This document shows positions 1 through 64,000 of a stretch of DNA of 64,000 nucleotides, piece after piece. Every line of letters begins with the position of its first letter. Positions within the stretch are counted from its first letter, which is position 1. Under the pieces are notes generated by a model. It was not told where the DNA came from and did no database searches. It was given only the letters and a program-made list of their open reading frames with translations. The DNA comes from a virus (Duplodnaviria > Caudoviricetes). The stretch is from IMG/VR virus record IMGVR_UViG_3300025689_000001, positions 58,746 through 122,745 of that record. One strand, given 5' to 3'. The translations under genes and the position numbers were made by a program.

Positions 1-3000
1 GCTCTTGCTGAGATTCGTAAAGTTCTGAAAGTCCATCGATAACTTCATCAATTGCTTCATCAAGTAATGACTCTCTATCTTGTTGTACTTCTTTTTCAAG
101 TTGACGAGTTTCAAGTTCATTAGCGCCAGATGTATCTCTCTGCATCAATGAAAGTTTCTTTTCTTTCTGTGCTAAATCTTCGTATTTATTTTCCTTATCT
201 CTTAACTATCTCTATTTATCAATTGCGTCCTAAAGAGCATCAAGATAATCATCATCAGCATCTTTCATTGCATCGTACTTATCTTTAAGAGCATCAACCT
301 CTTCTTGATATTGCGCCTTAAGAGCTTCTGCAATCTCAGTCTCCATTGCGGCGTAATTATTGAGAGCAGTTTTTCTTTGTTCTTGTAATTCCTTTTCTGC
401 CTTACGAACATTGCCTTCAGATTTAAGAAGTTCATCTCTATATTTATTATAATTAGAAACCTACTCTTCAAGGAGGTCTTTAATATCGTCAGTGAACTTA
501 GCTTCATTAATAAGACGTTGGTCAATAATATACTTACCAGTTCTGTTATCTTTACGAGCATAGTCACCAAAGTTAACATTAGTAGTTTGACCAGTTTCTC
601 TATTAGTGTAAGCGTAGTTACCATTTTCAATCATATCGGCATAATTTTTCAATCCTGCCTAAATGACCTATTGTTTAGCTGTTTCTTCTGCGACCAAGTT
701 ATGAGTTGCATTTGCATAACGCTGAAGTGCAACAGTTGAGTCTTCGATAGACTTAGAATCAGCAAGTAAGTCCTTAGAACGAGAAATTTCATCGTTAAAT
801 GAATTAATTGCTTCATCATAATTATATAAATAGTCAAGTGAAGACTTACGGTTATCCTTACCATAAAGAAGGTCATTATATTCTTTAAGAGCTTCATTTA
901 ATTTCTCTTGTTTTTCAGCTACGTCCTCTTGAGCCTTAGCCAAATCTTCTAATGCCTATTCATGGTCTTTTGTTGCATCAGCAACACTTTTAACCTTTTC
1001 TTCGTCTGGGAGATAAGAGTCTCTCATCGTAGAGAGTTCTCTTAACGCAGCTTTTATTTTATTTTGTGTTTCAAGATACTCTTTAGACCCCGGCTTAATT
1101 GAATTGAGACCGCTTTGATATTCAGCAATTTGATTATTAATGTCTTTTAACTTATCTGCATATTCTGAATTGATATTGTTAATTTCTTCAGTAGTTTCCG
1201 CCCTCTGAGCTCTATAGATATCGAGAGCTTTATCTGCATAAGTTTTAGCCCATCCAGATAAATTCATATTATATTGCTGCTGTCTCGTAATTAAGATATC
1301 TTGTTCTGCCGCGAGTCTCTGTTTAGTAGCAATAAGTAAATCTCTTTCAGCAATAATTGAATCTCTCTATATTTTTAATTCATCTATTTTAGCTTGTGTT
1401 TCTTTATTTGCTACTTCAAGAATTGCATCAGCATTATTTAGCTGATTTTTAAATTCCTAAGTAAGTTTTTCTTCATTAAGAATAACTTTGCCATCGTCTG
1501 TAAAGTCTAAAAATTCAGATGCTTCAAGACCAAGTTCAGCAAGTGCTTTTTCTACCTCTTGAGACTGTGTAAATGAGATAAAGCCATCTTTAAGTTGAGA
1601 GGTAATTGCACTACTTAAATCACTATATCCCTTAACCCATTTTTCAAGTCCTTCTTCAATACTATCTGTTATTGAATCAACAACGTCTTGTGATTTAACT
1701 CCGAAGGAAGCAATACCAGCCTTTGTAGCTTCTGTTACGAATTTGTCAGCAAGTTTTTTCGCTTCTTCTTCATCAAGTGTTTCTTCCAAGATTTCAAGTA
1801 TCTAATCTTGGTACTGAGAGAAATTAGTTAAATCAATTTCATCCCAAGGTATTTGCATCATAGCTAAAATCTAATTCTTTGTTAAGTCTTCATTTTCAGC
1901 AAGAGTTGACATTAAAGAATTAGTAAAGGTATCTGCACCAATTTTAGCATGTTCACTTAGTTTTGAAAATGCGTCATCTAATTTCGTAAGTTCGTTCTAT
2001 GTCCAGCCGTCCAGTGACCCTTCTGCTATACCCGTATTTGCCGCAACAGTAGTTATTTTTTCTTGTAAACTCTTAATAGCATCATCAACAGCAGTTCCAG
2101 CGTAGGCTTTTCCACTGTCTGTTTCCATACTATTCTAAAGAGTAGTTTTTGCTCTATTAAGACCATCTACTGTTAAATCATTCATTGAAGAATAAAATTC
2201 TTCAACTGCCGTCTATTCTTCTTCTGTTAATTTAGCAAGTTCTGCTTGTCTTTGTTCGTAAATTTGTTGATATGCTTCATCGAAATATTGTAATGTATCG
2301 GTATACTTTTTCCATTTTTCGTCATCTTTACGTGCATCATTCCACCCACTGGAGGTGAGTTTTTCCAAATCTAATCCTTGCTCATCAATCATAGAATTGA
2401 TTCTTTCAAAAACATCTTGAACCTTTACACCGTTACTATCAATTTCTTTTACTGTTTCTGACCAAGTTTTTAAATTATCAGCACCAAATAAACCATGAAT
2501 TTCTTCTGCATATTTTTCCATGTCAGAAGCATTATCAAAACCTTGTCCATTTGATATGCCAGCATTAAATAGTTTTTCTGCCATATCATTTATTTCTGAC
2601 TGAGATGGCATTGAGGCTTCCATCATACCTGCCATGAAATCTGCGACTGATTTTGAAACATCAAACTCACTCTCAATCATACTTGCTCTTTGTGCATGAC
2701 GACGCTATTTATTTAAGTCTAACTCATCATCTCTAACTTCTTCTTGCTTTTTAATAAAATTATCATTACTTTCGATATATTCTTTAAGATAAAGTGCATT
2801 TGCATTTGTAGATTCTTCAAAGGTATCTCCCATATATTCCATACCCTAAAAAATCTAACGCATATCTGCACCCTGTTGTTGAATAGACTCTAAGAAATAA
2901 CCAAAATCTGAAACATCTTCATAAGAAGCATTATATTTCTTATAACGCTTTAAGCTCTCTATTATATCATTGATATCTTCTTCACTCAAAGAATTTATAT

Positions 3001-6000
3001 CATGGTCACCAAAATAGTCTTTAATCCAATCTCCAAAAGAGCCTTCTTCATAAGCGTAAGTTTCAGCATCATATATGCTAAATTTCTTATTATTAAGTTT
3101 GGCAATTGCATCCTAATAAATTGAAGCATTTTCAGTGTCTACTTTAAACTGAGCATTTGTAACATCCTCATCAGCATTTATAAGTGCAAGCTGAGCAACA
3201 TAATCATTTCGATTTGCTTCTTTAGCTGCCAAATTAGCTTTTTTAATTATGTCATCCCACAGAGTATTTTGAGTAACCAATTCTTTAGTTATTTCATTAT
3301 AGCTTACGACAACTGAAGGAAGCTCATCTCTAATCTGCTATACTAATTCTTCATAACGATTCTGTTCCTCAGTAGTTCTCACTACTTTATTAGCAAGCTC
3401 TTCATATTCTTCTTTTAACTCTTTTGCTGCAGTGGCTTCTTTTTCAGCATTAGTTTTGCTTTCTTTTGACTGAACAGCAATCTTATTGGCTTCTTCTGCC
3501 GCTTTTTTAGCGTCTTCAAGCTCTTCCTAAGCAGTTTTCTTACCAGCTTTTGCATTTTTAATTAAAAAAGAAACTAAAACAACCAGACCGGTAATTGCTG
3601 CCGCGATAGCAACAACAATTGCGCCGATACCGGCGGTACCAGTAATAAAACCAGTGGTTAATCCTCCACCGACTGCAAGGCCAGTAGCTTCAGCTGCGGC
3701 TGCCTAAGTAACTCCACCGGCAGTAATTGCTGCTGTCTCAGCTGCTTGTTCCGCCGTAACTGCTGCGACTCTTTCTGCTCCACCTTTTAGTTGAAGTTTT
3801 GTTAACTATTTCTAATGAACTCTTGCAAGAACTTCTTGCAAAGCAAATTGCGCCGCCATTACAGTTAATTGAATAGACATCATTTTAAGAACATCAATTG
3901 CATCTGCTCCAGAAGCTATCATAGCAAAAGCAGAAATTGCAGCCTGTCCTACTGCGGCGAAGCCTTGTCTCATACCTTCAAGTCTTGCTTGGTTCTAATT
4001 AAACTGTTTAATTACAGCATCTGCATTTTGTAGCTCTGTTGCCATTTCTCGTGCTTTTTGACCATTTGCACCGAAAGTCTACAACATCTATTTTGCAGCC
4101 TTATCTGCTTCTTGTTCGCTTAAACCAACGTCACGACCAGCCTAAGCAAGTGCATGGTATGAGTTTAACATACCATTCATCTTAGAAGTATCAACTTGCT
4201 GAAGAATATTTACTCCGCCATTCTTTGCAAGCATCTTATTAGAATCATTTACAAGAGTTGTAATTTGATTTTTTGTTTGTAATGCTGCTTTATAGTCAAT
4301 TGCAGTAGGTATTTGAACACCTTTCTTTAATACTTTATTAAATCCTGTCAGTATCTTAGTACCAGCTAATGTACCAATACTTGAAAGTATATTAATAGAA
4401 CTCTTTAATGTAGTAAAGAATGTTGAAATAAATGATTTTGCTGCCCAAATAGCAACTGGACCTAAAACAATTAAACGCTTCCATTTAATATTCTAAACTT
4501 TATCTAAGAATACTCCTAAACTATCAATTAAGCCTTTAAATACATCACTATTAAGAATGTTAACTCTAAATTCTTCCCATTTAGTATTTAACTGATTAAG
4601 TTTGTATTCCATAGTGTCAGCATATTTAGCGAACTGTTCATCAGCTTTTCCTTCTGACTCTGCGGCAATATCCATCAATTCAGCTGTTCTTTCATAGTTG
4701 TCCATCATAGCGATGAAACGAGACTGCTGACGTGAACCTGCGGCAATAGTAGCTACATAACGCTGAGTATTTCTATCAAGGCTATCCCACTTTTGACTTA
4801 ATTCAAGGAATACATCATCAAGGTTTCTGAACTGTCCATCAACATCTTTTAATTCAACACCAACCGATTTTAATGCCTTATCAACTTTGTTGTAATCCAA
4901 ATCTTCAAACTCAGAGTCTGCTGTACCAGCAATATTCTCTTTTAACTCAGTAAATCTTGCAATAATAGTCTTTAAAGATGTACCAATGTTCTCAGCAGAT
5001 TCCTAAGTTGTTTCAATCATCTGAGTAAGGAATGTAGATGTGTTTTCAAATGACATACCAGCAGAATTAGCAATTGATGCTGTTCTTGCCATAGCTTGTG
5101 CAATATCATCAACAGATGCTGCGGCGTGAGCTGCAAGGTTTGAATAAACATCAGTTACTCGTCCACCTTCGTCCATTTCCATTTTGAAACCACGAATAGC
5201 AGATGTCATTTCCTGAGTAGCTGTTTCAAAATCATTACCTGCTAAAGTAGCAAGTTTCATGGTATTAGTTGTTAACTCAAGAGCTTCTTTAGTATCAAGA
5301 CCTTGCTGATAGAACAAAGCAGATGCTTTAATTACATCATTAGTCTTTTGTCCAAGGTTAGATGCCATATTTGCATACTAACTATAAGAATCCCACATCT
5401 GGTTAACGCTGTATTTAGTAACCATTGCAATTGATGCAAATGATTTATCAAGTTCTTTTACATCATTATATGTCTGCTTAATAGTTCTTTTAAGTAAATT
5501 TAAAACAGAAGTTGCGCTTAAAAGCATTAAAATTCTGTTTTTCATGTTATCAAATGAAGCACTTGCAGACTCTGTTGCCTTAGTTGCATTATAAATAGAA
5601 GATGTACTACCATTAAATGCAACACGCATTTCTTCAGTAGTTCTAGTTAAAGATGATGTTGCAGCAACGACACCTTGCATAGCAACTTTATTCTGATTCT
5701 CTGCTGCAGTTCTCTGTTGCTCTTGTGCCGTTAAAGCTGCGCTACTTTGACGCATAGCATCAAGTGAAGCAGTTGTACCATTAATAACTGATTGAGCATC
5801 GGAAGAGAAATTAATATTACTATCAGTAATATCGCCAATTAAAGCTCTACTTTCAACAGCGGCATTGTATTTTGAGCCTGCTTCTGACTTAGCTGCAAGT
5901 TCATCTCTCTTCTTAATTACTTCTTCAATTTTTTGTTTAAGTGCATCTACGTCAACAACAAATTTTTGAAGTTGCTCCTCAGAGCCAATCATACTATTCT

Positions 6001-6727
6001 TGATACCATTCTACCAGACATTACTAAAATCCTGACCATCACGAATAGCTTCTGCGAACATCTTATTTAGGTCTTGACGTAACTCCTTAACTTCAGCTGC
6101 CTTAAAACCGCTTGCAGAACCGAAGCCAGCAGAAATATCATCTGAACCAAGAAGTGATTTACCAGCACCGGTTGCAGTAACTTTCTAACCTGCCTGTCTT
6201 CTTGCTTCATCTGCTGAAGCTCTAAGAGACTCTTCAAGTGCTTTTCTGAGTTTTAACTCCTCTTCTAACTTCTTAATAACGTCATCTTCTGACTTAACAG
6301 TTTTTGCTAAATCATCAGATACTTGTGCACTAAAACCAAGTTTTGAAAATTGTCCAGAAAAAGCCTTCTAAAGGTCTACGATTTTCCTCTTAGCTTCTTC
6401 AAGTTTCTTTTCAAACTCCATAATAGAAGAGGTTGGAAATGCTTTCTTATCTCTTGAAATTCTCTCAAGCTCTTTACCTAACTATCCAAGAGATGAAAAT
6501 GTATTATCTACTCTCTTCTGATAATTTTGAATTTCTCTTGAACTTTCTTTACCAAAAGCACCTTCGTTACGAAGATTCTTAAATTTCTCTTCGAGTCTGT
6601 CTAATGATTTAGTAAGTCCAGAGGTTATACTTGATTTCGCGCCAGCCTACTCCATTGCAGTAATCGCAGCACGATAATCTCGGATTATACCAGAGGCGTC
6701 TAATCCAATTTCAATTTTCTTCGTCAT
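1..6727 (-). CDS. Tail tape measure protein (runs off the window edge; many in-frame TAG read as Gln)
   Basis: ORF fragments 461-652, 668-943, 956-1267, 1457-1789, 2213-2680, 4493-4900, 5003-5368 and 5378-5992 share one frame and the checked junctions are TAG. TP901-type tape-measure motifs are present (AAASVDDIAQAM..TASIA..AGMSFE; ESAENIGTSLKTIIARF). ATG at 6727 with SD GAGGTG. Confidence 0.92.
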
Positions 6728-6741
6728 TCAATTTTCACCTC

Positions 6742-8814
6742 TTATGATAATAATTGACTTACAGATACCTCAAATTTCTTTAATTGATAAACTAAAGATT
6801 GATATCTGCTGACCAATGAGTCTATTTGTAATGTTTCTGCATCTAATGGATTTACTGAGGCAACCTGCATACCAGTCTCGCTATCAGTGATTGTCGTTCC
6901 ATCATATCTACGAGTTTCATATGGAAAGAGTGAAGTATTCTCTAATGAGTAAAAAATATTATTCATTCTGCCTTCATCCTCTTTTATTTTATCAAGTGCA
7001 TAACCAAAAATGCAAGAAGCTGGAATATAATGTCCATTCGCCACAATTAAATAGTTAATTGTGTCACTACCCTATCCTTCAAGACGAAGTAGTTTGTCAA
7101 CATTATTATCCATAATTGTTGTTGCAATCTTCTCTAAATCAGGGAAGTTTCTAAAGCTACCTGCATATTTAGAAAGCAAAGCGTTATTAGCTTGAACAAA
7201 CTTTAGTAAATTTATTTCTTGCTATGATAAATAACGTTTGATAATGGTCGAATTAAGATTCATACCTCTTACTTGTGCAGACATTAATGTGAAGTGTTTT
7301 TCATTAGTAATGTAGTTTTTAATATTAAAACCAACGTTAAGCATTCCTCTTCTACCTGCGTTTACTTGGAACATCATATCTGAAAAAGACTAACCAGCTG
7401 ATTTATAATCATTACCATATGTTTCTTTACCTTTTGCTGCACTCTCAGCAAGTACCATATTACCTGCGCTGTTATACATTTGTTGCATGCTACCAGTTGA
7501 TGCAGCTTCAATACCTAATGTATTTAAATGATAATAAGAGCCCAATTCACCAAGTATACCAGCGATAACAGAATTTGATTTCAATGAGTTACCATTTGTA
7601 TTTAGATAAGTTTTTATTATCTTCGCATTAATAACTCCTTTAATTGGTAAATCAGCAATTTGCTTCTTAGCTTCTTTACTTATTCTAAAATTTCTTCTCT
7701 TACCAGCTATATCCACATGAAGATAATCGTGAGGAAAGTTTCTAAAGAAATTTAACATATTTTCTTCAAAGCTCGTAGCAAGTTCGTCAATAACCGATTT
7801 CTCATTGCCGCCCTGAGCTTCAAGTGTAAAGAATACTGAATTACCATTTTTAATGTTGATTCTAATTGGATATTTTTCCAATTCAGCTTTAGCTTCAGGA
7901 TTTAACTAAAGAATCTATGCTCTAATACCTTTATTTACTTCTTCACCGAATGAAATAAGCCATTCTTTAAGTAGGTCATGCATTTCTCTATAACCTGCAC
8001 CCTTCATACCTTTTATTTTCTTTTTGACCTTACCTAATCCTTCAGATGCAAGAGTAATATATTCGTCTGCTGAAAAAGACTCTAAGAATTTATCTTGTAT
8101 TTCCTTTTCCAATTCTTTAATTGCAAGAGTGGTAAGAGCATCAATGCTACCTTTACTATTTTTTCTTTTCATTAAAGCATCTTGCATTTCTTTTTCAAGT
8201 ATTGCCATCTTTTTATCGTCATCAAGGTCATAAAAAGATTTTCTTCTGCCAAGACCTTTTTCCCAGTCTTTTCTTGAAAGTCGTGTTTTTATTTGAGGTA
8301 CATTTCTAAGATAATTATACATTTCTTCACTTCTAATAACACAGTAAGCTTGGCTCTGGCTATCGAGAGTACTAAAACCACCTCTACCATTTGCTCTTGT
8401 TAAAACACGATAAAACATAAGCCAATCCCAGAATCTTATTTTATCTTTCGCGGCGCCACCTACTGGATATTGACCTGGAAAATTTTTTAACTATGACATA
8501 TGGTCTCCGTATCCTTCTGTACGAGATAATTCTTTTACTAAAGTATACCAAAGGTCTTGTTCAACGCCTTGATATTTTTCCTTCTTTGAGGTTAATTTAA
8601 CAACTAAATCTTTTTTGCCATATTTAATCTATTCTTCTTGCCAAATTTTATATTCCTATCTCGCTTCAGCTTTAATCTTATTCTAAATCTTAGCCCAGGT
8701 TGTAGTAAAAGCCATTCCCTCAAAGTACTAATATTTAGCATCTTTTGCAACGATAGAAGATACCATATTACCATAGGCTTCAGGCGGCTATAAAAGCTTT
8801 GGATAATTTGCCAT
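6742..8814 (-). CDS. Hypothetical virion-module protein (TAG-recoded)
   Basis: Fragments 6742-7044, 7390-7881 and 7915-8418 are in one frame and extend through TAGs to ATG at 8814. Confidence 0.7.
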
Positions 8815-8820
8815 TCAGCA

Positions 8821-9723
8821 TCACATATATTCTCCCGTGAGCTCGTCATTTAAAAATGTTATTTTTAAAATAGAGTTCAACTCAGCTTTCTATCCTTCTT
8901 GTGGGTAACCTGTAAAATAAAAATCACTTACGACAGGATTATCATAAGCAGTACCAAGTTTCATTGCGAGACTTGATTGAATTTTCAATCTTGGTATTTC
9001 AATAATTGCTGTTCTTGGTTCCCCGCTAAAGAAATCTTTTACAGTTGTTTTTGCAGTAAGATTTAAAAAACCATTAAACAATCTATTACCAATATCAAGC
9101 TGGAGTATATCATCAACATAATCAAAAGTATAATCAACCATTATTTTTCTATGCTCGCCCCTAAAGATGATTCTATTACCGCAAACTTCAAATTTCATTA
9201 TTCTGTTACCAGTCTCCATGTCGTAGCAGAATAAAAATCTATCAGGTTTAGGAGGGAGTGGTTTAAGTGGTAACCATTCTCTTCTTCCCATAGGCATTTG
9301 CTCATTCTCAGGATTACCCTATAAGCCCCATTGTCCATCGACATGATTTGGAATGTATTTGAGATTAACAAACCACTAATCATCGTCTTCAATAACATCG
9401 AGCTATTCTTTATAAGAAACAGACTTAGCTTTCTTATTATTCAATTTAGAATTACTAAGAACAGCCCACGTTGTTGGAGATAACACACCATGAGTAATAG
9501 CGAAAGTTGCTTCTTTATCAGTTTCCCAATCAATAAGCATATTATTATTATATCCGCCGCGAGCTTGTTTATGTTCTTTTATTTCCTATACCTGTGCGAT
9601 ATCGGCACGCTCAAAACTAAGAATAGTTTCATTTATATCATATTTTCTACCACCCAACTCTATGGGCTGACTAATACGAATGTTAATATCATATAATTCT
9701 TTCATACCAACAAGGTTGTCCAT
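8821..9723 (-). CDS. Tail-tube-family paralogue 5 (divergent, TAG-recoded)
   Basis: ATG 9723 with SD GGAGGTG, read through TAG to TGA 8821. Motifs MDNLVGMKELYDI and ARGGYNNNMLIDWETDKE resemble GIKEVADV / GGxGNxKLIxWDYGK of the upstream paralogues. Confidence 0.6.
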
Positions 9724-9825
9724 AGCTGACACCTCCTCTAATAATCTTCTTTATATAATGTAGTTTTCTTTAGACTAAGCTCTATAAAACAGAAAAGAGC
9801 AGAACTGTAAGTCCTGCTCTTGACA

Positions 9826-12021
9826 TTAATATATTTCGATATTCTTTCCGACAATCTCTTCACGAATCTGCATTGTTGGAGTATAGGCATGGCGCTTGTT
9901 CTGAGGTATAATCTTAAATCCACCTTCAAGCTTGTCCTCTTCAACATCATACTGTCTTAATTCAATCATTGATTTCTTATCAGACTTTGGAACTAAAACA
10001 TCAACATCTATTGAGAAAGTAGAAGGATTTCCTGACGCCTGGAGCTATATTTTAGTTGAAGCTGATATTGCGGCGCGATTAACAATAAACTAAAGTCGTC
10101 TGTCTTTACCAGTCTACTGTTCTCTGATGTAAGTCTCACCAACGATTAAGAACTCACCCGGGAATGTATCAACATCAATTGACAAATCAGTGCCGATAAA
10201 AGTAATATCATTTACATCCTCATCAATTGTGCGGCTACGCTTATAGTAAACGGTTCCTTGTTTAAGATTGATAAAGTCTCTTTTTACCACACTAAAATAA
10301 ACAAGATAACAGTTTTCTTTTTCTTCATAATCTGTTATCATAGATTCTTGTCCTACATGGACTACGTTGTTTCCTTCTTTAACAATCTTGAAAAGTTTAC
10401 TATCTTCGGGATAATTACCATACTAATCAGTAACTTTGTTAATAACAAAATCAGCAGAGGTTAAATTCTCAACCCAATCTGCCTCATATTGGTTTTCCAA
10501 ATAAGACTTTACCGCAGTTAAATAATCTTCCTCAGTAAGAGAACCTTTCTTATAAACTCTTACACACTTCTATGCAAGAATTTTTTCATCAAGAATTTTC
10601 TCCATCATAAAAGGTAACATTGTTTTAGCATCATAGAAAACTGTAAAGTTAGACTAATCATTGCGATATAACTTCTTTACATTTCGCATCTGCTCAATAA
10701 GGTCGATTGCAAGTCCTTCCTTTTTATTAACAACACATTTCTCAAAACGGTCAATAACCTGAGCTTCATATAAATCATTTTCAAAATGACCTGTCTTACT
10801 AAACTCATCAATCTCTTCTGCAATAAAATTGATGACTTCTTGCGGCATAGCAGTATAAATTTTATCCTGCATATCACACCAGCATAAATCTCCAATTGCA
10901 TCTTCAAGATAATGAGGGAATATATAGTAAAGAATATGACTTAAGAAGAATTCATTACCTATATGGAAAGTAGGATTGAATCCGCCGTCTTGTGTACTAT
11001 CCTTATTATACCCAGTAAAGATGCTCTTCAAAATATCAATTGTTGGAGTTACTGTATGCATTTCCCCAGAAGGAGTATCTGACCTAAGAGTCATATTGTC
11101 GGCGCTAATATAACACCAAACACATTTAAAACCAGAAGGAGTCTTTTCAAGAGAGAAGTTAATCTGAATAACAATATCATAAGAAGCGTCATGAGTCTCA
11201 AGACTTTCCTTTCTTGTAATATCATCTTCTCCCTTCTTTTTAAATGTAACCGTTACGTCACGCCAACCGCCCCAGCGTTCTCCATTTTTAAGAGCTGCAA
11301 CTTCTTTTGCTTCTTCAAGCTCTCGTGCTAAAGATAAATCTTGAATAACAATAGAAACTCCTTCATAATCATTCGCATTGTAATCAAAATATGGAGCGAT
11401 ATTTCTTGAGTGAGGTGTCTTTTGTTTTCTTCTGTAATAAGCATCCTTCAAAAGCCATCTATTCTCTGCAACCATAGAATCAATAGCTACGTCCTGCCCT
11501 TCTGAATCGTAGAGGTATTTAGAAGTATGATTATTATAGTCTTTTAATCTGTTCCAAGCAATATCATCGGCATAACCTGTACGAGGGTCAAAACCCGCTT
11601 TCTAAGCGCATCTATATATAATCTCCCATTCTCCCTCAGTAAGCTCAGGAGAAGGATAAGCCTTTGTAGAATAATGCTTCTGTCCGTACTTATTAGCAAC
11701 ATTAAGTTTTGCAATGGCGGAGGTCCATGGAGACATCTTCGCCATTACTCTACCGTTCATAAAAGTATTTAAGGACATTTGAGAGAACAAAGCGTCCTCT
11801 AATTTCAATTTCAAATCTTTACCGAAGTTCCAAGAAAGAATTTTGCCATTTCCTTTTCCGCCATTCGCTGGAACGGCAGTAACGCTCTTATCCAAAGAAG
11901 TAACTTTTAACGTATCAAAATATAAAACTGGAATATAGAACTCTTCATCACCAACTCTTGTAATAGAATAAAATACTACATCAGCGACCTCTTTTATTCC
12001 ATACTGTTTAAATATATTCAA
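9826..12021 (-). CDS. Tail-tube-family paralogue 4 (TAG-recoded)
   Basis: Fragments 11602-12021, 10654-11475 and 10114-10341 are in frame; shared N-terminal MNIFKQYGIKEVADV and C-terminal FPGEFLIVGETYIRE motifs; TAA at 9826. Confidence 0.75.
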
Positions 12022-13934
12022 TCTTCCTCACCTCTTTGTACTAAAGCATTAAATTCGTCAGGTGACAAATCTTTTGAGAACAATACCTGACGCATATTAG
12101 TAAGCCAAGTTCCATCAACTGACCTATATCCTAAGTCTGCCACACCACTGATATGAGCTGCAACATTAGAAACATCTTCTTGTGAAGACTCAGCGGATTT
12201 CTTAAAGCCTTGCTCGTATCCCTCTTCCACAAGTGTACTTGCAATACTACGAGGAGATGCCGCATCAAGAGTAATATCAATACCAGAAGCTAAACCAACC
12301 TTATTCTCCCAAGGCTCAGGATTTAATACTGGATTTGGACTTGTAAATGGTGAAACATCTGAGCTACCACTAATATTGTCACAATATTTAGTTGGGCTTG
12401 TTTCATACTCTGTTAGCTTCATCATTACTCCATCAGCACGGCGGAGCGCCGTGAGCTTCATATTAAACACTGTTGGCTCACCTGTTGTAGTTAAACTTAT
12501 CTTATTATCTGGATGAAGTTTGCAAAGCGGAATTTCAAACTGATAATTATGGTCCATTCCAAAACGGTCTCTCTTAGTTGTTTCACCAACTAATCTGTAT
12601 GTGCCAGGGTAGTGGATTGGGTCAATAATGAGCTGGCTTCCTAAAGCCTCGTGCTGTTTAGCTTTCGTTCTTGTCCATTTATAGTAATACTCTCCTGCTC
12701 TTATAATTCTTAAGTTACCAGTTATTCTCTTTCCACTCTTAGTGTAGTATTCATAACTGTTAGGTCTATAAGGCTAAAGAGTAGTTGGGTCAATAAAAAC
12801 AGTTAACTCTGTTTGTGAATATTTTGTGATATAGCGATAATTGCTATGGTTTAAATTTGCATCTGTGTCTATACAGAAGCAACAAGGAGCTTGAACTTTT
12901 TCAATACGCTCGATAAGCTCTACCTTTTTATATGCTGTATCAATATCATATATCACATTTTGCGGCGGCGCAACGTTGGTATTATACTCAACTCCGACGT
13001 TTGCAAAATAACGATAAGGCAAGTATTTATTTTCTTTATAAAAATCATACTCAATTTCAGTCATTTCACTGTATTTCTTATCTTTTGCACAGCCTTTTCT
13101 ATATCCATCAATGTATAAGTTTTGAGTTAAGAACCAAGGAGTTTCTGGCTTAGAATCTTCATTTGGTCCCCATGTGACTCTTTCAACTTTTTCAGTGTAT
13201 TCAGCTAAGTTCTCTTTAATGTAGTTAAAGGTTTCTTTACTAAATTGTGAATAAGTATTCATAAGTCTTGTAAGTTCTTCAATGGTTTCTTCTTCTGAAA
13301 GAGATTTAATCAATTCCCAAGAATTGAAGAAATACCATCTCTATGTCTACTCACGATAGAATAGAATTAACTTCTCAAAAGAAACTCTTTTTCTATCAGT
13401 GTTTGAAGTTATAAATCCATCTACCAGCCAACAGTAAATAGAAGCCTATCCAACATATTCTTTATCATAGCCCTCTTCAGGTTTCTCACAATGACATGGA
13501 TAAGTTTCATGGGCTGGTTTTCTATCAGGGATAATAAAAAAATCTGAAAACTTTTCTACCGTTAAAGTAGCAGTTCTCAGACAAGTATCTGGCGTATTAT
13601 TATCAGTATTTCTATCAAAGAAATATTGCAGAGAAAGCTATAATCCTTTCGCGTCTAATTTTCCGCCCCAGTTCATACTGGCACTTGCCGGAGTAAAGAG
13701 TGCGTCTTCTAATGTAACGACAATATCTTTACCATAATCCCACGTTATTAATTTTGGATTTCCTATGCCTCCCTGTGCAGATGTCTACTAAGTAGTTTCC
13801 TCTACAGTGGACACCCTGAGGGTGTCCATGTAGAGAACAGGGATATAGATTTCGTCATCGTTTTCATCAAGCTCAATGGCATAAAGACAAACATCTGCAA
13901 TTTCTTTAATGCCATATTGCTCAAATATATTCAT
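12018..13934 (-). CDS. Tail-tube-family paralogue 3 (TAG-recoded)
   Basis: ATG 13934 MNIFEQYGIKEIADV...GGIGNPKLITWDYGKD; joins 12774-13313 and 12018-12557 in frame. Confidence 0.75.
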
Positions 13935-13949
13935 CTAATCCCTCCTTCA

Positions 13950-16052
13950 TTATTTTGCAGAAATCTTTGTTGAACCGTCCTTTGCAACCATTGAGCCAGA
14001 GCAGCCCTGCTTCATTTCCTTTTCTACTTCGTAGAAAGCAATCTCCATAGGAACACCATTTGGAGGAGTAGCTACTTCAACATCAAGGTTGAATGTTGTT
14101 GGGTCACCGTCTGCCTGAAGAGTCAAGGTCTGGTCAGACTTAATCTTACAAAGTGGAAGACTAATCTGAACTCTCTCATCTTCACCAGTTTCTCTCTCGC
14201 GGATAAGTGTCTCGCAGACAATCTTATACATACCTGGGAATACACCCTGCTCAACGAAAATCTTCTGAGCCTTAAGAGGATTCTGCTTAGTGCTCAAAGT
14301 AAGAGACTTCTTGTAGTAAGGCTCGCCCTGATGGAACCAATAGTCGTCATCATAAGGCTGCATAGTCTTTGGGTTAACATAAGCCCAGATAGCGCGGCTT
14401 AGATTATCTCTCTTGCAGCAAGGAGTGCAAGCGTTGTCTTCCTCTGCCTGACCAACCCATGATGGGTCGTCAAGTGTGTAGTCCTTACCAACAGCTTCCT
14501 TAACCATGTCAGGTTCTGCATCTTCGTCCATTGTAATAGTAAATGGACCTGCTTCAACGATTGCGCTAATAGAACCAGTCTCAAGAGAACCGAAGTCGTA
14601 ACCAACTCCACCGTATGCAGTTTCTGATGAGAAACCTAAGTTATATTTTTTAGCAAGTTTCAACATAACATCATTTTCATCAAGAACGCCATAAAGAGTA
14701 AATTCTTCAGCGGTTAAACCTGTGCCGATATCTGCGGTAAAAGTAGTGGTTTCATCAAGAATCTTGTCTTCTTCCCACTCTTCTCTTAAACCACCGCTTC
14801 CGAGTGTCCAGTTTGTAACATGAATCTTAGAACCTGCCTTTACAGTAAACTGAACATCTGTCTGAACTTCAGGGTCAACTACAACCTTAGCAACGCCAGG
14901 CTTTAAGCTCTTGTTTGCTCCTCTATCTTCAAGACCATGATGAATAACCTTTGGTCCAATATCAAAGATATTATTCTCATACTTAGTAATTAAGTAGTAA
15001 GAAAGAGCATTGATTGAATCAAATCTTACCCAAAGGTCAATATTTCTGAACTGGTCTGTATTAATCTAAGGAATCTCAACCCAAGCAGTATCTTCACCAG
15101 ATACGTGGTCTTCAACCTGTCTCTTCAAATCCCAGTCAACATTCTTTGCGCCAAGGTAAGCTCTGATTGAACCGTCCCAGCAAACACGAATCTTAAGATA
15201 AGGATAGTTATCAGCATCAGCAAGGTAGCCAAGTGCTACATCGTCTTCTGTTACTGTGCAAGCCTGAGTCTGCTCGCCCTGTTCAGCCTGCTTGTGATAA
15301 ATAATTCTTGCGCAAGGAGATTCATCTGAGTACTGGTCATAACCCCTAAGATAGATAATCTCATACTTAAAGGCTTCTGAAGGCTGATTAATGCCGACAG
15401 TCTGCATTCTCTTAATTGGGTATGACTTACCATAAATAGAGAAGAATCTATCTGGAACAACTGCAACGGATTTTACAGCTGTCTCAATTTCCAAATGCCA
15501 CTTATAAGGCTTGCCATCGACATAGCCAAAGCCCTTAATATTAACACCGTCAAGAATTGAAGAACGCTGTAAGTATACAGGGTCGCCGCTCTGGTCAAGA
15601 AGAATATCTTCCTTACCATCACGAGGAAGAAGATTACTTACTACTGCGTTGACAGTATCATTTCTTGGATAGAAAGCCTTCTCCATACGAGAAATTCTTT
15701 CAGTTGCACAGTCAAGGTTAACAAGACCTGTCTGGTGCTGAATGTGAGCATCCTTCCAATCTGCACTCAAAACGCCGCCCCAGCAAAGACCGAGAGAAGC
15801 AGGAGTGCAAAGTGCATCTTCAAGTGTTAAGTTAATTGTTTTTCCATAGTCCCAAGAGATAAGTCTTGAATTACCAAGACCACCCTGAGACCAGGTATTT
15901 TCAGCAGTTTTTTCAACTGTTGTAACCTTTAAAGTATCAAGGTAAAGTGCAGGAACGTAATAAACGTCACCAGAGCCATCCTCCTTTTTGTGAATACTGT
16001 AAATAGTTACGTCAGCAACTTCTTTAATACCATACTGGTCAAAAATATTCAC
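13950..16052 (-). CDS. Tail-tube-family paralogue 2
   Basis: 15066-16052 and 13950-14666 are in frame across the TAG at 15066-15068; same conserved motifs. Confidence 0.78.
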
Positions 16053-16084
16053 TATCTATTCACCTCACAATCTTATAGTAGAAA

Positions 16085-16112
16085 GTGCGCCAACCATCAC
16101 TGATTGGCGCAC
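16085..16112 (-). terminator. Probable intrinsic terminator after the major tail gene
   Basis: Inverted repeat AGTGCGCCAA...TTGGCGCACT followed by TTCT on the minus strand. Confidence 0.55.
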
Positions 16113-16120
16113 TGATTGCA

Positions 16121-19100
16121 TCAATACTCTGTTGCGCCGATTACCAATTCCTCATCTTCTCCACCGCTTACTTTATACATTTCAGCATCGTCAAGGAGGT
16201 TGAGGTTCTCAGTATCCTTAACCATTGTAGAGCCGTCATTCTCTTCATCGTTATCAACAACATCGAACTGAACAAACTTCATCATTACGCCGTTGTCTGG
16301 ACGAAGAACATCCATTGTGAAGCTGAATACTACAGGGTCACCATCTGCCTCAAGGGTAATTGATGTGCTTTCTGCGGACATCTTAGCTTCAGGAATGATG
16401 AACTGGAATCTCTGGTCCTCACCAGTAGCCTTGTCTCTTACAAGTGTCTCACCGACAACTCTGTAAGTGCCAGGGAACTTATCAGCAGAGATTTCAATTG
16501 TGTTACCAATGCTGTTGCCATCATATGCAACAGAACGAGTAAACTTGTAAATAACCTCGCCTTCTGCAATAGGTGTACCATCCTGGAATGGCTCCATTGT
16601 CTTAGGGTCGAAGTAAACTGCCTGAGCAGTAACGTTTCCTTCAGAAGGAGTACCTTCATGATTGCCAGCAGGGATAATGAAGTTACGCTTAGCTGTAATC
16701 TTCTCCATTCTGTCAATCATTGTTGTATCCTTTACGCCGTTCTTGAGGTCACCGTGCTCGCCAGCCCAAATAGCTGCCATTGAAGCAGGTGTGTAAAGAG
16801 CATCTTCGATTGAAAGAGTGATTTCCTTACCGTAGTCCCAAGTGATAAGCTTAGCATTACCACGACCACCAGTAGCATCAGTCTTCTCAGATGCCTGCTC
16901 AAGAGTAGAAACCTTCAAAGTATCAAGGAAGAGAACAGGAACGTAGCGGAGTACATTCTTCTTTGTTCTACGAATCTTGATTGAACCAACTGTGCAAGTT
17001 GCATCGAAAGTCTCGTCACAAACTGTGATATCCACTGTGTGGATAAGACCGTTCTTAACAATTCTCTCAGCCTGCTTGTCAGTGATGTAACCATTATCGT
17101 TAATCATCCAAGCTACCTTTTCAACATTCTTTGTGCAATGTCTGTTTACTACGAATACAAGACCGAATGTGCCGATAACTACAAGAGCAAGGAATGGAGT
17201 ACCTGCAAATACCTTATCCTGGTAGTAAAGTCTGTTGCCCTTCTTGTCATAGAACTCGAAGATACCAACCTTATCGCCGGCAAGTGCACGACCGTTAATA
17301 TTCTTAAGTAAGTAGATGTTTGCACGATTAGCAAGAACACCATTCTCAGCGTCAACATAGATTGCTCTATTTGACTCCATCTGAGCAGTTGAAGTAACTC
17401 TAATCTGTCCTACCTGACCATTTAAGTCTGCTGTAGAAAGTGCCTGAATTACACTGTCAAGATTGTAAAGTGAAGAAAGTTTCTTGCCAGTAATAACGTC
17501 ATTAAGTACTACACCATTAAGAGTGTAATCCTCATACTGTACGCCGCGACCAACATCGTCAAGAGGAGTTACAGACTGAGAAGCCTTACCAGTTACCTTA
17601 TAGCCACCGAATACACGAGTATATCCTGTTTCTGTAAAGTCTGCGGCGCCGTCAATAAGTTTCTTCTCTCCCTTAAGAGCGTCAATAGCATCATTAATAC
17701 TGTAATGAGTATCATCGCCCCATGTGTTAACAGCGTTATAAATACCAAGGTCAGTACCTCTCTTTGTCTTAGACCAGTCGCTGTAAGTTACACCATCAGG
17801 TGTGAAGAAACTTACCTTCTGTGTCTTCTTGTCAAGGTAGTAACCAAGCTGCTGAGGAAGGTAATAACCCATCTCATCTTCAACAAGAAGCTCAGCATAA
17901 TCTGTATAAGTAATATCATAAGCCTTAGCTTCGATTGTATCTCTCAATTCCTTGATTGCTTCATCAACCTCTTCAAGGTCGTAAAGGTTCTCAGAAATTC
18001 TACCAGAAAGACCAACAACTACAACTCTTTCCTTACCATTAGGAGCTGTTGCAAAGTTATCGTCAAATTCAAAACCGCCGAAGAGCTGGTCAGGATTTGC
18101 GAACTGATAACGTGTGCCAGCCTTTGTGATAAGGTTCTGGTTCTTAGCAAAGAGCATGCAAACCTGCTCAGGATATGAGAATTCGTGAGTACCAACTGCA
18201 CGGTCTCTGTCCATTGCGTAGTGACCTACATCTGCGCCTTCGCCAAGGTCATATCTACCAGTTGTCATTTCATCAGAAGATGTAAGAGTAGCTGTGAAGG
18301 AAATAAGGAACTTGTTGTAACCAAAATCTTCAACAACTTCAACTTCACCAACTGTGGTATTGCTTGCTGTCAAATCAGCAAGAGCACTTGAGATTTCTAC
18401 TGTAGCTGCAACAGTTACATTTTCGTCTGTCTCAGCAACGCCAAGAAGAGCAATAACCTGTGCTGCAGAAAGTGTGCCGCCCTTAGCTGCGTTTACGATT
18501 GCTTTTGTAGCTGCATCAAGAACAGCATTATCGAATGTGAAAGTAAGTGTACCTTCAACTTCGTTACCTGCTTCTACGCTTGGGTCGTAAGTAATACCAA
18601 CTGTAATAACACCAGTGAATGCATCTTCAGTTGCACTACCTGTTCTTACAGGCTGTGTAAGACGAACTACAACGCCAATGCTGTCGTAAAGACCCTTCTG
18701 AATAAGCTGGAATCTACCCATAATCTCTTCTGGAGTAGCATCAACAGGAGCAGTGAAAGTAATGTAACCCTCAGTAAGAGTATCATCTTCAAATGTAAGC
18801 TCACCATTGTCGCCAACATACTCAATAAGGTTAGCCTTAGTAATCTTATCAAATTCAACAGGAGCAACAAACTCTGAACGAAGAGTCATAATCTCGCGTG
18901 TGTTAATTGCACCGTCGATTTCCTTAGTAGTACCCTTACTAATAACAGAGCCGATATTGTCGCCACTGATACCAGTAATTACATAACCGTTAATAAGAAG
19001 TTCAGCAAGTCTGTCTCTGAGATTGCGATTTGTCTGCTTCTCAACAAGAGAAAGAATAGTTACATTCTCTGCATCGAAAAGGTTAGGAAGACCATCGCTG

Positions 19101-19504
19101 TCTTCGTCAGCGATAAGATAGTCCTTAATTGCTGCGAGAGTAACGCCTGAGATAACTTCGCCATCAGTAAATGGCTCTGTACCAGCAATAGCAGGATTCT
19201 CATTATCAACAAAGAGGGCTGAACCCTTAACTTCGATTACATCGTCACAGTCATAGTTAAAATGAGTAAGAACATCTGCATCCTTGAATACATATGCCTC
19301 ATAGCCTTCAGCTACGCCCTTGCCGTCCTCGTCAAGAGGATAAACCATATCTTTTACAAGAGCACCCTTGAGGATTGAGGAAATTGAGATTTTTCTCTGT
19401 GACTCATATGTTTCGTCCTTTCTTTCAATACGGTAAAGAGTTACGTCAGCAACTTCTTTAATGCCATATTTCTCAAAAAGATTCTGTGCCATGTTTGTCA
19501 TCAA
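16121..19504 (-). CDS. Probable major tail (tube-family) protein with a ~830-aa insertion
   Basis: 1127-aa ORF with no TAG; N-terminal YGIKEVADV and C-terminal PVLFLDTLKV...GGRGNAKLITWDYGK...LEADGDP; located between neck genes and tape measure; followed by a terminator hairpin. Confidence 0.7.
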   Translation of the reverse strand: MMTNMAQNLFEKYGIKEVADVTLYRIERKDETYESQRKISISSILKGALVKDMVYPLDEDGKGVAEGYEAYVFKDADVLTHFNYDCDDVIEVKGSALFVDNENPAIAGTEPFTDGEVISGVTLAAIKDYLIADEDSDGLPNLFDAENVTILSLVEKQTNRNLRDRLAELLINGYVITGISGDNIGSVISKGTTKEIDGAINTREIMTLRSEFVAPVEFDKITKANLIEYVGDNGELTFEDDTLTEGYITFTAPVDATPEEIMGRFQLIQKGLYDSIGVVVRLTQPVRTGSATEDAFTGVITVGITYDPSVEAGNEVEGTLTFTFDNAVLDAATKAIVNAAKGGTLSAAQVIALLGVAETDENVTVAATVEISSALADLTASNTTVGEVEVVEDFGYNKFLISFTATLTSSDEMTTGRYDLGEGADVGHYAMDRDRAVGTHEFSYPEQVCMLFAKNQNLITKAGTRYQFANPDQLFGGFEFDDNFATAPNGKERVVVVGLSGRISENLYDLEEVDEAIKELRDTIEAKAYDITYTDYAELLVEDEMGYYLPQQLGYYLDKKTQKVSFFTPDGVTYSDWSKTKRGTDLGIYNAVNTWGDDTHYSINDAIDALKGEKKLIDGAADFTETGYTRVFGGYKVTGKASQSVTPLDDVGRGVQYEDYTLNGVVLNDVITGKKLSSLYNLDSVIQALSTADLNGQVGQIRVTSTAQMESNRAIYVDAENGVLANRANIYLLKNINGRALAGDKVGIFEFYDKKGNRLYYQDKVFAGTPFLALVVIGTFGLVFVVNRHCTKNVEKVAWMINDNGYITDKQAERIVKNGLIHTVDITVCDETFDATCTVGSIKIRRTKKNVLRYVPVLFLDTLKVSTLEQASEKTDATGGRGNAKLITWDYGKEITLSIEDALYTPASMAAIWAGEHGDLKNGVKDTTMIDRMEKITAKRNFIIPAGNHEGTPSEGNVTAQAVYFDPKTMEPFQDGTPIAEGEVIYKFTRSVAYDGNSIGNTIEISADKFPGTYRVVGETLVRDKATGEDQRFQFIIPEAKMSAESTSITLEADGDPVVFSFTMDVLRPDNGVMMKFVQFDVVDNDEENDGSTMVKDTENLNLLDDAEMYKVSGGEDEELVIGATEY

Positions 19505-19519
19505 CCTCCTTTTTTAAAA

Positions 19520-20269
19520 TTAATCATCGGGATTTGCTCCCCAATATTTAGCTTTAATTTTCTTAGAATCTGCACCTGCGCAAAGCATTTGTATATCCTA
19601 AGTCCATTTTTCTCTCAACTGATGTCTCTATATCAATCCATAGAAAGCATAAATTGACTTGTTTTTATAGTCAATTCCAAATACTTCTGCAATCTCCATC
19701 AGGTCTGCTAAATCCTGAGCCCCACCTTGTTTCTACTACTACTTGCGCTTAACTGCATCGCGCTATTCTGCTGCCAATCGCATCTTACGAGCGAATGGTG
19801 ACTCATTTTCTGGCGGCGGCACTGGAACCTTTTTTCGATTTTGAAGGTTTAGAATCGTCTAAAAATCAATGAAATTTTTCTCAGTGATTAGGCGTTTTTC
19901 AGCCATTGGACCAATAAGGACCGAGTTGATTTTAGGAAGTAATGTAATCTCTTCCTTAATAAAAGTAGCGAAAGCAGCTTGGAGCTCTAAATAAAAACTA
20001 TCATTAGCTTGCGCTGACTTTAAAAGAAATGGAAGAGGAGACAAGTCCGTGTTTTCATTAACTTCGACTCCCTTCTCTTCCATTATTTTTCTTATTTCGT
20101 CGGAGGTTAACAACAACATACCTAAACGAGAACTATATACATTACTTCCCATTTTCAACATTTCTCCGACGAGAACAGGGTGAACATAGCAGACTCCTGG
20201 AAGCCGTGAGGGGTAGCCTGCATACGCCTGTTCTTTTATAACAGTCATTTCATTAGCTGAAATTGACAA
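19520..20269 (-). CDS. Hypothetical neck/tail assembly protein (TAG-recoded, three consecutive TAG)
   Basis: ORF 19859-20269 continues through TAGs (including TAGTAGTAG at 19733-19741) to TAA 19520. Confidence 0.7.
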
Positions 20270-20765
20270 TTTGGAACCTCATCAAATAACTTCCTGTTTG
20301 GTTAGTAAGAGATGAGATATCAAAACCAAGATACTTGATTTCACCAAGACCATTGATTCGTTTATTTTGGAGAGATTTACGAATCTCTGACATTATCGCA
20401 AATGGACGAAGCTGATTGCCAGCAATAATCCACTCCTTATAAGGACAATAGCAATAAACAAGAAGTGTTACTGCTTCATGTGCATTTTCATCTGTAACCT
20501 CTGAACCAGAGAAAACAAGAACAAGTTTACTTGCTGTTGTTTCGTCCTCTGAAGTTACAAGTGGAACAATTCTTATATTTTTACCAAAAAGCTCATTTAT
20601 TGTATCTTCAATATCAGGATGCAAATCTGGATTGATTGGGTCCAAATCTGTATTAATCAAGAGCTTACATAAATTCTGATTATCCAAGAGCTTTTTAGCT
20701 ATCTTACCTAAATTCGGACCGAGTTCCTGTCCGTAGTTAACCTATGATAACATTGATGTATCCAT
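20253..20765 (-). CDS. Putative tail terminator/neck protein
   Basis: ATG 20765 with one TAG near the start; assignment from position and size. Confidence 0.55.
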
Positions 20766-20767
20766 TG

Positions 20768-21412
20768 TCAATCAACTCCTTTCCTCTTATTCAAAGCGTT
20801 TAAGAAGAAATTATCATCCTCTCCAACTGGCAAGTCTTGAGATGTTTTAGGCTCTGGCGGCGAAACAAGGTATTCAGCAATTGAAACTAAAGCAACGCCA
20901 TCAATGCTTAAATTATCTTTACCGACTATCTCCCATCCTCTACCTTTGTAGTCAAAATACAAGTTTTTCTACAAGAAGTCTTCGTCTTTAGTAATAAACT
21001 TTCTATGAGCTAACGGCTCCCTATAAGAAACAGCACCATAGGAAGTGAATTTGTCTTGAACATAAACAGATGTTTCACTTACAAACTTCGCCGGGATAGT
21101 ACGTATTGTATCTCCATAAGCGTCAGTATTGTTAATAAATGAATCGAGTTTAATTGCTTCATATTTCTGATAGCCATGAGACAAATCCTCACTAACCATC
21201 ATTATAATATAAAACTCGTCTAACTCTGCATCTTTAACTTTCTGAAAGGTTCTAAGTATATCACCTGTCTTAAATTTCTGAGCAGATGTTGAACAAAGAA
21301 TATTGGAGAGAATCTGTTCTTGTTTCCACTTCGCCGGCTGAATATTACATGGAATTTCAATCGGCTCACCGTTGAGCTGATAAATACAAGCCAAGTACTT
21401 ACTCTTTGGCAT
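20768..21412 (-). CDS. Putative head-closure/neck protein
   Basis: 20969-21412 and 20768-20962 are in frame across a TAG; assignment from position. Confidence 0.55.
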
Positions 21413-21519
21413 TTTGATTCTATCAAACTCACGTTCTTTGCTTGTTCTTACTCTCTCCTAAATTGTTGTACCATCTTTGTTCATTCTTTTCAAATAACAA
21501 TCTGTAAAATAATTCCCTG

Positions 21520-21792
21520 TCATATTACATCAATCCTGTCAATTAAGTTCATACATTCAAAAATTGTCTTTCTGAAGTATTTATAAGACAGGTATCTGCA
21601 TCGGGAAAGTTTAGCCACGAGAATGTAGTAGTCATAACTGCGGTCATCATTCGGTGCCAAATCAGTTAAATCAACTAAAATGTTGTCAAGAAAATCTTCC
21701 CATGACCCATCTTTTTCTTTTTCACAGAGAAGTCCGTAAAGACGGTTCTTCAAGACTTCTTTGTGTTTAGCGGCGAAATCTTGCTTGTCCAC
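21520..21792 (-). CDS. Hypothetical protein
   Basis: GTG start after SD GGAGGAGGTG. Confidence 0.6.
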   Translation of the reverse strand: MDKQDFAAKHKEVLKNRLYGLLCEKEKDGSWEDFLDNILVDLTDLAPNDDRSYDYYILVAKLSRCRYLSYKYFRKTIFECMNLIDRIDVI

Positions 21793-22246
21793 GTCTTGCA
21801 CCTCCTCCTGATAATTTCTTATAATCAAAAGTACGATGTTGTGGTGAACGATAGTAATTTGCTTCAAGCTATCTTGCATCAGCAGTAACCTAATCTTTTA
21901 ACTTAATAAAGTTACTTAAAAGGTTAGCTTGTGAGAAATCCGCTTCATCATACTGTGTTTTAATATTTTCCCAAGAATCAACCGTTCTTTTAAGCCACTC
22001 TTGCTTCATGAAAGTTGCAAGCACCTGTATTTCAGCTTGTCCCATCTTTTCATCGGTGAAACACTGATGCTCTTCATCAATGTCCAGGCGGCATCTCGGG
22101 AACTTAAAATAAGGTATAGCGGAATTAAGGAAGGCTCTCCAATCAAGGAGAAACCATTCCAAATCTTCCTATGAGTAGCTATGTGACCAGTCGTCTTCAT
22201 TAACTTTTGCTAAGAACGCTCCATAAACGTCCATTAAAGTAACCAT
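21767..22246 (-). CDS. Putative head-tail adaptor protein (TAG-recoded)
   Basis: ATG 22246, three in-frame TAGs, TAA 21767; assignment from position downstream of the capsid genes. Confidence 0.6.
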
Positions 22247-22258
22247 TCACATCACCCA

Positions 22259-22795
22259 TTATCGAGGGCTGAATACACCTTCAGGTCTCTTTTCTTCCTT
22301 ACCTGCGTTTGCTTTTTCAGCATCAGCCTCAAGTCTCTTTCTTGCAATCATTGCAATAACATCTTTTCCGCTTCTCTCTTTCAAGTAGTTAACCTTATCA
22401 TTATCAATTAAGTTATGCTCAACAGCATACTTAACTACTTCGTTAACCTGCTCAAGAGAAACTGTATCCATCTCCTTCTTAAAGTCATCAAGACTTCTAA
22501 CCTTAAGAAGAGTCAAAATCTGTTCAGGTGTAAGAACCTTAATATTTGTTGGAGCTTTTGCGTCAGGACTTTCAAGTCCAAGGTCAATCTTGGTCTGCAT
22601 ATCATCAATATAAAGCTGACCAGTCTTAATCATGTACTGAAAACCATTATCCTATAAAAGCTGTTCTACCGTTTCGAAGGGGAGCATCTGAACAACGCCT
22701 TTACCAGGAAATTCTCTTTTAATTCCATAAGCAGGAGCATAAATTTCAGTTGTCTTTGCAACTGTGCTTCTGAGTTTTACCATTCTTGTTTCCAT
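22259..22795 (-). CDS. Hypothetical head-associated protein
   Basis: ATG 22795 with SD AGGAGG; one TAG at 22652-22654. Confidence 0.7.
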
Positions 22796-22889
22796 TATTA
22801 AATTCCTCCTTTAATCTCAATAATAAAAGGGCAGGTGAGAATTCTCACCCACCCCTTTTAATCACGTATTCTTACTTACTTAACCGAAA

Positions 22890-24023
22890 TTACTTTGTGT
22901 AAGGAGCAAAGTCATGTGGGTTAAGGTTGTTTTCATAACTTGCAGATGGAAGTACTGCAAGCGCCTTATTCTCATATACGCACCAGTCATTTGTTGTAAG
23001 AATAGCTACACCGAACTTCTTGTAGATTTCAATCTCCATCTGACGGTCTCTGTGCTGCCAATCTCTTACATCTGTATCGCCCTCGAATACAACCTTGATA
23101 ATCTTCTGGTTGCCAGCAGGGAAGATAAATGCGTACTGAGGAGGTACCTGGTATGTATCGTTATTCTCATCAACAAATGCCTGAGGAAGCTGAACGATAG
23201 GAGTACCACGGAACATTGTGATATAACCTGTAGCGGCAATTGAAGCAATGTCGTTAGGGTTATAAACAGGAGTTGCATAACCAGGCTGCTGACCAGCAGT
23301 TGGTGTTGCAGGAAGTGCATAAGGACCATAAATAGGCATACCAATTGCATCAGGACCCATTTCCTGTACGAACTCAGGAGTTGCGAAGATTACAGCATTA
23401 CCGCCGCCATAGTTCTTAGCAATTGTGCAAAGTCTCTGCATCTGAGCTGGGTCAAAGTTAGTTGTAGATGCAATGTTTGCTGCAGGCATATCGCTGTTCT
23501 GAGTTGCTGCGATAAGTGCCTTAAGAAGCTCTCTGTAGATAGCCTCCTGGAGACCATCAAGAAGGAGCTGAAGTGGTTCAACAAGGTCTTCAGAACCATC
23601 AAGTGTACGCTCGAAGTCGATGTATGCAGCTCCGCCGTAAGCCTTAGCGCTTACTTCGAAGGTGTCAACATCAAGTCTGAATGCCTCGTATACACCTGCA
23701 AGACCTACTTCTGTAACGAAAGTCTTTGCACGTCTACGACCACGCTTTACGATGAATGAAGCTCTCTGACCGTTTGGTACAGACTTAATCTCAGCGAACT
23801 GACCGATAAAGTTGCCAACGTAATCAGGAAGAACCTCGTCAAAAGATTCCTGGATAATCTGGAAGATTTCGAGCTTATTCTTTTCATACTCGTACTTGTT
23901 AGGAGCAAGAGCCTTGAGTTCTGCTCTTAAAGTTTCCTTTACATCCTTAACGCTGAATTCAGTAGCAGGGGAAGTGCCTTTGAACGCATGAATATAAAGG
24001 TCACGGATATCATTTTTATTCAT
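22890..24023 (-). CDS. Major capsid protein
   Basis: 377 aa, no TAG, canonical position after portal, scaffold and decoration genes; followed by a terminator hairpin (~22826-22858). Confidence 0.85.
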   Translation of the reverse strand: MNKNDIRDLYIHAFKGTSPATEFSVKDVKETLRAELKALAPNKYEYEKNKLEIFQIIQESFDEVLPDYVGNFIGQFAEIKSVPNGQRASFIVKRGRRRAKTFVTEVGLAGVYEAFRLDVDTFEVSAKAYGGAAYIDFERTLDGSEDLVEPLQLLLDGLQEAIYRELLKALIAATQNSDMPAANIASTTNFDPAQMQRLCTIAKNYGGGNAVIFATPEFVQEMGPDAIGMPIYGPYALPATPTAGQQPGYATPVYNPNDIASIAATGYITMFRGTPIVQLPQAFVDENNDTYQVPPQYAFIFPAGNQKIIKVVFEGDTDVRDWQHRDRQMEIEIYKKFGVAILTTNDWCVYENKALAVLPSASYENNLNPHDFAPYTK

Positions 24024-24045
24024 TACTTTCTCACCTCTCCTTCAA

Positions 24046-24810
24046 TTAAAGTGTTGCGCCGTTAAGAATCTGGAACATAAATGAGCATGTTCTGTCGGCG
24101 TTATCATAAGCTGCTACAACCTGAGCAAGAATGATGTCTTCATCCTCATCAGGTGTAATACCAATTACAAACTCACCGTCTGAACCGTCACGAACTGCGG
24201 CGTAAAGCGGAATGTTAGGATTTGCATGAATGTAGTTCTTAACCTGGAGCCACATATCATAAGAATCAGCAGTTGCAGTGAAGCCACTGAAGTCAATAGC
24301 AGGAGCAGCCTGTCCGTTAAATGCAACAGCATTAGCGATTGCAGCAGTTGTATCCCACTGTACTGTGTTTGTAGTAATTCTCTCGCCTGCCTCAACATAA
24401 CCAATTCTTGGGAGCCAATCCTCTGTTGTCAAGAAGAAGTTTCTTCTCTGAGGAGCAAACTGATTGTAGAGCTTTTCAGTTGAGTAGTTAACACCTACAC
24501 GAAGTCCTGCTGCCTTACCAGCCTTTGTAGGAACCTGAGCAAGGTAGTTATGCTTATCAACCATAAGGAATGCACCATTCTGTGCAACAATCTTTGTAGC
24601 GTCGCCTGCGCCAGGAGTTGTCTCTCTTACGAAAACTGTGAGAGGAGCAACCTGAGCATCGGAGAACTCTCTTGGGTCAAGTCTGCTCTGTGCTTCAACC
24701 ATACCAGCTCTATCGAACCAAACCTGGTTAGGCTCGATCTGGCCATAGTTGAGACCCTTAGCACTATTTCCGTTACGGTAAAGACCGCGGTCAAATTTTA
24801 CCAAAGCCAT
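24046..24810 (-). CDS. Putative capsid decoration/cement protein
   Basis: 254 aa between scaffold and major capsid genes; no TAG. Confidence 0.6.
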   Translation of the reverse strand: MALVKFDRGLYRNGNSAKGLNYGQIEPNQVWFDRAGMVEAQSRLDPREFSDAQVAPLTVFVRETTPGAGDATKIVAQNGAFLMVDKHNYLAQVPTKAGKAAGLRVGVNYSTEKLYNQFAPQRRNFFLTTEDWLPRIGYVEAGERITTNTVQWDTTAAIANAVAFNGQAAPAIDFSGFTATADSYDMWLQVKNYIHANPNIPLYAAVRDGSDGEFVIGITPDEDEDIILAQVVAAYDNADRTCSFMFQILNGATL

Positions 24811-26333
24811 TATCTATTACCTCCTTTGTGTTTTAATAAAAGTGCGATAACGCCAGAGTCAGTATTCTTTGCGTTATTCTTGAAGATTAAGTCAGGCTTA
24901 TCTTCCTCTCCCTTACCGGAGATAATAGAAGAATCAGTATTGTAAGCAGCAAAGCATACTTCCTTCTTGAAGTCTTCAACAGAATAATCATCCATCTTAG
25001 CGTTGAAATCAGCTGTCTGCTCCTCTGTGAGATGCTCAGCAAATTCGGCAATAATAGCGTTCTTCTTTTCTGTATCAACAGACTTCTTGAAGCTTTCAAG
25101 CTCTGACTTTTCATTATTAAGGTCGCTAATTGAGCTATTTAATCTACTAATTTCGGCATCCTTTGCCTCAAGCTGAGATTTAAACTCATCAAGCTGTGAC
25201 TGAAGTTCTGCGCTGTTGTCAAGAGAATTCTTAGACTTATCGTCATCCTTCTTGTCATCATCGTCATCCTTCTTGTCGTCATCCTTCTTATCATCGTCGT
25301 CCTTCTTGTCATCATCCTTCTTGAATGCCTCAATCTGAGCGAGCGCATCATCAAGGCTTGCCTGAAGGGCTTCCTTATCAGCTGTGAACTCTGCAACCTT
25401 TGCATCGTAAGACTCAATCTTAGCCTGAGCGTCAGCAAATGAACCTGCAGCCTTCATAGCATTAAGAGCTGTCATTTCAGCTTCTGTTACATCAACGATG
25501 TAGCAATCTTCAACTCTGTCAATTGCAACAGTATTAGCTTCATTATCCTTTGTGTAGTAAGCACGAATATACTTGTTATTAACAGCGTCATATGCAATTG
25601 CATAGTCATCATAAATGTCGCAAATAATCTTATAATCTTCTGGTGTGCTGTTAAGTGCATCAAACAAGAGCTCGCACTTCGCGCCATCAGAAAGTCTAAA
25701 GAGATTTTTCTCCATCTTTTTGCTCTCCTCCTTTTCCTTAGAATTTTTTAAGTAATCAAACATTGCTTTAGCATCCTTATATAAACTAAAGAATGCAGAA
25801 CCTTCGAAGCAGGGTTCGACCTCATCTCCGAGCACCTGTAGACCTAGCAGATGTCCTTTCTGGAACTCGAAGTAAGGTTCTCCATCACTCCAAATCTTCC
25901 ACTCTCCTTCAAGTCCTTTTTTATGGATTTCCATAGACTGTGACTTTCCGGGGATAAGGTTTGCTTCTGGATAGAGAGCGGTGTAGAGATAAACATCTGC
26001 ACAAGCATACTCTCTTTCAACCCCATCATCATCTACATGCTTCTCCCAAGCAAAGTTAGGGTCCTCAGGAACCACACCATAAATGCGTCCGTCAGTATTA
26101 TCTCCGCCGTGGTCCTCATAATCAAGACCGTCTTTGTCAAAAATACCTTTAATTGGCGCATATGGTAAAGACTCAATCAATTGTTTTGCGAAGTCTTCCG
26201 ATATAAATGTACGGTTTCTATTGAGTCCCCTATAAAAAATGCGTAATCTGCATTTAGAAAGAGTGGGAGAAAGAGTTTCAACATCGCCAAAAAGCGTAAC
26301 ATTGAATTTAAGTAAACTCTCATCAAGCTTCAT
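24810..26333 (-). CDS. Prohead protease/scaffold protein
   Basis: N-terminal protease-like region (NRNRTFI...DYEDHG...QSMEI...VEPCFEGS) plus a coiled-coil C-terminus with KKDDD repeats. Confidence 0.75.
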   Translation of the reverse strand: MKLDESLLKFNVTLFGDVETLSPTLSKCRLRIFYRGLNRNRTFISEDFAKQLIESLPYAPIKGIFDKDGLDYEDHGGDNTDGRIYGVVPEDPNFAWEKHVDDDGVEREYACADVYLYTALYPEANLIPGKSQSMEIHKKGLEGEWKIWSDGEPYFEFQKGHLLGLQVLGDEVEPCFEGSAFFSLYKDAKAMFDYLKNSKEKEESKKMEKNLFRLSDGAKCELLFDALNSTPEDYKIICDIYDDYAIAYDAVNNKYIRAYYTKDNEANTVAIDRVEDCYIVDVTEAEMTALNAMKAAGSFADAQAKIESYDAKVAEFTADKEALQASLDDALAQIEAFKKDDDKKDDDDKKDDDKKDDDDDKKDDDKSKNSLDNSAELQSQLDEFKSQLEAKDAEISRLNSSISDLNNEKSELESFKKSVDTEKKNAIIAEFAEHLTEEQTADFNAKMDDYSVEDFKKEVCFAAYNTDSSIISGKGEEDKPDLIFKNNAKNTDSGVIALLLKHKGGNR

Positions 26334-27925
26334 TATTTATCCTCACCTCCATCACTCTTTTTTTCTGCAGAACTATCATCTTCCTTTGCCTTGTCTGAGG
26401 ATTCTTTTTTCTCTTTCTGTTCCTCGTCTTTTTTAGCAGTAGTAGAGTCATTAGAGTTTTGGCTGTCTTTTCCAGCCTAAGCAGTAATAGCATTAGTCTT
26501 GCCAGATTGAGTATATGCTGACTGGAGCGGCTTAAGTACTTCATCCAAATCGAGAACTTCATTCTCCAAAGCCTTAAGGTCTGCAAGATTAGTCTAATTA
26601 AGTCCTGTTGACAAAATAGGTGTCAAGAAGCTGTAACCAAATGCTGCAAGGTCCTTAGCCTTTGAAGTGTACTCAAAGCTATTGTAATAGCTGACTGGTA
26701 GTACTAATAGCATGAATGATAACTTTCGGTTACCAAATTTATTATTTAACAAGGCAGTAAAGAAGTGTGCAAATCCATTGCCAAGAACCATCATCATAGA
26801 CAGGTCATTGTTCAATGAGAACTAAATACCTGCATCAGTTGTGGCACTGAACAGTTCCTTCGATACGCCTGCAGAATCGTATATTAATTGCTGGGCGGCG
26901 GCAACATCGGTATTTTCCATATTGTTTCCGCTTAAATCAAGCAAACCAACTTTACCATAAGAAGTAACTACGTCGGCGTCTGGATTATCTGCTAACATCT
27001 CCAGAACACCGTCATGCATCTCTGCGGCTTCGTCTGGTTCAAATACAAGCTACATTCCATCGTGTGGAATTTCTTGTGTGATAATTCTCTTTAATCCTAA
27101 CTATTTTCTATCCTTATCAATTGCCTTATAATCCTCTAAATCATCGATAAGAGGAATTAAATCAAGAAAGAATGGAACTTCGTCAAACAATGTGAAATAG
27201 ATACCAAGTTCAGCAGGTAAGAAAATCCAAGGTTCTTTACCATTCTTGAAAGCACGATAGCCTTTCTGAACACACTTAGGATAAGTTTTAAGAATCTGCT
27301 TTCTTAACTCTTCGTCACGAATTGTGTCAAAGAAACGCATATCAAATTCAACAATATCAACATCTTGGTGATTCTTATATCTACTACGACAATACTCAAA
27401 AGGCAGGTCCTGAATAGCTACATCAGTACCGCTGTCATGAATAATACCATAATAGCCGCCATCCACAAGAACATTCTTTGCAAACCAAGCACATTTTCTT
27501 TCAATATCAAAAGAAGAACAAAAATCGGCTGCATCGAAATAAACTTTCTTGTTCTGCTTGTTACCAAGCTTCTCAGTATACTTTTTCATATGAGGGACTA
27601 AAATCCAGGAATAGGTAAGGAAAGTAGCATAGTGGAGAATAACTCGTTTATAAACACCGCTTACTTTGAAGAAATATTGAGATAGCTGACATTTTTCAAC
27701 GGAATTTCCTTCAGTAACAATACGATGAATTTCATCTTTACTAAAGTCTCTTCTAATTCTATTTGCAGAAGGCTCACGGTTATTAGACTTAATCAACGCG
27801 GCTTTGCTTTTAGCTATCATATTCTCAATTTCTTTTCTGAAAGTATCAACTCTCTGCTCACGCAGTTTGCGATATTCTTCAGCAGTAATTGTAGGAATTG
27901 TTGCTCCAACTTTAACTTCACTCAC
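26333..27925 (-). CDS. Portal protein (TAG-recoded)
   Basis: Fragments 27101-27925, 26822-27019 and 26594-26815 are in frame and continue to TAA 26333; lies directly after the terminase. Confidence 0.8.
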
Positions 27926-29724
27926 TTTCTTCCACCTCCCTTACTACAGAATGTCAATCGTCTCGTTAAACCACGATTACGGCGGCGAGCCAATTGCTGA
28001 TTTTCAATCTACACAACTCTATAAACTCCCATTTCCAAAGCTGAGAATTTATCCTTAAGTGTTCTCTCATTAATTTGTTCAACGGCAATTTGGTTATTAA
28101 TACCAGTAGGCTTAATCTTCAAGTTCATAATCTCATTCATAAGACTTGAAGTTAAGATATGTGGCATCAATCTTGCGTTCTGTGCTTCTGGACTCATTCT
28201 CTAACCCTTACGAGTTGAAAGAAGTTTTGTTCTTGCAGACTGCTCTGAAATTAAAAATTTCATATGACCAGAATAAATCTTTGAATATAAAGCAGAGTGC
28301 ATATCACTGTTGATTTGTCCATTAGCCTTGATACCAAAAAGAATTTTGACCGCATTACGAGGCTGAACTGTAAGATATTTAGACTCTTCATTAAAGAAAC
28401 CATAAGCAGGACGAGTAACCTAATACTCTTCATCCCAAGTCTCCTTAATCATGTTATCTGCAAAAGCAACACCAAGTCCGTTAATATCGATTACAACCTC
28501 TTTAGGGTTGAACCTTTCAATAAGTCTCTTAAGCTCAATTACCTAACGGTCAAATACTTTCTCTTCTACTGTTTTACCAAGAACAAATAAATTAACAAGA
28601 TTTATCTTATATCCTTCACTATTGTTAGGAAATACTTTAAGGACTGTAGCGACAGTCTAACAACCAATTCTCGCTACATCCACACTGATAATGTAGAAAG
28701 ATTCGATACCTTCTCTAACTTTTTCTGATGTTTCCGGATTGATAAGTCGTCTTGCGCGAGCAAGCTTCTCAAAATCAAACCAAGCATCTGCGGAGCCGCC
28801 GACGAACCTCGACATATACTCCTTAGCAAAGCCAAGTTCATTAAAAGTAGGCGACATTTTCAATTCAGTCAGATAGTCTTTAGAAAGAAGTCCAGTTAAA
28901 ACTGGGATTCTGTAGTCGAAGCCCCAAACGAAAGTTTCCTTTGGGTTAATAATCTATTGTTCAAACAATTCAATAGTCTTATCATAGCAGAAAGTATTTT
29001 TCTCACTTGCAGAAGTAATCCACAGCTGTACCTGCTGTGGTTCATTTTCATTCAAATCTCCGTTAACCATAGGACGGTCAACGTTCAAAAGTGGTAATAT
29101 AATTTCATTAATATCTTCAGCCAAATGGTCACGGAACTCATCGAGAATACCACAAGTAGCACGGTTACCACGAGTTGAGTTCAGTGGCGTCATAACGTCG
29201 AAAAGTGAACCATTTTTAAAAGTAAGTCTTACATAGTCATTACCAAAGTTACCGCCACCAATGATTTCATCTTTCAAAAGTGGGAAGAAATCCCAAAGCT
29301 GATGAATCTTCTGATTGGCGATTTTAGCACCCTGAGCTTTACCAGGAGCGCACTGGAAAACGTGTGAACCAGGACGGAAAATACAAATCAAGTAAAGCGC
29401 AAGAATACAAATAAATGATTTACCGGCGGCACGAGGAGCAATAGTCAATACACGTCCATATCTCAAACATGCTCTGATAAACATTACTTGGAAGAATTTT
29501 AACTTAAACTTAGAATGTACAGGTTTAATCAATTCAAGATAAAGGTCTGGATAAGAAGCAAATAAATTCAAATACTGCTCATATAATTTAATATTTTTCT
29601 GAATACGTTTTTCAGTGATAACTGCGCCTTTCTCAAGCGCCACGCCATTACGGTAGAAAGTCTCACCCTTACTTAATACCTTTGACGTGGCGGCAAGCAT
29701 GGCTGACGGTAATATAATACTCAT
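27922..29724 (-). CDS. terL: Terminase large subunit (TAG-recoded)
   Basis: Walker A APRAAGKS, Walker B GILDE, coupling motif ITSA, nuclease motifs SVDVAR and KDKFSALEMG; fragments joined across TAGs. Confidence 0.93.
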
Positions 29725-29733
29725 ACTACCACC

Positions 29734-30654
29734 TTAAATCTCAACATTAAACTCTTCATTTTCATCGACAGAGTTAGCGAATTCATCATACTCGCCCCAG
29801 TCGAATCCTGAGTTCGTAAGTTTATCAGCAGCCTTCAAATTCTCAATTCTTTCATTAATCTCTTCACCGATAGAAGTCTCATTAATATAAAGATAACGTG
29901 ACCAATACTGAATATCCTTCATAGTCTTGTCAACTTCATCGTTGACCGCACCATTGTAATACTAAACCTTATATCCAAGTTTTTCAAGATAAGCCCAAAG
30001 TTCACCAGTAGAGTTGAACTCTGAACCTTCTTTAATTGCCTGAGTAGTAATACCAGCAAGTTTACACAAGTTCTCATAAGCCTTCAAATCTTTATCGAAT
30101 TCAACTCCGCCGCGGATTTTGTCCTCAATAATTAACGATATCTTGCAAAGTTTAAGGACTTGGTCCTCATTCAAAGCACCAACAATGCCGGCAGTATTAG
30201 TAATACCTACATACAAATTCTCAAGGTACTCCAATTGCTACTCATCATATTCTGGACCCCATCTTCTCTGGAGCTTTGTAACTCTTGCTTCCTTCAATTC
30301 CGGCAATCCATCTTCTACACGTTTTTCTTCCTGAAGCTGTAAATACGCATCGTTATACATCGTCCAATCGAGCGTATTATAAGGCTTCTCTCTGAACATA
30401 TAACAATATGTTCCAAAAGCATCAGTTCCATGAGCTTTGTAAATTTTCTCAAACTCTTCTGGAACAAAAGGAACATCAGCAAGCTGACACAGCTTATTAA
30501 CCGTATTCCATCTCTCTGTTTCCGACTTACCACTAATTTCATTCGCAATGCACTGGCGGCAAATCGGCATAGAACCATTAAGAAGTTTTGACCTTACACC
30601 AATGAAATTGGCAGGGCTCTTTTCTTCTTTACATAGCAAACATTTCTTTGCCAT
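29734..30654 (-). CDS. Zn-finger protein, possible terminase small subunit (TAG-recoded)
   Basis: Three in-frame fragments; CLLC...CRQC; immediately upstream of terL. Confidence 0.55.
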
Positions 30655-30688
30655 TTTTCCTCACCTCTTAATTTTGAGGTGAACTATT

Positions 30689-30955
30689 CTATTCCTTTAC
30701 TCTATAAAATTCATCATTATTTTTCTTAATCTCTTTTGCCAACTTTAAAATCTCTCTTCTTTCTTTTCTACCTAAAGCGGAATAGAACTCAACCGTAGTA
30801 ATAATCAATTCTTCCCAATCCTCATTAAGAATTGCTTTCTTAATAGTCTCTGGGTCAACTTTAACAATCTTAGCAAAACCAAGTATATCCTTAACTTCAA
30901 ACGAAGTAAAACACTTCATCAATTTTGCTTCATAACTATTTCCCAATCCCATCAA
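30689..30955 (-). CDS. Hypothetical protein
   Basis: ORF with SD GAGGTGAG. Confidence 0.6.
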   Translation of the reverse strand: MMGLGNSYEAKLMKCFTSFEVKDILGFAKIVKVDPETIKKAILNEDWEELIITTVEFYSALGRKERREILKLAKEIKKNNDEFYRVKE

Positions 30956-30958
30956 ATC

Positions 30959-31471
30959 TCACCTCACATACTCCCAGTGATAACCATGGGTGGCTTTATA
31001 AATACCTTTGCAAGTTTTTGCAATTGCAGAATCATCCAAGCCCGTTGCTCTTGCTGCTTCACGGATAGATGGATAAATAATTTGCGTTTCAAGACATTTT
31101 ACTGGGACACTTTTCTTAATATCGTTTCTTTGTTTATTAGAAACTTTTTTATTTCTATTTCCATAATTACAATTATCTTTATGAATCATCCATTCTAAAT
31201 TATCAATTCTATTATTTGTTTTGTTTTCATCTTTATGATTTACGTCATAATTATTCATATCATCAATTGGATTAAATGTTTCCATTACAAGTCTATGTAT
31301 ATGTTTCGTTTTTACTTCGCCGCGTAAATGAAGTGTAACCTACAAATATCCTTTGGAAAGAGATAATTTTAATATTTTTTCTCTATTAAAATATAAACTC
31401 TTAACTCTACCAAAACTACTAATTTGATAGAAACCTTCATAACCCTTTATATCTTTCCATTCTTCTGTCAT
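30959..31471 (-). CDS. NUMOD4-HNH-NUMOD1 homing endonuclease
   Basis: MTEEWKDIKGYEGFYQISSFGRVKS (NUMOD4), GYL[TAG]VTL, HRLV...VNHKDENKTNNRIDNLEW (HNH), YPSIREAARATG (NUMOD1). Confidence 0.9.
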
Positions 31472-32688
31472 TAAATTTCACCACGTCGTTTTTTTTGGTC
31501 ACATCTTTTGCAGCGGTTCGTAAGCCCGTCAGGGGCTTTAGATTTTCTTACAAAATTACGCGGGTCACGCAATAAAATTTCATTACAGCAGTTGCACTTT
31601 TTCCACGCAGGCTTATAATCCTTGCAACACCATTCATCATAATTAAGGTCGGCGGCATCGCAAATTAGCTGACAAACTTTGTTCCAAATAGTCGAAATAT
31701 AATTCTCCTAATGATAAATCCCCATTTTATCCATCAGGAGCTAACAAATCTCCTTATTCAACATATTATGCTTCTTCGCCTCAGTAATCAGCTTCTATTG
31801 TTCACTCAAATTCGCTTTTTCAATATAGAAGTCAAGCGTCCATAACAAATTATTAAGCGGCGAATCAGGATTCTTCTCAGCCTAATCCTTAATCTAATAA
31901 TAATTCAAACATAACTAATAAACATGCTCTTTATCTAAAAAACTAAAATAGGGCTTTCCTTTTTTCTTAAGCTCCTCAATTTCTTTCTCGATGTCCCTCG
32001 CGGCGAATTGACGCCCACTTCTATCCGGGTGCATGAAACCACTATCATGCTCATAGCTCATCATCCCACACGGGTAAACCGGATAATTCATCTCCGAGTC
32101 AATTGGACTTGAATAAAAGCTACCGTAATTCTTGTTCGCCACCTACTCTGGATGAGCTGAATCCTTCAACATGTACTGTTGCTTCCTCAACTCAATAAGC
32201 TAATGGTTTAAGTGGTAAATCTGTTTGGAATCAAGCTGTGGGACAACTTCGCCGCGTTCCGGCTGAATTTCTCCCTTAGCAAGCTTAAGTCGTCTGTCGA
32301 GCTAATCAATAGCCTCCCAAAGCTCCTTCATACCAGGAATATCCTTATATTTTTCTCTGTTCTAACTAATCGATTCGGGTTTAACTTTCTTATAAATGTT
32401 TTTCTCTTTAGTAAAAATAGTTTCGTCAAATGTTGGACTTTCCATCAATGCTTCCAAAGAAACTGGTTCTGATTGGCTATACGAATTATAACGGGTTTTA
32501 ATGTAGACTTCTTTTCGGTCGACAACTGATGTGTTGTTTTTCTCAGGGTCTTTACCATATAAAACGTAATCTGTACAAGTCTCAATGTCTTTCTTGGTAA
32601 GTTGTGTAAAGTCAACAGTATCCTTGAGGTACTAAAGTCTTTCTTGGGAGGTTTCAAGATTAAAGTCAAGTTTAAATCTCATAGGCAT
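31471..32688 (-). CDS. Hypothetical regulator with C-terminal HTH-like segment and Zn finger (TAG-rich)
   Basis: ATG 32688 read through several TAGs to TAA 31471; LSEQQKLI...NKEICQLL...ENYISTIW and CNCC...RCKRC. Confidence 0.6.
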
Positions 32689-32711
32689 TTTCTACCTCAC
32701 CTCCATTGATT

Positions 32712-32742
32712 AAATTATAACACAGATTTGAGAGAAAGTCAA
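32712..32742 (-). promoter_or_regulatory. SigmaA-like promoter upstream of the morphogenesis module
   Basis: Minus strand TTGACT-N17-TATAAT. Confidence 0.6.
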
Positions 32743-33116
32743 GCAGAGGGGTCCTGTTCTCGGAGATTTAGGGGTGTCTGTCCGGGAGGGGACATGTCGA
32801 AAAATTTGCTCCATGAAAATTTGAGAGCAGGGGGTGCGGCTGATTATACTTTTGGTATAATTCAATTCTATGATACCCCCCGTCAGCCGCCGAAATTATA
32901 CAGACTGTATACCGCCACAAGCCTGTGGAGTTCGTCAAGCTGCACAAAAAGCAAGAGTTTTCAACACTATTTTTTTACACTGGAACGGCGAAAAATTATT
33001 AAAAACCTATTGACATTTGCTGTATATTGTGCTATAATATAGATACAGTCAAGGGAACGGCTGAGACGTCAAGCGGTTCACGACTGATAATATTTATTGA
33101 ATGGAGCGTGTTTTTT

Positions 33117-33626
33117 ATGACATTTGCAAACAAAATGTATCTTTACAAGTATTTCAAAGCTGTGGGAGCGGACGTTGTGGCTCTAGGTTTCCCTCTTTGC
33201 GGTTCTCACGATGTAGCGGTTATTCTGCTTTCAAAGTCCGACTTCATCGCTATTTCAGACGGTTACTTTGAAAAGCTGTCACCTGCTTGTAAGGACTTTA
33301 TGCGTCACGTTATCAAGTCCAAAAAGACCGACAATCATTTCCGCTTTAGCTTTAAGGCTAAAGACCTGCAATTCCTTGCAATCAGTGAGGGCAATACAAA
33401 CCTTGAACCTGTTTGCTCCGCTGATAGGTTTGAAGAAATCAAGACCGAAAATGCGGAGTTCCTGCATCAGAAAAACGCTGGATATGCTCTTGAAAGAGTT
33501 GTCTATGAAATGTTCGGTAGGGAGTGGAGTTGGAAGCATAAGGGCTGTGACCTGCAAGGCGTGGAACTGAATGGTGAGACTGTGAACATTGAAATCAAGT
33601 GGTTCAACGGTCAGGCAAAGAAGTGA
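33117..33626 (+). CDS. Hypothetical protein
   Basis: Preceded by TTGACA...TATAAT (33010-33038) and a GGAG SD. Confidence 0.7.
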   Translation: MTFANKMYLYKYFKAVGADVVALGFPLCGSHDVAVILLSKSDFIAISDGYFEKLSPACKDFMRHVIKSKKTDNHFRFSFKAKDLQFLAISEGNTNLEPVCSADRFEEIKTENAEFLHQKNAGYALERVVYEMFGREWSWKHKGCDLQGVELNGETVNIEIKWFNGQAKK

Positions 33627-33709
33627 GACAAGAGGTCAAGCAAGAGCCGAAAGGCTCTTGCAAGACCAGATCGAATAAGCTAACTGAATTAACGAAAGGA
33701 TTTGATTTA

Positions 33710-33952
33710 ATGAAAAATTTAACAATGGTGGAACTTATGCTCATGTGCCTTACTCCGCAGTTAGAAGTTGATAATGCTTGTCAGTATGTCAAGGCAGTAT
33801 GTGAGATAGTAAACCGCACAGAACGTCTGACAAGAGAACAGCGGAATGTTATTAAGGGCTTTTTAGAAGAATGTCAGATGTGGCACAGCACAAAAGACAA
33901 GATGTGGCTTGAATCGGCAATAGACCATTTGAACACATATATAAACGCATAA
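33710..33952 (+). CDS. Hypothetical protein
   Basis: SD GAAAGGA; followed by a hairpin terminator. Confidence 0.65.
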   Translation: MKNLTMVELMLMCLTPQLEVDNACQYVKAVCEIVNRTERLTREQRNVIKGFLEECQMWHSTKDKMWLESAIDHLNTYINA

Positions 33953-34045
33953 AGGGAAGCGGTCGAAAGACCGCTTTCTCTTAACATTTTGTTCCCACAC
34001 CACACCAACAAGTAAATCAATTAACTTAAAGAAAGAGGTATCATT

Positions 34046-34588
34046 ATGAATATGGTTAAATTAAACAACAAGCTCACAGCACAGGTTATCAGCTTTACGG
34101 AGGTTATGCAGTCATATCAGGGAATAGAACAGGCAAACAGTTTTTACACATATCACAGAGAGAATGGAGCAGAAGTCCTTGATATTGACTTTAGACTAAA
34201 GGTCAATGACAATGGTCTGATAGTATCAATCAATAAGAGTTATGACAGAGACGCTATTTCAGGCGGTCACTACACAGAGGACACACAGACAGAAGTTGAT
34301 ATAAACGCCCTTGAAACGTGGTTAGAAGATAACGGTATATATAGCAAACAGGCTCACAGCATAGCAAACAGGCTTTTTAATACAGTTCTTTGTATTGCAA
34401 TGTGGGAAGCAATGGAAACTGAATTTTATACAGCACTTTACACTGAATATCAAAAATGTTCGTGTGAAACTGAAACGGCGGTTAAAATCTTACTTGAAAA
34501 GTTAACTGATTTTACAGACCGCTACTATGTGCAAAAAGTTTGGTTAGAAATTCAGAAAAATGAAGAAGGAATAAACAAACTTTTCTGA
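34046..34588 (+). CDS. Hypothetical protein
   Basis: SD AGAGG; followed by a hairpin terminator. Confidence 0.7.
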   Translation: MNMVKLNNKLTAQVISFTEVMQSYQGIEQANSFYTYHRENGAEVLDIDFRLKVNDNGLIVSINKSYDRDAISGGHYTEDTQTEVDINALETWLEDNGIYSKQAHSIANRLFNTVLCIAMWEAMETEFYTALYTEYQKCSCETETAVKILLEKLTDFTDRYYVQKVWLEIQKNEEGINKLF

Positions 34589-35280
34589 AAAATCGGGAAC
34601 GGGATTGATAAAAAATCCCGTTCCTTTTTGTTTAGTCATACCCCGAACGGTGAAAAGTTATGAACAAAATGTGAATAAAGTTTTTTCATTTTACCAAACA
34701 ATAACGGTGAAAAGTTGTGAACAAAATATGAACAAACATACCCCATTTCGTTCATAGTTTGTTCATAAATTCTCACCGTTATAACGGTGAAAAGTTGTTA
34801 CGAAATTATGAATAAGTTAAAACTTTTTCCACTTTCACACGCTAAAGTGCTAAACCCCTAAAGTGGTAAAGCGTTAAAGTGTACCCGCTTTAGCACGTTA
34901 AAGTGCTAAAATGTTTTTCCCACTTTACAGCGTTAAAGCGAGCTGTGACCTGCAAGCTGTGACCTGTTAGCCACCCCTAACCTGTAAATCTTTAGCTGAG
35001 TTTGCGACCTGCTCCGAGCTGCTCCTGCTCCGTTATTTTGAACAGTTCCACCTCATTTATTATAAATGTTTTTGTGGATTTTGCACAACAATATATTATT
35101 ATATATATCTATATATAAATGTATAATACCCGTTGTGCATATTGTATATAAATCTATTTGCAATTTCTATTTCTTTGTGTAATATGTAGAAAAATGTTAT
35201 TATGACTTGACAAACCCCTTTTGATGTGATATAATATATATAGTAAAGGGGATAAACCCCTAAAGAAAGGACTTGATTAA

Positions 35281-35421
35281 ATGAAAAAGGTTAAATGGTA
35301 TCGCTACACATTCGCAGACGGTTGTGTCTCTATTGTAAGAGGTTACAGCAGACACGAACTCTCTATTATGGAGCGTGACCACGGCAAACTCATTTCCAAA
35401 GTGTTCGAGGGGTGGGCATAA
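35281..35421 (+). CDS. Small hypothetical protein (46 aa)
   Basis: Promoter TTGACA...TATAAT, SD GAAAGGA, MKKVKWYRYTFADGC... Confidence 0.6.
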   Translation: MKKVKWYRYTFADGCVSIVRGYSRHELSIMERDHGKLISKVFEGWA

Positions 35422-35599
35422 TGGACGGCAGAAAATGGTTGGGGTGGTGGATAGTCACCACTCCACAGGGCAAAGAGTACGCAACGGAATACTATGAGGG
35501 CGACACATACGACGAGGCTTAGCCGATGCAGTCGCCACATTTGGAGAGGGAACGACAGTCAAAAGTGGGCCGCCGTTCGCAAGTATCAAGGGTGATTAA
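35421..35599 (+). pseudogene. Small gene with an apparent 1-nt frameshift near 35520
   Basis: MDGRKWLGWW...YDEA then TAG; adding one T gives ...EALADAVATFGEGTTVKSGPPFASIKGD-TAA ending at the terminator. Confidence 0.4.
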
Positions 35600-35862
35600 G
35601 TTCACCCTTTTTACTTATTCATATTTCGTTCACATATTCTTACCGTTATAACGGAAAAGAAATATGAACAGACTATGAACACTCATTCGTCAGGTTGCAC
35701 AATTTCGCCGCCAGATTGTTGATAATCTTTTACACTCATAGGTATTGACATTTATATTATATTGTGGTATAATGGTTATAGTAAAGGAAAGGGAAAGGAA
35801 CGTAAACACACCGTTGAAGCAGTTCGCCTTTACATTATATAATGAATAGGAGTTGTTTATTT

Positions 35863-36108
35863 ATGAACGCAATCACACAGGACATTCTTAATATCAAGGT
35901 GGAGAACATCAACTACGCACTCGGTCTTACTTCTAACAAGTATTTCATTCAGAAAGCATACGGCGGCTATCGTCTGTGCAAGACAACAAACAGTGCAGGC
36001 GGTTGTGCAGACATTACAGAGCGTATGACCAAAAAGGAACTTGCAAAAGTTCTTGACGGTATTTATAATACCATTCGTGCAAGTGGACTTATGGCAACAG
36101 AAAAATGA
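35863..36108 (+). CDS. Hypothetical protein
   Basis: Own promoter, SD and terminator. Confidence 0.7.
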   Translation: MNAITQDILNIKVENINYALGLTSNKYFIQKAYGGYRLCKTTNSAGGCADITERMTKKELAKVLDGIYNTIRASGLMATEK

Positions 36109-36428
36109 CATCTTCAAAACACACTTCATTATAAAGACGGACGGCGGCAATAGTCGCCGTCTGTCGTTTACATTTTGTTCATAATTTCTCACCGTTATAA
36201 CGGAAAAAACTTATTACGAAATTATGAACAAAGTGTTAAAAAAGTTTTTTTATTTTACAAATAAAAGTCTACCCACGTTTAGAAACTTTGCACAAATAAA
36301 AGTTACCGTGCCACAGGATTTTGTGCATTCATACAAAAATATTTCTACCCTATTGACAAATACCCATTATGTAGTATAATAATAGTATCAAAGGGATACA
36401 CTCCCCCAACTGAAAGGACTTGATTTTG

Positions 36429-36806
36429 ATGAAAGAATTAACCAATGGAAACACCGCACATATCAATGAGTACACAAAGCGACTTTGCCAAATTCAAACA
36501 GATATGCTTGCAAGGTTAGAGGAACTAAAGCCGATACACTCCAAACTTGAAAGACAGATACAAGAGGTTTTGCATTTACTTGAATTTGAAATGCTTAACG
36601 CGCCACAAAGAGCAAAGGCAGTCAAGCGGCTAACAGATTTAAGAAAAGAAAGACGTATTGTCAAACAGGAAATATATGATATAAATCAGGCACTTAAAAC
36701 ATTTACTTTTCACGCAGACAAACAGCCAAAATGGGAATATCAAATGCAGTACACATACAGCACCGATACAGTCAAGGCTATTTTCGGAGAGGATAACGGC
36801 GAGTAA
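36429..36806 (+). CDS. Hypothetical coiled-coil protein
   Basis: Own promoter, SD and terminator. Confidence 0.7.
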   Translation: MKELTNGNTAHINEYTKRLCQIQTDMLARLEELKPIHSKLERQIQEVLHLLEFEMLNAPQRAKAVKRLTDLRKERRIVKQEIYDINQALKTFTFHADKQPKWEYQMQYTYSTDTVKAIFGEDNGE

Positions 36807-37022
36807 TCGCCGTTTTCTCTTAACATTTTGTTCACATTTTCTCACCGTTATAACGGGAAAGAAATATGAACAGACTATGAACAGGCAGTTGTGCAGATTG
36901 CACATAAAAAGAATAAAATTGTTGAAAATGTTTTACTTGACTTTTGGCTTGAAATGTGGTATTATATATATAGAGGGAAAAAGAAATACAATCCCCCGAC
37001 TTATAGAATGGAGTGTAGAACA

Positions 37023-37190
37023 ATGAGAAGAAGATTAAACAAAAAGCATTTAGTGGAGTTCATCATCGGTGCAATGGGTTGGCTTTGCATTATATGGTTA
37101 GTAGCAAGTGTCATTGATACCGATTTACACAACACAACACCGAATCCGATTTATGCGGATTGGAATATATTTAATATCTTATTTAATTAA
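37023..37190 (+). CDS. Small membrane protein
   Basis: One hydrophobic segment (FIIGAMGWLCIIWLVASVI). Confidence 0.6.
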   Translation: MRRRLNKKHLVEFIIGAMGWLCIIWLVASVIDTDLHNTTPNPIYADWNIFNILFN

Positions 37191-37206
37191 AAGGAGTTGT
37201 TTTATT

Positions 37207-37359
37207 ATGGTAATGGTAAGAAACAGAAAAGGCACATACGGACTGACAAAGGACGAGTTCAGAAATTATATGCGTTCTTTATGGGAGAGGGCACAGGCAA
37301 GGAAAGCCGCCCGTGCTGATATGCAGGCAATGAGAGAGGAAGAAAAGAAAAAGAATTAA
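37207..37359 (+). CDS. Small basic hypothetical protein
   Basis: SD AAGGAG. Confidence 0.6.
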   Translation: MVMVRNRKGTYGLTKDEFRNYMRSLWERAQARKAARADMQAMREEEKKKN

Positions 37360-37565
37360 CCAAATGGGAGCGATTAAGTTCGCTCCCTTAACTTATTCAT
37401 ATTTCGTTCACATATTCTTACCGTTATAACGGTAGAAAATAGTTACAAGACTATGAATAAATTAAAATAAAAACTTTTCTGAAATGGGTTGACATTTTCC
37501 TTGAAATGTGGTACAATAATAGTAGGGAAAGAATACCCCGAATAAATTTTAAGGAGCGTGTTTTT

Positions 37566-37862
37566 ATGAACGCAAATATGACAATGGCTTTTGAAGTCGC
37601 AAATACTTTCATTGAGGATTTTACTATTGACAGTAGAATCACCACACAGAAAAGAGGTAGCACAGTTATTATTGATGTTATCGAAAACGAAAAGAATCAG
37701 CACATTTTCATCTATCTTATTCAGTATCTTTCCAAACTCGGTTTCAGATTCCATGAAATGAGCAACTGGGGTTTTGCAGAGGACGGCGACTATGTTTATA
37801 CCCTCGGTACACCAAACGGCATTGTGGTTGTGAGAATTGCAGATGCCACATTGTGGAACTAA
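37566..37862 (+). CDS. Hypothetical protein
   Basis: Own promoter, SD and terminator. Confidence 0.7.
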   Translation: MNANMTMAFEVANTFIEDFTIDSRITTQKRGSTVIIDVIENEKNQHIFIYLIQYLSKLGFRFHEMSNWGFAEDGDYVYTLGTPNGIVVVRIADATLWN

Positions 37863-38308
37863 GCAGTCATTTTAAGGGCGGAGAAATCCGCCCTTTGTTT
37901 TATTTATTAACTCGTTCATAATTCTGTAACAATTTTTCACCGTTATAACGGTAGAAAAATATGAACAGAATGTGAATAAGTTAAATGAAAATTTTCACAC
38001 AATTTTCACATTCCTATCACACGGCTATCACAATAGTATGGTATAATGCCCCCTGCAAAAGGAATGAACTTTAGGGGGCTAAAGCGTTGAATTAGTCCTC
38101 GGCGGAGCTATGTCCTGCGACCTGTGACCTGCGGCGGAGCTGTGGGCTATCTCTCCCAGCGGAGCTGTGAGCTGCAATGAGCTGTGCAATTTGCACAAAA
38201 GGAGCTGCGAAATGAGCTGAGTTTTCTACTTGACAAGAGCTGCATTTTGTGGTATAATATAATCAGAAAAGGGAAAGGAAAATCCCAAACACCAGAAAGG
38301 AATTGATT

Positions 38309-38824
38309 ATGGATAAAAGAGAATTTGAAGCGTGGATTGACAGCAGACTTGACAGCTTCGCTCAGGTACTTCCCGAAAAACGTAGACCGTGGGTAGATAT
38401 GAGCCTTAAACTTCAGGACAAGAAAAGTTATCTGCTCACTTATCTGAACGCATATATCGGCAACTTCTTCATTCACTGCGACCTCATCACAAGAGAGACA
38501 ACAATCTTCAATACCGCTTCAAAGCATTCGGCTATTGCGAAATGCCGTATGGGAGAAGTGTTCAGCGTTCGTGACGGCGTGGCTATTGCGTGGGCAAAAT
38601 ACAATCACGAGGTTGTGCCTGACTATTCACTTTCTATTTCGAGAGAGGAACTTGTAAACGGTGACAAGTTTATCAGTTCTATCAACAAGAATCACATTCT
38701 TGTTTTCATCGGTTGGATTCCCAATACAAGAAACGGTATGACAGGCAAGTGGGCGGTTGCTCTTGACGATAACCGCAGACCAATCAAAACACAAATCGCA
38801 AATGAAGTTGTCAAGGTAGAGTGA
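38309..38824 (+). CDS. Hypothetical protein
   Basis: Own promoter and SD; shares the AKC..(D/E).(F/Y)....G..IA motif with 40484-41155. Confidence 0.7.
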   Translation: MDKREFEAWIDSRLDSFAQVLPEKRRPWVDMSLKLQDKKSYLLTYLNAYIGNFFIHCDLITRETTIFNTASKHSAIAKCRMGEVFSVRDGVAIAWAKYNHEVVPDYSLSISREELVNGDKFISSINKNHILVFIGWIPNTRNGMTGKWAVALDDNRRPIKTQIANEVVKVE

Positions 38825-39000
38825 TAGTCGGGGCGGTTCGCCGCCCCACACTTTGTTCATAATTTCTTACCGTTATAACGGCAGATAAATATGAACAAGT
38901 TAAATGAAAAAATTTTTAGAAAACACTTGACAAATCATTTCTTTTGTGGTATAATATAATTACAGTAAAGGACAGAAGTCCAATGAAAGGAATTGATTTT

Positions 39001-39345
39001 ATGAATAATATTCACGGTTTTGTTTATGGTTACAAACTCACTTCTCAGGAATTTGAGAAACTCTATTGTGCGTGGTTAGAAGATGAACGAGATGAAGAAG
39101 TGCTTCTCAACTATGTGTGGGAGATTGATGATAACACCAAAATCGTATGTATGAACATTCTCATTATCAATGATGAAGAAGATAACAGCGTTCACTCTTT
39201 CAATGATATAAACAAAATCATTGCAGAGAAAAGAAGTGAGACAGACACATTCTTTGACTTGTTTACACCATTCTTCAATCAGTCACTTACCACTAACATC
39301 TTTAACACATTACCGCAAATCTTTTACATAAACGTATCACTGTAA
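39001..39345 (+). CDS. Hypothetical acidic protein
   Basis: Own promoter, SD and terminator. Confidence 0.7.
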   Translation: MNNIHGFVYGYKLTSQEFEKLYCAWLEDERDEEVLLNYVWEIDDNTKIVCMNILIINDEEDNSVHSFNDINKIIAEKRSETDTFFDLFTPFFNQSLTTNIFNTLPQIFYINVSL

Positions 39346-39564
39346 GCAACGGGCGGCGAAAGCCGCCTGCTCCTCATTAAAACTTTGTTCATAATTTCTT
39401 GCCGTTGTAACGGTAGAAAGTTGTTACAAAATTATTACGGCAACCCCAGTAAATGTTTTCGTCATTTTCACCAAAACTCACCCCACTTTGTTGAAAATGT
39501 TTTGCTTGACATTTACCCCTACTTGTGATATAATATAATTACAGAAAGGAAAGGTGATACCCCG

Positions 39565-39726
39565 ATGAAAGAGTTGAAAACTATGACCAAAAAGGAACGC
39601 AAGGCATATTACAGCCAGTTCCGCAACACTTGGTCTATCAACCCCCTTACTCGAAAGGAAAATAAGAATAAGTATAAGGAGCGTGTTTATCGTGAGAAAG
39701 AGAGATGTGACAGAGAGACGGTTTAA
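39565..39726 (+). CDS. Small basic hypothetical protein
   Basis: SD AAGGTGA after the promoter. Confidence 0.5.
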   Translation: MKELKTMTKKERKAYYSQFRNTWSINPLTRKENKNKYKERVYREKERCDRETV

Positions 39727-39877
39727 GTGTACTGAATGTAATGTGGTTATGACTGCATATAAATCCAGTGCAAGAAGAATGTCAGATGGACATATTAAGA
39801 CAATGTATTGTCCGTGGTGTAAGAAAGAAACTAACTTTGTGCAGTTTCGTTATGAGTTTCAGTTAGAAAGGAATTGA
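39692..39877 (+). CDS. Zn-ribbon protein resembling ribosomal protein bL33
   Basis: CTEC...KTMYCPWCKKETNF; size and Cys spacing as in Zn-binding bL33. Confidence 0.5.
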   Translation: MRKRDVTERRFKCTECNVVMTAYKSSARRMSDGHIKTMYCPWCKKETNFVQFRYEFQLERN

Positions 39878-39882
39878 TTGTT

Positions 39883-40146
39883 ATGTTATTTAAGAGGAAG
39901 TCAAAGGGAAAAGAAGTACAGACACAGGACGTTTTTGTTCATAAGTTTATTTTTTTTAATAGTGATGTAGTAGTCGCTATCGACAGCATTAAAGCAGTCA
40001 TTCGTGACAAAAATAAGATAGAGATTATATACAAAAGCAATGCAAAAATAACAAGTACGATTGTTTTTTATGATAAGGAAGAAAGTGCAATGGAGATAAT
40101 GAGACAGTTAGGATATAATTTAAATCTTGAAACAATAGTATTATAA
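39883..40146 (+). CDS. Hypothetical protein
   Basis: SD GAAAGGA; terminator follows. Confidence 0.65.
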   Translation: MLFKRKSKGKEVQTQDVFVHKFIFFNSDVVVAIDSIKAVIRDKNKIEIIYKSNAKITSTIVFYDKEESAMEIMRQLGYNLNLETIVL

Positions 40147-40483
40147 GAAAATGGGCGGTTCGCCGCCCGTTCATATTTTGTTCATAATTTCTTATTGTTA
40201 TAACGGAGAATAAAAATGAACAGAATGTGAATAAATTAAATGAAAAAATTTTTGAAAACTCCTTGACAAATTCAAATTGTTGTGGTATAATAATATCAGA
40301 GTTAAGGCAACGGACTTAACCGCCACACAAAAGGGCAGAGAAAATTAAATGAAAAAATTTTTGAAAACCCCTTGACAAAATCAAAAAAGTGTGGTATAAT
40401 AAAGGTACAGTAAGGGAAACCCCTACTGAATAAATCAAAACAGTGACGAGTACAACACTTAAAAACCGGAAAGGAATACTACT

Positions 40484-41155
40484 ATGATGAACGCAAAGGA
40501 AATCGCTATGAACGCAATCGCAAAGGCAAAGGCTGACTGGGTAAAGGCTATGACTGAGGACTTCTACGCTGACGAGAAGAAGAACCCTCTCAACATCGGC
40601 GCTATCGGTGTGGGCAACACTATCATCGTGGCATACGCTGACAGCGTGGACGAGCCGCTTATCGGTGTTGCAAAGTGCAATCCGACTGACCGCTATGACC
40701 GTGAAATCGGTATCGCAATCGCATACGCAAGGGCAATCGGCGAGGATATTCCCGACTATGTTCTTGACAGCACTATCTCTCTCGGTGAGGACGAGGACGA
40801 CTGGGACGATGATGACGACTGGGACGATGATGACGACTGGGACGATGACGAGGACGACAGCGATGACGAGGACGACAGCGATGACTGGGACAGCGATGAC
40901 GATGATGACGACTGGGACGATGACGATGACGACTATGACGAGGATTATGTCGAATTCGGTGAAATCGATATTGGTGGTAAGTTCGTCTACGTCGGCGACC
41001 TCTATATCAAGGTGAGCGATAGCGAGGCATACCGCTATGAGGACCAGATGACATGCGTCCTTGGCGAGGCTGGACATGGGCCTTTTAAGAAAGTCGCAAA
41101 ACGCAACGCAAGGCAAGACAAGAGGTCAAGAAAGGATGATAATTATGACAGATAA
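40484..41155 (+). CDS. Hypothetical protein with a long Asp-rich (DDDDDW) repeat tract
   Basis: Tandem 18-nt units (GACGACTGGGACGATGAT) at ~40790-40945. Confidence 0.75.
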   Translation: MMNAKEIAMNAIAKAKADWVKAMTEDFYADEKKNPLNIGAIGVGNTIIVAYADSVDEPLIGVAKCNPTDRYDREIGIAIAYARAIGEDIPDYVLDSTISLGEDEDDWDDDDDWDDDDDWDDDEDDSDDEDDSDDWDSDDDDDDWDDDDDDYDEDYVEFGEIDIGGKFVYVGDLYIKVSDSEAYRYEDQMTCVLGEAGHGPFKKVAKRNARQDKRSRKDDNYDR

Positions 41156-41531
41156 GGAAATTAAACAGCGTTTAAGAGAAATCGAAACACGCAAAGTTCA
41201 TCAGTGTGCAATGGCACTGAAAGCAAAAGGACTTTTCACAAGTGAGGAACTCACTCAGACACTCAGAGAATACGGCGTTGCTCGAGCATACTTTGAACAG
41301 CTTTACCACCTTGAATGGTGCTATGAGTGGATAAAAGAGGGAGAAATGACTTTTGAGGAGTTTATAAGAGACTTCATTTTCAGAACTAATGGCGACAGAA
41401 TTTTCCGTGACAGCATTGATTCAGACAAATATGTAAACAAATACAGACTTAACGGCAATAAGGTTGAACACTATGAACAGTGGTACAGATACCGCATTGC
41501 TTTTCAGAAAAAAGAATTTCTTAACATCTAA
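41145..41531 (+). CDS. Hypothetical protein
   Basis: SD GAAAGGA. Confidence 0.7.
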   Translation: MTDKEIKQRLREIETRKVHQCAMALKAKGLFTSEELTQTLREYGVARAYFEQLYHLEWCYEWIKEGEMTFEEFIRDFIFRTNGDRIFRDSIDSDKYVNKYRLNGNKVEHYEQWYRYRIAFQKKEFLNI

Positions 41532-41807
41532 AATGAATGGGCGGTTCGCCGCCCGTTCACACTTTTGTAACTATTTTCTACCGTTATAACGGAGAAAACT
41601 TATTACAAACTTTCAACACTTTCAACAACCGCCTGCTCCGTCATTATGCACAAATTCAATCCCTATTCTTTGTGCAATATTTTTCTCGAAAAGGTATTGA
41701 CAAAAAAGAAAAGATGTGATATAATATAGGTACAGTAGGGGAAACGGAAACCCTACTGAATACAATCAATGAGAGCCGAACTCACCAAACGGAGAATGGA
41801 GTTAATT

Positions 41808-42200
41808 ATGACTACAAAAGAAATGCTCAATGCCGTTATCAATGGCGAAATCACAGACGAAGTCAAGGCAAAAGCAACTGAAATGCTCGCCGCCGCAGAG
41901 AAGAAGAACACAAAGAGAGCCGAAGCAACCGCAGAAAACCGCTCCGCAAATGCCGCACTCGCCGCTGAAATCGTGGCAGTTATGGCTGACGGTACGGAGT
42001 ATTCCGCCGCTGAACTGCTCCCCCTCATCTCCGCCGCTCACTCCGAAATCACAAAGAACAAAATCGCTTCCGTTATGGCAGTAGCCAAAGAGGACGGACT
42101 TGTCGAAATCAATCCCGAATACAAAGAGGGCGGCAAAGGCAGAAAGAAGAATGGTTACAAGAAGCTCACGGCGGCAACAGAGGAAGTCGAAACAGAGTAA
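41808..42200 (+). CDS. Hypothetical protein, family A (possible winged-helix)
   Basis: Paralogue of 44656-45048 and 59517-59882 (MTTKEML...GGKGRK..GY). Confidence 0.75.
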   Translation: MTTKEMLNAVINGEITDEVKAKATEMLAAAEKKNTKRAEATAENRSANAALAAEIVAVMADGTEYSAAELLPLISAAHSEITKNKIASVMAVAKEDGLVEINPEYKEGGKGRKKNGYKKLTAATEEVETE

Positions 42201-42409
42201 GCCTATGGGAGCGGTAGAAATACCGCTCCACTCCCCTGTTCATTTTTTGTTCATAATTTCTCACCGTTATAACGGACGATAAATGTTACGAAATTGTGAA
42301 CAAAGTATGAATAAGTTAAAAGAAAAAATTTTCAAAAACCCCTTGACAAACTTCAAAAGATGTGGTATAATATAATTGTTCCAAAGGGAACAGAAAGGAA
42401 TGATTACTT

Positions 42410-43477
42410 ATGGCAGAACATTTTATGACTGGTATTTCAAAAGAGGGAAGTGTTATTCTCATTACTCTGAATGACCGCCCTAACCCTATCAAGTATAACT
42501 GCAATACTGGTGAACTCACTTCATTCACTGGTAGAGCAGTAAAGCACTTTCCGCAGTCCTGTACTATCGATGATGTAAACGAGGGTGAACGGTGGGCAAT
42601 CAATACCGTTCGTGAACGTATTAAGTGCGGTATGACTTGCGAATTTCGCAAACTTGAATTGTTTATCGCAGTCCTTGACCTTGTTCGCAATCCGTACAGT
42701 CTTCCTAGTGAGTGTCCTCAGGGATATATCAAGTGGGTGCGTGACAACGGCAAAGACATTTCCGTTGATACCCTCGGCGAATTTCGCATTGAACAGAACA
42801 TCAACAAATTATCCAAAGAGGATAAAGAGGTCTATGAAAAACTCCGCACCGCTTTCAGTTTTAACGACAGACTGATTGAATGGTGGGTAAAGGAAGAAAA
42901 CACCGTTCTCCGTCAGAAATTCCGTCAGATGTTTAAGGCAACAATCAAGTGCTTCACTTGGAATATGTATGATGATTTATACACTTGGTATAGATTTTTC
43001 ATCGGCACCAACAGCGGTCGGCGTGTATGGGGTGACAACTGGGTTGAAAATCTTGACGGCAACAGAGATTTCCGCTATAATGTGAACACTTGCGAACAGC
43101 AGAGGGATAAAGTCAGAAATGACAAAATCCTTGCTAATGAAGAAAAAATCCGCAGTATCACGGAAATTGAGAGCAATGACTTTGTTATCATTGTACCGTC
43201 AGAAATGGACGATTTCACCAAAGAGGGGCAAATGCAGAATAACTGTGTAGGCTCACACTATCACGACAGCATTGCCGCAGGCGACAACCTCATTTACTTT
43301 ATCCGCAAAAAGGCAAGTCCAAACCATTCATATATTACAAACCGTTATAGCACTTGTTGTGGTAGAACAGTCGAAACAAGAATGATTAACAACAGAGACA
43401 ACACCGACAACAAAGCACTTGCATTGATTGAAATTATTGACAAGAAAATCACCGAATTGCTCAAAGCAAAGGAATAA
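42410..43477 (+). CDS. PcfJ-like domain protein, family B
   Basis: C-terminal IVP....F.KEGQMQNNCVG.HY.......IYFIRK; paralogue of 45287-46426. Confidence 0.7.
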   Translation: MAEHFMTGISKEGSVILITLNDRPNPIKYNCNTGELTSFTGRAVKHFPQSCTIDDVNEGERWAINTVRERIKCGMTCEFRKLELFIAVLDLVRNPYSLPSECPQGYIKWVRDNGKDISVDTLGEFRIEQNINKLSKEDKEVYEKLRTAFSFNDRLIEWWVKEENTVLRQKFRQMFKATIKCFTWNMYDDLYTWYRFFIGTNSGRRVWGDNWVENLDGNRDFRYNVNTCEQQRDKVRNDKILANEEKIRSITEIESNDFVIIVPSEMDDFTKEGQMQNNCVGSHYHDSIAAGDNLIYFIRKKASPNHSYITNRYSTCCGRTVETRMINNRDNTDNKALALIEIIDKKITELLKAKE

Positions 43478-43674
43478 AAATGACTGGCGGTCAGAAATGA
43501 CCGCCACATTTTGTTCACAATTTGTTCACATTTATTCACCGTTATAACGGACGATATTCATTACAGAATTGTGAATTTGTTAAAAGAAAAAATTTTCAAA
43601 AAGGTATTGACAAAATGACAAAGTTGTGGTATAATATAGGTGTACCGTAGAGGTACGGAAAGGAATGATGTGCA

Positions 43675-44430
43675 TTGTATAAAATTAAAAATCTTTTCGG
43701 TAGTGTTGCAAGCCTTATGACTTCAAAGCGTGAAAAAATTATCGTGCTTGACGTTGAGGGTTATTCAACTTGCCGTCCGTATAATGTTGGTTACATAGTC
43801 GCTGACTTATATGGAAATGTTTACCGTAAGCGTTCATTCGCTCTGCTCCCTTGTATATGGGAAAATATCGTTTCAATGGTCAATTCTCGCTCCGCTGAGG
43901 AAATGACAAAAAAGAACGTAGAGGAAATTTTGAGGGATATTGAACTCCCTAAACACAAAAGAAAATATCAGCCTATATCCCCCGAAAAATTCGCTGACAT
44001 TTTCACCGCTGACGTTCAAAATTTTAAGGTCAAAAGACTTTTCGCTTATAACGTCAATTTCGATAAAGGTAGTATAAAGCGACTTTTAGGCATTGAAAAG
44101 TTTATGGCTCTCAATCTTGAATACTGCGATATTATCAGCGGTATCGTTTACACAAGACTTTTAACAAAACAGTATGTTGAATTTTGCAAGGCTCACGACT
44201 TTATCACGGAAAAAGGAAACGTAATGACAAAAGCGGAAATCGTGATAAAATATTTAACTGGAAATCTCGACTATGAAGAAGAACATACTGGACTTGCTGA
44301 CGTAATGGACGAATACTTAATTCTTTTAACTGCTCTATCTGCTCACAAAAAAATTGACTGGAAACCGTGCGTAGCGTGGAGATTGTTAAAAAATTTTGCA
44401 GAGGAAAAAGGTATCGCTTTAACGGGGTAA
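43675..44430 (+). CDS. DEDDh 3'-5' exonuclease, family C
   Basis: VLDVEG, AYNVNFD, EEHTGLADV. Confidence 0.8.
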   Translation: MYKIKNLFGSVASLMTSKREKIIVLDVEGYSTCRPYNVGYIVADLYGNVYRKRSFALLPCIWENIVSMVNSRSAEEMTKKNVEEILRDIELPKHKRKYQPISPEKFADIFTADVQNFKVKRLFAYNVNFDKGSIKRLLGIEKFMALNLEYCDIISGIVYTRLLTKQYVEFCKAHDFITEKGNVMTKAEIVIKYLTGNLDYEEEHTGLADVMDEYLILLTALSAHKKIDWKPCVAWRLLKNFAEEKGIALTG

Positions 44431-44655
44431 AGTGAGGCGGCGAAAGCCGCTTCACATTTTGTTCACAATTATCCCCCGTTATAACGGAAGAAACTTATTA
44501 CAAAACTATGAATAAATTAAATGAAAAAATTTTTGAAAACCCCTTGACAAATTCAAATTGTTGTGGTATAATATAGGTACAGTAAAGGTAAGGAACACCG
44601 ATACTGAATAATGAATAGGTCAAGGACAGACCGAAAAACCAGAAAGGAAAATACT

Positions 44656-45048
44656 ATGACTACAAAGGAAATGCTTACTTCTGTTATCAACGGCACTATC
44701 AATGACGAGGTTAAGGCAAAGGCAAGGGAAATGCTTGCAAGTGCCGAGAAGAAGAACGGCAAGCGTGCTGAACAATCCGCTGAAAATCGCTCCGCTAACC
44801 TTGCTATCGCCGAGGTTATCAAGTCCAAGATGAAGAAGAACGTCACCTACGCCGCAAGTGAGATTGTCACTCTCATTGCCGCTGAGTACCCCGACATTAA
44901 GACCGCCAAGATTACTCCTGTTATGGCTGTCGGTATTGAAGAGGGTATGTTCACAAAGGTCGATGATTACAAGGTCGGCGGTAAGGGCAGAAAGGTCAAC
45001 GGCTACACAGCAGTTGTCGCCGAGGACACCGAGAACACCGAGAATTAA
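44656..45048 (+). CDS. Hypothetical protein, family A
   Basis: Paralogue of 41808-42200. Confidence 0.75.
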   Translation: MTTKEMLTSVINGTINDEVKAKAREMLASAEKKNGKRAEQSAENRSANLAIAEVIKSKMKKNVTYAASEIVTLIAAEYPDIKTAKITPVMAVGIEEGMFTKVDDYKVGGKGRKVNGYTAVVAEDTENTEN

Positions 45049-45286
45049 ACCCACTGGGGCAGTAGGAATACTGCCCCAAACTTATTCATATTTTGTTCAC
45101 AAATTCTTTCCGTTATAACGGTAGATAAATGTTACGAAAATGTGAACGAATTGTGAATTAGTTAAATGAAAAAATTTTCAAAAAGGTATTGACGAATCGT
45201 TTCAGATATGGTATAATAACAATGTAGTCAAGAGGACTACACAATAAAGTCACGAAAGACTTAAAAACGGAAAGGAATTGATTGCT

Positions 45287-46426
45287 ATGTCAAGAGTTTT
45301 TAACATCACTGGAATTGAGAAGAACGGTCTTATTGTTACCGTAACTATCGAGGGCAAGGCTAATCCTGTCATTTTCGATATGGCACACCTCAGCTTCACT
45401 TCATACACTGGTAGAGATATTCAGCGTTTCCCTGTCGGCTCTTATTGTCTGTCTGAGGACGGCTTTTCGGGTATTATCCCGAAACTTCTTTTCAACGCTT
45501 TACTGTCTGGCAGTAAGGGCGATGTAAGAAGCAATCTCAGCAAGTTAGAGCTTTTCATCAACAACCCCGAAATTCTCGGCACTATTCGCGATTGTAGTGA
45601 ACTTGCTGACGAGTGCCCGAAAGGTTTTATCAAGTGGCTGAAAGATAATAACAAAATGCCGACAAAAGAAAATCTCACCGACTATAAAAGGGGAATGGCA
45701 TTAAAGAGAATGACACAAGAAGATAAAGAAGTTTATGAACTTCTTTTCGTAGGTGAAAATTCTCCCTACTCTCAGCTTGATAGAGTTTGGTATAACGACA
45801 CTTACAAAGAGTGCTATTTCTCAATGAGTGCCGAACTCCGTCACAAATTCAACAAAATTCTGAAAGTATCTATCAAAGCACTTTCGTGGCAACTGAAAGA
45901 CGAAATGACAACTTTTATTGATAGATTTATCAGAAATATAGGTTGGAGCAGTTGGCTTGACGAGTGGCGTGACGAGTGGCGTCGCCCCGATAACTGGGAA
46001 GAACTGTTAAACACTAACAGAACTTTCAAGTGGAATACTGAAAACATTATTGCTAATGCAAGAAAAGAAATGGAAAACAAAATCATTAAAAATGAAAACA
46101 AAATCCGTGCTATCGAGGAACTTTCAAATGACACTTTTGTTGTTGTCGTTCCGAAAACTTTACAGGACTTTACAGACGAGGGCAATATGCAACATAATTG
46201 TGTAGGACATTTCTATCACAGCAGTATTGCAAACGGCGAAAATCTTGTTTACTTTATCCGCAAAAAGTCAACTCCTGATCGTTCATACATCACAAACAGA
46301 TATATGATAATGAGACACGAAACTGTTGAAACGAGAAAGTTTGCTAATGCTTACAATGACGATGATGAAGCAAAGGCATTGATTAAAGAAATTGACAAAA
46401 TGATTACATCTCTCCTTTCGGAGTAA
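45287..46426 (+). CDS. PcfJ-like domain protein, family B
   Basis: DEGNMQHNCVGHFY...VYFIRK. Confidence 0.7.
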   Translation: MSRVFNITGIEKNGLIVTVTIEGKANPVIFDMAHLSFTSYTGRDIQRFPVGSYCLSEDGFSGIIPKLLFNALLSGSKGDVRSNLSKLELFINNPEILGTIRDCSELADECPKGFIKWLKDNNKMPTKENLTDYKRGMALKRMTQEDKEVYELLFVGENSPYSQLDRVWYNDTYKECYFSMSAELRHKFNKILKVSIKALSWQLKDEMTTFIDRFIRNIGWSSWLDEWRDEWRRPDNWEELLNTNRTFKWNTENIIANARKEMENKIIKNENKIRAIEELSNDTFVVVVPKTLQDFTDEGNMQHNCVGHFYHSSIANGENLVYFIRKKSTPDRSYITNRYMIMRHETVETRKFANAYNDDDEAKALIKEIDKMITSLLSE

Positions 46427-46624
46427 TCATATCGGGGCGGTAGGAATACCGCCCCACCTTTCGTTCATAATTTGTTCACATTTATTTACCGTTATAACGG
46501 ATAAAAATAGTTACAAGACTATGAATAAGTTAAATGAAAAAATTTTCAAAAACCCCTTGACAAACCGCAGAGAATATGTTATAATAAGGCATACTCTAAA
46601 GAGAGTATAGAAAGGAATGATACT

Positions 46625-47068
46625 ATGTACGATTTCAATGAATGCAAAAAGGGATCAAACCCCACAAAAGACAAAGCAAGGGAAATTCTCTTGTCAGACC
46701 TGGAAGAATTTCTCACTGAAAAGTACGGAGCGGAGCAGAGCTCACAAGTGGACGGAAATATGTACGCTGTTTGCTTGGGTACTCGCACACTCGCAGACGG
46801 AACAGACGGAGAAGTTTGTTGTACCATTGAAGTGGTAGCAAAGGAGTTTGATGTTCGTGTGGCGGAGAGGTCCGGCAAAGTCTTTCGGCCCTATGAGAGA
46901 ATAAGAGAAGAAGAAGAATACACTCGCAAGGTGGAGCAGTCAAAGGCAAAGGCAGAGGAGAACAAACGCAAAAAGGAAGAGAAAGCCGCAAAGGACAAGA
47001 AAGCAAGAGAGGAGAGAGCAAAGGCAAAAGCCGGAAAGAGACAAGAAATTCTCGGAGATGAAACATAA
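46625..47068 (+). CDS. Hypothetical protein, family D
   Basis: Paralogue of 58948-59370 (L.EKYG, DGE....V..KEF, charged tail). Confidence 0.7.
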   Translation: MYDFNECKKGSNPTKDKAREILLSDLEEFLTEKYGAEQSSQVDGNMYAVCLGTRTLADGTDGEVCCTIEVVAKEFDVRVAERSGKVFRPYERIREEEEYTRKVEQSKAKAEENKRKKEEKAAKDKKAREERAKAKAGKRQEILGDET

Positions 47069-47297
47069 TTAACAAAAGGGAACGGACTGAACATCCGTTC
47101 CCCTCATTTATTTTTCGTTCACAATTTCTTTCCGTTATAACGGTACAAAAATATTACAGAACTATGAACAAAGTGTGAATTGATTAAATGAAAAAATTTT
47201 CTCAAACCCCTTGACAAAATCCGCAAAGTGTGTTATAATAATAATGTCATAAGGAACAGACTAAACTAACCCCTTATACAGAAAGGAATATAATATA

Positions 47298-47975
47298 ATG
47301 GTAACAATCAACGGAAAGTTAATCCGCAGAAAGTTATTTCTGATTGTCGATACAGAGACTTTCAACGGATTCGACGAGCCTATTGTCTATGACATTGGCT
47401 TCGCAGTCATTGACAGGACAGGACAGGTATACGCAAAGTATAGTTTTGTTGTCCATGACACATTCATCGGTATGGCAGAACAGGCGGCGACTGCCTATTA
47501 TGCAAACAAGTTTCCGCAGTATCACGCAGATTTACGGGCAGGTCGGCGCAGACTTGCTACATGGGCGCAGATTATACAGATTGTAAATGCCTTGCTTGAA
47601 AAGTGGGACATTTCAGATGTAGTCGCCCATAATGCAAACTTCGATTGTAGGTCTACAAACCATACAAGCCGACTGCTTCACTACAATTCATTTTTCAAAC
47701 GTCACGTTGAATGGTGGGACACTCTGCAAATGGCGGCTGACACTATCTGCAAACAGAAAACATATATCCGCTTCTGTCAAGAAAATGGTTATATGACACG
47801 CAATAGAGTTCCCAGACCGCAGATGAAAGCAGAGGTCATTTACAGGTACATTACAGGCAATAACACTTTCATCGAAAGTCATACAGGTTTAGAGGACTGT
47901 ATGATAGAGAAAGAAATTTTCGCAAAGTGTTGCCGACAGCATAAGAAAATGAGACACACATTCTATGTGTTCTAA
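47298..47975 (+). CDS. DEDDh 3'-5' exonuclease, family C
   Basis: IVDTET, AHNANFD, ESHTGLED. Confidence 0.85.
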   Translation: MVTINGKLIRRKLFLIVDTETFNGFDEPIVYDIGFAVIDRTGQVYAKYSFVVHDTFIGMAEQAATAYYANKFPQYHADLRAGRRRLATWAQIIQIVNALLEKWDISDVVAHNANFDCRSTNHTSRLLHYNSFFKRHVEWWDTLQMAADTICKQKTYIRFCQENGYMTRNRVPRPQMKAEVIYRYITGNNTFIESHTGLEDCMIEKEIFAKCCRQHKKMRHTFYVF

Positions 47976-48199
47976 ATCCGAGCGGTGAGGTAGGAATACT
48001 TCACCGCTTTTTTGTGCTAAAGTAAGTTAAATGTGTTGACTTGTTCATATTCTTGTAACAAATTTCTACCGTTATAACGGCGAAAATTTATGAACAAAGT
48101 GTGAACATTCCTACTATTCCGATAGGTTTAGTAGGATTACCGTTCCGCCCCTCGTCGTCCTTCCTTCTCCCCTCCCCTACGTCATGCATCGACGTATTC

Positions 48200-48395
48200 T
48201 CGGTGGAAGTTCAAATGAGCTGCAATGAGCTGCATCGACGCGTAAAGGAGCTGCACTTGTAGGAGCTGCGTCGCCACGAATTTTGGAGCTGCGTCGCAAG
48301 GAGCTGCAAATGAGCTGCATTTTCCCCTGTTTTTCCAGCGCAGCGACGTAAAATTGCACAAAAATAGCCCATTTCTGCGCAAATGAGCTGCAAAA
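48200..48395. repeat. GAGCTGC direct-repeat cluster
   Basis: About 8 copies of (AT/AG)GAGCTGC; related clusters at 34939-35030 and 38105-38243. Confidence 0.75.
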
Positions 48396-49039
48396 TGGAC
48401 CAAACAACGCCTATATGCTATTTATATTTATATTTCCCCTCTCATTATAACATAATTTTTACAAAAAGTCAAGCAATTTGAGCCAAAAAATTTTTAAAAA
48501 GAAAAGAACTTGACACAAAAATGTCAAGAACTTGGGCGCCGCGGCGAGAAATTAACGAAAACTGCCGCGTTCTGAAAAGATTTGAGTCAATAGCTTGACA
48601 AAACACCTTATAAAAAAAACTTTATTTTTTATCGATGTGGATGCGCGAACACGACTTTGAGGTGCGGCGAGAATTCAACCGTTCAAAATCTCTTATTATA
48701 TTATATAATTATAGGCTTGCCTATGATTATTTCCTTGTAAATTTGCTGTGAAATTCCGTCCAAATTTCATGCCAAAAATGCGCCAGAGATTTCCTCTATT
48801 ATATACTATTGTTGTCAAGCAAATTCATTGTAATTTACATTGATGACGACGTCGCCTAGCCCAAAAATTCATAGGTGCGTTTTCGGAGAGTTTTGGGTGA
48901 GTTTGTAGGGGATTGAAACGTTATCGTTATGGCAAGGGATAGTGGGCGTCCTCACCATTTGCACTTCCGGCACCACTTAACGCCTTTACAGACTCTTGAT
49001 TATAGCTCGGGTTACTGCTCGTCAGGACACAGCAAGCAC

Positions 49040-49470
49040 TTATACCCTTCCTACCACCCCTTCCATCTAAATCCTTCCCTTCCCCTTTTACCGCAATTTG
49101 CCCTTCCCTTCCCTTCCCTTCTTATTTACTTTATTAACTTATATCTTCCCTTCCTTTTCTACTACTTCCCTTCCCCTTCCCTTATAATTCTCTTCCCTTA
49201 CTTAACCCTTCCCTTCCCTTTCTTATTATTACTATTATTATTATACTATAATCCCTTCCCTCAACCCTTCCCTTTTCATTCCAATCTTCTTCCTTTCCCT
49301 TTTCATTCCAATCTTCTTCCTTTTCCTTTTTTACTCCTTCCCTTCCTTCCCAATCAAAACCTACACTACTCCTTTTGCTTCCCTTCCCTTCCCATTGCAT
49401 TCCTGCTTCGCCGCCGTACTTGACCCTAATTCCCACTTATACCTCCCTTCTTTCCCTTACTTATTTATAA
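49040..49470. repeat. Polypyrimidine (CCCTT)n low-complexity tract
   Basis: Seen directly in the sequence. Confidence 0.85.
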
Positions 49471-50065
49471 TAAAAAAAGCACCAGTTGTTTCCAACCAGT
49501 GCTTTTCTTTTTCCTATATTCAACTGGAAAAGTTTTTTCCAGAAAAAGTTTTTCCACAATCGGGACTACCCCCACAAAGTTTTTCCAAACTTAACCCCAG
49601 TTTTCTTTACCCCGACTTAAAATTGTTTTTCCAGACCCTACCCCTTAATTTCAGAGCAGTTCCTACCCCCGTTTTTTCCTACCCAGCCCCTTTTATTTAT
49701 TATTATTACTTATAATAGTTATTATATAATATATATATTATAATATACATAATATTTGTTGCTCATTTTTTGAGCACACCCCTGCTCAATTTTTGAAAAT
49801 TTCTTCCCTCCCCTTAACTCGCGCTGCCGCGCTCCTTAAGGGTGTTCGCACCTTCGGTGCTCACTTATTATTTATATAAGTAGTATATATAGTATATATA
49901 TAATATACATAATATTTCTTGGTCATTTTATGACCCAATCCTTGGTCATTTTTTGACTAACCCTACCCCTAATATTATAATACTTATTATATAATATATA
50001 TAATAATATTATATTATTTTATTGTATAAAATCCGGACAATTCCGTCTTAAAATTGATACAAACT

Positions 50066-50413
50066 TTATTCGCTCTTTTCGCCGCCAAACTTACGCTCAA
50101 CAAACAGATAACCAGTGAGGTTCGGATACAGTTCAACTTGTACAAGATACCCCTCGCTTATTAGAACTTGTATCGCTTTGTCATAAGTGTTACGACTCAT
50201 CTTACAAACTTCGCACACTTCTTTAGAACTCAAACCGAACTCGTGTCCATTACTGTGCGCGTTGAGGTACGCCCATATCTTAAACGCCGCATTAGGAAGT
50301 TTCATCGCTTCTCGTAACGCGGCGTAATTGAAAATTGAATACGGATTGTCTGCGTTCGACTCTGTTTTAACAACCCTTATTGCTTTCTAATTATTGGAAA
50401 GTTCAGGCATCAT
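50066..50413 (-). CDS. Winged-HTH DNA-binding protein (one TAG)
   Basis: AFKIWAYL...SSKEVCEVCKMSRNTYDKAIQVLISEGYL; extends upstream through a TAG to ATG 50413. Confidence 0.7.
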
Positions 50414-50432
50414 TCCTCTCTCACCTCACGCA

Positions 50433-50921
50433 TTACTTTCTTACAACGAAGGGATAGATAACCCCCTCTATTCTTGGAACAACTTTAGAGAAGATGATTA
50501 CCGGACTGAACTCGTCTCTTGCCCAAACTTCGTAGTCCTCAAAGTACTCAAGGTGCTTATCTCTTATCCACACCTTTACGCCGTGGTCTCCTTTGAACTC
50601 AACGCAAATCTTTTTCTTCTTATCTGTTCCCACATTCAGTTCGCCGCAAGGCTCAACCTTTTTGTAGCCTACCCCCATTTCGAGGTTCTCGTGCTGGTAG
50701 ATGTCATAAGCACCAAGGTCTACGTTTGGCTCCTTGATAACCATGCGGTTGATTGCCATAAAGACTTTACCGTCTCCAATCATCTGACAGGTCCAGTAGC
50801 CAAATGGAGTATTGGGTTGTTCGCCCATGGAGACCTGAAGGCAAGTGATAATCTCGCCGGTATAAAGTCCTTTCACTAATTCAAGCTGGAACTTAAGTTC
50901 GCCGTTCATCTTTTTACTCAT
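50433..50921 (-). CDS. Hypothetical protein
   Basis: SD GGGAGG. Confidence 0.7.
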   Translation of the reverse strand: MSKKMNGELKFQLELVKGLYTGEIITCLQVSMGEQPNTPFGYWTCQMIGDGKVFMAINRMVIKEPNVDLGAYDIYQHENLEMGVGYKKVEPCGELNVGTDKKKKICVEFKGDHGVKVWIRDKHLEYFEDYEVWARDEFSPVIIFSKVVPRIEGVIYPFVVRK

Positions 50922-50936
50922 TTGGCACCCTCCCTT

Positions 50937-51425
50937 TTATTCGTCGAAATTCGGAATTACCAGTTTGATAACACCTTTCTCATTTACCTTTTCGATAAGC
51001 CATTCTCTTGCCGCCCTACCAACGTTCTCCATTGAGAGGAATTCACCATTCAACTCACAGGACGCAACACCCGTATCACTAATCTTATTAACAAGAGTGA
51101 ATGAGAATTGCTTCGGGTCAGGAATGTCGTTATCAAGGGTTTGCTCGGATTGTGTAATCCTTACCTGACCCAAGATGTATGTGCCGTTCTCATAGGGGCG
51201 AACCTCTGCGGTAAATATCCCCGAGTAACAAACAGGAGCCGGGTCATAGGTTTCCTGTGAGAAGCATTCATACTCAACATCATCATAGTGCTTGCGGTAA
51301 TAGGTCACTGCATTATGTGCATCTTCCTCAGTGGGGCAAACAGCAAGAACTCTTGCGCCAACGCAATCATAGTTGAAACCAGTAACAACCCATACCTCAG
51401 GAAGTGAAGTAGTATCTTTTTTCAT
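50937..51425 (-). CDS. Hypothetical protein
   Basis: SD GGAGG; coupled to the upstream gene. Confidence 0.7.
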   Translation of the reverse strand: MKKDTTSLPEVWVVTGFNYDCVGARVLAVCPTEEDAHNAVTYYRKHYDDVEYECFSQETYDPAPVCYSGIFTAEVRPYENGTYILGQVRITQSEQTLDNDIPDPKQFSFTLVNKISDTGVASCELNGEFLSMENVGRAAREWLIEKVNEKGVIKLVIPNFDE

Positions 51426-51703
51426 TAGTAAACCTCCAATTCTGTAACTCTTACAAGGCAATCGCACTCGAAGCTACCCCTCTTAGCAGAAGCAGCCTTG
51501 AATTCTGTCAGAGCCTTGAGACCCTCGATTGTAAGAGAACGAACAGCTTCCATATCGTTCTCTTCTGCCGCCTCAGCAATCAGAGTGTTGTAAGTGTCTC
51601 TGATGTACTCATCACCAGACTTCCAAGCCTCATATCTGCCGACACGAGCGATTCTTTCACCGTTGGAAAATTCAACCAACCAAACCTTCATTCTCTCATT
51701 CAT
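51425..51703 (-). CDS. Hypothetical protein
   Basis: ORF within an operon. Confidence 0.7.
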   Translation of the reverse strand: MNERMKVWLVEFSNGERIARVGRYEAWKSGDEYIRDTYNTLIAEAAEENDMEAVRSLTIEGLKALTEFKAASAKRGSFECDCLVRVTELEVY

Positions 51704-51983
51704 AATCTTTTCCTCCTTTTCTCTTTACCATCAAAGTATAAGCCTTGTTGTACTCCTCTATATTCTCTTTTACCTTTCCCGCTCTCAGAAGTCTGCCGAA
51801 TCTCTTCTCCGCCCTACCTCTGATGATTGGGGCTCGGTAGGAAGTTGAAAAGAAACGAAGCGCGTCCTCGATAAGAGCGTTTCCATTGTTCACATATGCA
51901 ACCTGTAAGTCACACATTCTGCGAGCCTGCTGGCTCCATGATGCCGGTCTCCATGTTTTCATTTTCTTTACTTCCTTTCTCAT
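51696..51983 (-). CDS. Hypothetical protein
   Basis: Follows the promoter at ~51990-52024. Confidence 0.65.
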   Translation of the reverse strand: MRKEVKKMKTWRPASWSQQARRMCDLQVAYVNNGNALIEDALRFFSTSYRAPIIRGRAEKRFGRLLRAGKVKENIEEYNKAYTLMVKRKGGKDYE

Positions 51984-52044
51984 TTTCTATAATAATTATA
52001 GCAAAAATTATAGAAAATGTAAAGAGATAAGGGGCTCAAAATTT

Positions 52045-53463
52045 TTATTTGATTTCTTTTACCTTAATCACAGGCATCTCAACATTTGCATACTCTTCAT
52101 CAAGATGACGAAGCTGACAAAGAACTCCCCATCTCATTCTTACCGCAGGAGTAAGGCAATACTTCTTGAAATCCTCGGTATCAATGTCCTTTACAGACTT
52201 GACGTGAGGAAAAAGTAACTTCAGAAAAGCGGTGCAGTTCTTCTTGATTGCTTCGAAGTTTCTCGCATCGCAGTTACCCTCCACTTCAAGAAGTTCATCA
52301 ACGATAGCTCTGTAGTAGAATTCATCTCTCATCTCGTGGAAGAGTTCTGTTAAGTAGTTGGCACTTAAGCCCCAACCCTCGAACTTTCTCTCTTCTGAGA
52401 AACGACCAACCTTCCAACCTTCAATGATACCGCTGAATCTGTCGATGAAAGCTGATTCATTGAACATCTTAGGAAGAGTTGTAAACATATTCTTATCAAG
52501 CGACATCTGTGCAATATCTATATTGCCTACGAGAGTTAAACCAGCATCAGCAGTACCACAATAGTTACCAATTCTGATTTCGCCGCTTTCCAGATAGGGC
52601 TTGAGGACACCAGTCATCTCTTCAGGATTTGCACACTTAAGAGTCTGACACTCGTCCCAGATTACGTTGTCGTACTTACCGAAGTAACCAACAGCCTTTG
52701 TTGTGTTGTTGTAGAAAGCTGTTGCTCTGGAAACTGTACCTGATGTAAGCCAGTTGTAAACTGAAAGCTGTGAGTAGCAGTAGGACTTTGCTGACCCCTT
52801 GATAGAGAGTTCAAGCTGATTCATTCTCTTCTCAACGGAAGGAAGGAATCTCTGAAGGAGAGTGAGTTTTGCTTCCTCGTCCATTGCGTCAGGATTGAAG
52901 TTTAGTCCTGCAAGAAGGACATCAATCCATTCTGCTGTTGTAAACTGCTTACGTCCATCTTGATATTCACGGAGGTTTGTGGTATAGGGGCAAAGGGGAG
53001 TAAACTCAACTAACTGGGTTCTGCCGCAGTCATAAGAAAGAACAATCTCTCCCCACGCGCCGTCTGCATTAAGTAACTGCTTTTTGTGTTCGCTTACCAC
53101 AGACCAATCAAGAACTCCTTCACCCTTCTTCTTAGGGAATCCGTACTCAGGAAGAGAGAAGCAAAGTTCATCATTCGCATAGTCAAATTCAATCTTAACC
53201 TTTGTGAGGAGTTTGATTTGACCACCTGCTGTATGACGAGCCTCAAGGAGTTTTAAGTTCCAGTCGTTAGGCTTGAGTCTCATTTCCTTTACATACTCGC
53301 TAAGGTCGAATGCCTGAAGCACCCCGTCCTTATCAGTGAACTTCTGGAGAAACCAAGATTTTACATCAGCCGGGAGGTCCAAGAAGTTCATCAGAGTTGT
53401 TGCCGTTACTGTCTTATGAATTGTAGCACTTGGAAATGCTGCTCTCACCTTTGATTCGTTCAT
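52045..53463 (-). CDS. BrxL-like AAA+ ATPase lacking the Lon protease domain
   Basis: RKQFTTAEWIDVLL, LELSIKGSAKSY, WDE, LKPYLESG, LVGNID, SAFIDRF and IIEGW match the BREX BrxL N-terminal/ATPase motifs. Confidence 0.75.
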   Translation of the reverse strand: MNESKVRAAFPSATIHKTVTATTLMNFLDLPADVKSWFLQKFTDKDGVLQAFDLSEYVKEMRLKPNDWNLKLLEARHTAGGQIKLLTKVKIEFDYANDELCFSLPEYGFPKKKGEGVLDWSVVSEHKKQLLNADGAWGEIVLSYDCGRTQLVEFTPLCPYTTNLREYQDGRKQFTTAEWIDVLLAGLNFNPDAMDEEAKLTLLQRFLPSVEKRMNQLELSIKGSAKSYCYSQLSVYNWLTSGTVSRATAFYNNTTKAVGYFGKYDNVIWDECQTLKCANPEEMTGVLKPYLESGEIRIGNYCGTADAGLTLVGNIDIAQMSLDKNMFTTLPKMFNESAFIDRFSGIIEGWKVGRFSEERKFEGWGLSANYLTELFHEMRDEFYYRAIVDELLEVEGNCDARNFEAIKKNCTAFLKLLFPHVKSVKDIDTEDFKKYCLTPAVRMRWGVLCQLRHLDEEYANVEMPVIKVKEIK

Positions 53464-53550
53464 TTATTTAATCATTCCTTTCCTTACTTTCTATAATAAT
53501 TATATCATAATTTTTAAGAATTGTAAAGAAAGAAAATTCTCAAAAATTAT

Positions 53551-53899
53551 TCAGTCGTGAGTGATTGCATAGCTACCAAGATAGAGGATTTCTTCCTCGC
53601 CATCCATCCAGCAGTCAGCGAAAGCGTCCAGCATTTCTTCTGCCATTCCTTCTGCGATGTTCCAAACAAGTTCATCCCATTTGCCGTTCTGCTTTGCCCA
53701 GTCGACTGCAATCTCACCAACGGTAAGAGTCCCCCACATAAGGAACTTCGATTGAAGCATTCGGTTCATCTTCCATGCCGCGGTCGATGTGCTCGATGAC
53801 TTCTTTCTCATCGTCAATCAAGATAGTCTTGACGAGGAGTTTCAAGTCACCAAAACATCTTGGGTCCATGTGTTCATTTCTGTCAGTTAAGTAATACAT
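53551..53899 (-). pseudogene. Hypothetical gene with a frameshift in a G5 run (53731-53735)
   Basis: 53714-53899 and 53551-53817 join as ...VPYVG/TLTVGE... if one G is removed; may be a sequencing error. Confidence 0.55.
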
Positions 53900-54300
53900 T
53901 AAGACTCCTCCTCTACTGCACGAAGCAAGAAAATATAAGAACCAACTTCAAGCGTAATTTCGCCGCCGCAAGCAGTCATCATTGGAACATCTTCATCATC
54001 ATTGTGGTCATAGTCATTCTTCAGGAAGCCTTTCTCAAGAGGGAACTCATAGATAGGCTTGCCGCAACGAGTGTACATACGATAAGTGGTATCAGCTCCG
54101 CCGCCGTAGAGAAGCATATTCTCGCTGGTAGCAATTTCGCCATCTGTGTGGATATCCCAGATAGCATTGAAGACGAGGGTGTCTGCTACGAATGTTTTGA
54201 AAGTATTTACCGCGGCGATGTAAGTAGTAGTGACTTTGCTTGTGCTTTCATATCCGTCCACAAGACAGATTCTTTCAATAAGATAAACTGTTCTTTTCAT
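53899..54300 (-). CDS. Hypothetical protein
   Basis: ORF within an operon. Confidence 0.7.
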   Translation of the reverse strand: MKRTVYLIERICLVDGYESTSKVTTTYIAAVNTFKTFVADTLVFNAIWDIHTDGEIATSENMLLYGGGADTTYRMYTRCGKPIYEFPLEKGFLKNDYDHNDDEDVPMMTACGGEITLEVGSYIFLLRAVEEES

Positions 54301-54873
54301 TTACTTCTCCTCTCCGAGTGTTGCGATACACTCTTTAACTTTGTCATTGAACGCCATGAGAATCTCTTCAATCTCAACAGGCTTATTGTCGTTTGCGTCT
54401 ACAGCCACATTGTACATATAAGGACGGTCCTCGTAGAACTTATCCTTGCTGTGAGTGTGACCGAAAAGATTGATTACTGCTCTGTCAGGGTCCTGCTCAA
54501 GACTTGCAGTAAGAACAGGATAGTGGCAGAGGAAGAACTCTCTCTTCTTGTACTTAATACGAAGTGCATCAGCAATCTCAACGATGTTGCTCCAGTTTGT
54601 GTATTCGATGATTTTGGAAGGTGTATCGTGATTGCCGCTTACCAGATGAATACGACCATTCAGCTTATCGAGAACCTCTTTGATGTATTCATAATCCGTG
54701 CCGAGAAAAAAGTCTCCAAGAACATAGATGTCGTCATCCTTACCGACCGTTTCATTCCAGTTACGAATGAGAGCCCCGTTCATTTCTTGAACAGTCTTAA
54801 AGCCACGAGGACCGAAGATGAACTCTCTATCGTGATTGAAGTGAAGGTCGCTTGTGAAAAAAATTTTACTCAT
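54301..54873 (-). CDS. Calcineurin-like metallophosphoesterase
   Basis: SDLHFNH, LGDF, GNHD, HYP, GHTH. Confidence 0.9.
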   Translation of the reverse strand: MSKIFFTSDLHFNHDREFIFGPRGFKTVQEMNGALIRNWNETVGKDDDIYVLGDFFLGTDYEYIKEVLDKLNGRIHLVSGNHDTPSKIIEYTNWSNIVEIADALRIKYKKREFFLCHYPVLTASLEQDPDRAVINLFGHTHSKDKFYEDRPYMYNVAVDANDNKPVEIEEILMAFNDKVKECIATLGEEK

Positions 54874-55063
54874 AATCTATCCACTCTCCATTCCAATCTC
54901 TCTTGCCGCGGCTCGCACAGAAGTTAACCGCATTGTGTTCGGCAACGAGTTCGCCGCCGACCTCATTTATATCATGCTGAGAAGGATGACATGCAAAACT
55001 CTCAACACATTCTTTTGTATTTCCATCTGCAAAAAGCAGTATATATGTCACGAAGTAAGTCAT
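54866..55063 (-). CDS. Hypothetical protein
   Basis: SD GGAGG. Confidence 0.6.
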   Translation of the reverse strand: MTYFVTYILLFADGNTKECVESFACHPSQHDINEVGGELVAEHNAVNFCASRGKRDWNGEWIDYE

Positions 55064-55116
55064 TCTCTATTCCTCCCATTCCTTTAATCTGTCGTCTGCC
55101 GCCGCCCGCTCTTTTC

Positions 55117-55800
55117 TTAATGGTCAGTGCCGTAGCCGCTGAGGACAATCTGACCCTTACTGTCTGCGAATTCGATTAAGCAACCCGGCTGCCAACCACG
55201 GTAGAAGATTTCAACAGGCATTCCGAATTCTGTAATTTCATAGATTTTGTAGTTCTCTGTACAGATGTCCTGCATATCAATGTAGTGAATGAGTTCGCTT
55301 GAAGTCATGATTGTGTTATCACGAGAATCTTCATCCCACTTACAAATTCTCTGAACGAGGAACTGACGCTGGTCTGTCATCGGTGCTTCATAGAAGTTGT
55401 AGCTACCGTCCTCGTTACGATTGTCGAGGTCAAAAAGGTTAACGCAGTCTTGCTTTACTTCTTTCCAATCCTCTTCATCATAGCCCTCAGGACCAAAGCC
55501 ATAGCACTTCCATCTGCAATTCTTATAGAGATAACGATAATCGCTGAAGATTCCTGTTTCATCATTGATAAACTCTTCAAGAGAGCAAGTATGCTGCACA
55601 GCATCTTCATAAGGCTCAACCTTGCAATCCTCATAAAGGTGACGGAACTCTCCTGCATTGATAATCTTCTTTGCAAGGAAATCACCATCATGAATGGTTC
55701 TCAGAATCGGAACCATATGTTCAGGGTAGCCATCTGTCTGGCAGTAAGCGAAGTAAACCTTATCTCCGAAAGCATAACCGATTAAGCAATGTGTACTCAT
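55117..55800 (-). CDS. Hypothetical protein
   Basis: MSTHCLIG...YCQTDGYPE, an N-terminal pattern common in phage proteins. Confidence 0.7.
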   Translation of the reverse strand: MSTHCLIGYAFGDKVYFAYCQTDGYPEHMVPILRTIHDGDFLAKKIINAGEFRHLYEDCKVEPYEDAVQHTCSLEEFINDETGIFSDYRYLYKNCRWKCYGFGPEGYDEEDWKEVKQDCVNLFDLDNRNEDGSYNFYEAPMTDQRQFLVQRICKWDEDSRDNTIMTSSELIHYIDMQDICTENYKIYEITEFGMPVEIFYRGWQPGCLIEFADSKGQIVLSGYGTDH

Positions 55801-55818
55801 AATTCTTTCCTTCCTTTC

Positions 55819-56136
55819 TTATCTTGCGGATGCGGTCTTGAATCTCTTCGCCGCCCGTTCTTGTCTTAACTTCTTGGCTTCAATCTTATTTGGAATGTGC
55901 GGTCTTGTCTTAAGAATCTCATAAATCCTCATTGACATTCTCCTGCGAAGCTCAATACATTCTTTTTGACACTGGCAGTTGCCCCAGTAGCAATCACAAG
56001 AGGAGTCATTATAATTGTTGTCATAGTATCTCATGAGTTCGATAAGATTTTTTGTAGCCATCGTTTCCAACTCTTTGGTCGGAATATTTCTATAACAAGG
56101 TGTCGTCATATTTCTCATTTCCTCTCTTTCTCTCAT
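55819..56136 (-). CDS. Hypothetical protein
   Basis: Follows the promoter at ~56140-56177. Confidence 0.65.
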   Translation of the reverse strand: MREREEMRNMTTPCYRNIPTKELETMATKNLIELMRYYDNNYNDSSCDCYWGNCQCQKECIELRRRMSMRIYEILKTRPHIPNKIEAKKLRQERAAKRFKTASAR

Positions 56137-56257
56137 TTTCTATAATAATTATAACAAAAATTTTAGAAAAAGTAAAGGGCTAAGAACTTTAAAATTTTCT
56201 TTAAGAAAATCAGTTCTTAGCCCCATCTTGCTATCCATATTCTTTTGAGTTTGATTG

Positions 56258-56293
56258 ACAAATCAGTTGCGCTACCTATTGCGCCACGAGAGC
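56258..56293 (-). pseudogene. 5' half of tRNA-Thr(UGU)
   Basis: GCTCTCGTGGCGCAATAGGTAGCGCAACTGATTTGT then unrelated sequence; no 3' half seen in the window. Confidence 0.65.
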
Positions 56294-56398
56294 ATACTCA
56301 AGACGGGACTTTGTGTACGGAATTGAACCGCTTTATTTCTTTGGAAGAGAAATTGTTTACCTTAAACTATCACAGTATAGATTGCTGAACCGTCTTAT

Positions 56399-56480
<82 letters not shown>

Positions 56481-56696
56481 ATATACATGGTGGAGCCGTA
56501 CGCTCTCCTATCGCTACCACTATAGCGTCTTAACTACTTTTACGTATAAGTTTGAATATCTACGCCAGCACTCTTCACTGGAGTCAACCACTCTTAACGT
56601 CAATTGGCACCCCGCTCTTTTGTTCAGTTCCAAGAGTAGAACACAAGTTTAGCCTATATCAAACTTGCCAAAAGGTTCGCCTTGTACTTTGGCGTC

Positions 56697-56876
56697 TGGT
56701 GTGGAATAAGGGAATCGAACCCTCGTCCCCTGCATTGGTGCTTCATACAAGTAATGAACTCATATCTTTTGCCATTCTTCATCTGAATATTTCTTTATTT
56801 CAGTTCGAACCGCAAATGTCTTACATTAGACGAATGAGGCGGCAAGCAGGAATCCTAACCGCTGAACGAATTCCAC
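56697..56876 (-). tRNA. trnG: tRNA-Gly(GCC) interrupted by a 105-nt tRNA-shaped intron (56736-56840)
   Basis: Exons join as CCTGC-TTGCC|AT-GCAGG; acceptor GTGGAAT/ATTCCAC; T arm GAGGG-TTCGATT-CCCTT; CCA. Confidence 0.8.
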
Positions 56877-56924
56877 ATTATTGAGGTTTTTGCCGAATGC
56901 TCAGGGATAAACCTCTTAACCCTT

Positions 56925-57009
56925 TGGCGATGACGACGGGACTCGAACCCGCATATAGCTTTCGCTCCGGAGAGACAGTCCGGTGCCTGACCAATTAGGC
57001 TACGCCACC
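56925..57009 (-). tRNA. trnD: tRNA-Asp(GUC) with a long variable arm
   Basis: CCGGA-CTGTCTC-TCCGG; variable arm AGC-GAAA-GCT; G73-CCA. Confidence 0.85.
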
Positions 57010-57151
57010 ATTAAAATCGGTTTACTTTGCTTCTTTATTTTTTTACGAGGCGTTTTCCACAAAGCCACATACCAGATGGTGCTGGTGAACTTAATCACTA
57101 ACCTTTCTGTCGGTGGTAGTTTAACCGCAAAATCCATGTTAACCCCTCAAA

Positions 57152-57238
57152 TGGTCGGCATGGTGGGACTCGAACCCACACGTCCCGAAGGACACTAGCT
57201 CCTTAGGCTAGCGCGTCTGCCAATTCCGCCACACGCCG
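57152..57238 (-). tRNA. trnL: tRNA-Leu(AAG)
   Basis: CTAGC-CTAAGGA-GCTAG; long variable arm; A73-CCA. Confidence 0.9.
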
Positions 57239-57304
57239 ATAAACTCAAGACGGGAAATACATTACCAAAAAATGTTTTGTTATGATTTGCTGAACCGTCT
57301 TTAC

Positions 57305-57381
57305 TGGTGGAGGCGATGGGAATCGAACCCACAACCTCATGCGTGACAGGCATGCGTTCTAACCAACTGAACTACGCTACC
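57305..57381 (-). tRNA. trnD: tRNA-Asp(GUC), two acceptor-stem mismatches
   Basis: CATGC-CTGTCAC-GCATG; CCA. Confidence 0.8.
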
Positions 57382-57455
57382 ATTTCAAGGCTACTTATTT
57401 TAACGAGTAGTTGCCTTAACAAACTCGGTTCTTTTAATGAGGTTATCTCCTCTAT

Positions 57456-57721
57456 TGGCTGGAACGGAGGGACTCGAACCCACGACCTGACGGTTATGGC
57501 ATCAAATGTCAGGATTGAACTGACGATATCCTTGCTCATAAAGCCTTTCATGCTCCTCTGCGTGACAATTTGAACACAACAGGATACATTTATCAACCTC
57601 TTTCTTTAACGAAGAAATATTTTTTGATAAACATCCACAGATTTCACAGGTCTTCATTTTAAATATCACTTCCACAAGTATCTGATACAGCCGCCTGCTC
57701 TACCAGCTGAGCTACGAACCA
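57456..57721 (-). tRNA. trnN: tRNA-Asn(GUU) interrupted by a 190-nt tRNA-shaped intron (57497-57686)
   Basis: Exons join as GGCGG-CTGT|TAA-CCGTC; G73-CCA. Confidence 0.8.
57502..57657 (-). pseudogene. Internally deleted HNH endonuclease (51 aa) inside the tRNA-Asn intron
   Basis: MKTCEICG...KEVDKCILLCSNCHAEEH; the central HNH segment is missing. Confidence 0.7.
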
Positions 57722-58142
57722 ATCTGTTGTACTTTTTAAGTAACTTTCTTTTGTCTTAACTCTAAAATAATTATATCATAAATTTTAGAAAATGTCAACT
57801 TTTCAATTCTCTAAAATTTTTGAAATCGAAAGGAATCCGGTGGAGTTTACAAGCGGTGCCACCGGTCACCAGTTATTTTAGAAAGGAAGAGCAGTTTACG
57901 AAACGACTTACTCGGGTCGAGAAGATTTCTTTTTTTTCTTTTCCTCATTTTCTATAATAATTATACTATAAATTTTAGATTTTGTCAAGATTTCTTTTCT
58001 CTAAAATTTATTTATAGAAGCGTCCCTCCAAAGGAGTGATTTGTTTATTTGTGGGATTTCTGACACTGAACCTAACGCCATTATTGTAGAAAGGAGTTCC
58101 TGCACTTTTCTTCGCCGCCGTGCAGGTAGCGGAAGTAATTAT

Positions 58143-58897
58143 TGGTTGCGGGGGAAGGATTTGAACCAACGACCTCCAGCTTCATATTCTTCTTTAGTTG
58201 TCAAACATTTTTTCAAACGTATACTCGGTTAAGTTTTAGGGTGATAAAGAAAAGGTCTTAGAACTATTAGAGAAAGAAAACAAGGAAATTGTTCGCCGCC
58301 TTGTCAATTCTGGTTTAACTTATAAAGAAGCCTCTTGCGGCATTGGACAGTGGAAGTTTGAGTACGAGGCTGAGACTTTTATTCAAACTGCTCCTAAACA
58401 TTATTCTTACTGCGTTAATGGTCTTGAATAAGATTACAGTTTGATTTAGTTCCATATTTTGGAAGCTCAGTCCTAAAAATTTTACTTTGAGATTTCTCAA
58501 TCATTTCTACTGGAATGAAAACCGCTTTGTCTTCAATAAAAGTAATAATGAAATCAATTTCATCTTTAGTATAAAATTTTCGTACATTTCCATTAGCTTT
58601 CATAGCTGTATTAGAAGTGTTTACTGTATAACTTCCATTATCATTTTTGTGGGCACTTTTACATTGAATTCTTACAATCTTTTTACCAGTATCAACTAAA
58701 AGGTCATATCTTCCTACATTTCCATAAGGGATTGAACATAAATAACCTTTATTAGTAAAATACAAAAGACTTCTTAATTCAGTAGAAATTCCTTTTTGAA
58801 TTTGTTCACTTAATAAATTTGACATTTTACATCACCTCTCGGTGATAACTAACATTGAATATGAGGCTGGCGAGCTACCAGACTGCTCTACCCCGCA
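58143..58897 (-). tRNA. trnM: tRNA-Met(CAU), initiator-like D arm, interrupted by a ~678-nt intron (58183-58860)
   Basis: TGCGGGGTAGAGCAGTCTGGTAGCTCGCCAGCCTCAT | AAGCTGGAGGTCGTTGGTTCAAATCC...CCCCGCAACCA. Confidence 0.8.
58415..58825 (-). CDS. Intron-encoded PD-(D/E)XK endonuclease (I-Ssp6803I-like); C-terminus displaced by an insertion
   Basis: KG...E, P.G...RYDLLVD, RIQCKS, YTKDEIDF. Confidence 0.85.
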   Translation of the reverse strand: MSNLLSEQIQKGISTELRSLLYFTNKGYLCSIPYGNVGRYDLLVDTGKKIVRIQCKSAHKNDNGSYTVNTSNTAMKANGNVRKFYTKDEIDFIITFIEDKAVFIPVEMIEKSQSKIFRTELPKYGTKSNCNLIQDH

Positions 58898-58947
58898 ATA
58901 TAAAGCGGCGACGTGCGCCGCTTAAATCGCACTTTATCTTTTTCTTA

Positions 58948-59370
58948 TTAACCCTGAGCCTCAGCCTTAACCTGTGCTCTCTTTGCTTCATCAGCCGCAA
59001 TCTGCTTTGCCTTAGCTTCTGCCTTAGCGGCATCATTTGCAGCCTTTGTTGTGATGTAACTGTCATACTGTGCAGCCGAATCATAGAAATCGAAGGGGGT
59101 GTATGTCTTCTTGTCGGAAGTGTGATTTGTAAACTCCTTAACTGCCGCACTTACTGCAACGACAATCGGGTTTGTCTCACCATCTTCGCCAGTTCCCTCG
59201 CCGACGATAACACCGATAAGATTTGTCTTGGACTTATCAGAGCCAGTTCTCATCATCTCAGCTGTACCGTACTTCTCTCTGAGACATTCAAGGATATATT
59301 CCTGAACCTCATTCTTCACATCTGCCTTAGCTTTCGCCAGTGTATACTCCTTAGTGATTGTAATATCCAT
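58948..59370 (-). CDS. Hypothetical protein, family D
   Basis: Paralogue of 46625-47068; own promoter. Confidence 0.7.
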   Translation of the reverse strand: MDITITKEYTLAKAKADVKNEVQEYILECLREKYGTAEMMRTGSDKSKTNLIGVIVGEGTGEDGETNPIVVAVSAAVKEFTNHTSDKKTYTPFDFYDSAAQYDSYITTKAANDAAKAEAKAKQIAADEAKRAQVKAEAQG

Positions 59371-59516
59371 TTGATACCTCTTTCCCGCCCTTTTGAGCGA
59401 ATTTGTTATTTTGTTTTTCTTAACTTTCTATAAATATTATACAATATTTTTTAGAAAAAGTCAAATTTTTATTGCCTTAAATTTTTTGATTTGGGGCGGA
59501 AGTCCGCCCCTCTGAC

Positions 59517-59882
59517 TTAGGCGAGGGTGTAACCCTTCACCTTTCTGCCGTTGGAACGAACCTCAGACTGAACGAGCTTACCTTCCTTGGTGAGGTCACC
59601 AGCAAGGCTGGAAGCCTTCATTGTGGTTACGCCGACCAGAGTGCCGAGCTCAGAAGCGACATAAGTCTTGCCTGCTTCCATTACGGAGAGCATGGTTTCA
59701 CGAGCAGCGGCATCAGCTTCACGCTTAGCAACTGCGGCTTCGGAGTTCTTACGCTTGTCGTTCTTCTCGTCGAGCTTTGCAAGACGGGCAACTGCGAATG
59801 CCTTGAGGTCTTCGGAAGCGGTCTCAAGAGTTGCAACCTCTTCCCATGCGTTTCTTTCTGTGAACTTAGATGTAGTAGCCAT
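59517..59882 (-). CDS. Hypothetical protein, family A
   Basis: EKNDKR...TYVASEL...GRKVKGY; own promoter and terminator. Confidence 0.7.
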   Translation of the reverse strand: MATTSKFTERNAWEEVATLETASEDLKAFAVARLAKLDEKNDKRKNSEAAVAKREADAAARETMLSVMEAGKTYVASELGTLVGVTTMKASSLAGDLTKEGKLVQSEVRSNGRKVKGYTLA

Positions 59883-60003
59883 AATAGCCTCTCTTTCTGC
59901 ACTGTAAGGCGTGTGCCGCCATTCTTATTTTTTGGGGAATTCCTTCCTCATTTTCTATAATAATTATATCATAAATTTTAGAGTTTGTCAAGTTTTCTTT
60001 TCT

Positions 60004-60429
60004 TTAAAGTTTTTCAACTTGAGTAGAGAACTCAAAATCATCTTTCATTTTAACACCGACTTTCTGTCCATTCTTAGGTAATGTAAGTCTTATATTTAAC
60101 TGTGTTAAAACTACATCATCAGGTATATATAATCCCGACCAATTATTTTCAACACAGTACAAATAAAATACATCGACTTCATTTGTTGAATAACGAGTTG
60201 TTTTCCAAGCACCTTTTGAATAGTTTGTAGTCTTAGTGCTAAAAACCATCTTGTCGTCTTTGATAGACTCAGTTGTTTTTACTTGTACTCGATATATTTT
60301 CTAACCATTATCTATGATTAAATCATAACGAGCATTGTTACTCAAAGGAGTACTTACAACAAACCCAGCTTTTGTGAAATCGGCAATCGCCATTGCTTCG
60401 CCTATATCACCTATACCAACTGTATTCAT
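60004..60429 (-). CDS. Free-standing PD-(D/E)XK endonuclease next to tRNA-Lys (one TAG)
   Basis: MNTVGIGDIGE...RYDLIIDNG[TAG]KIYRVQVKT. Confidence 0.85.
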
Positions 60430-60448
60430 TTGCACCCCTCCTGTAAAA

Positions 60449-60524
60449 TGGTGGGTATGACAGGACTCGAACCTGCAACCTCGAAATTAAAAGTTTCTTG
60501 CGCTACCAATTGCGCCACATACCC
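60449..60524 (-). tRNA. trnK: tRNA-Lys(UUU)
   Basis: Anticodon loop CTTTTAA; full cloverleaf; CCA. Confidence 0.9.
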
Positions 60525-60769
60525 ATATGTACCGTTGGTGACCAACCTTATTGCTGACGGCACAGCACCCCTATTATTAGTTTTTCGCTCTCTCACTCAA
60601 TAGGGGGATGAACGGGCACCTATCGTTTGCCAACCGCTTTCCTTTCGAAGGTCAATCAGGGCGAAGAATATTCCCTACAGATTGAAGATATTCTGCATCT
60701 ACATATTTTAGGCACGATGTCTCGCCGCCAGCCTTGTATGTTTTACTTCCCTGCCGCATCCGAGAAGAA

Positions 60770-60845
60770 TGGTCACGCCTACGGGACTCGAACCCATATC
60801 TTCGCCTTGAGAGGGCGACTTCCTGACCAGTTAGAAGAAGGCGCG
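60770..60845 (-). tRNA. trnE: tRNA-Glu(CUC)
   Basis: TCGCC-CTCTCAA-GGCGA; CCA. Confidence 0.9.
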
Positions 60846-60921
60846 ATTTCCAGAAAAGGTATTTCTCAACCTTTTCTATAATAATTATATCATAATTTTT
60901 TAATTTTGTAAAGCTCTTAAC

Positions 60922-61452
60922 TCAATAAGAATTTATGATTTCGATTGAGAACTCATACTCTTCAAGAGTCATCAGCACATCGTGGAGATTAAATTTTGTA
61001 TCGGGATAATCGCCCTCATCTTCAATATCACGAATTGCATCTGCGATAACTCCGCTGTTGAGATAACGTTCTCTGTCCTCAATATTCTCATAAGCCAGAA
61101 TATCTTCGAAGCGAGCGAAAAGATTATCCCAAGCACAAAGTCTTGAAAGCTGACGAATGGTAATCTGCCGAGCAGAATGAGCACCCCAGATTGAATCTGT
61201 GAACATTTCATCATTCCTATCTGCCACGGCGGCAGAAAGAGTTTCGATGATATCCTCAAGAGCTTCAGGCTTAACCTCAAGCTGCCAGTCTTCATCATAT
61301 GAGATTACGTTCTCTTCGTTTGCCATTGCAACCTGCATTGTCTTAGTGCGAAGTGTCCAACACTTACGCCAGTAAGCAATTTCAAAGTTGGCAACGACTT
61401 CATTGTCCTTTCTTCGCTTCAGCTTTATACTCATTTCATAGTCAAGTCCCAT
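60922..61452 (-). CDS. Hypothetical protein (MGLD...YWRK family)
   Basis: ORF with SD GAGGAG. Confidence 0.7.
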   Translation of the reverse strand: MGLDYEMSIKLKRRKDNEVVANFEIAYWRKCWTLRTKTMQVAMANEENVISYDEDWQLEVKPEALEDIIETLSAAVADRNDEMFTDSIWGAHSARQITIRQLSRLCAWDNLFARFEDILAYENIEDRERYLNSGVIADAIRDIEDEGDYPDTKFNLHDVLMTLEEYEFSIEIINSY

Positions 61453-61455
61453 AGT

Positions 61456-61575
61456 TTACTCCTCTCCATCTCTCATGCCGAGAGAATCATCTGCGTCTCC
61501 TGCCGCCTTGCAGAAAATCCATGCCAAAAATGCTGTTACGAGCCAGATGACTCCACCGATGATTACCACTTTCAT
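61456..61575 (-). CDS. Small membrane protein
   Basis: MKVVIIGGVIWLVTAFLAWIFCKAAGDADD. Confidence 0.6.
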   Translation of the reverse strand: MKVVIIGGVIWLVTAFLAWIFCKAAGDADDSLGMRDGEE

Positions 61576-61576
61576 A

Positions 61577-61744
61577 TCACAGCACCTCGACAGAATCAAT
61601 CTCAACGTTGTACTTGAGAGCGAACTCTCTCTTAGCCTTACGGATTGCGTCAGGAGTATCAGTCATTACAACCTGCTCGGTGTAGAACTCCTTGCCGCCG
61701 AAGCCCTCTGCTGTTTTTGCTCTGAGTACGAATGTTCTTTCCAT
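61577..61744 (-). CDS. Hypothetical protein
   Basis: SD AAGGAG. Confidence 0.6.
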   Translation of the reverse strand: MERTFVLRAKTAEGFGGKEFYTEQVVMTDTPDAIRKAKREFALKYNVEIDSVEVL

Positions 61745-61757
61745 GATAATCTCTCCT

Positions 61758-62093
61758 TTATATCTCGTCATATATAGGGGCATATTTGCGAATATGATTA
61801 TGAGTGACCGTAGCCATCAGCTTTTCATTGCCATCGACTTCCTTGATATAAATATCAGTCTTGTCTGTTGTAACAGAACCTCTACCTCTCGGAAAGGTAA
61901 ATTTCTTCGCCACCTTTTCAAGATAAGGTAAGTCAATAGTATTAAGCTCCATTCTGCCGCCGCTATGACGGATAAGAATAAAAAGCGGAACACCATTAAT
62001 CAGTTTGGGATTGCTGTCAAGTAATCGTCTGTGCCACTTCACAGAGTATTCTTCATACTGGTCAGTGACAATAAGATGTGTTTTTACTCTCAT
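61758..62093 (-). CDS. Hypothetical protein
   Basis: Follows the promoter at ~62118-62153. Confidence 0.65.
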   Translation of the reverse strand: MRVKTHLIVTDQYEEYSVKWHRRLLDSNPKLINGVPLFILIRHSGGRMELNTIDLPYLEKVAKKFTFPRGRGSVTTDKTDIYIKEVDGNEKLMATVTHNHIRKYAPIYDEI

Positions 62094-62245
62094 TCAATCT
62101 CTCCCTTTCTCATTTTCTATAATAATTATAGCAAAAATTTTGAAATTTGTCAAGATTTTCTGAGATTAAAATTTTGGTGGAGATGACCAATTCCCTCTGC
62201 CATTAAATTAAATTAAGTTTTGTTTTTAAATAATTCCAATCAAGA

Positions 62246-62494
62246 TTACTTTTTGCTTAGAGAAGGTTCATCAAGAGAACTCTGAACGCAACTTATCTTC
62301 TGAATAGAAAACGTCGATGTAGGCTTTACATCGACGACTTTAACACGAGTACCATTACATACCGCCTTAGTGCCGTCCTCTGAAAGCATACGAATTACAT
62401 CGCCCTTCTTAGGAACATCGCCTACAACTTCATAGTCATAAGTTCTGCCGCCAAAGATAAGCTGCTTATTTTTGAACTGAACTGTAACGAACAT
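62246..62494 (-). CDS. Hypothetical protein
   Basis: SD GAAAGGAG, MFVTVQF... Confidence 0.65.
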   Translation of the reverse strand: MFVTVQFKNKQLIFGGRTYDYEVVGDVPKKGDVIRMLSEDGTKAVCNGTRVKVVDVKPTSTFSIQKISCVQSSLDEPSLSKK

Positions 62495-62585
62495 AATGTT
62501 CTCCTTTCTTATTAAAACTCGACGGTAAATACTCCGCAAAGAATGAAGCGAAATGATTTTCTCTTGATTGCTGACCCGTCATTAT

Positions 62586-62660
62586 TGGTTACCACAGCCT
62601 CGAGTCGAACGGGCATCGTCGGGGTTAGAATCCGAAGTTCTACCATTAAACTATGTGGTA
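62586..62660 (-). tRNA. Amber suppressor tRNA (CUA), Gln-like
   Basis: TCGGA-TTCTAAC-CCCGA; U1-A72 acceptor TACCACA/TGTGGTA; CCA. Confidence 0.85.
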
Positions 62661-62663
62661 ATA

Positions 62664-62739
62664 TGGTTACGAGGGCGTGGCCATGATCCCGCACTCTCCG
62701 GGTTAGAGCCGGAGGTTCTACCAATTAAACTACCTCGTA
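62664..62739 (-). tRNA. Amber suppressor tRNA (CUA), Gln-like, atypical T loop
   Basis: TCCGG-CTCTAAC-CCGGA; acceptor TACGAGG/CCTCGTA; CCA. Confidence 0.8.
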
Positions 62740-62878
62740 ATATTTTTCAAAACAATTTTTAGTGTTACCTTAATATAATAAATCACGATAGAGTTCTTTG
62801 CCACCGTGGCTTTTCGCAAGAAGTCGAACCCGCGTTCATATGCTTAGAATTTTTATGGATTGCTGTAACTGCCTTAGT

Positions 62879-62951
62879 TGGTCGGAGTGGGGAGACTCGA
62901 ACTCCCAGCCTCATGGACCAAACCACGCGCTGCCAGTTGCGTCACACCCCG
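62879..62951 (-). tRNA. trnP: tRNA-Pro(UGG)-like with a shortened anticodon arm (possibly pseudo)
   Basis: CGGGGTG/CACTCCG-A-CCA Pro-type acceptor; anticodon arm GTGG-TTTGGT-CCAT has only a 6-nt loop. Confidence 0.6.
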
Positions 62952-62969
62952 ATAATTATTTAAGAAAAC

Positions 62970-63443
62970 TACATTTGGAAAGGACTTTCTCTTGGGTTGC
63001 CCTACACAACACCAGACACTTGAAGTTGGTCTGTGTAGCCAACAGAACTTCTCTTTACGAGATTCTCTCCTTCATCCACTCCTCGGGCTCACCCAATGAG
63101 TGTCCTTCCCGCCTGCGGGGAACTCTGTCTGCGCTCCCGTTGACCGCCTTACTCACTGCTTCCTTGCCAACCTAATCCGGCTCCACAGCAAGCAGGTCAA
63201 CCGCTATTAAAAACACCTTGACAGTAGGTTTGCTCACTTATCGTATGAGCGGTTCACTACGTCTTCCGACTACGACCGCCAGAAGAATGAAACTTTTCTT
63301 GCTAAGCCCGGGACAGTTTCTACCCTCGCTTGGCTCGGAGTAATCCACTTAGCTGAATTACAAGGTCTTAGCCACACATACAGTCAAGCCATATGTGCCG
63401 TCACATTGCGTTGTGTGACGTATTCGTTGAGCTCTCAACGCTT
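62970..63443 (-). ncRNA. Candidate large structured ncRNA between tRNA-Val and tRNA-Pro
   Basis: ~470 nt, GC-richer, no credible minus-strand ORF, many hairpins (CGTTGAG/CTCAACG, CGTCACA/TGTGACG, GCTCA/TGAGC, CTACACA/TGTGTAG). Confidence 0.55.
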
Positions 63444-63988
63444 TGGTACCCGAAGCCGGGCTCGAACCGACGACCCCTCCTTTAGATAGCTATGCTCAAA
63501 GCTTCCTTAGAACCTCCTCTGCTTTGTAATCATCAAGAAAACTTATTCTTTTTCTTTGACCATTTTTAGGTGGAATAATTCTTAATGTCTTTTCATTACT
63601 GCATTCATTTTGGGGAACTAAATAACATTCTCCTTTGTAAAAAGTGGCAAAATAATTTGCGTCCTCTGAAGTGTACTTATGAGTTGTATAGCCATTGTTA
63701 TTATGACCAATCCAAACAGTTTTGAATTTGATGGCATATACTTCTCCATTTTCACTTAAAGGCTGTGCGTGTTTGACTTGAACTTTATATAATTTATTAT
63801 CCCAATCAATAATTAAATCATATCTTTCGCTATTACCAAAAGGTAAGCTGACTGCACATCCAAGTTCATATAGACGTGTTGCACATTGTAACTCTGTTAA
63901 ATTGCCAATCTTCTTCGTATTTTCCATGATGTTTCGGAAGCGAGTTAGTTATGTAAAAGAGGTGCTCTCCCAGTTGAGTTAATCGGGT
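63444..63988 (-). tRNA. trnV: tRNA-Val(UAC) interrupted by a ~470-nt intron (63483-63952)
   Basis: ACCCGATTAACTCAACTGGGAGAGCACCTCTTTTAC | AAGGAGGGGTCGTCGGTTCGAGCCCGGCTTCGGGTACCA. Confidence 0.8.
63496..63927 (-). CDS. Intron-encoded PD-(D/E)XK endonuclease (I-Ssp6803I-like)
   Basis: IGNLTE, PFGNSERYDLIID, KVQVKH. Confidence 0.88.
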   Translation of the reverse strand: MENTKKIGNLTELQCATRLYELGCAVSLPFGNSERYDLIIDWDNKLYKVQVKHAQPLSENGEVYAIKFKTVWIGHNNNGYTTHKYTSEDANYFATFYKGECYLVPQNECSNEKTLRIIPPKNGQRKRISFLDDYKAEEVLRKL

Positions 63989-64000
63989 ATTTCCTTAACT

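Follow-up and report, generated by a model that had tools for sequence, protein, structure and literature searches.

A 64-bp mirror-symmetric element bounds sixteen small early transcription units in an uncultured phage: a possible operator array and place of cassette exchange

In T4-type phages, promoter-early stem-loops (PeSLs) have been described as mobile regulatory cassettes (Arbiol et al. 2010, PMC2839356; Comeau et al. 2014, PMC4122927). PeSL mini-circles have been demonstrated experimentally (PMC2839356, PMC4122927). The palindrome-bounded array described here is from an uncultured phage of ~180 kb. Like the PeSLs, the array repeats an intergenic module in which a terminator stem-loop is combined with a strong early promoter of host type and A/T-rich DNA upstream of it, and these modules cluster within a plastic region of small ORFan genes. 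In both systems, indels and replacements between close relatives join in the repeated module, apparently by homologous recombination and with no dedicated recombinase. In this respect, cassette exchange in the array matches that of the PeSLs. However, the phage lineages are unrelated, the array element has no sequence homology to PeSLs, and the array possesses in addition, between terminator and promoter, an element of 64 bp with two-fold symmetry, an invariant palindrome and phased boxes. Most crossovers in the array fall in this element and not in the promoter.

The stoperators of Cluster A mycobacteriophages are 13-bp asymmetric sites within transcribed regions, bound by the immunity repressor of the temperate phage. 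Like these and other multi-copy phage operators, the array carries many copies of one short site over a gene block, thought or known to be the target of one phage regulator with global control of transcription; its sites, however, have a symmetric, composite build and a place between terminator and promoter, and no repressor gene is known for them. The host-takeover module of the Bacillus phage SPO1 is likewise a series of many short operons with small early genes, in which every operon has its own terminator, a strong ribosome-binding site and a strong promoter of the sigma-A type. Early genes of SPO1 are shut off by proteins acting on RNA polymerase, plus TF1, and we know of no repeated palindromic element described between its operons; in contrast, genes of the HU/TF1 family were not found in our phage and four relatives. 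KorB of IncP plasmids is a ParB-family protein that coordinates many operons through about a dozen copies of a perfect palindrome (OB) at variable distance from the promoters. The OB operators lack flanking phased boxes, which the array sites possess, and no ParB_N gene was found in our phage and four relatives. Integrons (IntI, attI, attC) share with the array a linear series of small-gene cassettes, imperfect inverted repeats between them, N+1 sites per N cassettes, and a cassette content that varies among relatives. Nevertheless, no integrase was found for the array, its cassettes bring their own promoters and terminators, and its site has neither folding covariation nor a single insertion point or fixed crossover position.

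The window analysed here is a stretch of 64,000 nucleotides from a 122,745-base phage record (IMGVR_UViG_3300025689_000001; G000 below). The early-gene array in this window consists of 16 small transcription units, each bounded by the 64-bp element (Table 1). The search for the core CCGTTATAACGG, with up to one mismatch allowed, returned sixteen of the seventeen sites, compared with a mean of 0.09 matches in shuffled sequence, and none of 100 shuffles reached sixteen. The core of site 8 reads CCGTTGTAACGG, and the remaining copy, site 9, has a degenerate core (TTGTTATAACGG) between normal arms. All sites are located within 34.7-48.1 kb of the window. Each unit shows the same order: a stop codon and a GC hairpin, then the left GTTCAYA boxes, the core, the right TRTGAAC/TGTTAC boxes, an A/T-rich UP-like tract, TTGACA-17-TGnTATAAT, a Shine-Dalgarno sequence and one to three genes. 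Fourteen plus-strand promoters of the array match the consensus in 12 of 12 positions. The preliminary description had reported units of promoter, Shine-Dalgarno sequence, one to three small genes and GC hairpin, the 16 cassettes between 17 sites, core-to-core distances of 519-1386 bp and two orphan right half-sites ahead of the first site, all of which our analysis confirmed. The half-sites consist of AACGGTGAAAAG plus TRTGAAC boxes. It had also noted that no gene follows the last copy, where a promoter is absent too, and that no copy lies outside the array, which holds across the whole record. The orphan half-sites are conserved in G028.

Table 1. Features of the array and of the operon upstream of it (positions in the window; core positions are starts unless a range is given)
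Feature	Position	Strand	Details
Upstream operon without full site	33010..34625	+	promoter 33010; genes 33117-33626 (169 aa), 33710-33952 (80 aa), 34046-34588 (180 aa); terminator 34595-34625
Two orphan right half-sites	34640..34740	+	half core AACGG + TRTGAAC boxes, at 34646 and 34703
Site 1	34750..34813	.	core 34776-34787
Cassette 1	34814..35616	+	419-bp leader with iteron-like repeats; promoter 35207; genes 35281-35421 (46 aa), 35421-35522 (33 aa); hairpin
Site 2	35617..35680	.	core 35643
Cassette 2	35681..36165	+	promoter 35745; gene 35863-36108 (81 aa); terminator 36136-36165
Site 3	36166..36229	.	core 36192
Cassette 3	36230..36818	+	promoter 36353; gene 36429-36806 (125 aa)
Site 4	36819..36882	.	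core 36845
Cassette 4	36883..37394	+	weaker promoter 36937 (10/12, with TG); genes 37023-37190 (55 aa), 37207-37359 (50 aa)
Site 5	37395..37458	.	core 37421
Cassette 5	37459..37913	+	promoter 37489; gene 37566-37862 (98 aa); terminator 37874-37895
Site 6	37914..37977	.	core 37940
Cassette 6	37978..38843	+	278-bp leader with GAGCTGC/GTGACCTG repeats; promoter 38230; gene 38309-38824 (171 aa)
Site 7	38844..38907	.	core 38870
Cassette 7	38908..39375	+	promoter 38927; gene 38983-39345 (120 aa)
Site 8	39376..39439	.	core 39402
Cassette 8	39440..40168	+	promoter 39506; genes 39565-39726 (53 aa), 39692-39877 (61 aa, weak zinc-ribbon matches), 39883-40146 (87 aa)
Site 9	40169..40232	.	degenerate core 40195
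Cassette 9	40233..41554	+	tandem promoters 40263, 40372; genes 40484-41155 (223 aa), 41145-41531 (128 aa)
Site 10	41555..41618	.	core 41581
Cassette 10	41619..42237	+	promoter 41697; gene 41808-42200 (130 aa), paralogue of cassette 13
Site 11	42238..42301	.	core 42264
Cassette 11	42302..43512	+	promoter 42343; gene 42410-43477 (355 aa, PcfJ-like C-terminus)
Site 12	43513..43576	.	core 43539
Cassette 12	43577..44449	+	promoter 43607; gene 43675-44430 (251 aa, phrog_20187)
Site 13	44450..44513	.	core 44476
Cassette 13	44514..45083	+	promoter 44544; gene 44656-45048 (130 aa)
Site 14	45084..45147	.	core 45110
Cassette 14	45148..46462	+	promoter 45189; gene 45287-46426 (379 aa, PcfJ-like)
Site 15	46463..46526	.	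core 46489
Cassette 15	46527..47105	+	promoter 46557; gene 46625-47068 (147 aa)
Site 16	47106..47169	.	core 47132
Cassette 16	47170..48042	+	promoter 47211; gene 47298-47975 (225 aa, phrog_20187); terminator 47980-48009
Site 17	48043..48106	.	core 48069; array end

The element of ~64 bp comprises a 12-bp palindrome and, on each side, one to three T(C/A)AYA-type boxes at 11-bp pitch. Among 307 distinct copies, collected from the window and 45 metagenome arrays, the core is invariant, as are T-13/A-11 and the mirrored T+22/A+24. Positions that mirror each other in the two arms are complementary in 16.9 of 32 cases, compared with 16.3 of 32 predicted from column frequencies, and their mutual information is near zero. 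In the absence of arm-to-arm covariation, the symmetry reflects two arms that each fit the box consensus, the pattern that a protein on duplex DNA would be expected to give, and the site is not folded like an attC. Rfam shows no known RNA element at the site. Left boxes overlap the T-rich tail of the terminator, the right arm adjoins the UP-like tract, and iteron-like repeats of other kinds flank the array. Arrays of this type contain about 70-100 boxes over 13-21 kb.

A strong promoter was found behind the site in 273 of 283 distinct related cassettes, and the distance from core to -35 peaks at 45, 56, 67 and 78 bp, that is, in 11-bp steps. These steps follow the number of right-arm boxes and could thus result from box duplication rather than from selection on helical phase. 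The distance to the -35 hexamer had been described as widely variable, which does not hold as a rule: nine of the sixteen units in the window have 45, 56 or 67 bp, and longer distances, up to 429 bp, are the minority of the 283 cassettes.

Relatives with other sites (G002, G004, G008, G010 and G013) were found through the capsid protein. The lineage as a whole consists of TAG-recoded phages of about 160-186 kb from Clostridia bins. G002 and G004 possess the core GGCCCGGGCC with GTTAGT/ACTAAC and CTTTAAAG boxes, G008 the core GCCCGGGC with TGGAAA/TGGTAA boxes at 11-bp pitch, and G013 the core GCGCCCGGGCGC with TTGCACAA boxes; the site of G010 reads TTATTCAYAA-N13-15-TTRTGAATAA. That the symmetric design is kept while core and boxes are replaced argues for selection on recognition. 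G003 has the same core as the window phage, and carries four orphan left half-sites where the window phage has right half-sites. Two further phage contigs of 182-184 kb possess 28 and 27 exact cores, all inside one array of 20-21 kb, and no exact core was detected elsewhere in their bins.

Comparison of 45 related metagenome arrays revealed gain, loss and replacement of whole cassettes, in agreement with the earlier proposal that the sites are cassette boundaries. The 325 cassettes belong to 87 families, their order is largely colinear, and whole-cassette indels occur at all positions. In ten of the thirteen well-fitted events the crossover interval lies within ~30 bp of the core, versus one of thirteen in the similarly repeated UP/promoter tract. 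The intervals vary by event (-52..-43, -27..-25, -21..-4, -8..12, 13..30, 21..23 and 60..65) and share no fixed point. Comparison of the parental junctions showed that most crossovers lie in or beside a short exact identity run common to both, and the run containing the core is usually the longest of these (12-24 bp). Since this holds in most events, homology alone suffices for the clustering. The crossover data support whole-unit gain and loss through what is probably ordinary recombination at the repeated element rather than through an integron-type enzyme.

The locus had been proposed to be an integron-like acquisition system for putative early anti-host genes. In such a system, a dedicated site-specific recombinase would excise and insert cassettes, exchanging strands within the palindromic core. 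The N+1 sites for N cassettes, with a terminal site without gene, the crossovers near the core and the statistical independence of left and right arms are consistent with this. Nonetheless, the proposal is largely refuted and highly improbable: tyrosine or serine recombinases (Phage_integrase and Resolvase domains) were detected neither in G000, G003 and the complete relatives G004, G008 and G013 nor on G028:C65 and G029:C38, the phage contigs that carry the same site; indels at every position do not point to one entry site, promoters and terminators are present in each cassette, the crossover point is not fixed, and the arms do not covary, hence no folded attC-like substrate. The same recombinase searches gave positives on bacterial contigs of bins G028 and G029. 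Exchange between co-infecting relatives, or recombination-dependent replication, could instead be stimulated by breaks, if a phage endonuclease or nickase cut the palindrome. Perfectly conserved 12-bp palindromes are typical of dimeric nuclease targets, and the concentration of crossovers near the core would fit. The candidate is the 169-aa protein of the upstream operon, whose first two genes have full-length homologues, among five relatives compared, only in G003 with its identical core. The protein belongs to a narrow family, with 16 clusters in a set of 1.84 billion representative proteins, in which N120, G122, E126, G143, E159, K161, G165 and Q166 are invariant and D145 nearly so, a pattern of E...D...ExK. 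However, the protein has no Pfam or PHROG match, and searches of PDB and BFVD with its confident AlphaFold2 model (pLDDT 90.8) gave nothing significant (best VIA Z, 2.7; HhaI endonuclease, only Z 2.3). The hhalign comparison with a PD-(D/E)XK protein of a sister phage gave 0.1% probability, relatives with GCCCGGGC-type sites lack any gene at the corresponding position, and homology already accounts for the clustering; we therefore regard a nuclease hot spot as unlikely.

The best reading, to which we give a probability of about 0.5, is an operator array that coordinates early promoters and doubles as a recombination substrate. The site looks like a double-stranded protein-binding element, given its two-fold symmetry, invariant positions, 11-bp boxes and 11-bp steps to -35, and most likely is a docking site for a regulator. 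A protein-binding array, mentioned earlier as the alternative, fits better than an integron, also in view of the lineage-specific cores and boxes. Anatomy, symmetry and conservation of the sites, their phasing to the promoter and the cassette indels are observed, and binding of a protein, with repression or activation as its effect, is inferred. Most likely all sites would be occupied at once by a DNA-binding protein, dimeric or of higher order and phage- or host-encoded, which would place the strong early promoters of the entire block, all of host type, under joint control. Most plausibly the protein would switch these promoters off once the early phase is over, either by covering the UP/-35 region or by bridging neighbouring sites. 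The terminator-site-promoter module, being repeated 17-28 times, would also be a preferred place for short-homology recombination between related phages, so that relatives gain, lose and replace cassettes there. The sole clear multi-HTH protein (26707-27426 in G000) has an unchanged first recognition helix in G004, whose site differs, which speaks against it as the binder. Presence/absence profiles gave no DNA-binding candidate. The runs compared with the window all consisted of assembled contigs.

The promoterless last site, the orphan half-sites at the array edge, and the promoters more than 110 bp from the core in ~15% of related cassettes count against an operator function. The former two, together with the confinement of sites to one block flanked by other iteron-like repeats, would suit a loaded protein that organises, anchors, protects or imports the region in a centromere- or entry-like manner, with promoter proximity incidental. 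We consider this rather unlikely: a search of our phage and four relatives for ParB_N family genes was negative, most cassettes keep a fixed, stepwise spacing from the site to the UP element and -35, which points to a link with transcription, and promoter-adjacent placement recurs in relatives with other site sequences. Quite improbable is that no dedicated factor exists. The element would then be mere conserved filler within a terminator-promoter module that has been duplicated, made up of the T-rich tail of the terminator and bent A/T DNA ahead of the promoter, and gene conversion would keep its copies uniform. The overlap of left boxes with terminator tails and the contact of the right arm with the UP-like tract agree with it, and frequent recombination among copies could homogenise them. 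However, neither termination nor UP function needs a perfect palindrome with mirrored invariant positions in 307 copies, the symmetric design is retained in relatives despite new cores and boxes, and the Rfam result gives no support.

Proteins of several cassettes in the array are related to each other. The protein of cassette 13 shares 57% identity with that of cassette 10, the two PcfJ-like proteins of cassettes 14 and 11 share 38.5%, and those of cassettes 16 and 12, both phrog_20187, share 26%.

The array is real and strikingly regular, and the description that suits it best is a PeSL-like series of terminator-operator-promoter modules, after the promoter-early stem-loop (PeSL) regulatory cassettes of T4-type phages. 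The 12-bp core of the site, CCGTTATAACGG, is present in 16 copies with up to one mismatch, against 0.09 expected. A 17th copy reads TTGTTATAACGG between normal arms, and no further copies of the core were found outside the array in the whole record. All intervals share the same order: the stop codon is followed by a GC hairpin, the left boxes, the core and the right boxes, then by an A/T-rich tract (GTTAAATGAAAAAATTTTC), the promoter TTGACA-17-TGnTATAAT, a strong Shine-Dalgarno sequence and between one and three genes. The sites, cassettes and layout of the preliminary description are therefore correct. Each of the 16 cassettes possesses its own sigma-70-like promoter and its own GC hairpin. 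The promoters score 11-12 out of 12 in 15 cassettes and 10 out of 12, with TG, in the remaining one. The final site has no promoter, and two right half-sites are located ahead of the first site. At the equivalent place in the relative G003 (L061, about 350-700, reverse strand), four successive orphan left half-sites, GTAACC-N5-GTAACC-N7-CCGTTA, precede the first full site, compared with the two orphan right ones of the window.

The distance between the site and the next promoter, previously described as widely variable, is mostly fixed, with 45, 56 or 67 bp from the core to the -35 hexamer in 9 of the 16 units. A strong promoter follows the site in 273 of 283 distinct related cassettes, and the distance peaks at 45, 56, 67 and 78 bp, steps which correspond to one, two, three and four right-arm boxes. 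The UP-like tract is found at a fixed distance after the last right-arm box. In a minority of related cassettes the leader is 90-430 bp long and carries other repeats.

Positions of the features in the window and its surroundings
Feature	Position	Remark
Structural (late) genes	1-32.7 kb	- strand; numerous in-frame TAGs
239-aa HTH protein gene	G000 26707-27426	L177:6707-7426
Early array block	33.0-48.0 kb	+ strand; frames open under standard code
169-aa protein gene	33117-33626	first gene of operon
Operon just upstream of array	33117-34588
Boxes and AT-rich tandem repeat	34800-35130	cassette 1 leader
GCTGTGACCTG, two copies	34940-35030	cassette 1 leader
Second repeat family, three copies and variants	38100-38243	cassette 6 long leader
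17th core copy	40195	TTGTTATAACGG
Duplicated promoter module	40263-40400	cassette 9
Duplicated three-cassette block	41581-48069
Second repeat family, eight copies	48217-48391	within 175 bp
Two adjacent tRNA genes	62586-62739	~62.6 kb; anticodon CTA

A metagenome scan for the site detected 70 loci, 45 of them with at least three sites, and the latter together with the window provided 307 distinct copies of the site. In all of them the core is invariant, as are T-13, A-11 and the mirrored T+22 and A+24. On each side, proximal and distal boxes of the T(C/A)AYA form follow an 11-bp pitch, with T/A-rich spacers. Mirrored arm positions were complementary at 16.9 of 32 positions (306 distinct copies), compared with 16.3 expected from independent column frequencies, and arm-to-arm mutual information is approximately zero. 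GTTCAYA is the variant favoured in the left arm and TGTTAC that in the right arm; since the arms prefer different variants without co-variation, each is held separately to its consensus. Judging from these alignments, such shaping would be expected of a symmetric protein on double-stranded DNA, and the site is most likely a putative duplex protein-binding element. A hairpin or cruciform was rejected, as the arms do not co-vary, and an Rfam search of 32.0-49.5 kb returned nothing. Like an operator, the site is a symmetric, conserved, recognition-type sequence near promoters.

The search of IMG/VR with the site pattern gave only two single, chance-like matches, and relatives were therefore sought through the capsid protein, of which IMG/VR contains 52 relatives, their contigs reaching up to 186 kb. 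The arrays of the relatives are found at the same position in the genome, with the late block on one side and the tRNA region on the other. In G002 and G004, GGCCCGGGCC is present in 15-17 copies; boxes of the GTTAGT-N5-ACTAAC or CTTTAAAG type flank them, and a promoter like that of the window comes next. G008 has a GCCCGGGC core between mirrored TGGAAA/TGGTAA boxes at an 11-bp pitch, G013 a GCGCCCGGGCGC core with TTGCACAA boxes, and G010 the form TTATTCAYAA-N13-15-TTRTGAATAA without a fixed core. The contig of G003, which breaks just within the array, shares the core CCGTTATAACGG with the window, but its half-sites contain GTAACC boxes. Thus, cores and boxes vary independently between lineages and the architecture is kept, which suggests recognition by one or more factors whose specificity may change.

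Forty-six arrays were cut from site to site, giving 325 cassettes with cargo in 87 families. The arrays are mostly colinear, with few true order changes (families 9/47 and 23), and the presence or absence of whole cassettes varies at all array positions. The family order is 15-6-16-7-22-5-10-4-3-1-11-8-1-24-2-12 in the window and 15-6-16-13-7-9-22-5-10-4-14-32-3-1-11 in close relatives. Exact cores number 27 and 28 in two whole sister genomes, compared with 15 here (17 sites in all). For 36 indel events, the short-form junction was aligned against both long-form junctions and the switch point was located. In 10 of the 13 cleanly fitted events the switch lies within ~30 bp of the core. The other three lie in the terminator, in the promoter tract and further upstream, one each. 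Crossover intervals differ among events, and most fall within or next to a stretch of exact identity common to both parental junctions, the longest stretch usually being the one that contains the core (12-24 bp). The G002/G004 pair agrees with this, its homology blocks beginning 1-3 bp ahead of the GGCCCGGGCC cores. In the runs with the phage, which consist of assembled contigs, the assemblies end at the sites; the joints seen there, which bear on excised mini-circles of the PeSL type, are unreliable because their flanks are shorter than 30-60 bases. The crossover pattern is the one left by short-homology recombination between repeats dispersed along the genome, known from PeSLs (PMC2839356, PMC4122927), and not that of strand exchange at a single fixed point. 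The turnover of cassettes is accounted for by recombination at the repeats.

An integron-like system, as first proposed for this array, would likewise move whole cassettes. Integrons possess an adjacent tyrosine recombinase (IntI), attC sites whose active form is a folded single strand, cassettes that lack promoters and are transcribed from a shared one, and entry at attI with a fixed crossover. Here no such recombinase was found, the sites lack an arm pairing signal, each cassette has its own promoter, and indels occur at all positions with differing crossovers, and an integron analogue is thereby largely ruled out. The profiles PF00589 (Phage_integrase) and PF00239 (Resolvase), representing the tyrosine and serine recombinases whose search had been suggested, could not detect a match in this phage (G000), in four relatives (G003, G004, G008 and G013) or in the two sister contigs with the same site (G028:C65 and G029:C38); bacterial contigs in the G028 and G029 bins did match both profiles in the same searches. 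A Pfam screen of 70 ORFs in the 57 kb of G028 absent from G000 revealed no recombinase or regulator among the 25 families listed of 38. On present evidence, the array does not represent a novel type of recombination machinery. Similar to PeSLs, it repeats an early sigma-70-like promoter, an A/T-rich upstream tract and a terminator stem-loop between small genes, and the joints of indels and replacements between close relatives fall in the repeated module. PeSLs are elements of T4-type myoviruses, whereas the array belongs to another group of phages, and a megablast search with it in 50,697 phage records gave no match; it is an analogue of PeSLs and not a homologue. The new part with respect to PeSLs is the symmetric, lineage-specific, phased element.

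The role of this element is most likely the coordinated control of early promoters by a putative protein. Domain searches, presence/absence profiles and HTH comparison found no site-binding candidate in this phage and its relatives. Presence/absence profiles of same-core and other-core phages (six genomes) revealed no DNA-binding candidate, and the genes found only in same-core phages are enzymes, not regulators. The HU family is absent from G000 and four relatives. ParB/parS or KorB/OB systems need a ParB_N protein, and the PF02195 (ParB_N) profile had no match in G000, G004, G008, G010 and G013. Hijacking of a host operator was rejected, as the two bins with whole phage genomes contained the core nowhere but on the phage contig; single matches to a longer site pattern in other genomes are mostly chance-like. 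The one clear multi-HTH protein was also considered as the site reader. It is 78% identical to its counterpart in G004 and was rejected because its first recognition helix is the same in G004, whose site differs. This 239-aa protein combines two HTH motifs in tandem with a conserved C-terminal domain. Its gene is flanked by AAA_24 and helicase-like genes, and the protein is conserved throughout the phage group; it may be a replication organiser or a late regulator.

A further reading places the core as the target of a small new-fold phage nuclease or nickase, the 169-aa product of the gene at the array head, with cassettes exchanged through breaks and without a recombinase. Of five relatives compared, the same-core G003 alone has a full-length homologue of the operon just upstream of the array. 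The 169-aa family is very narrow (16 clusters in 1.84 billion representatives), and its invariant pattern, N-x-G-Y-A-x-E ... G-x-D ... E-x-K-x-x-G-Q, recalls restriction-type nucleases. Assignment as a PD-(D/E)XK nuclease, for which the sequence pattern is the sole support, was not retained. The protein matched no family in Pfam and PHROG and no PDB sequence, hhalign of the family against a PDDEXK_5 protein was negative, and an Atlas search gave restriction-enzyme leads at 0.80, below threshold. Two AlphaFold2 models reached pLDDT 77 and 91 (best 90.8, pTM 0.85), and neither had a match with Foldseek, VIA or BFVD. Because the confident model matches nothing in PDB or BFVD, the nuclease idea is a lead only, and for the same reason the modelled fold may be undescribed. 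We consider this reading improbable. If true, the array would be a phage counterpart of the integron, in which lineage cores (CCGTTATAACGG and GCCCGGGC) set which phages trade early genes.

Large uncultured phages have blocks of small early genes, often assumed to serve host takeover or counter-defence. To our knowledge, little is known about the regulation and fast turnover of such blocks. As a PeSL-like array, the present one marks each early transcription unit with one recognisable DNA element, and the design recurs with other sequences across the TAG-recoded group. It therefore offers a handle for finding sets of early genes in metagenomes, a bait with which the regulator timing the early phase could be isolated, and a natural record of gene-by-gene exchange driven by short repeats. 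The PeSL idea is widened beyond T4-type phages, with an operator-like component added.

The source record in IMG/VR has 122,745 bases, with an estimated completeness of 75%. Reading TAG as a sense codon makes ORFs much longer, the longest increasing from 1,130 to 2,653 aa. The sequence was present in runs from digester/sludge and bovine gut metagenomes, and the TAG-recoded phages sharing the array design come from rumen, gut and digester samples. A sister phage of 182,624 bases, with ~90-94% nucleotide identity over most aligned blocks, was found in a Ruminococcus MAG bin, and a second one of 184,272 bases in a Candidatus Fimenecus bin. These whole genomes are single contigs, which shows that the bins so labelled are contaminated with phage DNA. 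The bin labels give a weak hint of Oscillospirales as hosts.

Most cassette products could not be assigned to a family. Cassettes 11 and 14 encode PcfJ-like products, with which a search for related loci found nothing, and cassettes 12 and 16 encode phrog_20187, weakly similar to polymerase exonuclease subunits. One further product has weak, sub-threshold zinc-ribbon matches. The pairs 10/13, 11/14 and 12/16 are paralogous (57%, 38.5% and 26% identity) and thus mark an old duplication of a three-cassette block. Both copies were seen in relatives with the family order 1-11-19-2-8 / 1-24-2-12, the first holding extra cassettes (families 19 and 2).

In cassette 9, the UP/-35/-10 promoter module is present in two near-identical copies, 109 bp apart. 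The leader of cassette 1, 419 bp long, contains CTAAAGTG/CACTTTA boxes, similar to the left-arm boxes of GGCCCGGGCC-type relatives, as well as a tandem repeat rich in A and T, and the G003 contig ends in the counterpart of this repeat. A second repeat family, [A/G]GAGCTGC[A/G], is located immediately right of the last site. It is also found in the leader of cassette 6, together with GAGCTGT/GTGACCTG variants, and one copy there falls within the promoter spacer; GCTGTGACCTG is present twice in the leader of cassette 1. Present at equivalent places in G003 and G028, these repeats look iteron-like and may point to an origin or to a second regulator.

What the first reader, a model, noticed from the sequence alone, without database searches (positions are those of the whole stretch)
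35600..46530. Left and right arms of the repeat assort independently, a footprint of crossover at the core
Seen: copy 35643 shares its left arm (ACTTATTCATATTTCGTTCACATATTCTTA, plus the GATTAAGTTC terminator loop) with copy 37421, but its right arm (AAAGAAATATGAACAGACTATGAAC) with copy 36845. Copy 37421 shares its right arm (AAAATAGTTACAAGACTATGAATAA) with 46489, whose left arm (AATTTGTTCACATTTATT) matches 43539. Right arms of 42264 and 45110 match (GATAAATGTTACGAAA) while their left arms differ. Inference: strand exchange has occurred repeatedly within the central palindrome.
Basis: partly seen in the sequence, partly recalled or inferred. Interest (0 to 1): 0.75.

Follow-up and report, generated by a model that had tools for sequence, protein, structure and literature searches.

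The report
Shuffling joints between phage early genes
Seventeen copies of a ~70-letter near-palindromic DNA element separate the small early genes of an uncultured gut or rumen phage; related phages have lost, gained and swapped these genes by recombination inside the boundary regions, sometimes in the central palindrome but more often beside it, much like the known 'PeSL' cassettes of T4-type phages.

Summary
All six quoted strings occur exactly twice, at the stated copies. Left and right arms of the 17 CCGTTATAACGG elements have unrelated similarity patterns (Mantel r=0.13; partition-homogeneity p=0.0025; best single breakpoint at the core).

82 metagenome and MAG loci carry several hundred further copies of the element. 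Against them I resolved 13 recombinant junctions. Four are window copies: 36845 and 37421 (crossover in or next to the core), 43539 (+10..+19) and 46489 (+49..+54). Only 3 of the 13 intervals include the core. The rest lie in the terminator hairpin, the arm half-sites, the A-tract or the promoter, including two events with 100%-identical flanks.

Three further results argue against integron-like site-specific exchange. No tyrosine or serine recombinase lies on two ~183-kb phage contigs that carry 27-28 copies. The arms show no hairpin covariation. Every cassette has its own promoter.

Best reading: a composite terminator / phased palindromic operator-like element / sigma-A promoter module. Its dispersed short homology drives cassette deletion, insertion and replacement. 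This is a PeSL-like system in a TAG-recoded Firmicutes-type phage. The protein that reads the invariant palindrome is unknown. The scan has already noted similar palindrome-jointed cassette arrays in other phages.

The parts
33008..48110 (+). Early-gene cassette block. It holds about 16 self-contained units (sigma-A type promoter, 1-3 small genes that are mostly ORFans, GC hairpin terminator) and is flanked by minus-strand TAG-recoded late genes.
34741..34814 (+). Element copy 1 (core 34776-34787).
35608..35681 (+). Element copy 2 (core 35643). Its left arm and the terminator loop are identical to copy 37421; its right arm is like copy 36845.
36157..36230 (+). Element copy 3 (core 36192).
36810..36883 (+). 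Element copy 4 (core 36845). It is a resolved chimera: the left side is like L087:2145, the right side like L036:4658, and the switch lies within -2..+3. It is a junction that lacks cassette family 12 of the relatives.
37386..37459 (+). Element copy 5 (core 37421). It is a resolved chimera: the left side is like L036:5232, the right side like L036:6212, and the switch lies within -8..+1. It lacks cassettes 54 and 10 of L036.
37905..37978 (+). Element copy 6 (core 37940). The left inner half-site is of GTAAC type.
38835..38897 (+). Element copy 7 (core 38870). The right arm has one half-site only, an 11-bp deletion, so the promoter lies 11 bp closer.
39367..39440 (+). Element copy 8 (core 39402, one mismatch: CCGTTGTAACGG).
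40160..40233 (+). Element copy 9 (core 40195, two mismatches). The downstream promoter stretch 40228-40292 is 64/65 identical to 44509-44573 although the right arms differ. A second tandem promoter copy lies 109 nt on.
41546..41619 (+). Element copy 10 (core 41581).
42229..42313 (+). Element copy 11 (core 42264). It has three right half-sites. It is the paralogous junction of copy 45110.
43504..43577 (+). Element copy 12 (core 43539). It is a resolved chimera: the left side is like L057:6250, the right side like L076:4820, and the switch lies within +10..+19, in the right inner half-site.
44441..44514 (+). Element copy 13 (core 44476). It is the boundary between the two copies of a tandem three-cassette duplication.
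45075..45159 (+). Element copy 14 (core 45110). It has three right half-sites.
46454..46527 (+). Element copy 15 (core 46489). It is a resolved chimera: the left side is like L064:1920, the right side like L035:2214, and the switch lies within +49..+54, in the A/T tract before the -35.
47097..47181 (+). Element copy 16 (core 47132). It has three right half-sites.
48034..48107 (+). Element copy 17 (core 48069). It is the last copy, at the convergent end of the block.
34644..34740 (+). Two right-half elements (ACGG followed by an arm with two phased TGAAC half-sites) lying before the first full copy.
   Evidence: (D16)
41581..48080 (+). Tandem segmental duplication with a period of about 2848 nt. 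The paralog pairs are 41769-42200 / 44611-45048, the PcfJ-like genes 42410-43477 / 45278-46426, and the phrog_20187 genes 43675-44430 / 47298-47975. One extra cassette (46625-47068) sits in the second copy.
   Evidence: (D10, D15)

Best explanation
The 17 repeats are the middle part of a composite intergenic module that bounds every early-gene cassette. The module runs, in order: GC hairpin terminator; a ~70-bp element with an invariant 12-bp palindrome flanked by GTTCAY/GTAAC half-sites spaced 11 bp apart in mirror arrangement; an A/T-rich UP-like tract; and a consensus sigma-A promoter.

Shown: the element is two-fold symmetric only at consensus level. Its individual arms do not covary. It sits at quantised, helically phased distances from the -35. 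It is invariant across several hundred copies in related phage contigs.

Inferred: it is a docking site on double-stranded DNA for a still unidentified, probably phage-encoded, oligomeric regulator of the early promoters.

Shown: because the module is repeated every 0.4-1.4 kb in direct orientation, copies recombine with one another, within a genome and probably between co-infecting relatives, wherever a short run of identity exists. This deletes, inserts or replaces whole cassettes and leaves chimeric joints. The independent assortment of left and right arms is the footprint of this process. The core holds the longest shared run in most copy pairs and is the best single breakpoint among the window's own copies, yet it holds only 3 of the 13 crossovers resolved against relatives.

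Inferred: the exchange runs on general short-homology recombination or template switching, not on a dedicated site-specific recombinase.
For: The element is conserved in 330 exact cores in 60 metagenome loci. It also occurs as 27-28 copies confined to single 182.6-kb and 184.3-kb phage contigs of two MAGs, with none elsewhere in those MAGs.

The pooled consensus has a mirror-symmetric information profile, r=0.82. Core-to-(-35) spacing peaks at 46, 57, 68 and 79 bp. There is no arm covariation: pooled mirror identity is 16.06 vs 16.07+-0.12, and native hairpins are no more stable than chimeric ones.

The arms are incongruent. The 305 cassette bodies fall into 73 families with 116 distinct adjacencies, and 24 of 68 families have more than one right neighbour. 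Thirteen three-way recombinant joints have switch intervals from -52 to +71, and 3 of them include the core. The longest exact run spans the core in 86 of 136 pairs, with a median of 14 nt.

No PF00589 or PF00239 hit lies on G000, on G001-G004, or on the two full-size phage contigs. The cassette genes are almost all ORFans. PeSL modules of T4-type phages behave in the same way (PMC2839356; PMC4122927).
Against: No binding protein was found: HTH_3 gave sub-threshold hits only, and ParB gave none. No RecA or RecT family recombinase was detected in these phages, so the recombination machinery is unassigned. The shared runs are short (median 14 nt), below what RecA-type exchange usually needs.

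Thirteen junctions are few, some are reciprocal views of the same variants, and the direction of each change (deletion or insertion) cannot be polarised. The core-centred minimum in the window, with 3 of 13 intervals falling on 12 of about 140 nt, leaves room for some core-specific stimulation.
Confidence: 0.68

Rival explanations
1. This is an integron-like site-specific system. An unrecognised recombinase exchanges strands inside CCGTTATAACGG, and the joints seen outside the core are later homologous events or conversion tracts.
For: The 12-bp palindrome is invariant. The best single breakpoint among the window copies is at the core. Two window junctions switch within the core. The overall look is that of an array of cassettes separated by palindromes.
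Against: Ten of 13 resolved switch intervals exclude the core, including two with 100% identical flanks, that is, recent events. No tyrosine or serine recombinase lies on G000, on its relatives, or on two full-size phage contigs with 27-28 copies. The arms do not covary as folded attC sites do. Each cassette has its own promoter and terminator.
Confidence: 0.08
2. The core is the target of a phage-encoded sequence-specific nuclease or nickase. Breaks at the core start recombination-dependent repair or replication, so exchange points scatter on both sides of the core.
For: The switch intervals are spread roughly symmetrically around the core, with a median near it. The palindrome is invariant. 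The genome carries homing-type endonucleases, for example the HNH/NUMOD protein at 30959-31285.
Against: A nuclease that cuts its own genome 17-28 times would need a protection mechanism that was not seen. The helical phasing with the promoter and the flanking half-site array point to a regulator. No candidate enzyme could be linked to the site.
Confidence: 0.12
3. There has been no exchange. The arms merely converge on a small set of allowed binding-site variants, so the shared strings are functional convergence.
For: Much of the within-window incongruence comes from a two-state inner half-site; without it p=0.08. The half-site types assort independently in the pooled set.
Against: The 30-nt identity plus the identical terminator loop between 35643 and 37421 includes non-consensus positions. 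Each arm clusters beyond column-shuffled controls. Explicit three-way chimeras exist with 92-100% identical flanks extending into different cassettes.
Confidence: 0.03
4. The element is a small selfish mobile palindrome (MITE- or REP-like) that inserted between genes, and the mosaicism reflects independent insertions.
For: The core motif is lineage-specific: relatives G002-G004 lack it and use other palindromes at the same kind of position. Orthologous cassettes carry different boundary motifs in G004.
Against: Conservation is highest in the centre, not at the ends. No target duplications or terminal repeats were noticed on reading the copies (no dedicated search was made). The orientation is fixed and the distance to promoters is phased. 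No transposase was detected, although only integrase-type families were searched.
Confidence: 0.05

Closest known systems
PeSL (promoter-early stem-loop) regulatory cassettes in hyperplastic regions of T4-type phages (Arbiol et al. 2010, PMC2839356; Comeau et al. 2014, PMC4122927)
   Same: Both are a repeated ~100-bp intergenic module that combines a terminator hairpin, an AT-rich tract and a strong host-type early promoter. Both sit in front of ORFans. Indels and replacements between related phages map to the module and are attributed to homologous recombination across its ~100 bp, not to a site-specific enzyme (searches compared).
   Different: Here an extra ~70-bp element lies between terminator and promoter, with an invariant 12-bp palindrome and 11-bp-phased mirror half-sites. 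The phage is a ~160-185 kb TAG-recoded phage with Firmicutes-type promoters, not a T4-type myovirus of Gram-negative hosts. Related lineages use different boundary palindromes. Mini-circles have not been tested.
Integron cassette arrays (attC sites recombined by IntI)
   Same: Both are a tandem array of small gene cassettes separated by imperfect palindromes, with cassette gain, loss and re-ordering.
   Different: There is no IntI-type or other known site-specific recombinase. The arms do not covary as a folded hairpin. The crossovers are not at one fixed position. Every cassette has its own promoter and terminator.
Dispersed operator sets of a single regulator: stoperators of cluster A mycobacteriophages, and KorB operators of IncP plasmids (from general knowledge, not checked here)
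   Same: Many copies of one short conserved site lie in intergenic regions with fixed orientation or geometry relative to transcription. This implies coordinated control by one DNA-binding protein.
   Different: No cognate protein has been identified here. The sites lie about 100 bp upstream of the start, not over the promoter or inside transcription units. Flanking phased half-sites are present.
Conserved boundary or 'linker' sequences between modules of lambdoid phages (modular-evolution model; from general knowledge, not checked here)
   Same: Short conserved sequences at gene boundaries serve as preferred points of homologous exchange.
   Different: The system here is far more regular, with 17-28 near-identical joints in one array, and it is tied to a regulatory element.

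Membership tests
PeSL-type composite terminator/promoter shuffling modules | A repeated intergenic motif that joins a stem-loop terminator, an AT-rich tract and a sigma-70-type early promoter. | tested here: met
   A GC hairpin, an A/T tract and TTGACA-N17-TGnTATAAT lie at nearly every copy.
PeSL-type composite terminator/promoter shuffling modules | The motifs are concentrated in a variable region of small genes of unknown function. | tested here: met
   All copies lie in one 13-kb block. The cassette proteins have no known function, apart from the PcfJ-like and phrog_20187 families.
PeSL-type composite terminator/promoter shuffling modules | Insertions, deletions and replacements between related phages have their breakpoints in the module. 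| tested here: met
   All 13 resolved chimeric joints lie within -52..+71 of the core, and there are many alternative cassette adjacencies.
PeSL-type composite terminator/promoter shuffling modules | Recombination between nearby modules yields excised mini-circles. | not testable with these tools
   This needs phage lysate DNA and outward PCR or long reads.
Integron (attC x IntI) | An IntI-type tyrosine recombinase is encoded with the array. | tested here: not met
   PF00589 is absent from G000-G004 and from the two full-size phage contigs. The MAG hits lie on other contigs.
Integron (attC x IntI) | The sites are conserved as folded hairpins (arms complementary within each copy) more than in sequence. 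| tested here: not met
   Native arm pairs are no more complementary than shuffled pairs, and the sequence of the core is invariant.
Integron (attC x IntI) | Crossover occurs at one fixed position of the site. | tested here: not met
   The switch intervals range from -52 to +71, and 10 of 13 exclude the core.
Integron (attC x IntI) | Cassettes are mostly promoterless and expressed from a common promoter. | tested here: not met
   Each cassette has its own consensus promoter.
Multi-copy operator set of one regulator | Many copies of a conserved site lie at fixed geometry to promoters. | tested here: met
   The spacing is quantised at 46/57/68/79 bp, the orientation is fixed and the core is invariant.
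Multi-copy operator set of one regulator | A cognate sequence-specific DNA-binding protein exists. | tested here: inconclusive
   No HTH_3 hit exceeds the cut-off and there is no ParB hit. The neighbouring proteins are unannotated. The motif is absent from the rest of the two MAGs, so a host regulon is unlikely.

The most novel reading that the evidence does not exclude
The invariant palindrome is read by a phage protein that both sets early-promoter activity and pairs or nicks the copies. The array would then be a recombinase-free, integron-like cassette exchange system. The lineage-specific palindromes (CCGTTATAACGG here; GGCCCGGGCC with GTTAG-N6-CTAAC, or CTTTA-N6-TAAAG, in relatives) would act as compatibility 'barcodes' that decide which co-infecting phages can trade early genes.
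Probability: 0.15. Interest if true: 0.8.

Novelty: new variant of a known kind. Interest (0 to 1): 0.45.

Why it matters
Early 'host-takeover' genes are the fastest-changing part of large phage genomes, and how they turn over is known in detail only for T4-type phages. This work gives nucleotide-level evidence that a quite different group uses the same logic. The group is ~160-185 kb, TAG-recoded, and probably infects Ruminococcus-like gut or rumen bacteria. In it, self-contained cassettes are exchanged at repeated regulatory joints.

It adds a feature that PeSLs lack: an invariant, helically phased palindromic element whose sequence differs between sister lineages. That gives a concrete handle for finding the regulator, for testing whether regulation and gene exchange are coupled, and for using the joints as markers of cassette boundaries when mining phage ORFans such as anti-defence genes.

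Tried and rejected
Searches that led nowhere:
- Megablast of the block against GenBank phages gave no match.
- Two left-arm-plus-core patterns in viral contigs gave only single chance hits or none.
- A relative search with a cassette protein found nothing.
- The exact motif in the literature turned up only an unrelated crystallography oligonucleotide.
- Whole metagenome records could not be searched.

Readings rejected:
- An RNA or single-stranded DNA hairpin role is rejected, because native arm pairs are not more complementary than shuffled pairs.
- Integron membership is rejected (see the membership test).

Candidate machinery or readers not found: tyrosine and serine recombinases, RecA, RecT, ParB and HTH_3.

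Resemblances of the half-sites to DnaA boxes, Rex or CRP half-sites and SinR operators were recalled from memory, were not testable here, and are not relied on.

Pairwise change-point mapping on moderately diverged pairs gave broad, noisy boundaries. I replaced it with three-way chimera mapping.


Full report
WHAT IS THERE. The window is the 3' 64 kb of a 122.7-kb IMG/VR phage contig that is estimated to be 75% complete. Between 33.0 and 48.1 kb a plus-strand block interrupts minus-strand late genes. It holds about 16 self-contained units. Each unit has a near-consensus TTGACA-N17-TGnTATAAT promoter, one to three small genes and a GC hairpin. Seventeen copies of a quasi-palindromic element lie between each terminator and the next promoter. 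Fifteen have the exact core CCGTTATAACGG, one has one mismatch and one has two, against 1.17 such matches expected by chance. There is no copy elsewhere in the contig.

In the alignment the element reads as follows. The left arm has an outer half-site GTTCAT, an inner half-site 11 bp further in (GTTCAY, or TGTAAC in 3 copies), then TTCTYA. The core follows. The right arm is the mirror image, with inner ATGAAC or G/ATTAC and outer TRTGAAY. One copy has one right half-site and three copies have three, always in 11-bp steps.

THE OBSERVATION.
- Arm similarity is non-random within each arm relative to column-shuffled controls.
- It is unrelated between arms. Mantel r=0.125, p=0.20, and no copy has the same nearest neighbour on both sides.
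- Half-arm blocks are linked within an arm (r=0.30, p=0.007 on the left; r=0.18, p=0.05 on the right) but not across the core (r=-0.07).
- A partition-homogeneity-type test gives 120 steps against 132.2+-2.9 for random partitions (p=0.0025). The right-arm columns fit the left-arm tree no better than label-shuffled trees.
- The best contiguous split of the columns is at the core.

Two cautions apply. When the two-state inner half-site columns are removed the test weakens to p=0.08. Of the named pairs, only 35643/37421 (0 vs 10 mismatches) and 46489/43539 are individually discordant. The pair 42264/45110 is not: these are paralogous joints of a tandem three-cassette duplication, 41.6-44.5 kb against 44.5-48.1 kb.

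IS THE CORE THE EXCHANGE POINT? Inside the window, terminator-to-left-arm and right-arm-to-promoter similarities are as uncoupled as the two arms are (r=0.10 and 0.05). The promoters after copies 40195 and 44476 are 64/65 identical although their right arms differ. This already suggested a patchwork that extends beyond the core.

The decisive data came from relatives. A pattern scan of metagenome contigs returned 60 loci with 330 exact cores arranged in the same kind of array. A scan of species genomes returned 22 more loci, including two phage-sized contigs of 182.6 and 184.3 kb that were binned with Ruminococcus and Ca. Fimenecus MAGs. These carry 28 and 27 copies, and the rest of each MAG carries none.

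I oriented all arrays by their promoters and clustered 305 cassette bodies into 73 families. The order is broadly collinear but has many presence/absence differences and replacements. There are 116 distinct adjacencies, and 24 of 68 families have more than one right neighbour, up to seven.

I then looked for joints whose upstream flank matches one relative (at least 92%) and whose downstream flank matches another. In each such joint I located the switch between informative sites. This gave 13 non-redundant chimeric joints. Their switch intervals are:
- -52..-43 (terminator hairpin, 100% identical flanks)
- -41..-37
- -39..-35
- -36..-35
- -27..-23
- -16..-10 (left inner half-site, 100% identical flanks)
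- -8..+1 (window copy 37421)
- -4..+2
- -2..+3 (window copy 36845)
- +10..+19 (window copy 43539)
- +49..+54 (window copy 46489, in the A/T tract)
- +53..+54
- +69..+71

Exchange between copies is therefore documented, including for four of the window's own joints. Only 3 of the 13 intervals include the core. This fits homology-guided exchange. The longest exact in-register run shared by two window copies spans the core in 86 of 136 pairs (median 14 nt). In the other 50 pairs it lies in an arm, the A-tract or the promoter.

AGAINST AN INTEGRON-LIKE SYSTEM.
- No tyrosine or serine recombinase domain is detectable in six-frame searches that read through stop codons, either of G000 or of four relatives found by terminase, one of which is 100% complete.
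- In the two MAGs all such hits lie on contigs other than the phage contigs.
- Individual arms do not covary. In 362 unique elements the mirror identity of native arm pairs is 16.06 of 30, against 16.07+-0.12 for shuffled pairs. In the window, native hairpins are not more stable than chimeric ones. The palindrome therefore exists at consensus level, as for a two-fold symmetric protein site, and not as a folded attC-like or RNA hairpin.
- Each cassette has its own promoter.

WHAT THE ELEMENT PROBABLY DOES.
- The pooled information profile is mirror-symmetric (r=0.82). Positions -13/-11 and +11/+13 are invariant.
- The element is nevertheless polar. The inner left site is of TCA type in 69% of copies and the inner right site of TAA type in 72%.
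- The distance from the core to the -35 is quantised at 46, 57, 68 and 79 bp. The promoter-proximal half-site therefore keeps its place, and the core stays on one face of the helix.
- Sister lineages lack this core. At the equivalent position they carry other palindromes: GGCCCGGGCC with GTTAG-N6-CTAAC (15-18 copies each in G002 and G004) or CTTTA-N6-TAAAG (11 copies in G003). Some cassettes are orthologous between lineages.
- The motif is absent from the remaining ~2.3 Mb of both MAGs.

Together these points favour a phage-encoded, lineage-specific DNA-binding regulator of the early promoters. That is an inference, because no candidate protein was found. RecA and RecT family recombinases were also not found, so the enzymes behind the exchange are unassigned.

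COMPARISON WITH WHAT IS KNOWN. The closest described system is the PeSL module of T4-type phages. It is a ~100-bp terminator/AT-tract/early-promoter motif that flanks ORFans in hyperplastic regions. Its authors attribute indels between sister phages to homologous recombination across the motif, and they place one crossover in the AT-rich part (PMC2839356; PMC4122927). The array here works like that.

It differs in three ways: the phage group, the added invariant phased palindrome, and the lineage-specific identity of that palindrome. The motif itself does not appear in the searchable literature. Notes from this scan report comparable palindrome-jointed arrays in other phages, including a GCCCGGGC-jointed gut or rumen phage and a TAG-recoded sheep-gut phage with a phased palindrome. 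Their conclusions agree with mine, but I treat them as leads only.

VERDICT. I class this as a new variant of a known kind.

Noticed in passing
window 1-32700 and 50000-64000 (minus strand); tRNAs at 62586-62739: The late genes are open only if TAG is read through. For example, the portal gene 26333-27925 gives 530 aa and the terminase gene 27922-29724 gives 600 aa. Two adjacent tRNA genes with anticodon CTA lie at 62586-62660 and 62664-62739. None of 23 early-cassette genes ends in TAG (18 TAA, 5 TGA).
   Followed up: partly
window 34822-35200: A non-coding 'hub' follows the first element. It holds about 8 CTAAAGTG/CTTTA-N6-TAAAG motifs, one GTTAGCCACCCCTAAC, two AGCTGTGACCTG repeats and an AT-rich stretch. 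The first two are the boundary palindromes that sister lineages (G003; G002/G004) use throughout their arrays. The contig of relative G001 breaks in the equivalent place after five left-half elements (GTAAC-N6-GTAAC-CACCGTTATA). It could be an origin or a regulatory hub.
   Followed up: partly
window 48110-50050: A 2-kb non-coding region lies at the convergent end of the block. It holds about 9 GAGCTGC repeats (48200-48400), CCCTTCCCTT repeat families (49060-49400), AAAGTTTTTCC repeats (49520-49640) and long AT-only stretches. Its function is unknown.
   Followed up: no
window 52045-53463 (-): The phage encodes a BrxL-like Lon-related ATPase (Pfam BrxL_ATPase E=3.5e-90, BrxL_N E=3.5e-12). This protein family is known from the bacterial BREX defence system.
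   Followed up: no
window 40484-41155 (+): An early cassette protein has a ~70-residue run made almost only of D, E, W and S. It is encoded by 9/18-nt tandem repeats at 40769-40972. It could be a DNA mimic or another acidic decoy.
   Followed up: no
window 40233-40419: The cassette after copy 40195 has two tandem near-identical promoters 109 nt apart (40233-40310 and 40342-40419).
   Followed up: no
window 30959-31285 (-): A small HNH / I-HmuI-NUMOD-like homing endonuclease gene lies just upstream of the terminase region.
   Followed up: no
L094-L117 (G006:C65 182.6 kb; G007:C38 184.3 kb): Full-size relatives of this phage are binned inside MAGs named Ruminococcus sp. and Ca. Fimenecus sp.; smaller pieces sit in Acutalibacteraceae and Clostridia MAGs. 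This hints at hosts in the Oscillospirales, consistent with the Firmicutes-type extended -10 promoters.
   Followed up: partly
window 42410-43477 and 45278-46426 (+): Two paralogous early cassettes encode PcfJ-like proteins (Pfam PF14284, E about 1e-15). Their function is unknown.
   Followed up: no

Follow-up and report, generated by a model that had tools for sequence, protein, structure and literature searches.

The window, a 64,000-nt stretch from the genome of an uncultured phage, belongs to a 122.7-kb record that is ~75% complete and ends inside a tRNA cluster; the phage is TAG-recoded, with a genome of ~160 kb. In two tRNA genes of the window, tRNA-Gly(GCC) and tRNA-Asn(GUU), an insert interrupts the anticodon loop (Table 1). 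Both genes and their inserts lie on the minus strand, and all sequences are given as read on that strand. The interrupted genes are the only Asn gene and the only Gly(GCC) gene of the record, which we count in favor of the inserts being spliced from the transcripts as proposed below.

Table 1. Features of the two interrupted tRNA genes in the window
Feature	Coordinates	Strand	Remarks
tRNA-Gly(GCC) gene	56876..56697	minus	split by a 105-nt insert between C36 and A37
tRNA-Gly(GCC) 5' exon, positions 1-36, ends CCTGC-TTGCC	56841..56876	minus	matches intron-less Gly(GCC), L001 7889-7963
Gly insert, 105 nt, complete tRNA mimic, 34% G+C	56736..56840	minus	borders by joint 56735>56841
tRNA-Gly(GCC) 3' exon, A37 to encoded CCA	56697..56735	minus	
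tRNA-Asn(GUU) gene	57721..57456	minus	split by a 190-nt insert between U35 and U36
tRNA-Asn(GUU) 5' exon, positions 1-35, ends GGCGG-CTGT	57687..57721	minus	
Asn insert, 190 nt, HNH-bearing mimic	57497..57686	minus	joint 57496>57687 (runs X20, X21); homologues L084, L002
Asn inner acceptor 5' strand, ATCAGAT	57680..57686	minus	pairs 7/7 with 57507..57501
Asn inner T arm GTCAG-TTCAATC-CTGAC, acceptor 3' strand ATTTGAT, discriminator G, CCA	57497..57524	minus	
tRNA-Asn(GUU) 3' exon, U36 to encoded CCA	57456..57496	minus	
Sigma-70-type promoter, TTGACA, 17 nt, TG-TATAAT	57770..57798	minus	12/12 matches; ~49 nt upstream of tRNA-Asn +1
Remnant HNH ORF, 51 codons from ATG	57502..57657	minus	phrog_2255 HNH endonuclease; P0001 98% identical over C-terminal part

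The insert in tRNA-Gly(GCC) is itself shaped like a tRNA. Six of the 7 bp of its acceptor stem form, with a single C-A mismatch; the interior consists of a 4-bp D-like stem and a 5-bp stem closing a 39-nt loop, and the 3' part folds into a T-like arm (ATGAG-TTCATTA-CTTGT) followed by A-CCA. The acceptor mismatch and the lack of A58 in the T loop, TTCATTA, count against the splicing route proposed below. The Rfam tRNA model matched 56700-56876, the gene including its insert, with 39.9 bits, and the insert by itself scored 30.6 bits against RF00005 (gathering score 29; model positions 1-71), with the CCA directly following the matched part. A second intron nested in the 39-nt loop was considered and discarded, because wherever the cuts are placed, no loop with U33 results.

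The insert in tRNA-Asn(GUU) carries a reading frame between the two halves of a tRNA-like helix. The insert starts with the +1 of this mimic and finishes with the last base of its CCA. Outside the insert, the gene shares its D arm, its T arm with a U-U pair at 50-64, and G73 with the intron-less tRNA-Asn(GTT) of locus L001, and its acceptor stem contains tandem U-U mismatches at 4-69 and 5-68. A tandem U-U is also present in other tRNAs of a syntenic relative. A perfect promoter lies upstream of the gene, and we count it in favor of splicing.

The initial annotation had given the sequences and coordinates of both inserts and had claimed that removing each from +1 through CCA restores a 7-nt anticodon loop. 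The former were confirmed to the base, and the restored loops, TTGCCAT for Gly and CTGTTAA for Asn, are the same as those of the intron-less tRNAs of L001, a locus of a syntenic relative; these Gly(GCC) and Asn(GTT) tRNAs have idiosyncratic D and T arms in common with the window genes. Both inserts have the features of an RNase P and RNase Z substrate (coaxial 7-bp acceptor and 5-bp T stem, T loop, discriminator, and CCA), the T arm of the Asn insert being canonical, and the probability that acceptor, T arm, and CCA fall at fixed positions by chance is ~1e-8 per insert. A fold with one cloverleaf nested in the other has a free energy no more than ~5 kcal/mol above the minimum, which also speaks for splicing.

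In intron mode, ARAGORN shifted the borders of the inserts and miscalled the window genes as Cys(gca) and Tyr(gta) for Gly and Asn. Its intron calls were set aside as a guide to borders or identity; elsewhere it also gave His, Thr, and Val for Asn and Glu genes, and a 437-nt 'tRNA-Trp intron' that it called in L001 is two separate tRNAs.

We next considered the reading frame within the Asn insert, which the initial annotation had described as a deleted HNH endonuclease gene with its stop in the mimic acceptor. This description held: ~235 nt have been lost internally, with the break at 57634/57635, and the reading frame ends at a TGA within the 3' strand of the inner acceptor. The deletion fuses an N-terminal CxxC to a C-terminal part with CSNCHAEEH, and the HH catalytic segment is gone; the EFHH segment present in 21/21 aligned homologues is missing from the window ORF. 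A search for an intact HNH motif (PF01844) in this ORF gave no Pfam match, and only partial matches to PHROG HNH families. Judged from its sequence, the ORF is a deleted remnant. The DNA of the T arm and acceptor of the insert encodes QFNPDI-stop, a C-terminus conserved in the HNH subfamily; for the closest homologues, P0001-P0017 (Logan/ENA), the T-arm codons were judged from protein C-termini. Members of the HNH family lie beside tRNA-Asn(GTT) at 32/71 IMG/VR loci, 34/73 metagenome loci, and 74/80 loci in bacterial genomes, and we conclude that this is a tRNA-Asn-associated homing-type endonuclease family. A scan of bacterial-genome contigs returned chromosomal HNH/tRNA-Asn pairs and group I introns of CPR bacteria, and no further mimic. 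That the mimic ends outlasted the deletion of the endonuclease core counts in favor of the splicing route proposed below.

Alleles with and without the inserts were compared using joints in assembled contigs of public runs (three RNA libraries and one DNA run). The joints skip exactly 105 nt (56735>56841) and 190 nt (57496>57687), without positional ambiguity; stretches that no contig covered were given no weight. The 105-nt skip was found in three runs, a DNA contig among them; its occurrence in DNA, on a 17-kb contig, counts against taking it for the outcome of splicing. The contig with the 190-nt skip, 2.2 kb long, still includes unprocessed spacers and shows other differences as well, indicating that this joined form is a DNA-level allele. 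The joined forms in the RNA libraries are best interpreted as intron-less alleles present in the DNA and lend no support to splicing. A DNA contig from X5 and contigs from X19 contain the same Asn insert with ~235 extra letters at 57634/5. Both intron-less alleles (L001 and the public-run joints) and full-length versions (L084, described below, and X5), which the initial annotation expected in related phages, were thus recovered. Overall, near-identical phages (~95-99% identical) differ precisely in having or lacking the inserts, which, together with the homing-type character of the HNH family, indicates that they are mobile; the earlier suggestion that they were spread by homing endonucleases is borne out to that extent.

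These alleles also suit a reading in which the inserts are selfish and are never spliced, so that two dispensable phage tRNA genes have been knocked out. The tRNA-like module would then serve the element itself, for example in the release or stabilization, by RNase P/Z, of the element RNA or the HNH mRNA from a polycistronic tRNA transcript, or it would be tRNA debris carried along. With inserts this recent and polymorphic, the exons could be intact without having been under selection; the RNA libraries gave no evidence of joining, the record contains no ligase for rejoining the exons, and the two U-U mismatches in the outer Asn acceptor also count for this reading. By contrast, a tandem U-U in other tRNAs of the relative weakens the last point. 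Homologues and analogues of the inserts bear on the same question.

A homologous full-length insert, of 433 nt, interrupts the tRNA-Asn of L084 at the same 35|36 site as the Asn insert; this tRNA is diverged and fully paired. The L084 insert retains both T arm and CCA, and its inner pair 1-72 has changed from A-U in the window to G-C, a single compensatory change. A second homologous insert, of 436 nt in L002, retains the helix via two one-sided changes. The inner stems that the initial annotation expected to be conserved are therefore conserved in the case of Asn, with acceptor and T arm kept and one A-U to G-C pair. For the Gly insert, no homologue was found by exact-pattern scans of IMG/VR or by short-word BLAST against the collected loci, which counts against the splicing route; the conservation of stems thus concerns the Asn insert. 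The window form of the Asn mimic was not found by an exact-pattern scan of IMG/VR, and a degenerate pattern retrieved the L002 contig only.

Inserts of unrelated sequence follow the same rule. Phage G001 carries a 49-nt insert at 34|35 of a tRNA-Asn (locus L003) that runs from +1 to ACCA, and a second G001 insert, of 44 nt, likewise ends in ACCA. Three sequence-unrelated inserts, at Gly 36|37, Asn 35|36, and Asn 34|35, thus have the inner +1 and CCA as their borders. The G001 genome is complete and encodes 31 tRNAs, the interrupted gene being its sole tRNA-Asn, which we count in favor of splicing. An inner CCA is present where the phage encodes CCA in its tRNA genes (window, L084, and L003) and absent in L002, whose phage does not. 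The exact-border rule is broken by L002, with a 4-nt leader, TGAT, ahead of the inner helix, and by L112, whose insert has just a 5-bp helix and a CAC tail; both come from phages without encoded CCA, and both count against the model. The same applies to L029, in which a tRNA-like module lies inside an HNH insert, away from the border. The wrong loop lengths that L002 and L112 give under simple excision, and the off-border module of L029, would fit inserts that are not spliced. That reading, however, leaves unexplained why +1-to-CCA borders restore a 7-nt loop in three unrelated inserts, why the mimic is retained in inserts with no ORF (Gly, L003, and L112), and why, in a complete phage with 31 tRNAs, the interrupted gene should be the only one for tRNA-Asn. 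We regard knocked-out, unspliced genes as an unlikely explanation.

To relate the inserts to established intron classes, we scanned for ribozyme cores. No match to group I or group II models was obtained at E<=1 over 54-64 kb, and neither insert, scanned alone, matched the group I model RF00028 at E<=10. As a positive control, the same scan detected RF00028 cores of 50-72 bits in L111, L116, L211, and L231, which are tRNA inserts with the same HNH family. The end signature of group I introns is likewise lacking: both inserts end in A, and the Gly 5' exon ends in C36, with only the Asn exon ending in U. For group II, the sole match, 10.4 bits to a D1-D4 model (E 4.2), is at the level of chance, and the inserts are far too small. 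Their sizes, 105 and 190 nt where group I introns usually exceed 200 nt, together with the lack of an Rfam match, uphold the earlier statement that neither has room for a group I or II core. Hammerhead, HDV, and twister readings were rejected because no ribozyme matched in the inserts. Inspection of the junctions of the window, L084, and L002 yielded no conserved pairing of the bulge-helix-bulge form; the one candidate, GGC/GCC, does not hold in L084. A search for EndA (PF01974) found no match in the 122.7-kb record (~75% complete). We conclude that the inserts are a real, mobile intron type that lacks a ribozyme.

Introns of this kind could be spliced by other machinery, either a dedicated endonuclease together with RtcB, acting on cyclic phosphate and 5'-OH ends, or a small ribozyme of a new type; a phage or host endonuclease would recognize its substrate by the junction or by the mimic. 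The variable border offsets in L002 and L112 suit an enzyme that reads the junction better than they suit RNase P and RNase Z, and RtcB is common in the candidate host phyla, with matches in 10/14 control genomes, including Bacteroides. Other tRNAs of the window phage, moreover, carry differently built inserts that lack a ribozyme and are accompanied by a PD-(D/E)XK ORF, a hint of a general intron-removal activity. The lack of an EndA family gene in the record, of a bulge-helix-bulge at the inspected junctions, and of a match to any ribozyme family argues against such machinery, which would also leave the +1-to-CCA borders and their correlation with the CCA style of the phage as coincidence. 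We consider it distinctly unlikely.

In a further reading, the functional product is the inner tRNA-like RNA, which might act as a decoy for tRNA-targeting defense nucleases or as a regulatory RNA; the outer tRNA gene would supply only a landing pad, promoter, and processing. The Gly insert passes the tRNA covariance model yet has a 39-nt loop in place of the anticodon loop and so cannot decode, and other structured RNAs, namely ROOL RNAs, occur in the tRNA clusters of L001 and L003. The Asn mimic, however, is merely a minihelix around an mRNA, the mimics are AT-rich and unrelated in sequence, and near-identical phages manage without them, making this reading very improbable.

The best fit to the inserts is a route in which tRNA end-maturation nucleases excise the mimic and an RNA ligase rejoins the exons. 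The inner acceptor/T-arm helix of the precursor would be recognized like a pre-tRNA. RNase P would cut at the inner +1, so that the 5' exon terminates at C36 (Gly) or U35 (Asn) in a 3'-OH, and an endonuclease of the RNase Z/BN type would cut directly after the inner CCA, so that the 3' exon begins with a 5'-phosphate. With the outer cloverleaf keeping the halves in place, the anticodon loop would have a nick with 3'-OH and 5'-phosphate, which a phage ligase would seal. RNase P and RNase Z leave ends of this kind, and a T4 Rnl1-type ligase can seal a 3'-OH/5'-phosphate nick without prior healing. RNase Z is inhibited by CCA in many bacteria, and trimming of the 3' end by exonucleases would leave no intact 3' exon; both facts count against the route. 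We judge the chance that the mimic introns are excised by RNase P and an RNase Z/BN-type cut and resealed by an RNA ligase to be about even.

The initial annotation also pointed to RtcB, Rnl, or Pnkp enzymes in the genome as candidates for the rejoining step. No RtcB, Rnl1, Rnl2, EndA, PNK-type kinase, or CCA-adding enzyme was found in the record, which is ~75% complete and breaks off in the tRNA cluster; the search for ligases and kinases yielded only an ATP-dependent DNA ligase and a sub-threshold AAA_33 match. The relatives gave a different result: G002, which is syntenic with the window phage, and G001 each encode one Rnl1-type and one Rnl2-type RNA ligase, and those of G002, the Rnl1-type one being a 381-aa ORF at ~67.8 kb, lie in the part of its genome beyond the point at which the window record ends.

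The Asn insert would spread, or would once have spread, by means of an HNH endonuclease of the tRNA-Asn-targeting family. By splitting the HNH target, the insert would protect its carrier; in the window phage, the endonuclease gene would later have shrunk by deletion to a stub, with the mimic ends retained, and the Gly insert may be a member of the same kind without an ORF. The combined proposal, a third tRNA splicing route that uses end-maturation nucleases and a phage Rnl1-type ligase, on introns that spread with the HNH endonuclease and immunize against it, is tentative, and we place it a little short of an even chance.

Archaeal and eukaryal tRNA introns are cut at a bulge-helix-bulge by EndA and joined by RtcB or Trl1 ligase. 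They resemble the inserts in lacking a ribozyme, in their anticodon-loop position, and in that proteins must cut and rejoin the RNA. They differ in their canonical 37|38 site, the window and G001 inserts being at 34|35 to 36|37; in their bulge-helix-bulge and EndA, neither of which was found for the window inserts in the ~75% complete record; and in their ends, cyclic phosphate and 5'-OH rather than the predicted 3'-OH and 5'-phosphate. In the anticodon-loop repair of phage T4, PrrC makes the cut, Pnkp heals the ends, and Rnl1 seals them. Here too an Rnl1-type ligase would reseal an anticodon-loop nick, and the relatives G001 and G002 have Rnl1-type genes, in contrast to the window record (~75% complete), in which there is none. 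The T4 nick, however, results from an attack by the host and needs healing; in the proposed route, removal of the intron itself would make the nick, which could be sealed without healing. In mitochondrial tRNA punctuation and in MALAT1 mascRNA, tRNA-like signals are cut by RNase P and RNase Z. There, as proposed for the inserts, a tRNA-shaped element in a longer transcript directs cuts at both of its ends; the flanks stay unjoined, whereas those of the window inserts would have to be rejoined before the tRNA could function.

Mobile group I introns in the anticodon loops of bacterial and phage tRNA genes carry homing endonuclease genes (PMC3984707). The window inserts share with them the anticodon-loop site, the HNH ORF, presence and absence in relatives, and decay of the endonuclease after fixation. 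By contrast, the inserts have no catalytic core, are 105 and 190 nt long, and end in A, not in the terminal G of group I introns; the ends of the latter take part in P1 to P10, whereas those of the inserts form an acceptor/T-arm helix. The nearest precedent is a brief remark on 'enigmatic' tRNA introns of Lak megaphages (Devoto et al.). The two cases share an interruption in the anticodon loop of a phage tRNA, the coexistence of intron-bearing and intron-less alleles, an automatic intron call that is shifted relative to the true border, and a TAG-recoded phage. As in the Lak case, the window inserts lie in the anticodon loop and are tRNA-like or minihelical, and the alleles differ by exactly the insert. 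The Lak phages are larger (540 kb versus ~160 kb), the inserts are unrelated in sequence, and the Lak paper gives no mechanism, no +1-to-CCA border rule, and no link to an endonuclease or a ligase (Devoto et al.). A search of the open-access literature found no paper on the mechanism of such introns. Given the Lak remark (Devoto et al.), the kind of intron is not wholly new; of the new intron class claimed by the initial annotation, the mobile type without a ribozyme stands and the novelty stands only in part.

If the proposed route is correct, bacteria and phages would have protein-dependent tRNA splicing assembled from housekeeping tRNA-maturation enzymes and an RNA ligase, and the 'enigmatic' introns of Lak megaphages would be explained. 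Phage Rnl1-type ligase has until now been known as a tRNA-repair enzyme; Rnl1 and Rnl2 would gain a routine job besides the repair of anticodon-nuclease damage. The inserts would also show how a homing endonuclease can colonize a tRNA gene without a ribozyme. Annotation is affected as well: such genes are overlooked by standard tRNA finders or assigned the wrong anticodon (Cys and Tyr for Gly and Asn), which distorts tRNA repertoires and genetic-code predictions in recoded phages.

Both interrupted genes lie in a minus-strand tRNA cluster that extends from 56.3 kb as far as the end of the contig. The 64 kb of the window form the right-hand portion of a linear, 122,745-bp IMG/VR phage record, rated ~75% complete, which stops inside the cluster and also encodes CUA suppressor tRNAs. 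Re-reading of the minus strand returned both inserts exactly as the initial annotation gave them, and two independent checks back the insert borders and the assignment of the outer genes. First, in the syntenic relative L001 the Gly(GCC) and Asn(GTT) genes are uninterrupted and have the same D and T arms as the window genes, the two Asn genes sharing an odd U-U pair at 50-64 and discriminator G73; the intron-less anticodon loops are TTGCCAT (Gly) and CTGTTAA (Asn). Second, public-run contigs aligned to the window gave unambiguous joints at 56735>56841 (skipping 105 nt) and 57496>57687 (skipping 190 nt). The intron-mode ARAGORN calls, Cys(gca) and Tyr(gta), were rejected as wrong, with shifted borders; the true genes are Gly(GCC) and Asn(GUU). 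Tandem U-U mismatches in acceptor stems recur in these phages, and are therefore probably tolerated, not a symptom of decay.

Coordinates of features in the window and in comparison loci (L numbers; from IMG/VR, metagenomes and bacterial genomes)
Feature	Sequence	Position	Strand	Detail
Sigma-70-type promoter, perfect match	window	57798..57770	minus	~49 nt upstream of tRNA-Asn gene
tRNA-Asn(GUU)	window	57721..57456	minus	190-nt insert at 57686..57497
Acceptor stem of tRNA-Asn	window	57460-57466 / 57715-57721		tandem U-U mismatches
tRNA-Gly(GCC)	window	56876..56697	minus	105-nt insert at 56840..56736
Spacer	window	56480-56696		217 nt
tRNA-Leu + tRNA-Asp block	window	56952-57357		406 nt
tRNA-Met(CAT)	window	58143-58897	minus	678-nt insert
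PD-(D/E)XK ORF in tRNA-Met insert	window	58825..58415		PF11645, 72.8 bits
tca-anticodon tRNA	L001	8746-9294		tandem U-U mismatches; insert
ROOL RNA (RF03087)	L001	8137-8729		280 bits
ROOL RNA (RF03087)	L003	629-1223		331 bits
HDV-like ribozyme (RF02682)	L018	2987-3055		34.3 bits, below gathering score
Split tRNA-Ile(UAU)	L029	1185-1770		512-nt insert
tRNA-like gene in that insert	L029	1232-1309		RF00005, 29.1 bits
HNH homologue / tRNA-Asn(GTT) pair	L184	701-1028
tRNA with group I intron	L211	521-1160
tRNA with group I intron	L231	516-1156
tRNA-Asn 5' half	L179	~1000-1089
Stray tRNA 5' half	L086	~470-520
Long-armed GUU tRNA	L006	1036-1124
Long-armed GUU tRNA	L013	422-507
Long-armed GUU tRNA	L024	1010-1097
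Long-armed GUU tRNA	L044	826-913
Long-armed GUU tRNA	L045	1008-1094
Long-armed GUU tRNA	L080	1059-1147

The inserts are tRNA-shaped from +1 to CCA, as first described. Scored alone against the whole Rfam tRNA model, the Gly insert reaches 30.6 bits (gathering score 29), and its CCA directly follows the discriminator. In this insert a 39-nt loop takes the place of the anticodon loop. In the Asn insert, the first seven bases all pair with the seven bases before G-CCA, and this acceptor helix directly adjoins a canonical T arm (GTCAG-TTCAATC-CTGAC). Given base composition, the chance of such an acceptor/T-arm/CCA arrangement at fixed positions is ~1 in 1e8. For each precursor, predicted folding places the nested double cloverleaf at most ~5 kcal/mol above the minimum free energy.

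The claim that neither insert holds a group I or II core also stood. Rfam searches for group I, group II and small ribozymes gave no match in window 54-64 kb at E<=1 or, at E<=10, on either insert by itself, and none in the homologous inserts of L084 and L002. As a positive control, the same scan detected group I cores of 50-72 bits in four other tRNA inserts, L111, L116, L211 and L231, which carry the same HNH family as the Asn insert.

The Asn insert encodes an HNH remnant of 57 aa (51 aa from the ATG at 57657), whose C-terminal 43 residues share 98% identity with an 81-aa HNH protein; full-length relatives have ~135-150 aa and an N-terminal CxxC finger. In two contigs, one from pig-gut DNA and one from an RNA library, the same insert carries ~235 extra letters at 57634/5, indicating an internal deletion in this phage that removed the EFHH catalytic segment, invariant in 21 homologues. 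As annotated, the TGA stop of this deleted ORF falls in the inner acceptor strand; the inner T arm codes for the conserved HNH C-terminus QFNPDI. The HNH family is linked to tRNA-Asn(GTT), a same-strand copy of which adjoins the family ORF at 32 of 71 IMG/VR, 34 of 73 metagenome and 74 of 80 bacterial-genome loci. Its members occupy three settings: free-standing next to tRNA-Asn, within group I introns, and within the window's ribozyme-less mimic.

Several further arrangements involve this family. Dozens of Solirubrobacterales and other Actinomycetota genomes (L180-L258) have a homologue ~60 nt upstream of chromosomal tRNA-Asn(GTT), a conserved gene pair (74/80 loci). Group I introns with the HNH family interrupt tRNA-Thr and tRNA-Asp of Candidate Phyla Radiation genomes (Moraniibacteriota, Azambacteria; L211, L231), and a Saccharibacteria contig (L179) ends in the 5' half of a tRNA-Asn that breaks off after CTGT. 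At L086, a stray tRNA 5' half (acceptor and D arm) shortly precedes a free-standing HNH gene, behind which lies an intact tRNA-Asn; this looks like the footprint of an endonuclease-driven rearrangement. Many phages have, directly upstream of the HNH gene, GUU (Asn)-anticodon tRNAs of 86-90 nt with a long class II-like variable arm, which is unusual for tRNA-Asn; these may be cleavage-resistant variants.

Presence and absence of the inserts between close phages, together with the tie of the HNH family to tRNA-Asn, bear out the proposal of a mobile element, and the predicted intron-less alleles occur in L001 and in public-run contigs. A 17-kb pig-gut DNA contig with closely matching flanks lacks the Gly insert to the base and has the Asn insert in its long form; contigs of two RNA libraries lack the Asn insert. 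A 2.2-kb contig without either insert spans several tRNAs and spacers and has two further, non-intron deletions relative to the window. Since such a contig is not an RNase P-processed molecule, it represents a DNA-level allele, and we rejected insert-skipping joints as evidence of splicing. No other RNA signal of splicing was found in these libraries, which counts against the mimic model. The 217-nt spacer and the 406-nt block are likewise missing in relatives from public runs, indicating that the cluster is highly plastic among near-identical phages.

The inner acceptor and T stem are conserved in homologues of the Asn insert. Metagenome locus L084 has a full-length, TAG-recoded HNH insert at the same site, between positions 35 and 36, in a diverged, perfectly paired tRNA-Asn. 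It starts GTCAGAT and ends ATTTGAC-C-CCA, keeping the T arm and CCA, while inner pair 1-72 changes from A-U to G-C, one compensatory pair. In L002 (identical to L082 and L083), the element separates positions 31 and 32; two one-sided changes preserve the inner helix, which has a 4-nt leader (TGAT) in front of it, and the 3' side has only discriminator A. The complete 184-kb phage G001 (locus L003) has a 49-nt insert of unrelated sequence directly behind a free-standing HNH gene, in its sole tRNA-Asn among 31 tRNAs (CTG/GTTGGAT...ATCCAGC-A-CCA/TTAA, slashes marking the borders), and a second, 44-nt minihelix insert likewise ending ACCA. The inner 3' tail follows each phage's own style: three phages (window, L084, L003) encode CCA both on their tRNAs and on the mimic, and that of L002 encodes it on neither. 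L112 has a 76-nt, ORF-less insert between positions 35 and 36, with a 5-bp helix, T arm and CAC tail. Under the simple border rule, removal of the L002 and L112 forms would not restore a 7-nt loop, and we found no homologue of the Gly insert; both points count against the mimic model.

The tRNA-Met(CAT) insert, which encodes a PD-(D/E)XK endonuclease, has no group I match and its ends form a plain stem rather than a tRNA mimic; it represents another class of ribozyme-less tRNA insert within this phage, distinct from the mimics. The tca-anticodon tRNA of L001 has a similar insert. At L029 (also L025 and L042), tRNA-Ile(UAU) is interrupted after U33: first comes a tRNA-like gene that has a UAU-type loop of its own, then an HNH ORF. 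The insert may be an endonuclease cassette bringing a replacement tRNA, and its tRNA-like module, lying off the insert border, speaks against the mimic model. ROOL RNAs adjoin interrupted tRNAs within the clusters of two related phages (L001, L003), and none was found in window 54-64 kb. An HDV-like ribozyme match directly behind a phage tRNA (L018) resembles reported minimal HDV-type ribozymes that follow phage tRNAs.

The ligase search suggested by the initial annotation was negative for the phage record and positive for relatives. The record (~75% complete, ending inside the tRNA cluster) has no RtcB, Rnl1, Rnl2, EndA or CCA-adding enzyme; the search turned up only an ATP-dependent DNA ligase. 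The syntenic relative G002 is collinear up to the record's end (G002 0.2-57 kb; record 73.7-122.7 kb) and encodes Rnl1-type and Rnl2-type ligases at 67.8 and 91.5 kb, in a part without counterpart in the record. Both types also occur in G001, the bearer of the two minihelix inserts; RtcB was found in none of the three.

'Enigmatic' introns, one of which 'itself may encode a tRNA', have been described in Lak megaphage tRNAs with no mechanism offered (Devoto et al., 2019; PMC6784885), and we found nothing further on such introns in the open-access literature. We infer both cuts, exon joining and the presence of a ligase in the window phage: cleavage at the first base of the insert would fall to RNase P and cleavage after its CCA to a putative 3'-end endonuclease, which would leave the anticodon loop of an otherwise folded outer tRNA with a 3'-OH/5'-P nick that an Rnl1-type ligase could seal. 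Of the rival readings, selfish insertion with no splicing is unlikely, splicing by other machinery slightly more so, and the inner RNA as the real product very improbable. The best-supported reading, to which we give an about even chance, is that these phages carry a mobile intron that lacks a ribozyme, mimics a pre-tRNA, would be cut out by RNase P and a 3'-end endonuclease, and would have its exons ligated.

Follow-up and report, generated by a model that had tools for sequence, protein, structure and literature searches.

Compact endonuclease-bearing inserts in phage tRNA genes pair with the anticodon and may be removed by protein-dependent splicing

How could a phage make a tRNA from a gene that is split in its anticodon loop by little more than an endonuclease gene? 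Two tRNA genes, for Val and Met, raise this question in a window of 64,000 nt from an uncultured phage of gut or rumen, whose host is probably a bacterium of the Oscillospirales. The initial annotation described both as ribozyme-less introns, consisting of a terminal stem and a PD-(D/E)XK endonuclease gene, and proposed protein-dependent splicing. Both interrupted tRNAs proved to be real: ARAGORN, with introns allowed, reported tRNA-Met(cat) with a 678-nt insert, and joining the two Val exons gave a clean 75-nt tRNA-Val(tac) cloverleaf (Table 1). The coordinates also bore out the flank lengths claimed, 25 and 13 nt for Val and 35 and 11 nt for Met, the latter counted from a stop codon called ancestral, to which a 73%-identical ORF in L001 indeed runs. 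We consider these inserts to be mobile, endonuclease-only intervening sequences that may be removed without a ribozyme, by a trans-acting protein cut and an RNA ligase, and we give this reading a probability of about 0.5.

Table 1. Features of the two interrupted tRNA genes and the neighbouring endonuclease gene
Feature	Position	Strand	Basis or remark
Interrupted tRNA-Met gene, split in anticodon loop	58897..58143	-	ARAGORN, introns allowed
tRNA-Met(CAU) exon 1	58861..58897	-	ARAGORN -i
Met insert, 678 nt	58183..58860	-	
Met insert 5' flank, 35 nt ahead of ATG	58860..58826	-	
PD-(D/E)XK endonuclease gene, 136 aa, C-terminally truncated	58415..58825	-	
Secondary insertion, ~194 nt, approximate boundaries	58221..58414	-	comparison with L001
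Retained 3' end of ancestral Met ORF, 11-nt 3' flank and helix strands	58183..58220	-	helix strands pair with 58863..58857 and 58852..58847
Ancestral Met ORF stop, TAA	58196..58194	-	
Met insert 3' flank, 11 nt past ancestral stop	58193..58183	-	
tRNA-Met exon 2	58143..58182	-	
Third PD-(D/E)XK endonuclease gene, free-standing	60004..60435	-	PF11645
Interrupted tRNA-Val gene, split in anticodon loop	63988..63444	-	
tRNA-Val(UAC) exon 1, positions 1-36	63953..63988	-	cloverleaf on joining to exon 2
Val insert, 470 nt	63483..63952	-	5' flank, endonuclease ORF and 3' flank
Val insert 5' flank, 25 nt ahead of ATG	63952..63928	-	
PD-(D/E)XK homing-endonuclease gene, I-Ssp6803I family, 143 aa	63496..63927	-	
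Val insert 3' flank, 13 nt past stop	63495..63483	-	
Val rod helix 3' strand, last 10 insert bases	63483..63492	-	pairs with anticodon 63955..63953 and insert bases 63952..63946, 8/10 paired
tRNA-Val exon 2, positions 37-76 with CCA	63444..63482	-	

The nuclease was correctly assigned to the I-Ssp6803I family. PF11645 matched the Val ORF (E 9e-25), the Met ORF (E 4e-20) and the third, free-standing ORF (E 6.5e-28, with its one in-frame TAG read as Q). The Val ORF also matched PDB 2OST by sequence (E 6e-4), and its AF2 model (pLDDT 93) matched 2OST in Foldseek with a TM of 0.75 and E 3e-9. Residues D37, Q50 and K52 were invariant among 24 homologues. The third gene begins 13 nt past a tRNA-Lys gene, and free-standing PF11645 homologues likewise lie beside tRNA genes in the T5-like phages My1 and Chester, the cyanophage Sf-FR1 and the haloarchaeal virus HSTV-4. 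Such copies occupy the spaces between tRNA genes, which stay intact, whereas the insert genes sit inside the anticodon loop and have acquired ends that pair with the anticodon.

We found 46 distinct inserts of the Val/Met design, distributed over 11 or more tRNA species of phage contigs. Among the compact ones, the median lengths were 470 nt for the insert, 30 nt for the 5' flank and 11.5 nt for the 3' flank; the median non-coding total was 42 nt, and the 3' flank could be as short as 1-6 nt. The homologous Val insert of L005 has the same flank motifs and an ORF 56% identical to that of the window. One insert lies in the cultured Enterococcus phage EFP01 and is absent from 29 other Schiekvirus phages, in which the flanks match in two pieces that close up over an annotated intact tRNA-Asn. 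The empty-site junction, read directly in iF6 and EFDG1, showed that position 36 directly precedes the insert and position 37 directly follows it. In the Val and Met genes of the window, an A at the junction permits both 36/37 and 37/38, and the initial annotation had chosen the canonical 37/38; we place the class at 36/37, on the strength of relatives whose junctions are unambiguous and of the cultured phages with an empty site. The phage of the window has no Val, Met, Tyr or Cys tRNA genes other than its four interrupted ones, and its inserts include an HNH-bearing one and an ORF-less one.

As had been proposed, the anticodon arm is prolonged by a stem of the insert ends, and these terminal pairings appeared in both the MFE and the centroid folds of the whole Val and Met precursors. 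All 46 inserts form a rod, in which their last 7-10 bases pair with the anticodon and the 4-7 insert bases that follow it. Counted from position 34 and the last insert base, 100, 96, 98, 93, 93, 91 and 83% of the inserts were paired at seven successive positions, compared with 40-52% in shuffles. Each position held 4-6 pair types, the last three insert bases tracked the anticodon present in at least 11 tRNA species, and the ratio of G-U to A-C was 48:4, against a composition expectation of 1.6:1. The pairing excess, the varied pair types, the anticodon tracking and the G-U excess together indicate selection on the sense RNA, not on a DNA inverted repeat. The Val rod has a C-C mismatch at position 36. 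The 5' junction lies between two Watson-Crick pairs inside a continuous helix, and 3 bp separate the two RNA junctions, which lie across the minor groove from each other with a 3' stagger. Conservation around the junctions was limited to the tRNA's own U33 and R37.

These results bear on removal at the DNA level, by which precise excision would restore the tRNA gene in some genomes and the terminal inverted repeats would be DNA sites. Taken together with the anticodon, the ends of the insert do make up an inverted repeat of 7-10 bp, and the nuclease is akin in fold to Holliday-junction resolvases. However, the G-U excess indicates sense-RNA pairing instead of DNA recognition, the insert has no recombinase or transposase, and the inverted repeat takes in three exon bases on one side only, and we give such excision almost no credence.

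Self-splicing has a precedent in this nuclease family, since the tRNA-fMet gene of Synechocystis PCC 6803 holds a proven group I intron that self-splices and takes 655 nt for a 150-aa ORF (PMC1995217). The phage inserts share with it the PF11645 family, the anticodon-loop site and a mobile endonuclease gene in the intervening sequence. They differ in having only about 42 nt outside the ORF, in a 5' junction that pairs with the 3' end of the insert and not with an internal guide, and in lacking the conserved U(-1) and terminal G: position 36 was T in 25, C in 12, G in 8 and A in 1, and the last insert base was C in 17, A in 15, G in 8 and T in 6. A self-splicing insert would have to hide a group I core in its ORF, or make a new, very small ribozyme out of the tRNA body and its own flanks. 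Identity among the ORFs is 25-56%, with invariance confined to the nuclease motif, synonymous changes run along the whole Met ORF between L001 and the window, and a 5' junction in a Watson-Crick helix is unfavourable for in-line attack. As the initial annotation expected, the Rfam search of the window inserts returned no ribozyme match. This is weak evidence, because Rfam also gave no group I match in two larger phage tRNA introns (L035, 713 nt; L036, 608 nt), which carry a PF11645-type ORF with group-I-like core words downstream of it and lend self-splicing some support. Group I splicing of the rod-type inserts was excluded because of the variable U(-1) and terminal base, the junction in a helix and the synonymous changes in the Met ORF; there is also no space for a core. 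The comparison supports the claim that these inserts have no self-splicing ribozyme and are too compact for one, and we hold self-splicing to be very improbable.

Archaeal bulge-helix-bulge introns, spliced by EndA and RtcB, sometimes carry homing-endonuclease genes (Hausner et al. 2014, PMC3984707; PMC4090602). Like the phage inserts, they are ribozyme-less, interrupt a stable-RNA gene and present both junctions on one stem through paired ends. The phage inserts, however, have no 3-nt bulges or 4-bp central helix, lie at 36/37 and not at 37/38, encode a PD-(D/E)XK enzyme where the archaeal introns have LAGLIDADG, and belong to phages of bacterial hosts (Enterococcus; probably Oscillospirales). 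No EndA homologue was found in this phage (75%-complete genome) or in 23 intron-bearing relatives, 24 phage records in all. The bulge-helix-bulge structure was therefore rejected, as its hallmarks are absent and the 5' junction is inside a continuous helix, and a close likeness to archaeal or eukaryal introns was not supported.

Bacterial 23S rRNA intervening sequences are excised by RNase III, and the fragments are functional without religation. They too are bacterial and ribozyme-less, interrupt a stable RNA and form a long stem from their own ends. Their removal is the work of a host dsRNA nuclease. In a tRNA, however, a break within the anticodon loop would call for a ligation step, and the junction stagger is 3 nt in the phage inserts compared with 2 nt for RNase III. 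We know of no bacterial enzyme that cuts dsRNA with a 3-nt 3' stagger, and RNase III was not found in the 23 intron-bearing phage records.

The search of this phage for its own splicing endonuclease and ligase was likewise negative, as no RtcB, Rnl1 or Rnl2-type ligase occurred in 75% of its genome, which also lacked EndA. An RNA-ligase-like PF09414 match was present in 20 of the 23 intron-bearing records and RtcB in two of the other three, so that 22/23 have an Rnl-like ligase or RtcB; the enrichment over ad hoc control phages (9/16) is weak, the controls being few and smaller and several matches lying below the Pfam cut-off. Ligases of tRNA-array phages may serve the repair of tRNAs cut by host nucleases. 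RtcB was found in only one of five putative host MAGs.

In the protein-dependent splicing that we favour, an I-Ssp6803I-type homing endonuclease would, by family precedent, cut an uninterrupted tRNA gene in its near-palindromic anticodon stem-loop DNA, so that the endonuclease gene spreads to the 36/37 site. Once transcribed, the last insert bases pair with the first ones and with the anticodon. The anticodon arm is thereby lengthened to a rod, which masks the anticodon and holds the junctions at their spacing of three base pairs across the minor groove. A putative trans-acting, structure-specific endoribonuclease of host or phage would cut both rod strands. The tRNA halves would then be joined by an RNA ligase, whether Rnl-like or RtcB from the phage or an enzyme of the host. 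What the sequences show is the anatomy of the inserts, their nuclease family and exact site, selection on the rod at the RNA level and no hallmark of group I or bulge-helix-bulge introns; that splicing occurs, and by which enzymes, is what we infer. The same insert design recurs in dozens of phages, including a cultured one, so that phages may use an undescribed tRNA splicing route.

The genes may also stay unspliced, if a free-standing homing-endonuclease gene invaded the very tRNA gene that its product targets, one that the phage can spare, and put it out of action. The rod would then serve the endonuclease message: for example, it might stabilise that message, switch its translation or be a processing site at which the message is freed from the tRNA transcript. 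A switch is suggested because helices take in the stop codon and in some cases also the ribosome-binding site: the stop is in a second helix in a Thr/Val subgroup, and a 5-bp hairpin covers the Shine-Dalgarno bases of the Met insert. The free-standing homologues in My1, Chester, Sf-FR1, HSTV-4 and the window and the negative EndA and RNase III searches are consistent with this, and the viability of EFP01 in culture, with an intact gene in its 29 relatives, suggests that the tRNA may be dispensable. However, a role in the message alone leaves two regularities unaccounted for: the helix always begins with position 34 paired to the last insert base, and the last three bases track the anticodon from one tRNA species to the next. 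The interrupted tRNA genes also showed no decay, with 19.2 Watson-Crick pairs, 1.7 GU pairs and 1.1 mismatches versus 19.3, 1.8 and 1.3 in uninterrupted neighbours, a comparison biased by ARAGORN, which reports well-formed tRNAs only; good cloverleaves could also stem from recent homing into intact genes. Four dead genes would moreover be this phage's only tRNAs for their amino acids. We regard the unspliced state as possible but doubtful.

Another reading makes the PD-(D/E)XK protein bifunctional, homing in DNA and also cutting its own pre-tRNA rod at both junctions, after which a ligase would seal the exons. I-Ssp6803I leaves a 3-nt 3' overhang in DNA, and EndA is built like the I-Ssp6803I tetramer. 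The stagger and spacing of the rod junctions are what a symmetric dimeric nuclease would be expected to produce, and the exon side of the rod would mirror DNA-target positions 27-36 on both strands, by way of the anticodon complement, U33-A37 and the stem that the tRNA already has. We also count in its favour that the PD-(D/E)XK fold superfamily includes the tRNA-splicing endonucleases of archaea (PMC3424549) and that only two subunits of the I-Ssp6803I tetramer cut (PMC3017599, PMC3384342). Nevertheless, the metal-dependent DNase motif (D...QxK) is kept invariant, Foldseek ranked I-Ssp6803I, Hjc and SPARDA nucleases first and not EndA, and another enzyme would be needed for the HNH-bearing insert and the ORF-less ones (that of this phage and a hairpin in L022 tRNA-Gly), which makes a bifunctional protein improbable.

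Rod-type inserts may be compared with the 'enigmatic' tRNA introns predicted in Lak megaphages (Devoto et al. 2019, PMC6784885), where one insert may in turn contain a tRNA gene. Both are anticodon-loop inserts of TAG-recoded gut phages, without Rfam match and with intron-plus and intron-minus alleles, but that study reported no endonuclease gene, rod rule or 36/37 site.

The Met insert has an ancestral form of 481 nt, present in L001, L064 and L071, whose ORF in L001 has 144 aa and reaches the ancestral stop. In the window, the secondary insertion has severed the last ~9 codons from this ORF. The anticodon-arm 22-mer of the spliced tRNA-Met has exact matches in at least 120 viral contigs. On its plus strand, the secondary insertion reads in the ORF listing as a start-less, helix-turn-helix-like fragment.

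The window forms the final 64 kb of one 122,745-bp viral contig (CheckV completeness 75%), and all of its tRNA genes lie in a single minus-strand cluster at 56.3-64.0 kb. With introns allowed, ARAGORN called three interrupted tRNA genes in the window (Met, Tyr and Cys); a fourth, tRNA-Val, was not called, and joining its two exons gave a normal 75-nt tRNA. The four interrupted genes are the phage's sole tRNAs for Val, Met, Tyr and Cys, and the anticodon arm of the spliced tRNA-Met has exact copies in at least 120 viral contigs; both findings were counted in favour of splicing. The Met junction 22-mer was too common to inform on relatives, and no intron-less version of the phage's own tRNA-Val junction was found among the viral contigs searched. 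ARAGORN's anticodon labels for interrupted genes were frequently off by at least one base, and the junctions were re-registered by stem complementarity, with a few still uncertain by one base. The Tyr insert, whose 3′ junction is preceded by three unpaired bases, and the Cys insert indicate that the same phage carries two or more additional kinds of tRNA insert without a ribozyme.

Features of the window and of related viral contigs
Feature	Coordinates	Strand	Content	Basis
tRNA-Val(tac), interrupted	63988..63953 + 63482..63444	-	insert with endonuclease ORF	not called by ARAGORN
tRNA-Met(cat), interrupted	58143-58897	-	678-nt insert with endonuclease ORF	ARAGORN
tRNA-Tyr(gta), interrupted	57496-57685	-	190-nt insert at 36/37 with 57-aa HNH-like ORF	ARAGORN; PHROG HNH E 3e-8
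tRNA-Cys(gca), interrupted	56697-56876	-	105-nt insert without ORF, at 34/35 or 35/36	ARAGORN
Insertion in 3′ end of Met-intron ORF	58221-58414		~194 nt; plus strand gives a start-less helix-turn-helix-like peptide	
Free-standing endonuclease gene	60004-60435	-	start 13 nt past tRNA-Lys; one in-frame TAG	PF11645
Tandem tRNA pair	62586-62739	-	anticodon CUA (amber suppressors)	
Non-coding region	62952-63443	-	~490 nt, G+C-rich, between tRNA-Val and the next tRNA	
tRNA-like gene	62882-62951	-		Rfam 34.3 bits, E 3e-4 (below default listing); not called by ARAGORN
Intergenic region	60530-60770	-	~240 nt between tRNA-Glu and tRNA-Lys	
tRNA-Gly(TCC), viral contig L022	2864-2968		31-nt ORF-less hairpin insert in anticodon loop	
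Likely group I intron, viral contig L035	428-1227		713-nt intron in tRNA gene	
Likely group I intron, viral contig L036	80-782		608-nt intron in tRNA gene	
Phage tmRNA, viral contig L036	1000-1423			RF00023, 73.7 bits

The initial annotation had assigned the endonucleases of the Val and Met inserts to the I-Ssp6803I family, and this assignment held. Three ORFs of the window matched PF11645 (PDDEXK_5) far above the cut-off of 26.1 (87.8, 72.8 and 97.9 bits), and the Val protein matched 2OST, the structure of I-Ssp6803I, both by sequence and by fold (AlphaFold AF2 model, pLDDT 93; Foldseek top match, E 3e-9, TM 0.75, full length). Residues D37, Q50 and K52 of the D...QxK motif were invariant in 24 homologues. 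The third of these genes is free-standing, and its in-frame TAG implies that it is either translated only when suppressor tRNAs are present or a pseudogene; the tandem amber suppressor tRNAs are consistent with TAG recoding in the phage. Non-coding flanks measured 25 + 13 nt in the Val insert and 35 + 11 nt in the Met insert, the same figures as first reported, the latter counted from an ancestral stop. That stop was corroborated by a 73%-identical copy in viral contigs L001-L003, where a 481-nt insert has an ORF ending at the same place. Relative to this copy, the window Met insert has ~194 extra bases (58414..~58221), and its ORF is thereby truncated at 136 aa. The extra DNA perhaps represents part of the DNA-binding module of a different endonuclease.

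A profile of five of these endonuclease proteins recovered 80 loci from viral contigs, and at most of them the ORF lay inside a tRNA gene. After duplicate removal, 46 distinct inserts shared a rod, that is, a helix of the anticodon and first insert bases with the last insert bases. Compact rod inserts had a median length of 470 nt, with median flanks of 30 nt (5′) and 11.5 nt (3′) and 42 nt of non-coding sequence in total; the tRNAs hit were Thr, Asn, Lys, Asp, Pro, Gln, Ser(GCU), Met, Val, Ile and Gly. One member interrupts the tRNA-Asn(GTT) gene, itself unannotated in the record, of the cultured Enterococcus phage EFP01. In the 29 further Schiekvirus phages recovered, the EFP01 flanks matched as two segments that meet within an uninterrupted tRNA-Asn, annotated in most records. 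The junction was read in two of them, iF6 and EFDG1, whose exons are identical to those of EFP01, placing the 463-nt insert unambiguously between T36 and A37. This comparison sets the class site at 36/37 and overturns the canonical 37/38 placement of the initial annotation, at which just 13 of the 46 inserts can be written; the window Val and Met genes allow either site because of a repeated A at the junction. That Schiekvirus phages are polymorphic for the insert, with an exactly matching empty site, suggests, indirectly, that the endonuclease may cleave the uninterrupted tRNA gene site-specifically and home into it. A genome-collection scan found no such insert in an essential chromosomal tRNA, only in phage-like contigs, which were binned in Ruminococcus, Acutalibacteraceae or Oscillospiraceae MAGs. 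The hairpin insert in the tRNA-Gly of L022, which belongs to the same contig as L001, may derive from the rod class and have lost the endonuclease.

Across all families, the last 7-10 insert bases pair with positions 34-36 plus the first 4-7 bases of the insert, and the partner of position 34 is always the final base of the insert. Pairing amounted to 100%, 96% and 98% at positions 34, 35 and 36, and to 93%, 93%, 91% and 83% at the first four insert bases (i1-i4), compared with 40-52% in shuffled controls, with 4-6 different pair types at each position. Among non-Watson-Crick cells, the ratio of G-U to A-C was 48:4, against 1.6:1 expected from composition (binomial p = 5e-7, a rough value since the sequences are related), indicating that the pairing is in sense RNA and is not a DNA inverted repeat. 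Excision of the inserts as DNA, which has to be set beside this RNA-level signal, is improbable in our judgement. The rod starts precisely at the junction and its sequence follows the anticodon; it appears to be under RNA-level selection, which we regard as indirect evidence for splicing. In the Thr/Val/Gly/Ser subgroup, to which the window Val insert belongs, a helix of 9-10 bp leads into a 2x2 internal loop, beyond which a second helix contains the stop codon. The window Val rod is paired at 8 of 10 positions, with a C-C mismatch at position 36, and the Met rod at 7 of 7; MFE and centroid folds of the whole Val and Met precursors kept both the cloverleaf arms and the rod (z-scores -2.5 and -3.0). 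With the junction set at 33/34 and the anticodon read as CUA, tRNA-Val would be an amber suppressor; this reading gave a valid cloverleaf and was rejected because the class rule and a homologue in viral contig L005 set the junction after UAC.

We then compared the rod with the bulge-helix-bulge, defined as two 3-nt bulges around a 4-bp helix with one junction per bulge. No 3-nt bulges were present. The 5′ junction is flanked by pairs formed in 98% and 93% of cases; the 3′ junction borders a 2x2 internal loop (positions 32 and 33 facing 37 and 38), and 3 bp separate the two within a helix that is continuous with this loop. EndA (PF01974) was detected neither in the window phage nor in 23 intron-bearing phage records, and the control search matched in 4 archaea. 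An archaeal/eukaryal bulge-helix-bulge intron was rejected on the lack of bulges, the 36/37 site and the absence of EndA from the phage records.

A group I intron was excluded by the junction bases, the helix at the 5′ junction, the lack of room for a core and the spread of synonymous changes. A group I core requires conserved catalytic P3-P9, roughly 200 nt, and the inserts have just the short flanks outside their ORFs. A proven group I relative uses 655 nt for a 150-aa ORF (PMC1995217). Synonymous differences between the window Met ORF and that of L001 are distributed along the entire ORF, and together with the scarcity of non-coding sequence they uphold the ribozyme-less reading of the initial annotation. 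Group I introns follow a U at the last exon position, which forms a U-G pair in P1, and end in G. Neither is conserved here, since position 36, the last exon base, is T in 25 of the 46 inserts, C in 12, G in 8 and A in 1, and the last insert base is C in 17, A in 15, G in 8 and T in 6; the window Val insert is preceded by C and ends in A. Moreover, the bases on both sides of the 5′ junction form Watson-Crick pairs with the 3′ end of the insert and not with an internal guide sequence.

Rfam searches of 55500-64000, at the gathering threshold and at E<=10, matched neither an intron nor a small-ribozyme family, as had been expected. This result is weak and is not evidence against group I, because L035 and L036, whose larger tRNA introns carry the same ORF family without a rod, gave no group I match either; the case was therefore rested on junction bases, available space and synonymous sites. 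Past the ORF, these two introns continue for about 100-180 nt that include words we take to be typical of a group I core, and they are likely true group I introns undetected by Rfam. Together with the rod inserts and free-standing genes, they indicate that the same nuclease family occurs in group-I-like, rod-type and free-standing forms. Hidden self-splicing of the rod inserts, weighed between the weakness of the Rfam result and the little space outside the ORFs, seems unlikely.

The mechanism that we consider most likely (probability about 0.5) is that of a mobile element whose transcript is cut in trans and rejoined. The element would be spread as DNA by the endonuclease. Its transcript would fold into the rod, in which a trans-acting endoribonuclease, structure-specific and probably dimeric, would cleave the two strands across the minor groove, leaving the exons to be sealed by a ligase. 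In favour of splicing, the interrupted tRNAs were paired as well as 315 uninterrupted neighbours, a comparison biased by the ARAGORN detection threshold. A match to the RNA-ligase-like family PF09414 was found in 20 of the 23 intron-bearing phage records (12 above cut-off), and a Pfam scan of five ligase ORFs from four of those phages matched PF09414 only in four cases; for the fifth, in viral contig L091, an ATP-dependent DNA ligase is the best explanation. RtcB was present in two of the three records without a PF09414 match, namely phage record G022 and EFP01 (NC_047796), where rtcB occupies 140344-141453, and in no others of the 23, so that the two ligase types appear mutually exclusive. 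Within Schiekvirus, RtcB occurs in EFP01 and EFDG1 and is absent from iF6. One or other ligase was found in 22 of 23 intron-bearing records vs 9 of 16 controls, a set that was small and unmatched (Fisher p ~0.004), and this also counts for splicing.

Several findings count against splicing. No RNA ligase was found in the 75%-complete genome of the window phage, RtcB was present in only one of five putative host MAGs, and no endonuclease candidate was found; the 23 intron-bearing records contained neither phage RNase III nor EndA. We know of no bacterial dsRNA nuclease that leaves a 3-nt stagger, and phage ligases also have an ordinary explanation, in that they may mend tRNAs broken by anticodon nucleases of the host. 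It is possible, with appreciably lower probability, that the inserts are not spliced and that the rod serves the mRNA of the endonuclease. As phages can often do without their tRNAs, a selfish endonuclease gene could survive inside an inactivated tRNA gene; the sole-copy tRNAs and the excess of ligases speak for splicing instead. Less probable again is a dual-function endonuclease. The broader proposal, which falls slightly short of even odds, is that Bacillota phages carry widespread mobile tRNA introns with neither ribozyme nor bulge-helix-bulge, removed by a 3-nt-staggered double-strand cut in the rod of anticodon and intron ends and joined by Rnl-type or RtcB ligases, a route so far unknown in bacteria.

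To our knowledge, standard accounts give bacteria and phages self-splicing (group I and II) introns only, protein-spliced tRNA introns being archaeal or eukaryotic. The phage introns known in 2014 were all in protein-coding genes (Hausner et al. 2014, PMC3984707). 'Enigmatic' tRNA introns were later described in Lak megaphages (Devoto et al. 2019, PMC6784885), with no mention of an endonuclease gene, unlike the inserts studied here. In the literature searched on homing endonucleases in phage tRNA introns, we found neither an endonuclease-bearing ribozyme-less class nor the 36/37 rod rule described. With dozens of members, a simple rule and a cultured phage that has RtcB and intron-less sisters, ribozyme-free cutting and rejoining of tRNA becomes testable at the bench. 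If splicing is true, it would be a new splicing route that provides a physiological substrate for bacterial and phage RNA ligases, suggesting a natural role beyond damage repair, and would bear on the origin of ribozyme-less introns from mobile endonuclease genes. On the most far-reaching version of the proposal, the RNA would be cut by the PD-(D/E)XK enzyme that the intron itself encodes, linking homing endonucleases to the origin of the tRNA-splicing endonuclease. If the inserts are not spliced, homing endonucleases would routinely destroy phage tRNA genes. Bacterial-mode tRNA finders miss the interrupted genes of the rod class, and some, such as the EFP01 tRNA-Asn, are unannotated, indicating that phage tRNA repertoires are under-counted.

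Further RNAs were observed beside the interrupted genes. The non-coding region next to tRNA-Val matched nothing in Rfam or phage databases and folds with a z-score of -4.5 vs shuffles. It may be a divergent large ornate RNA, because ROOL RNA (RF03087) lies at a similar place, beside an interrupted tRNA, in EFP01 and viral contig L017 (265 and 151 bits). The anticodon stem of the tRNA-like gene, judged by eye, closes a 6-nt loop. The region between tRNA-Glu and tRNA-Lys had no minus-strand ORF at a 40-aa threshold and no Rfam match, and is overlapped by two short plus-strand ORFs. PHROGs searches of six small neighbouring ORFs (58948-62506) and of 55819-56136 gave no RNA-processing function. 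In L036, the tmRNA adjoins the interrupted tRNA gene.
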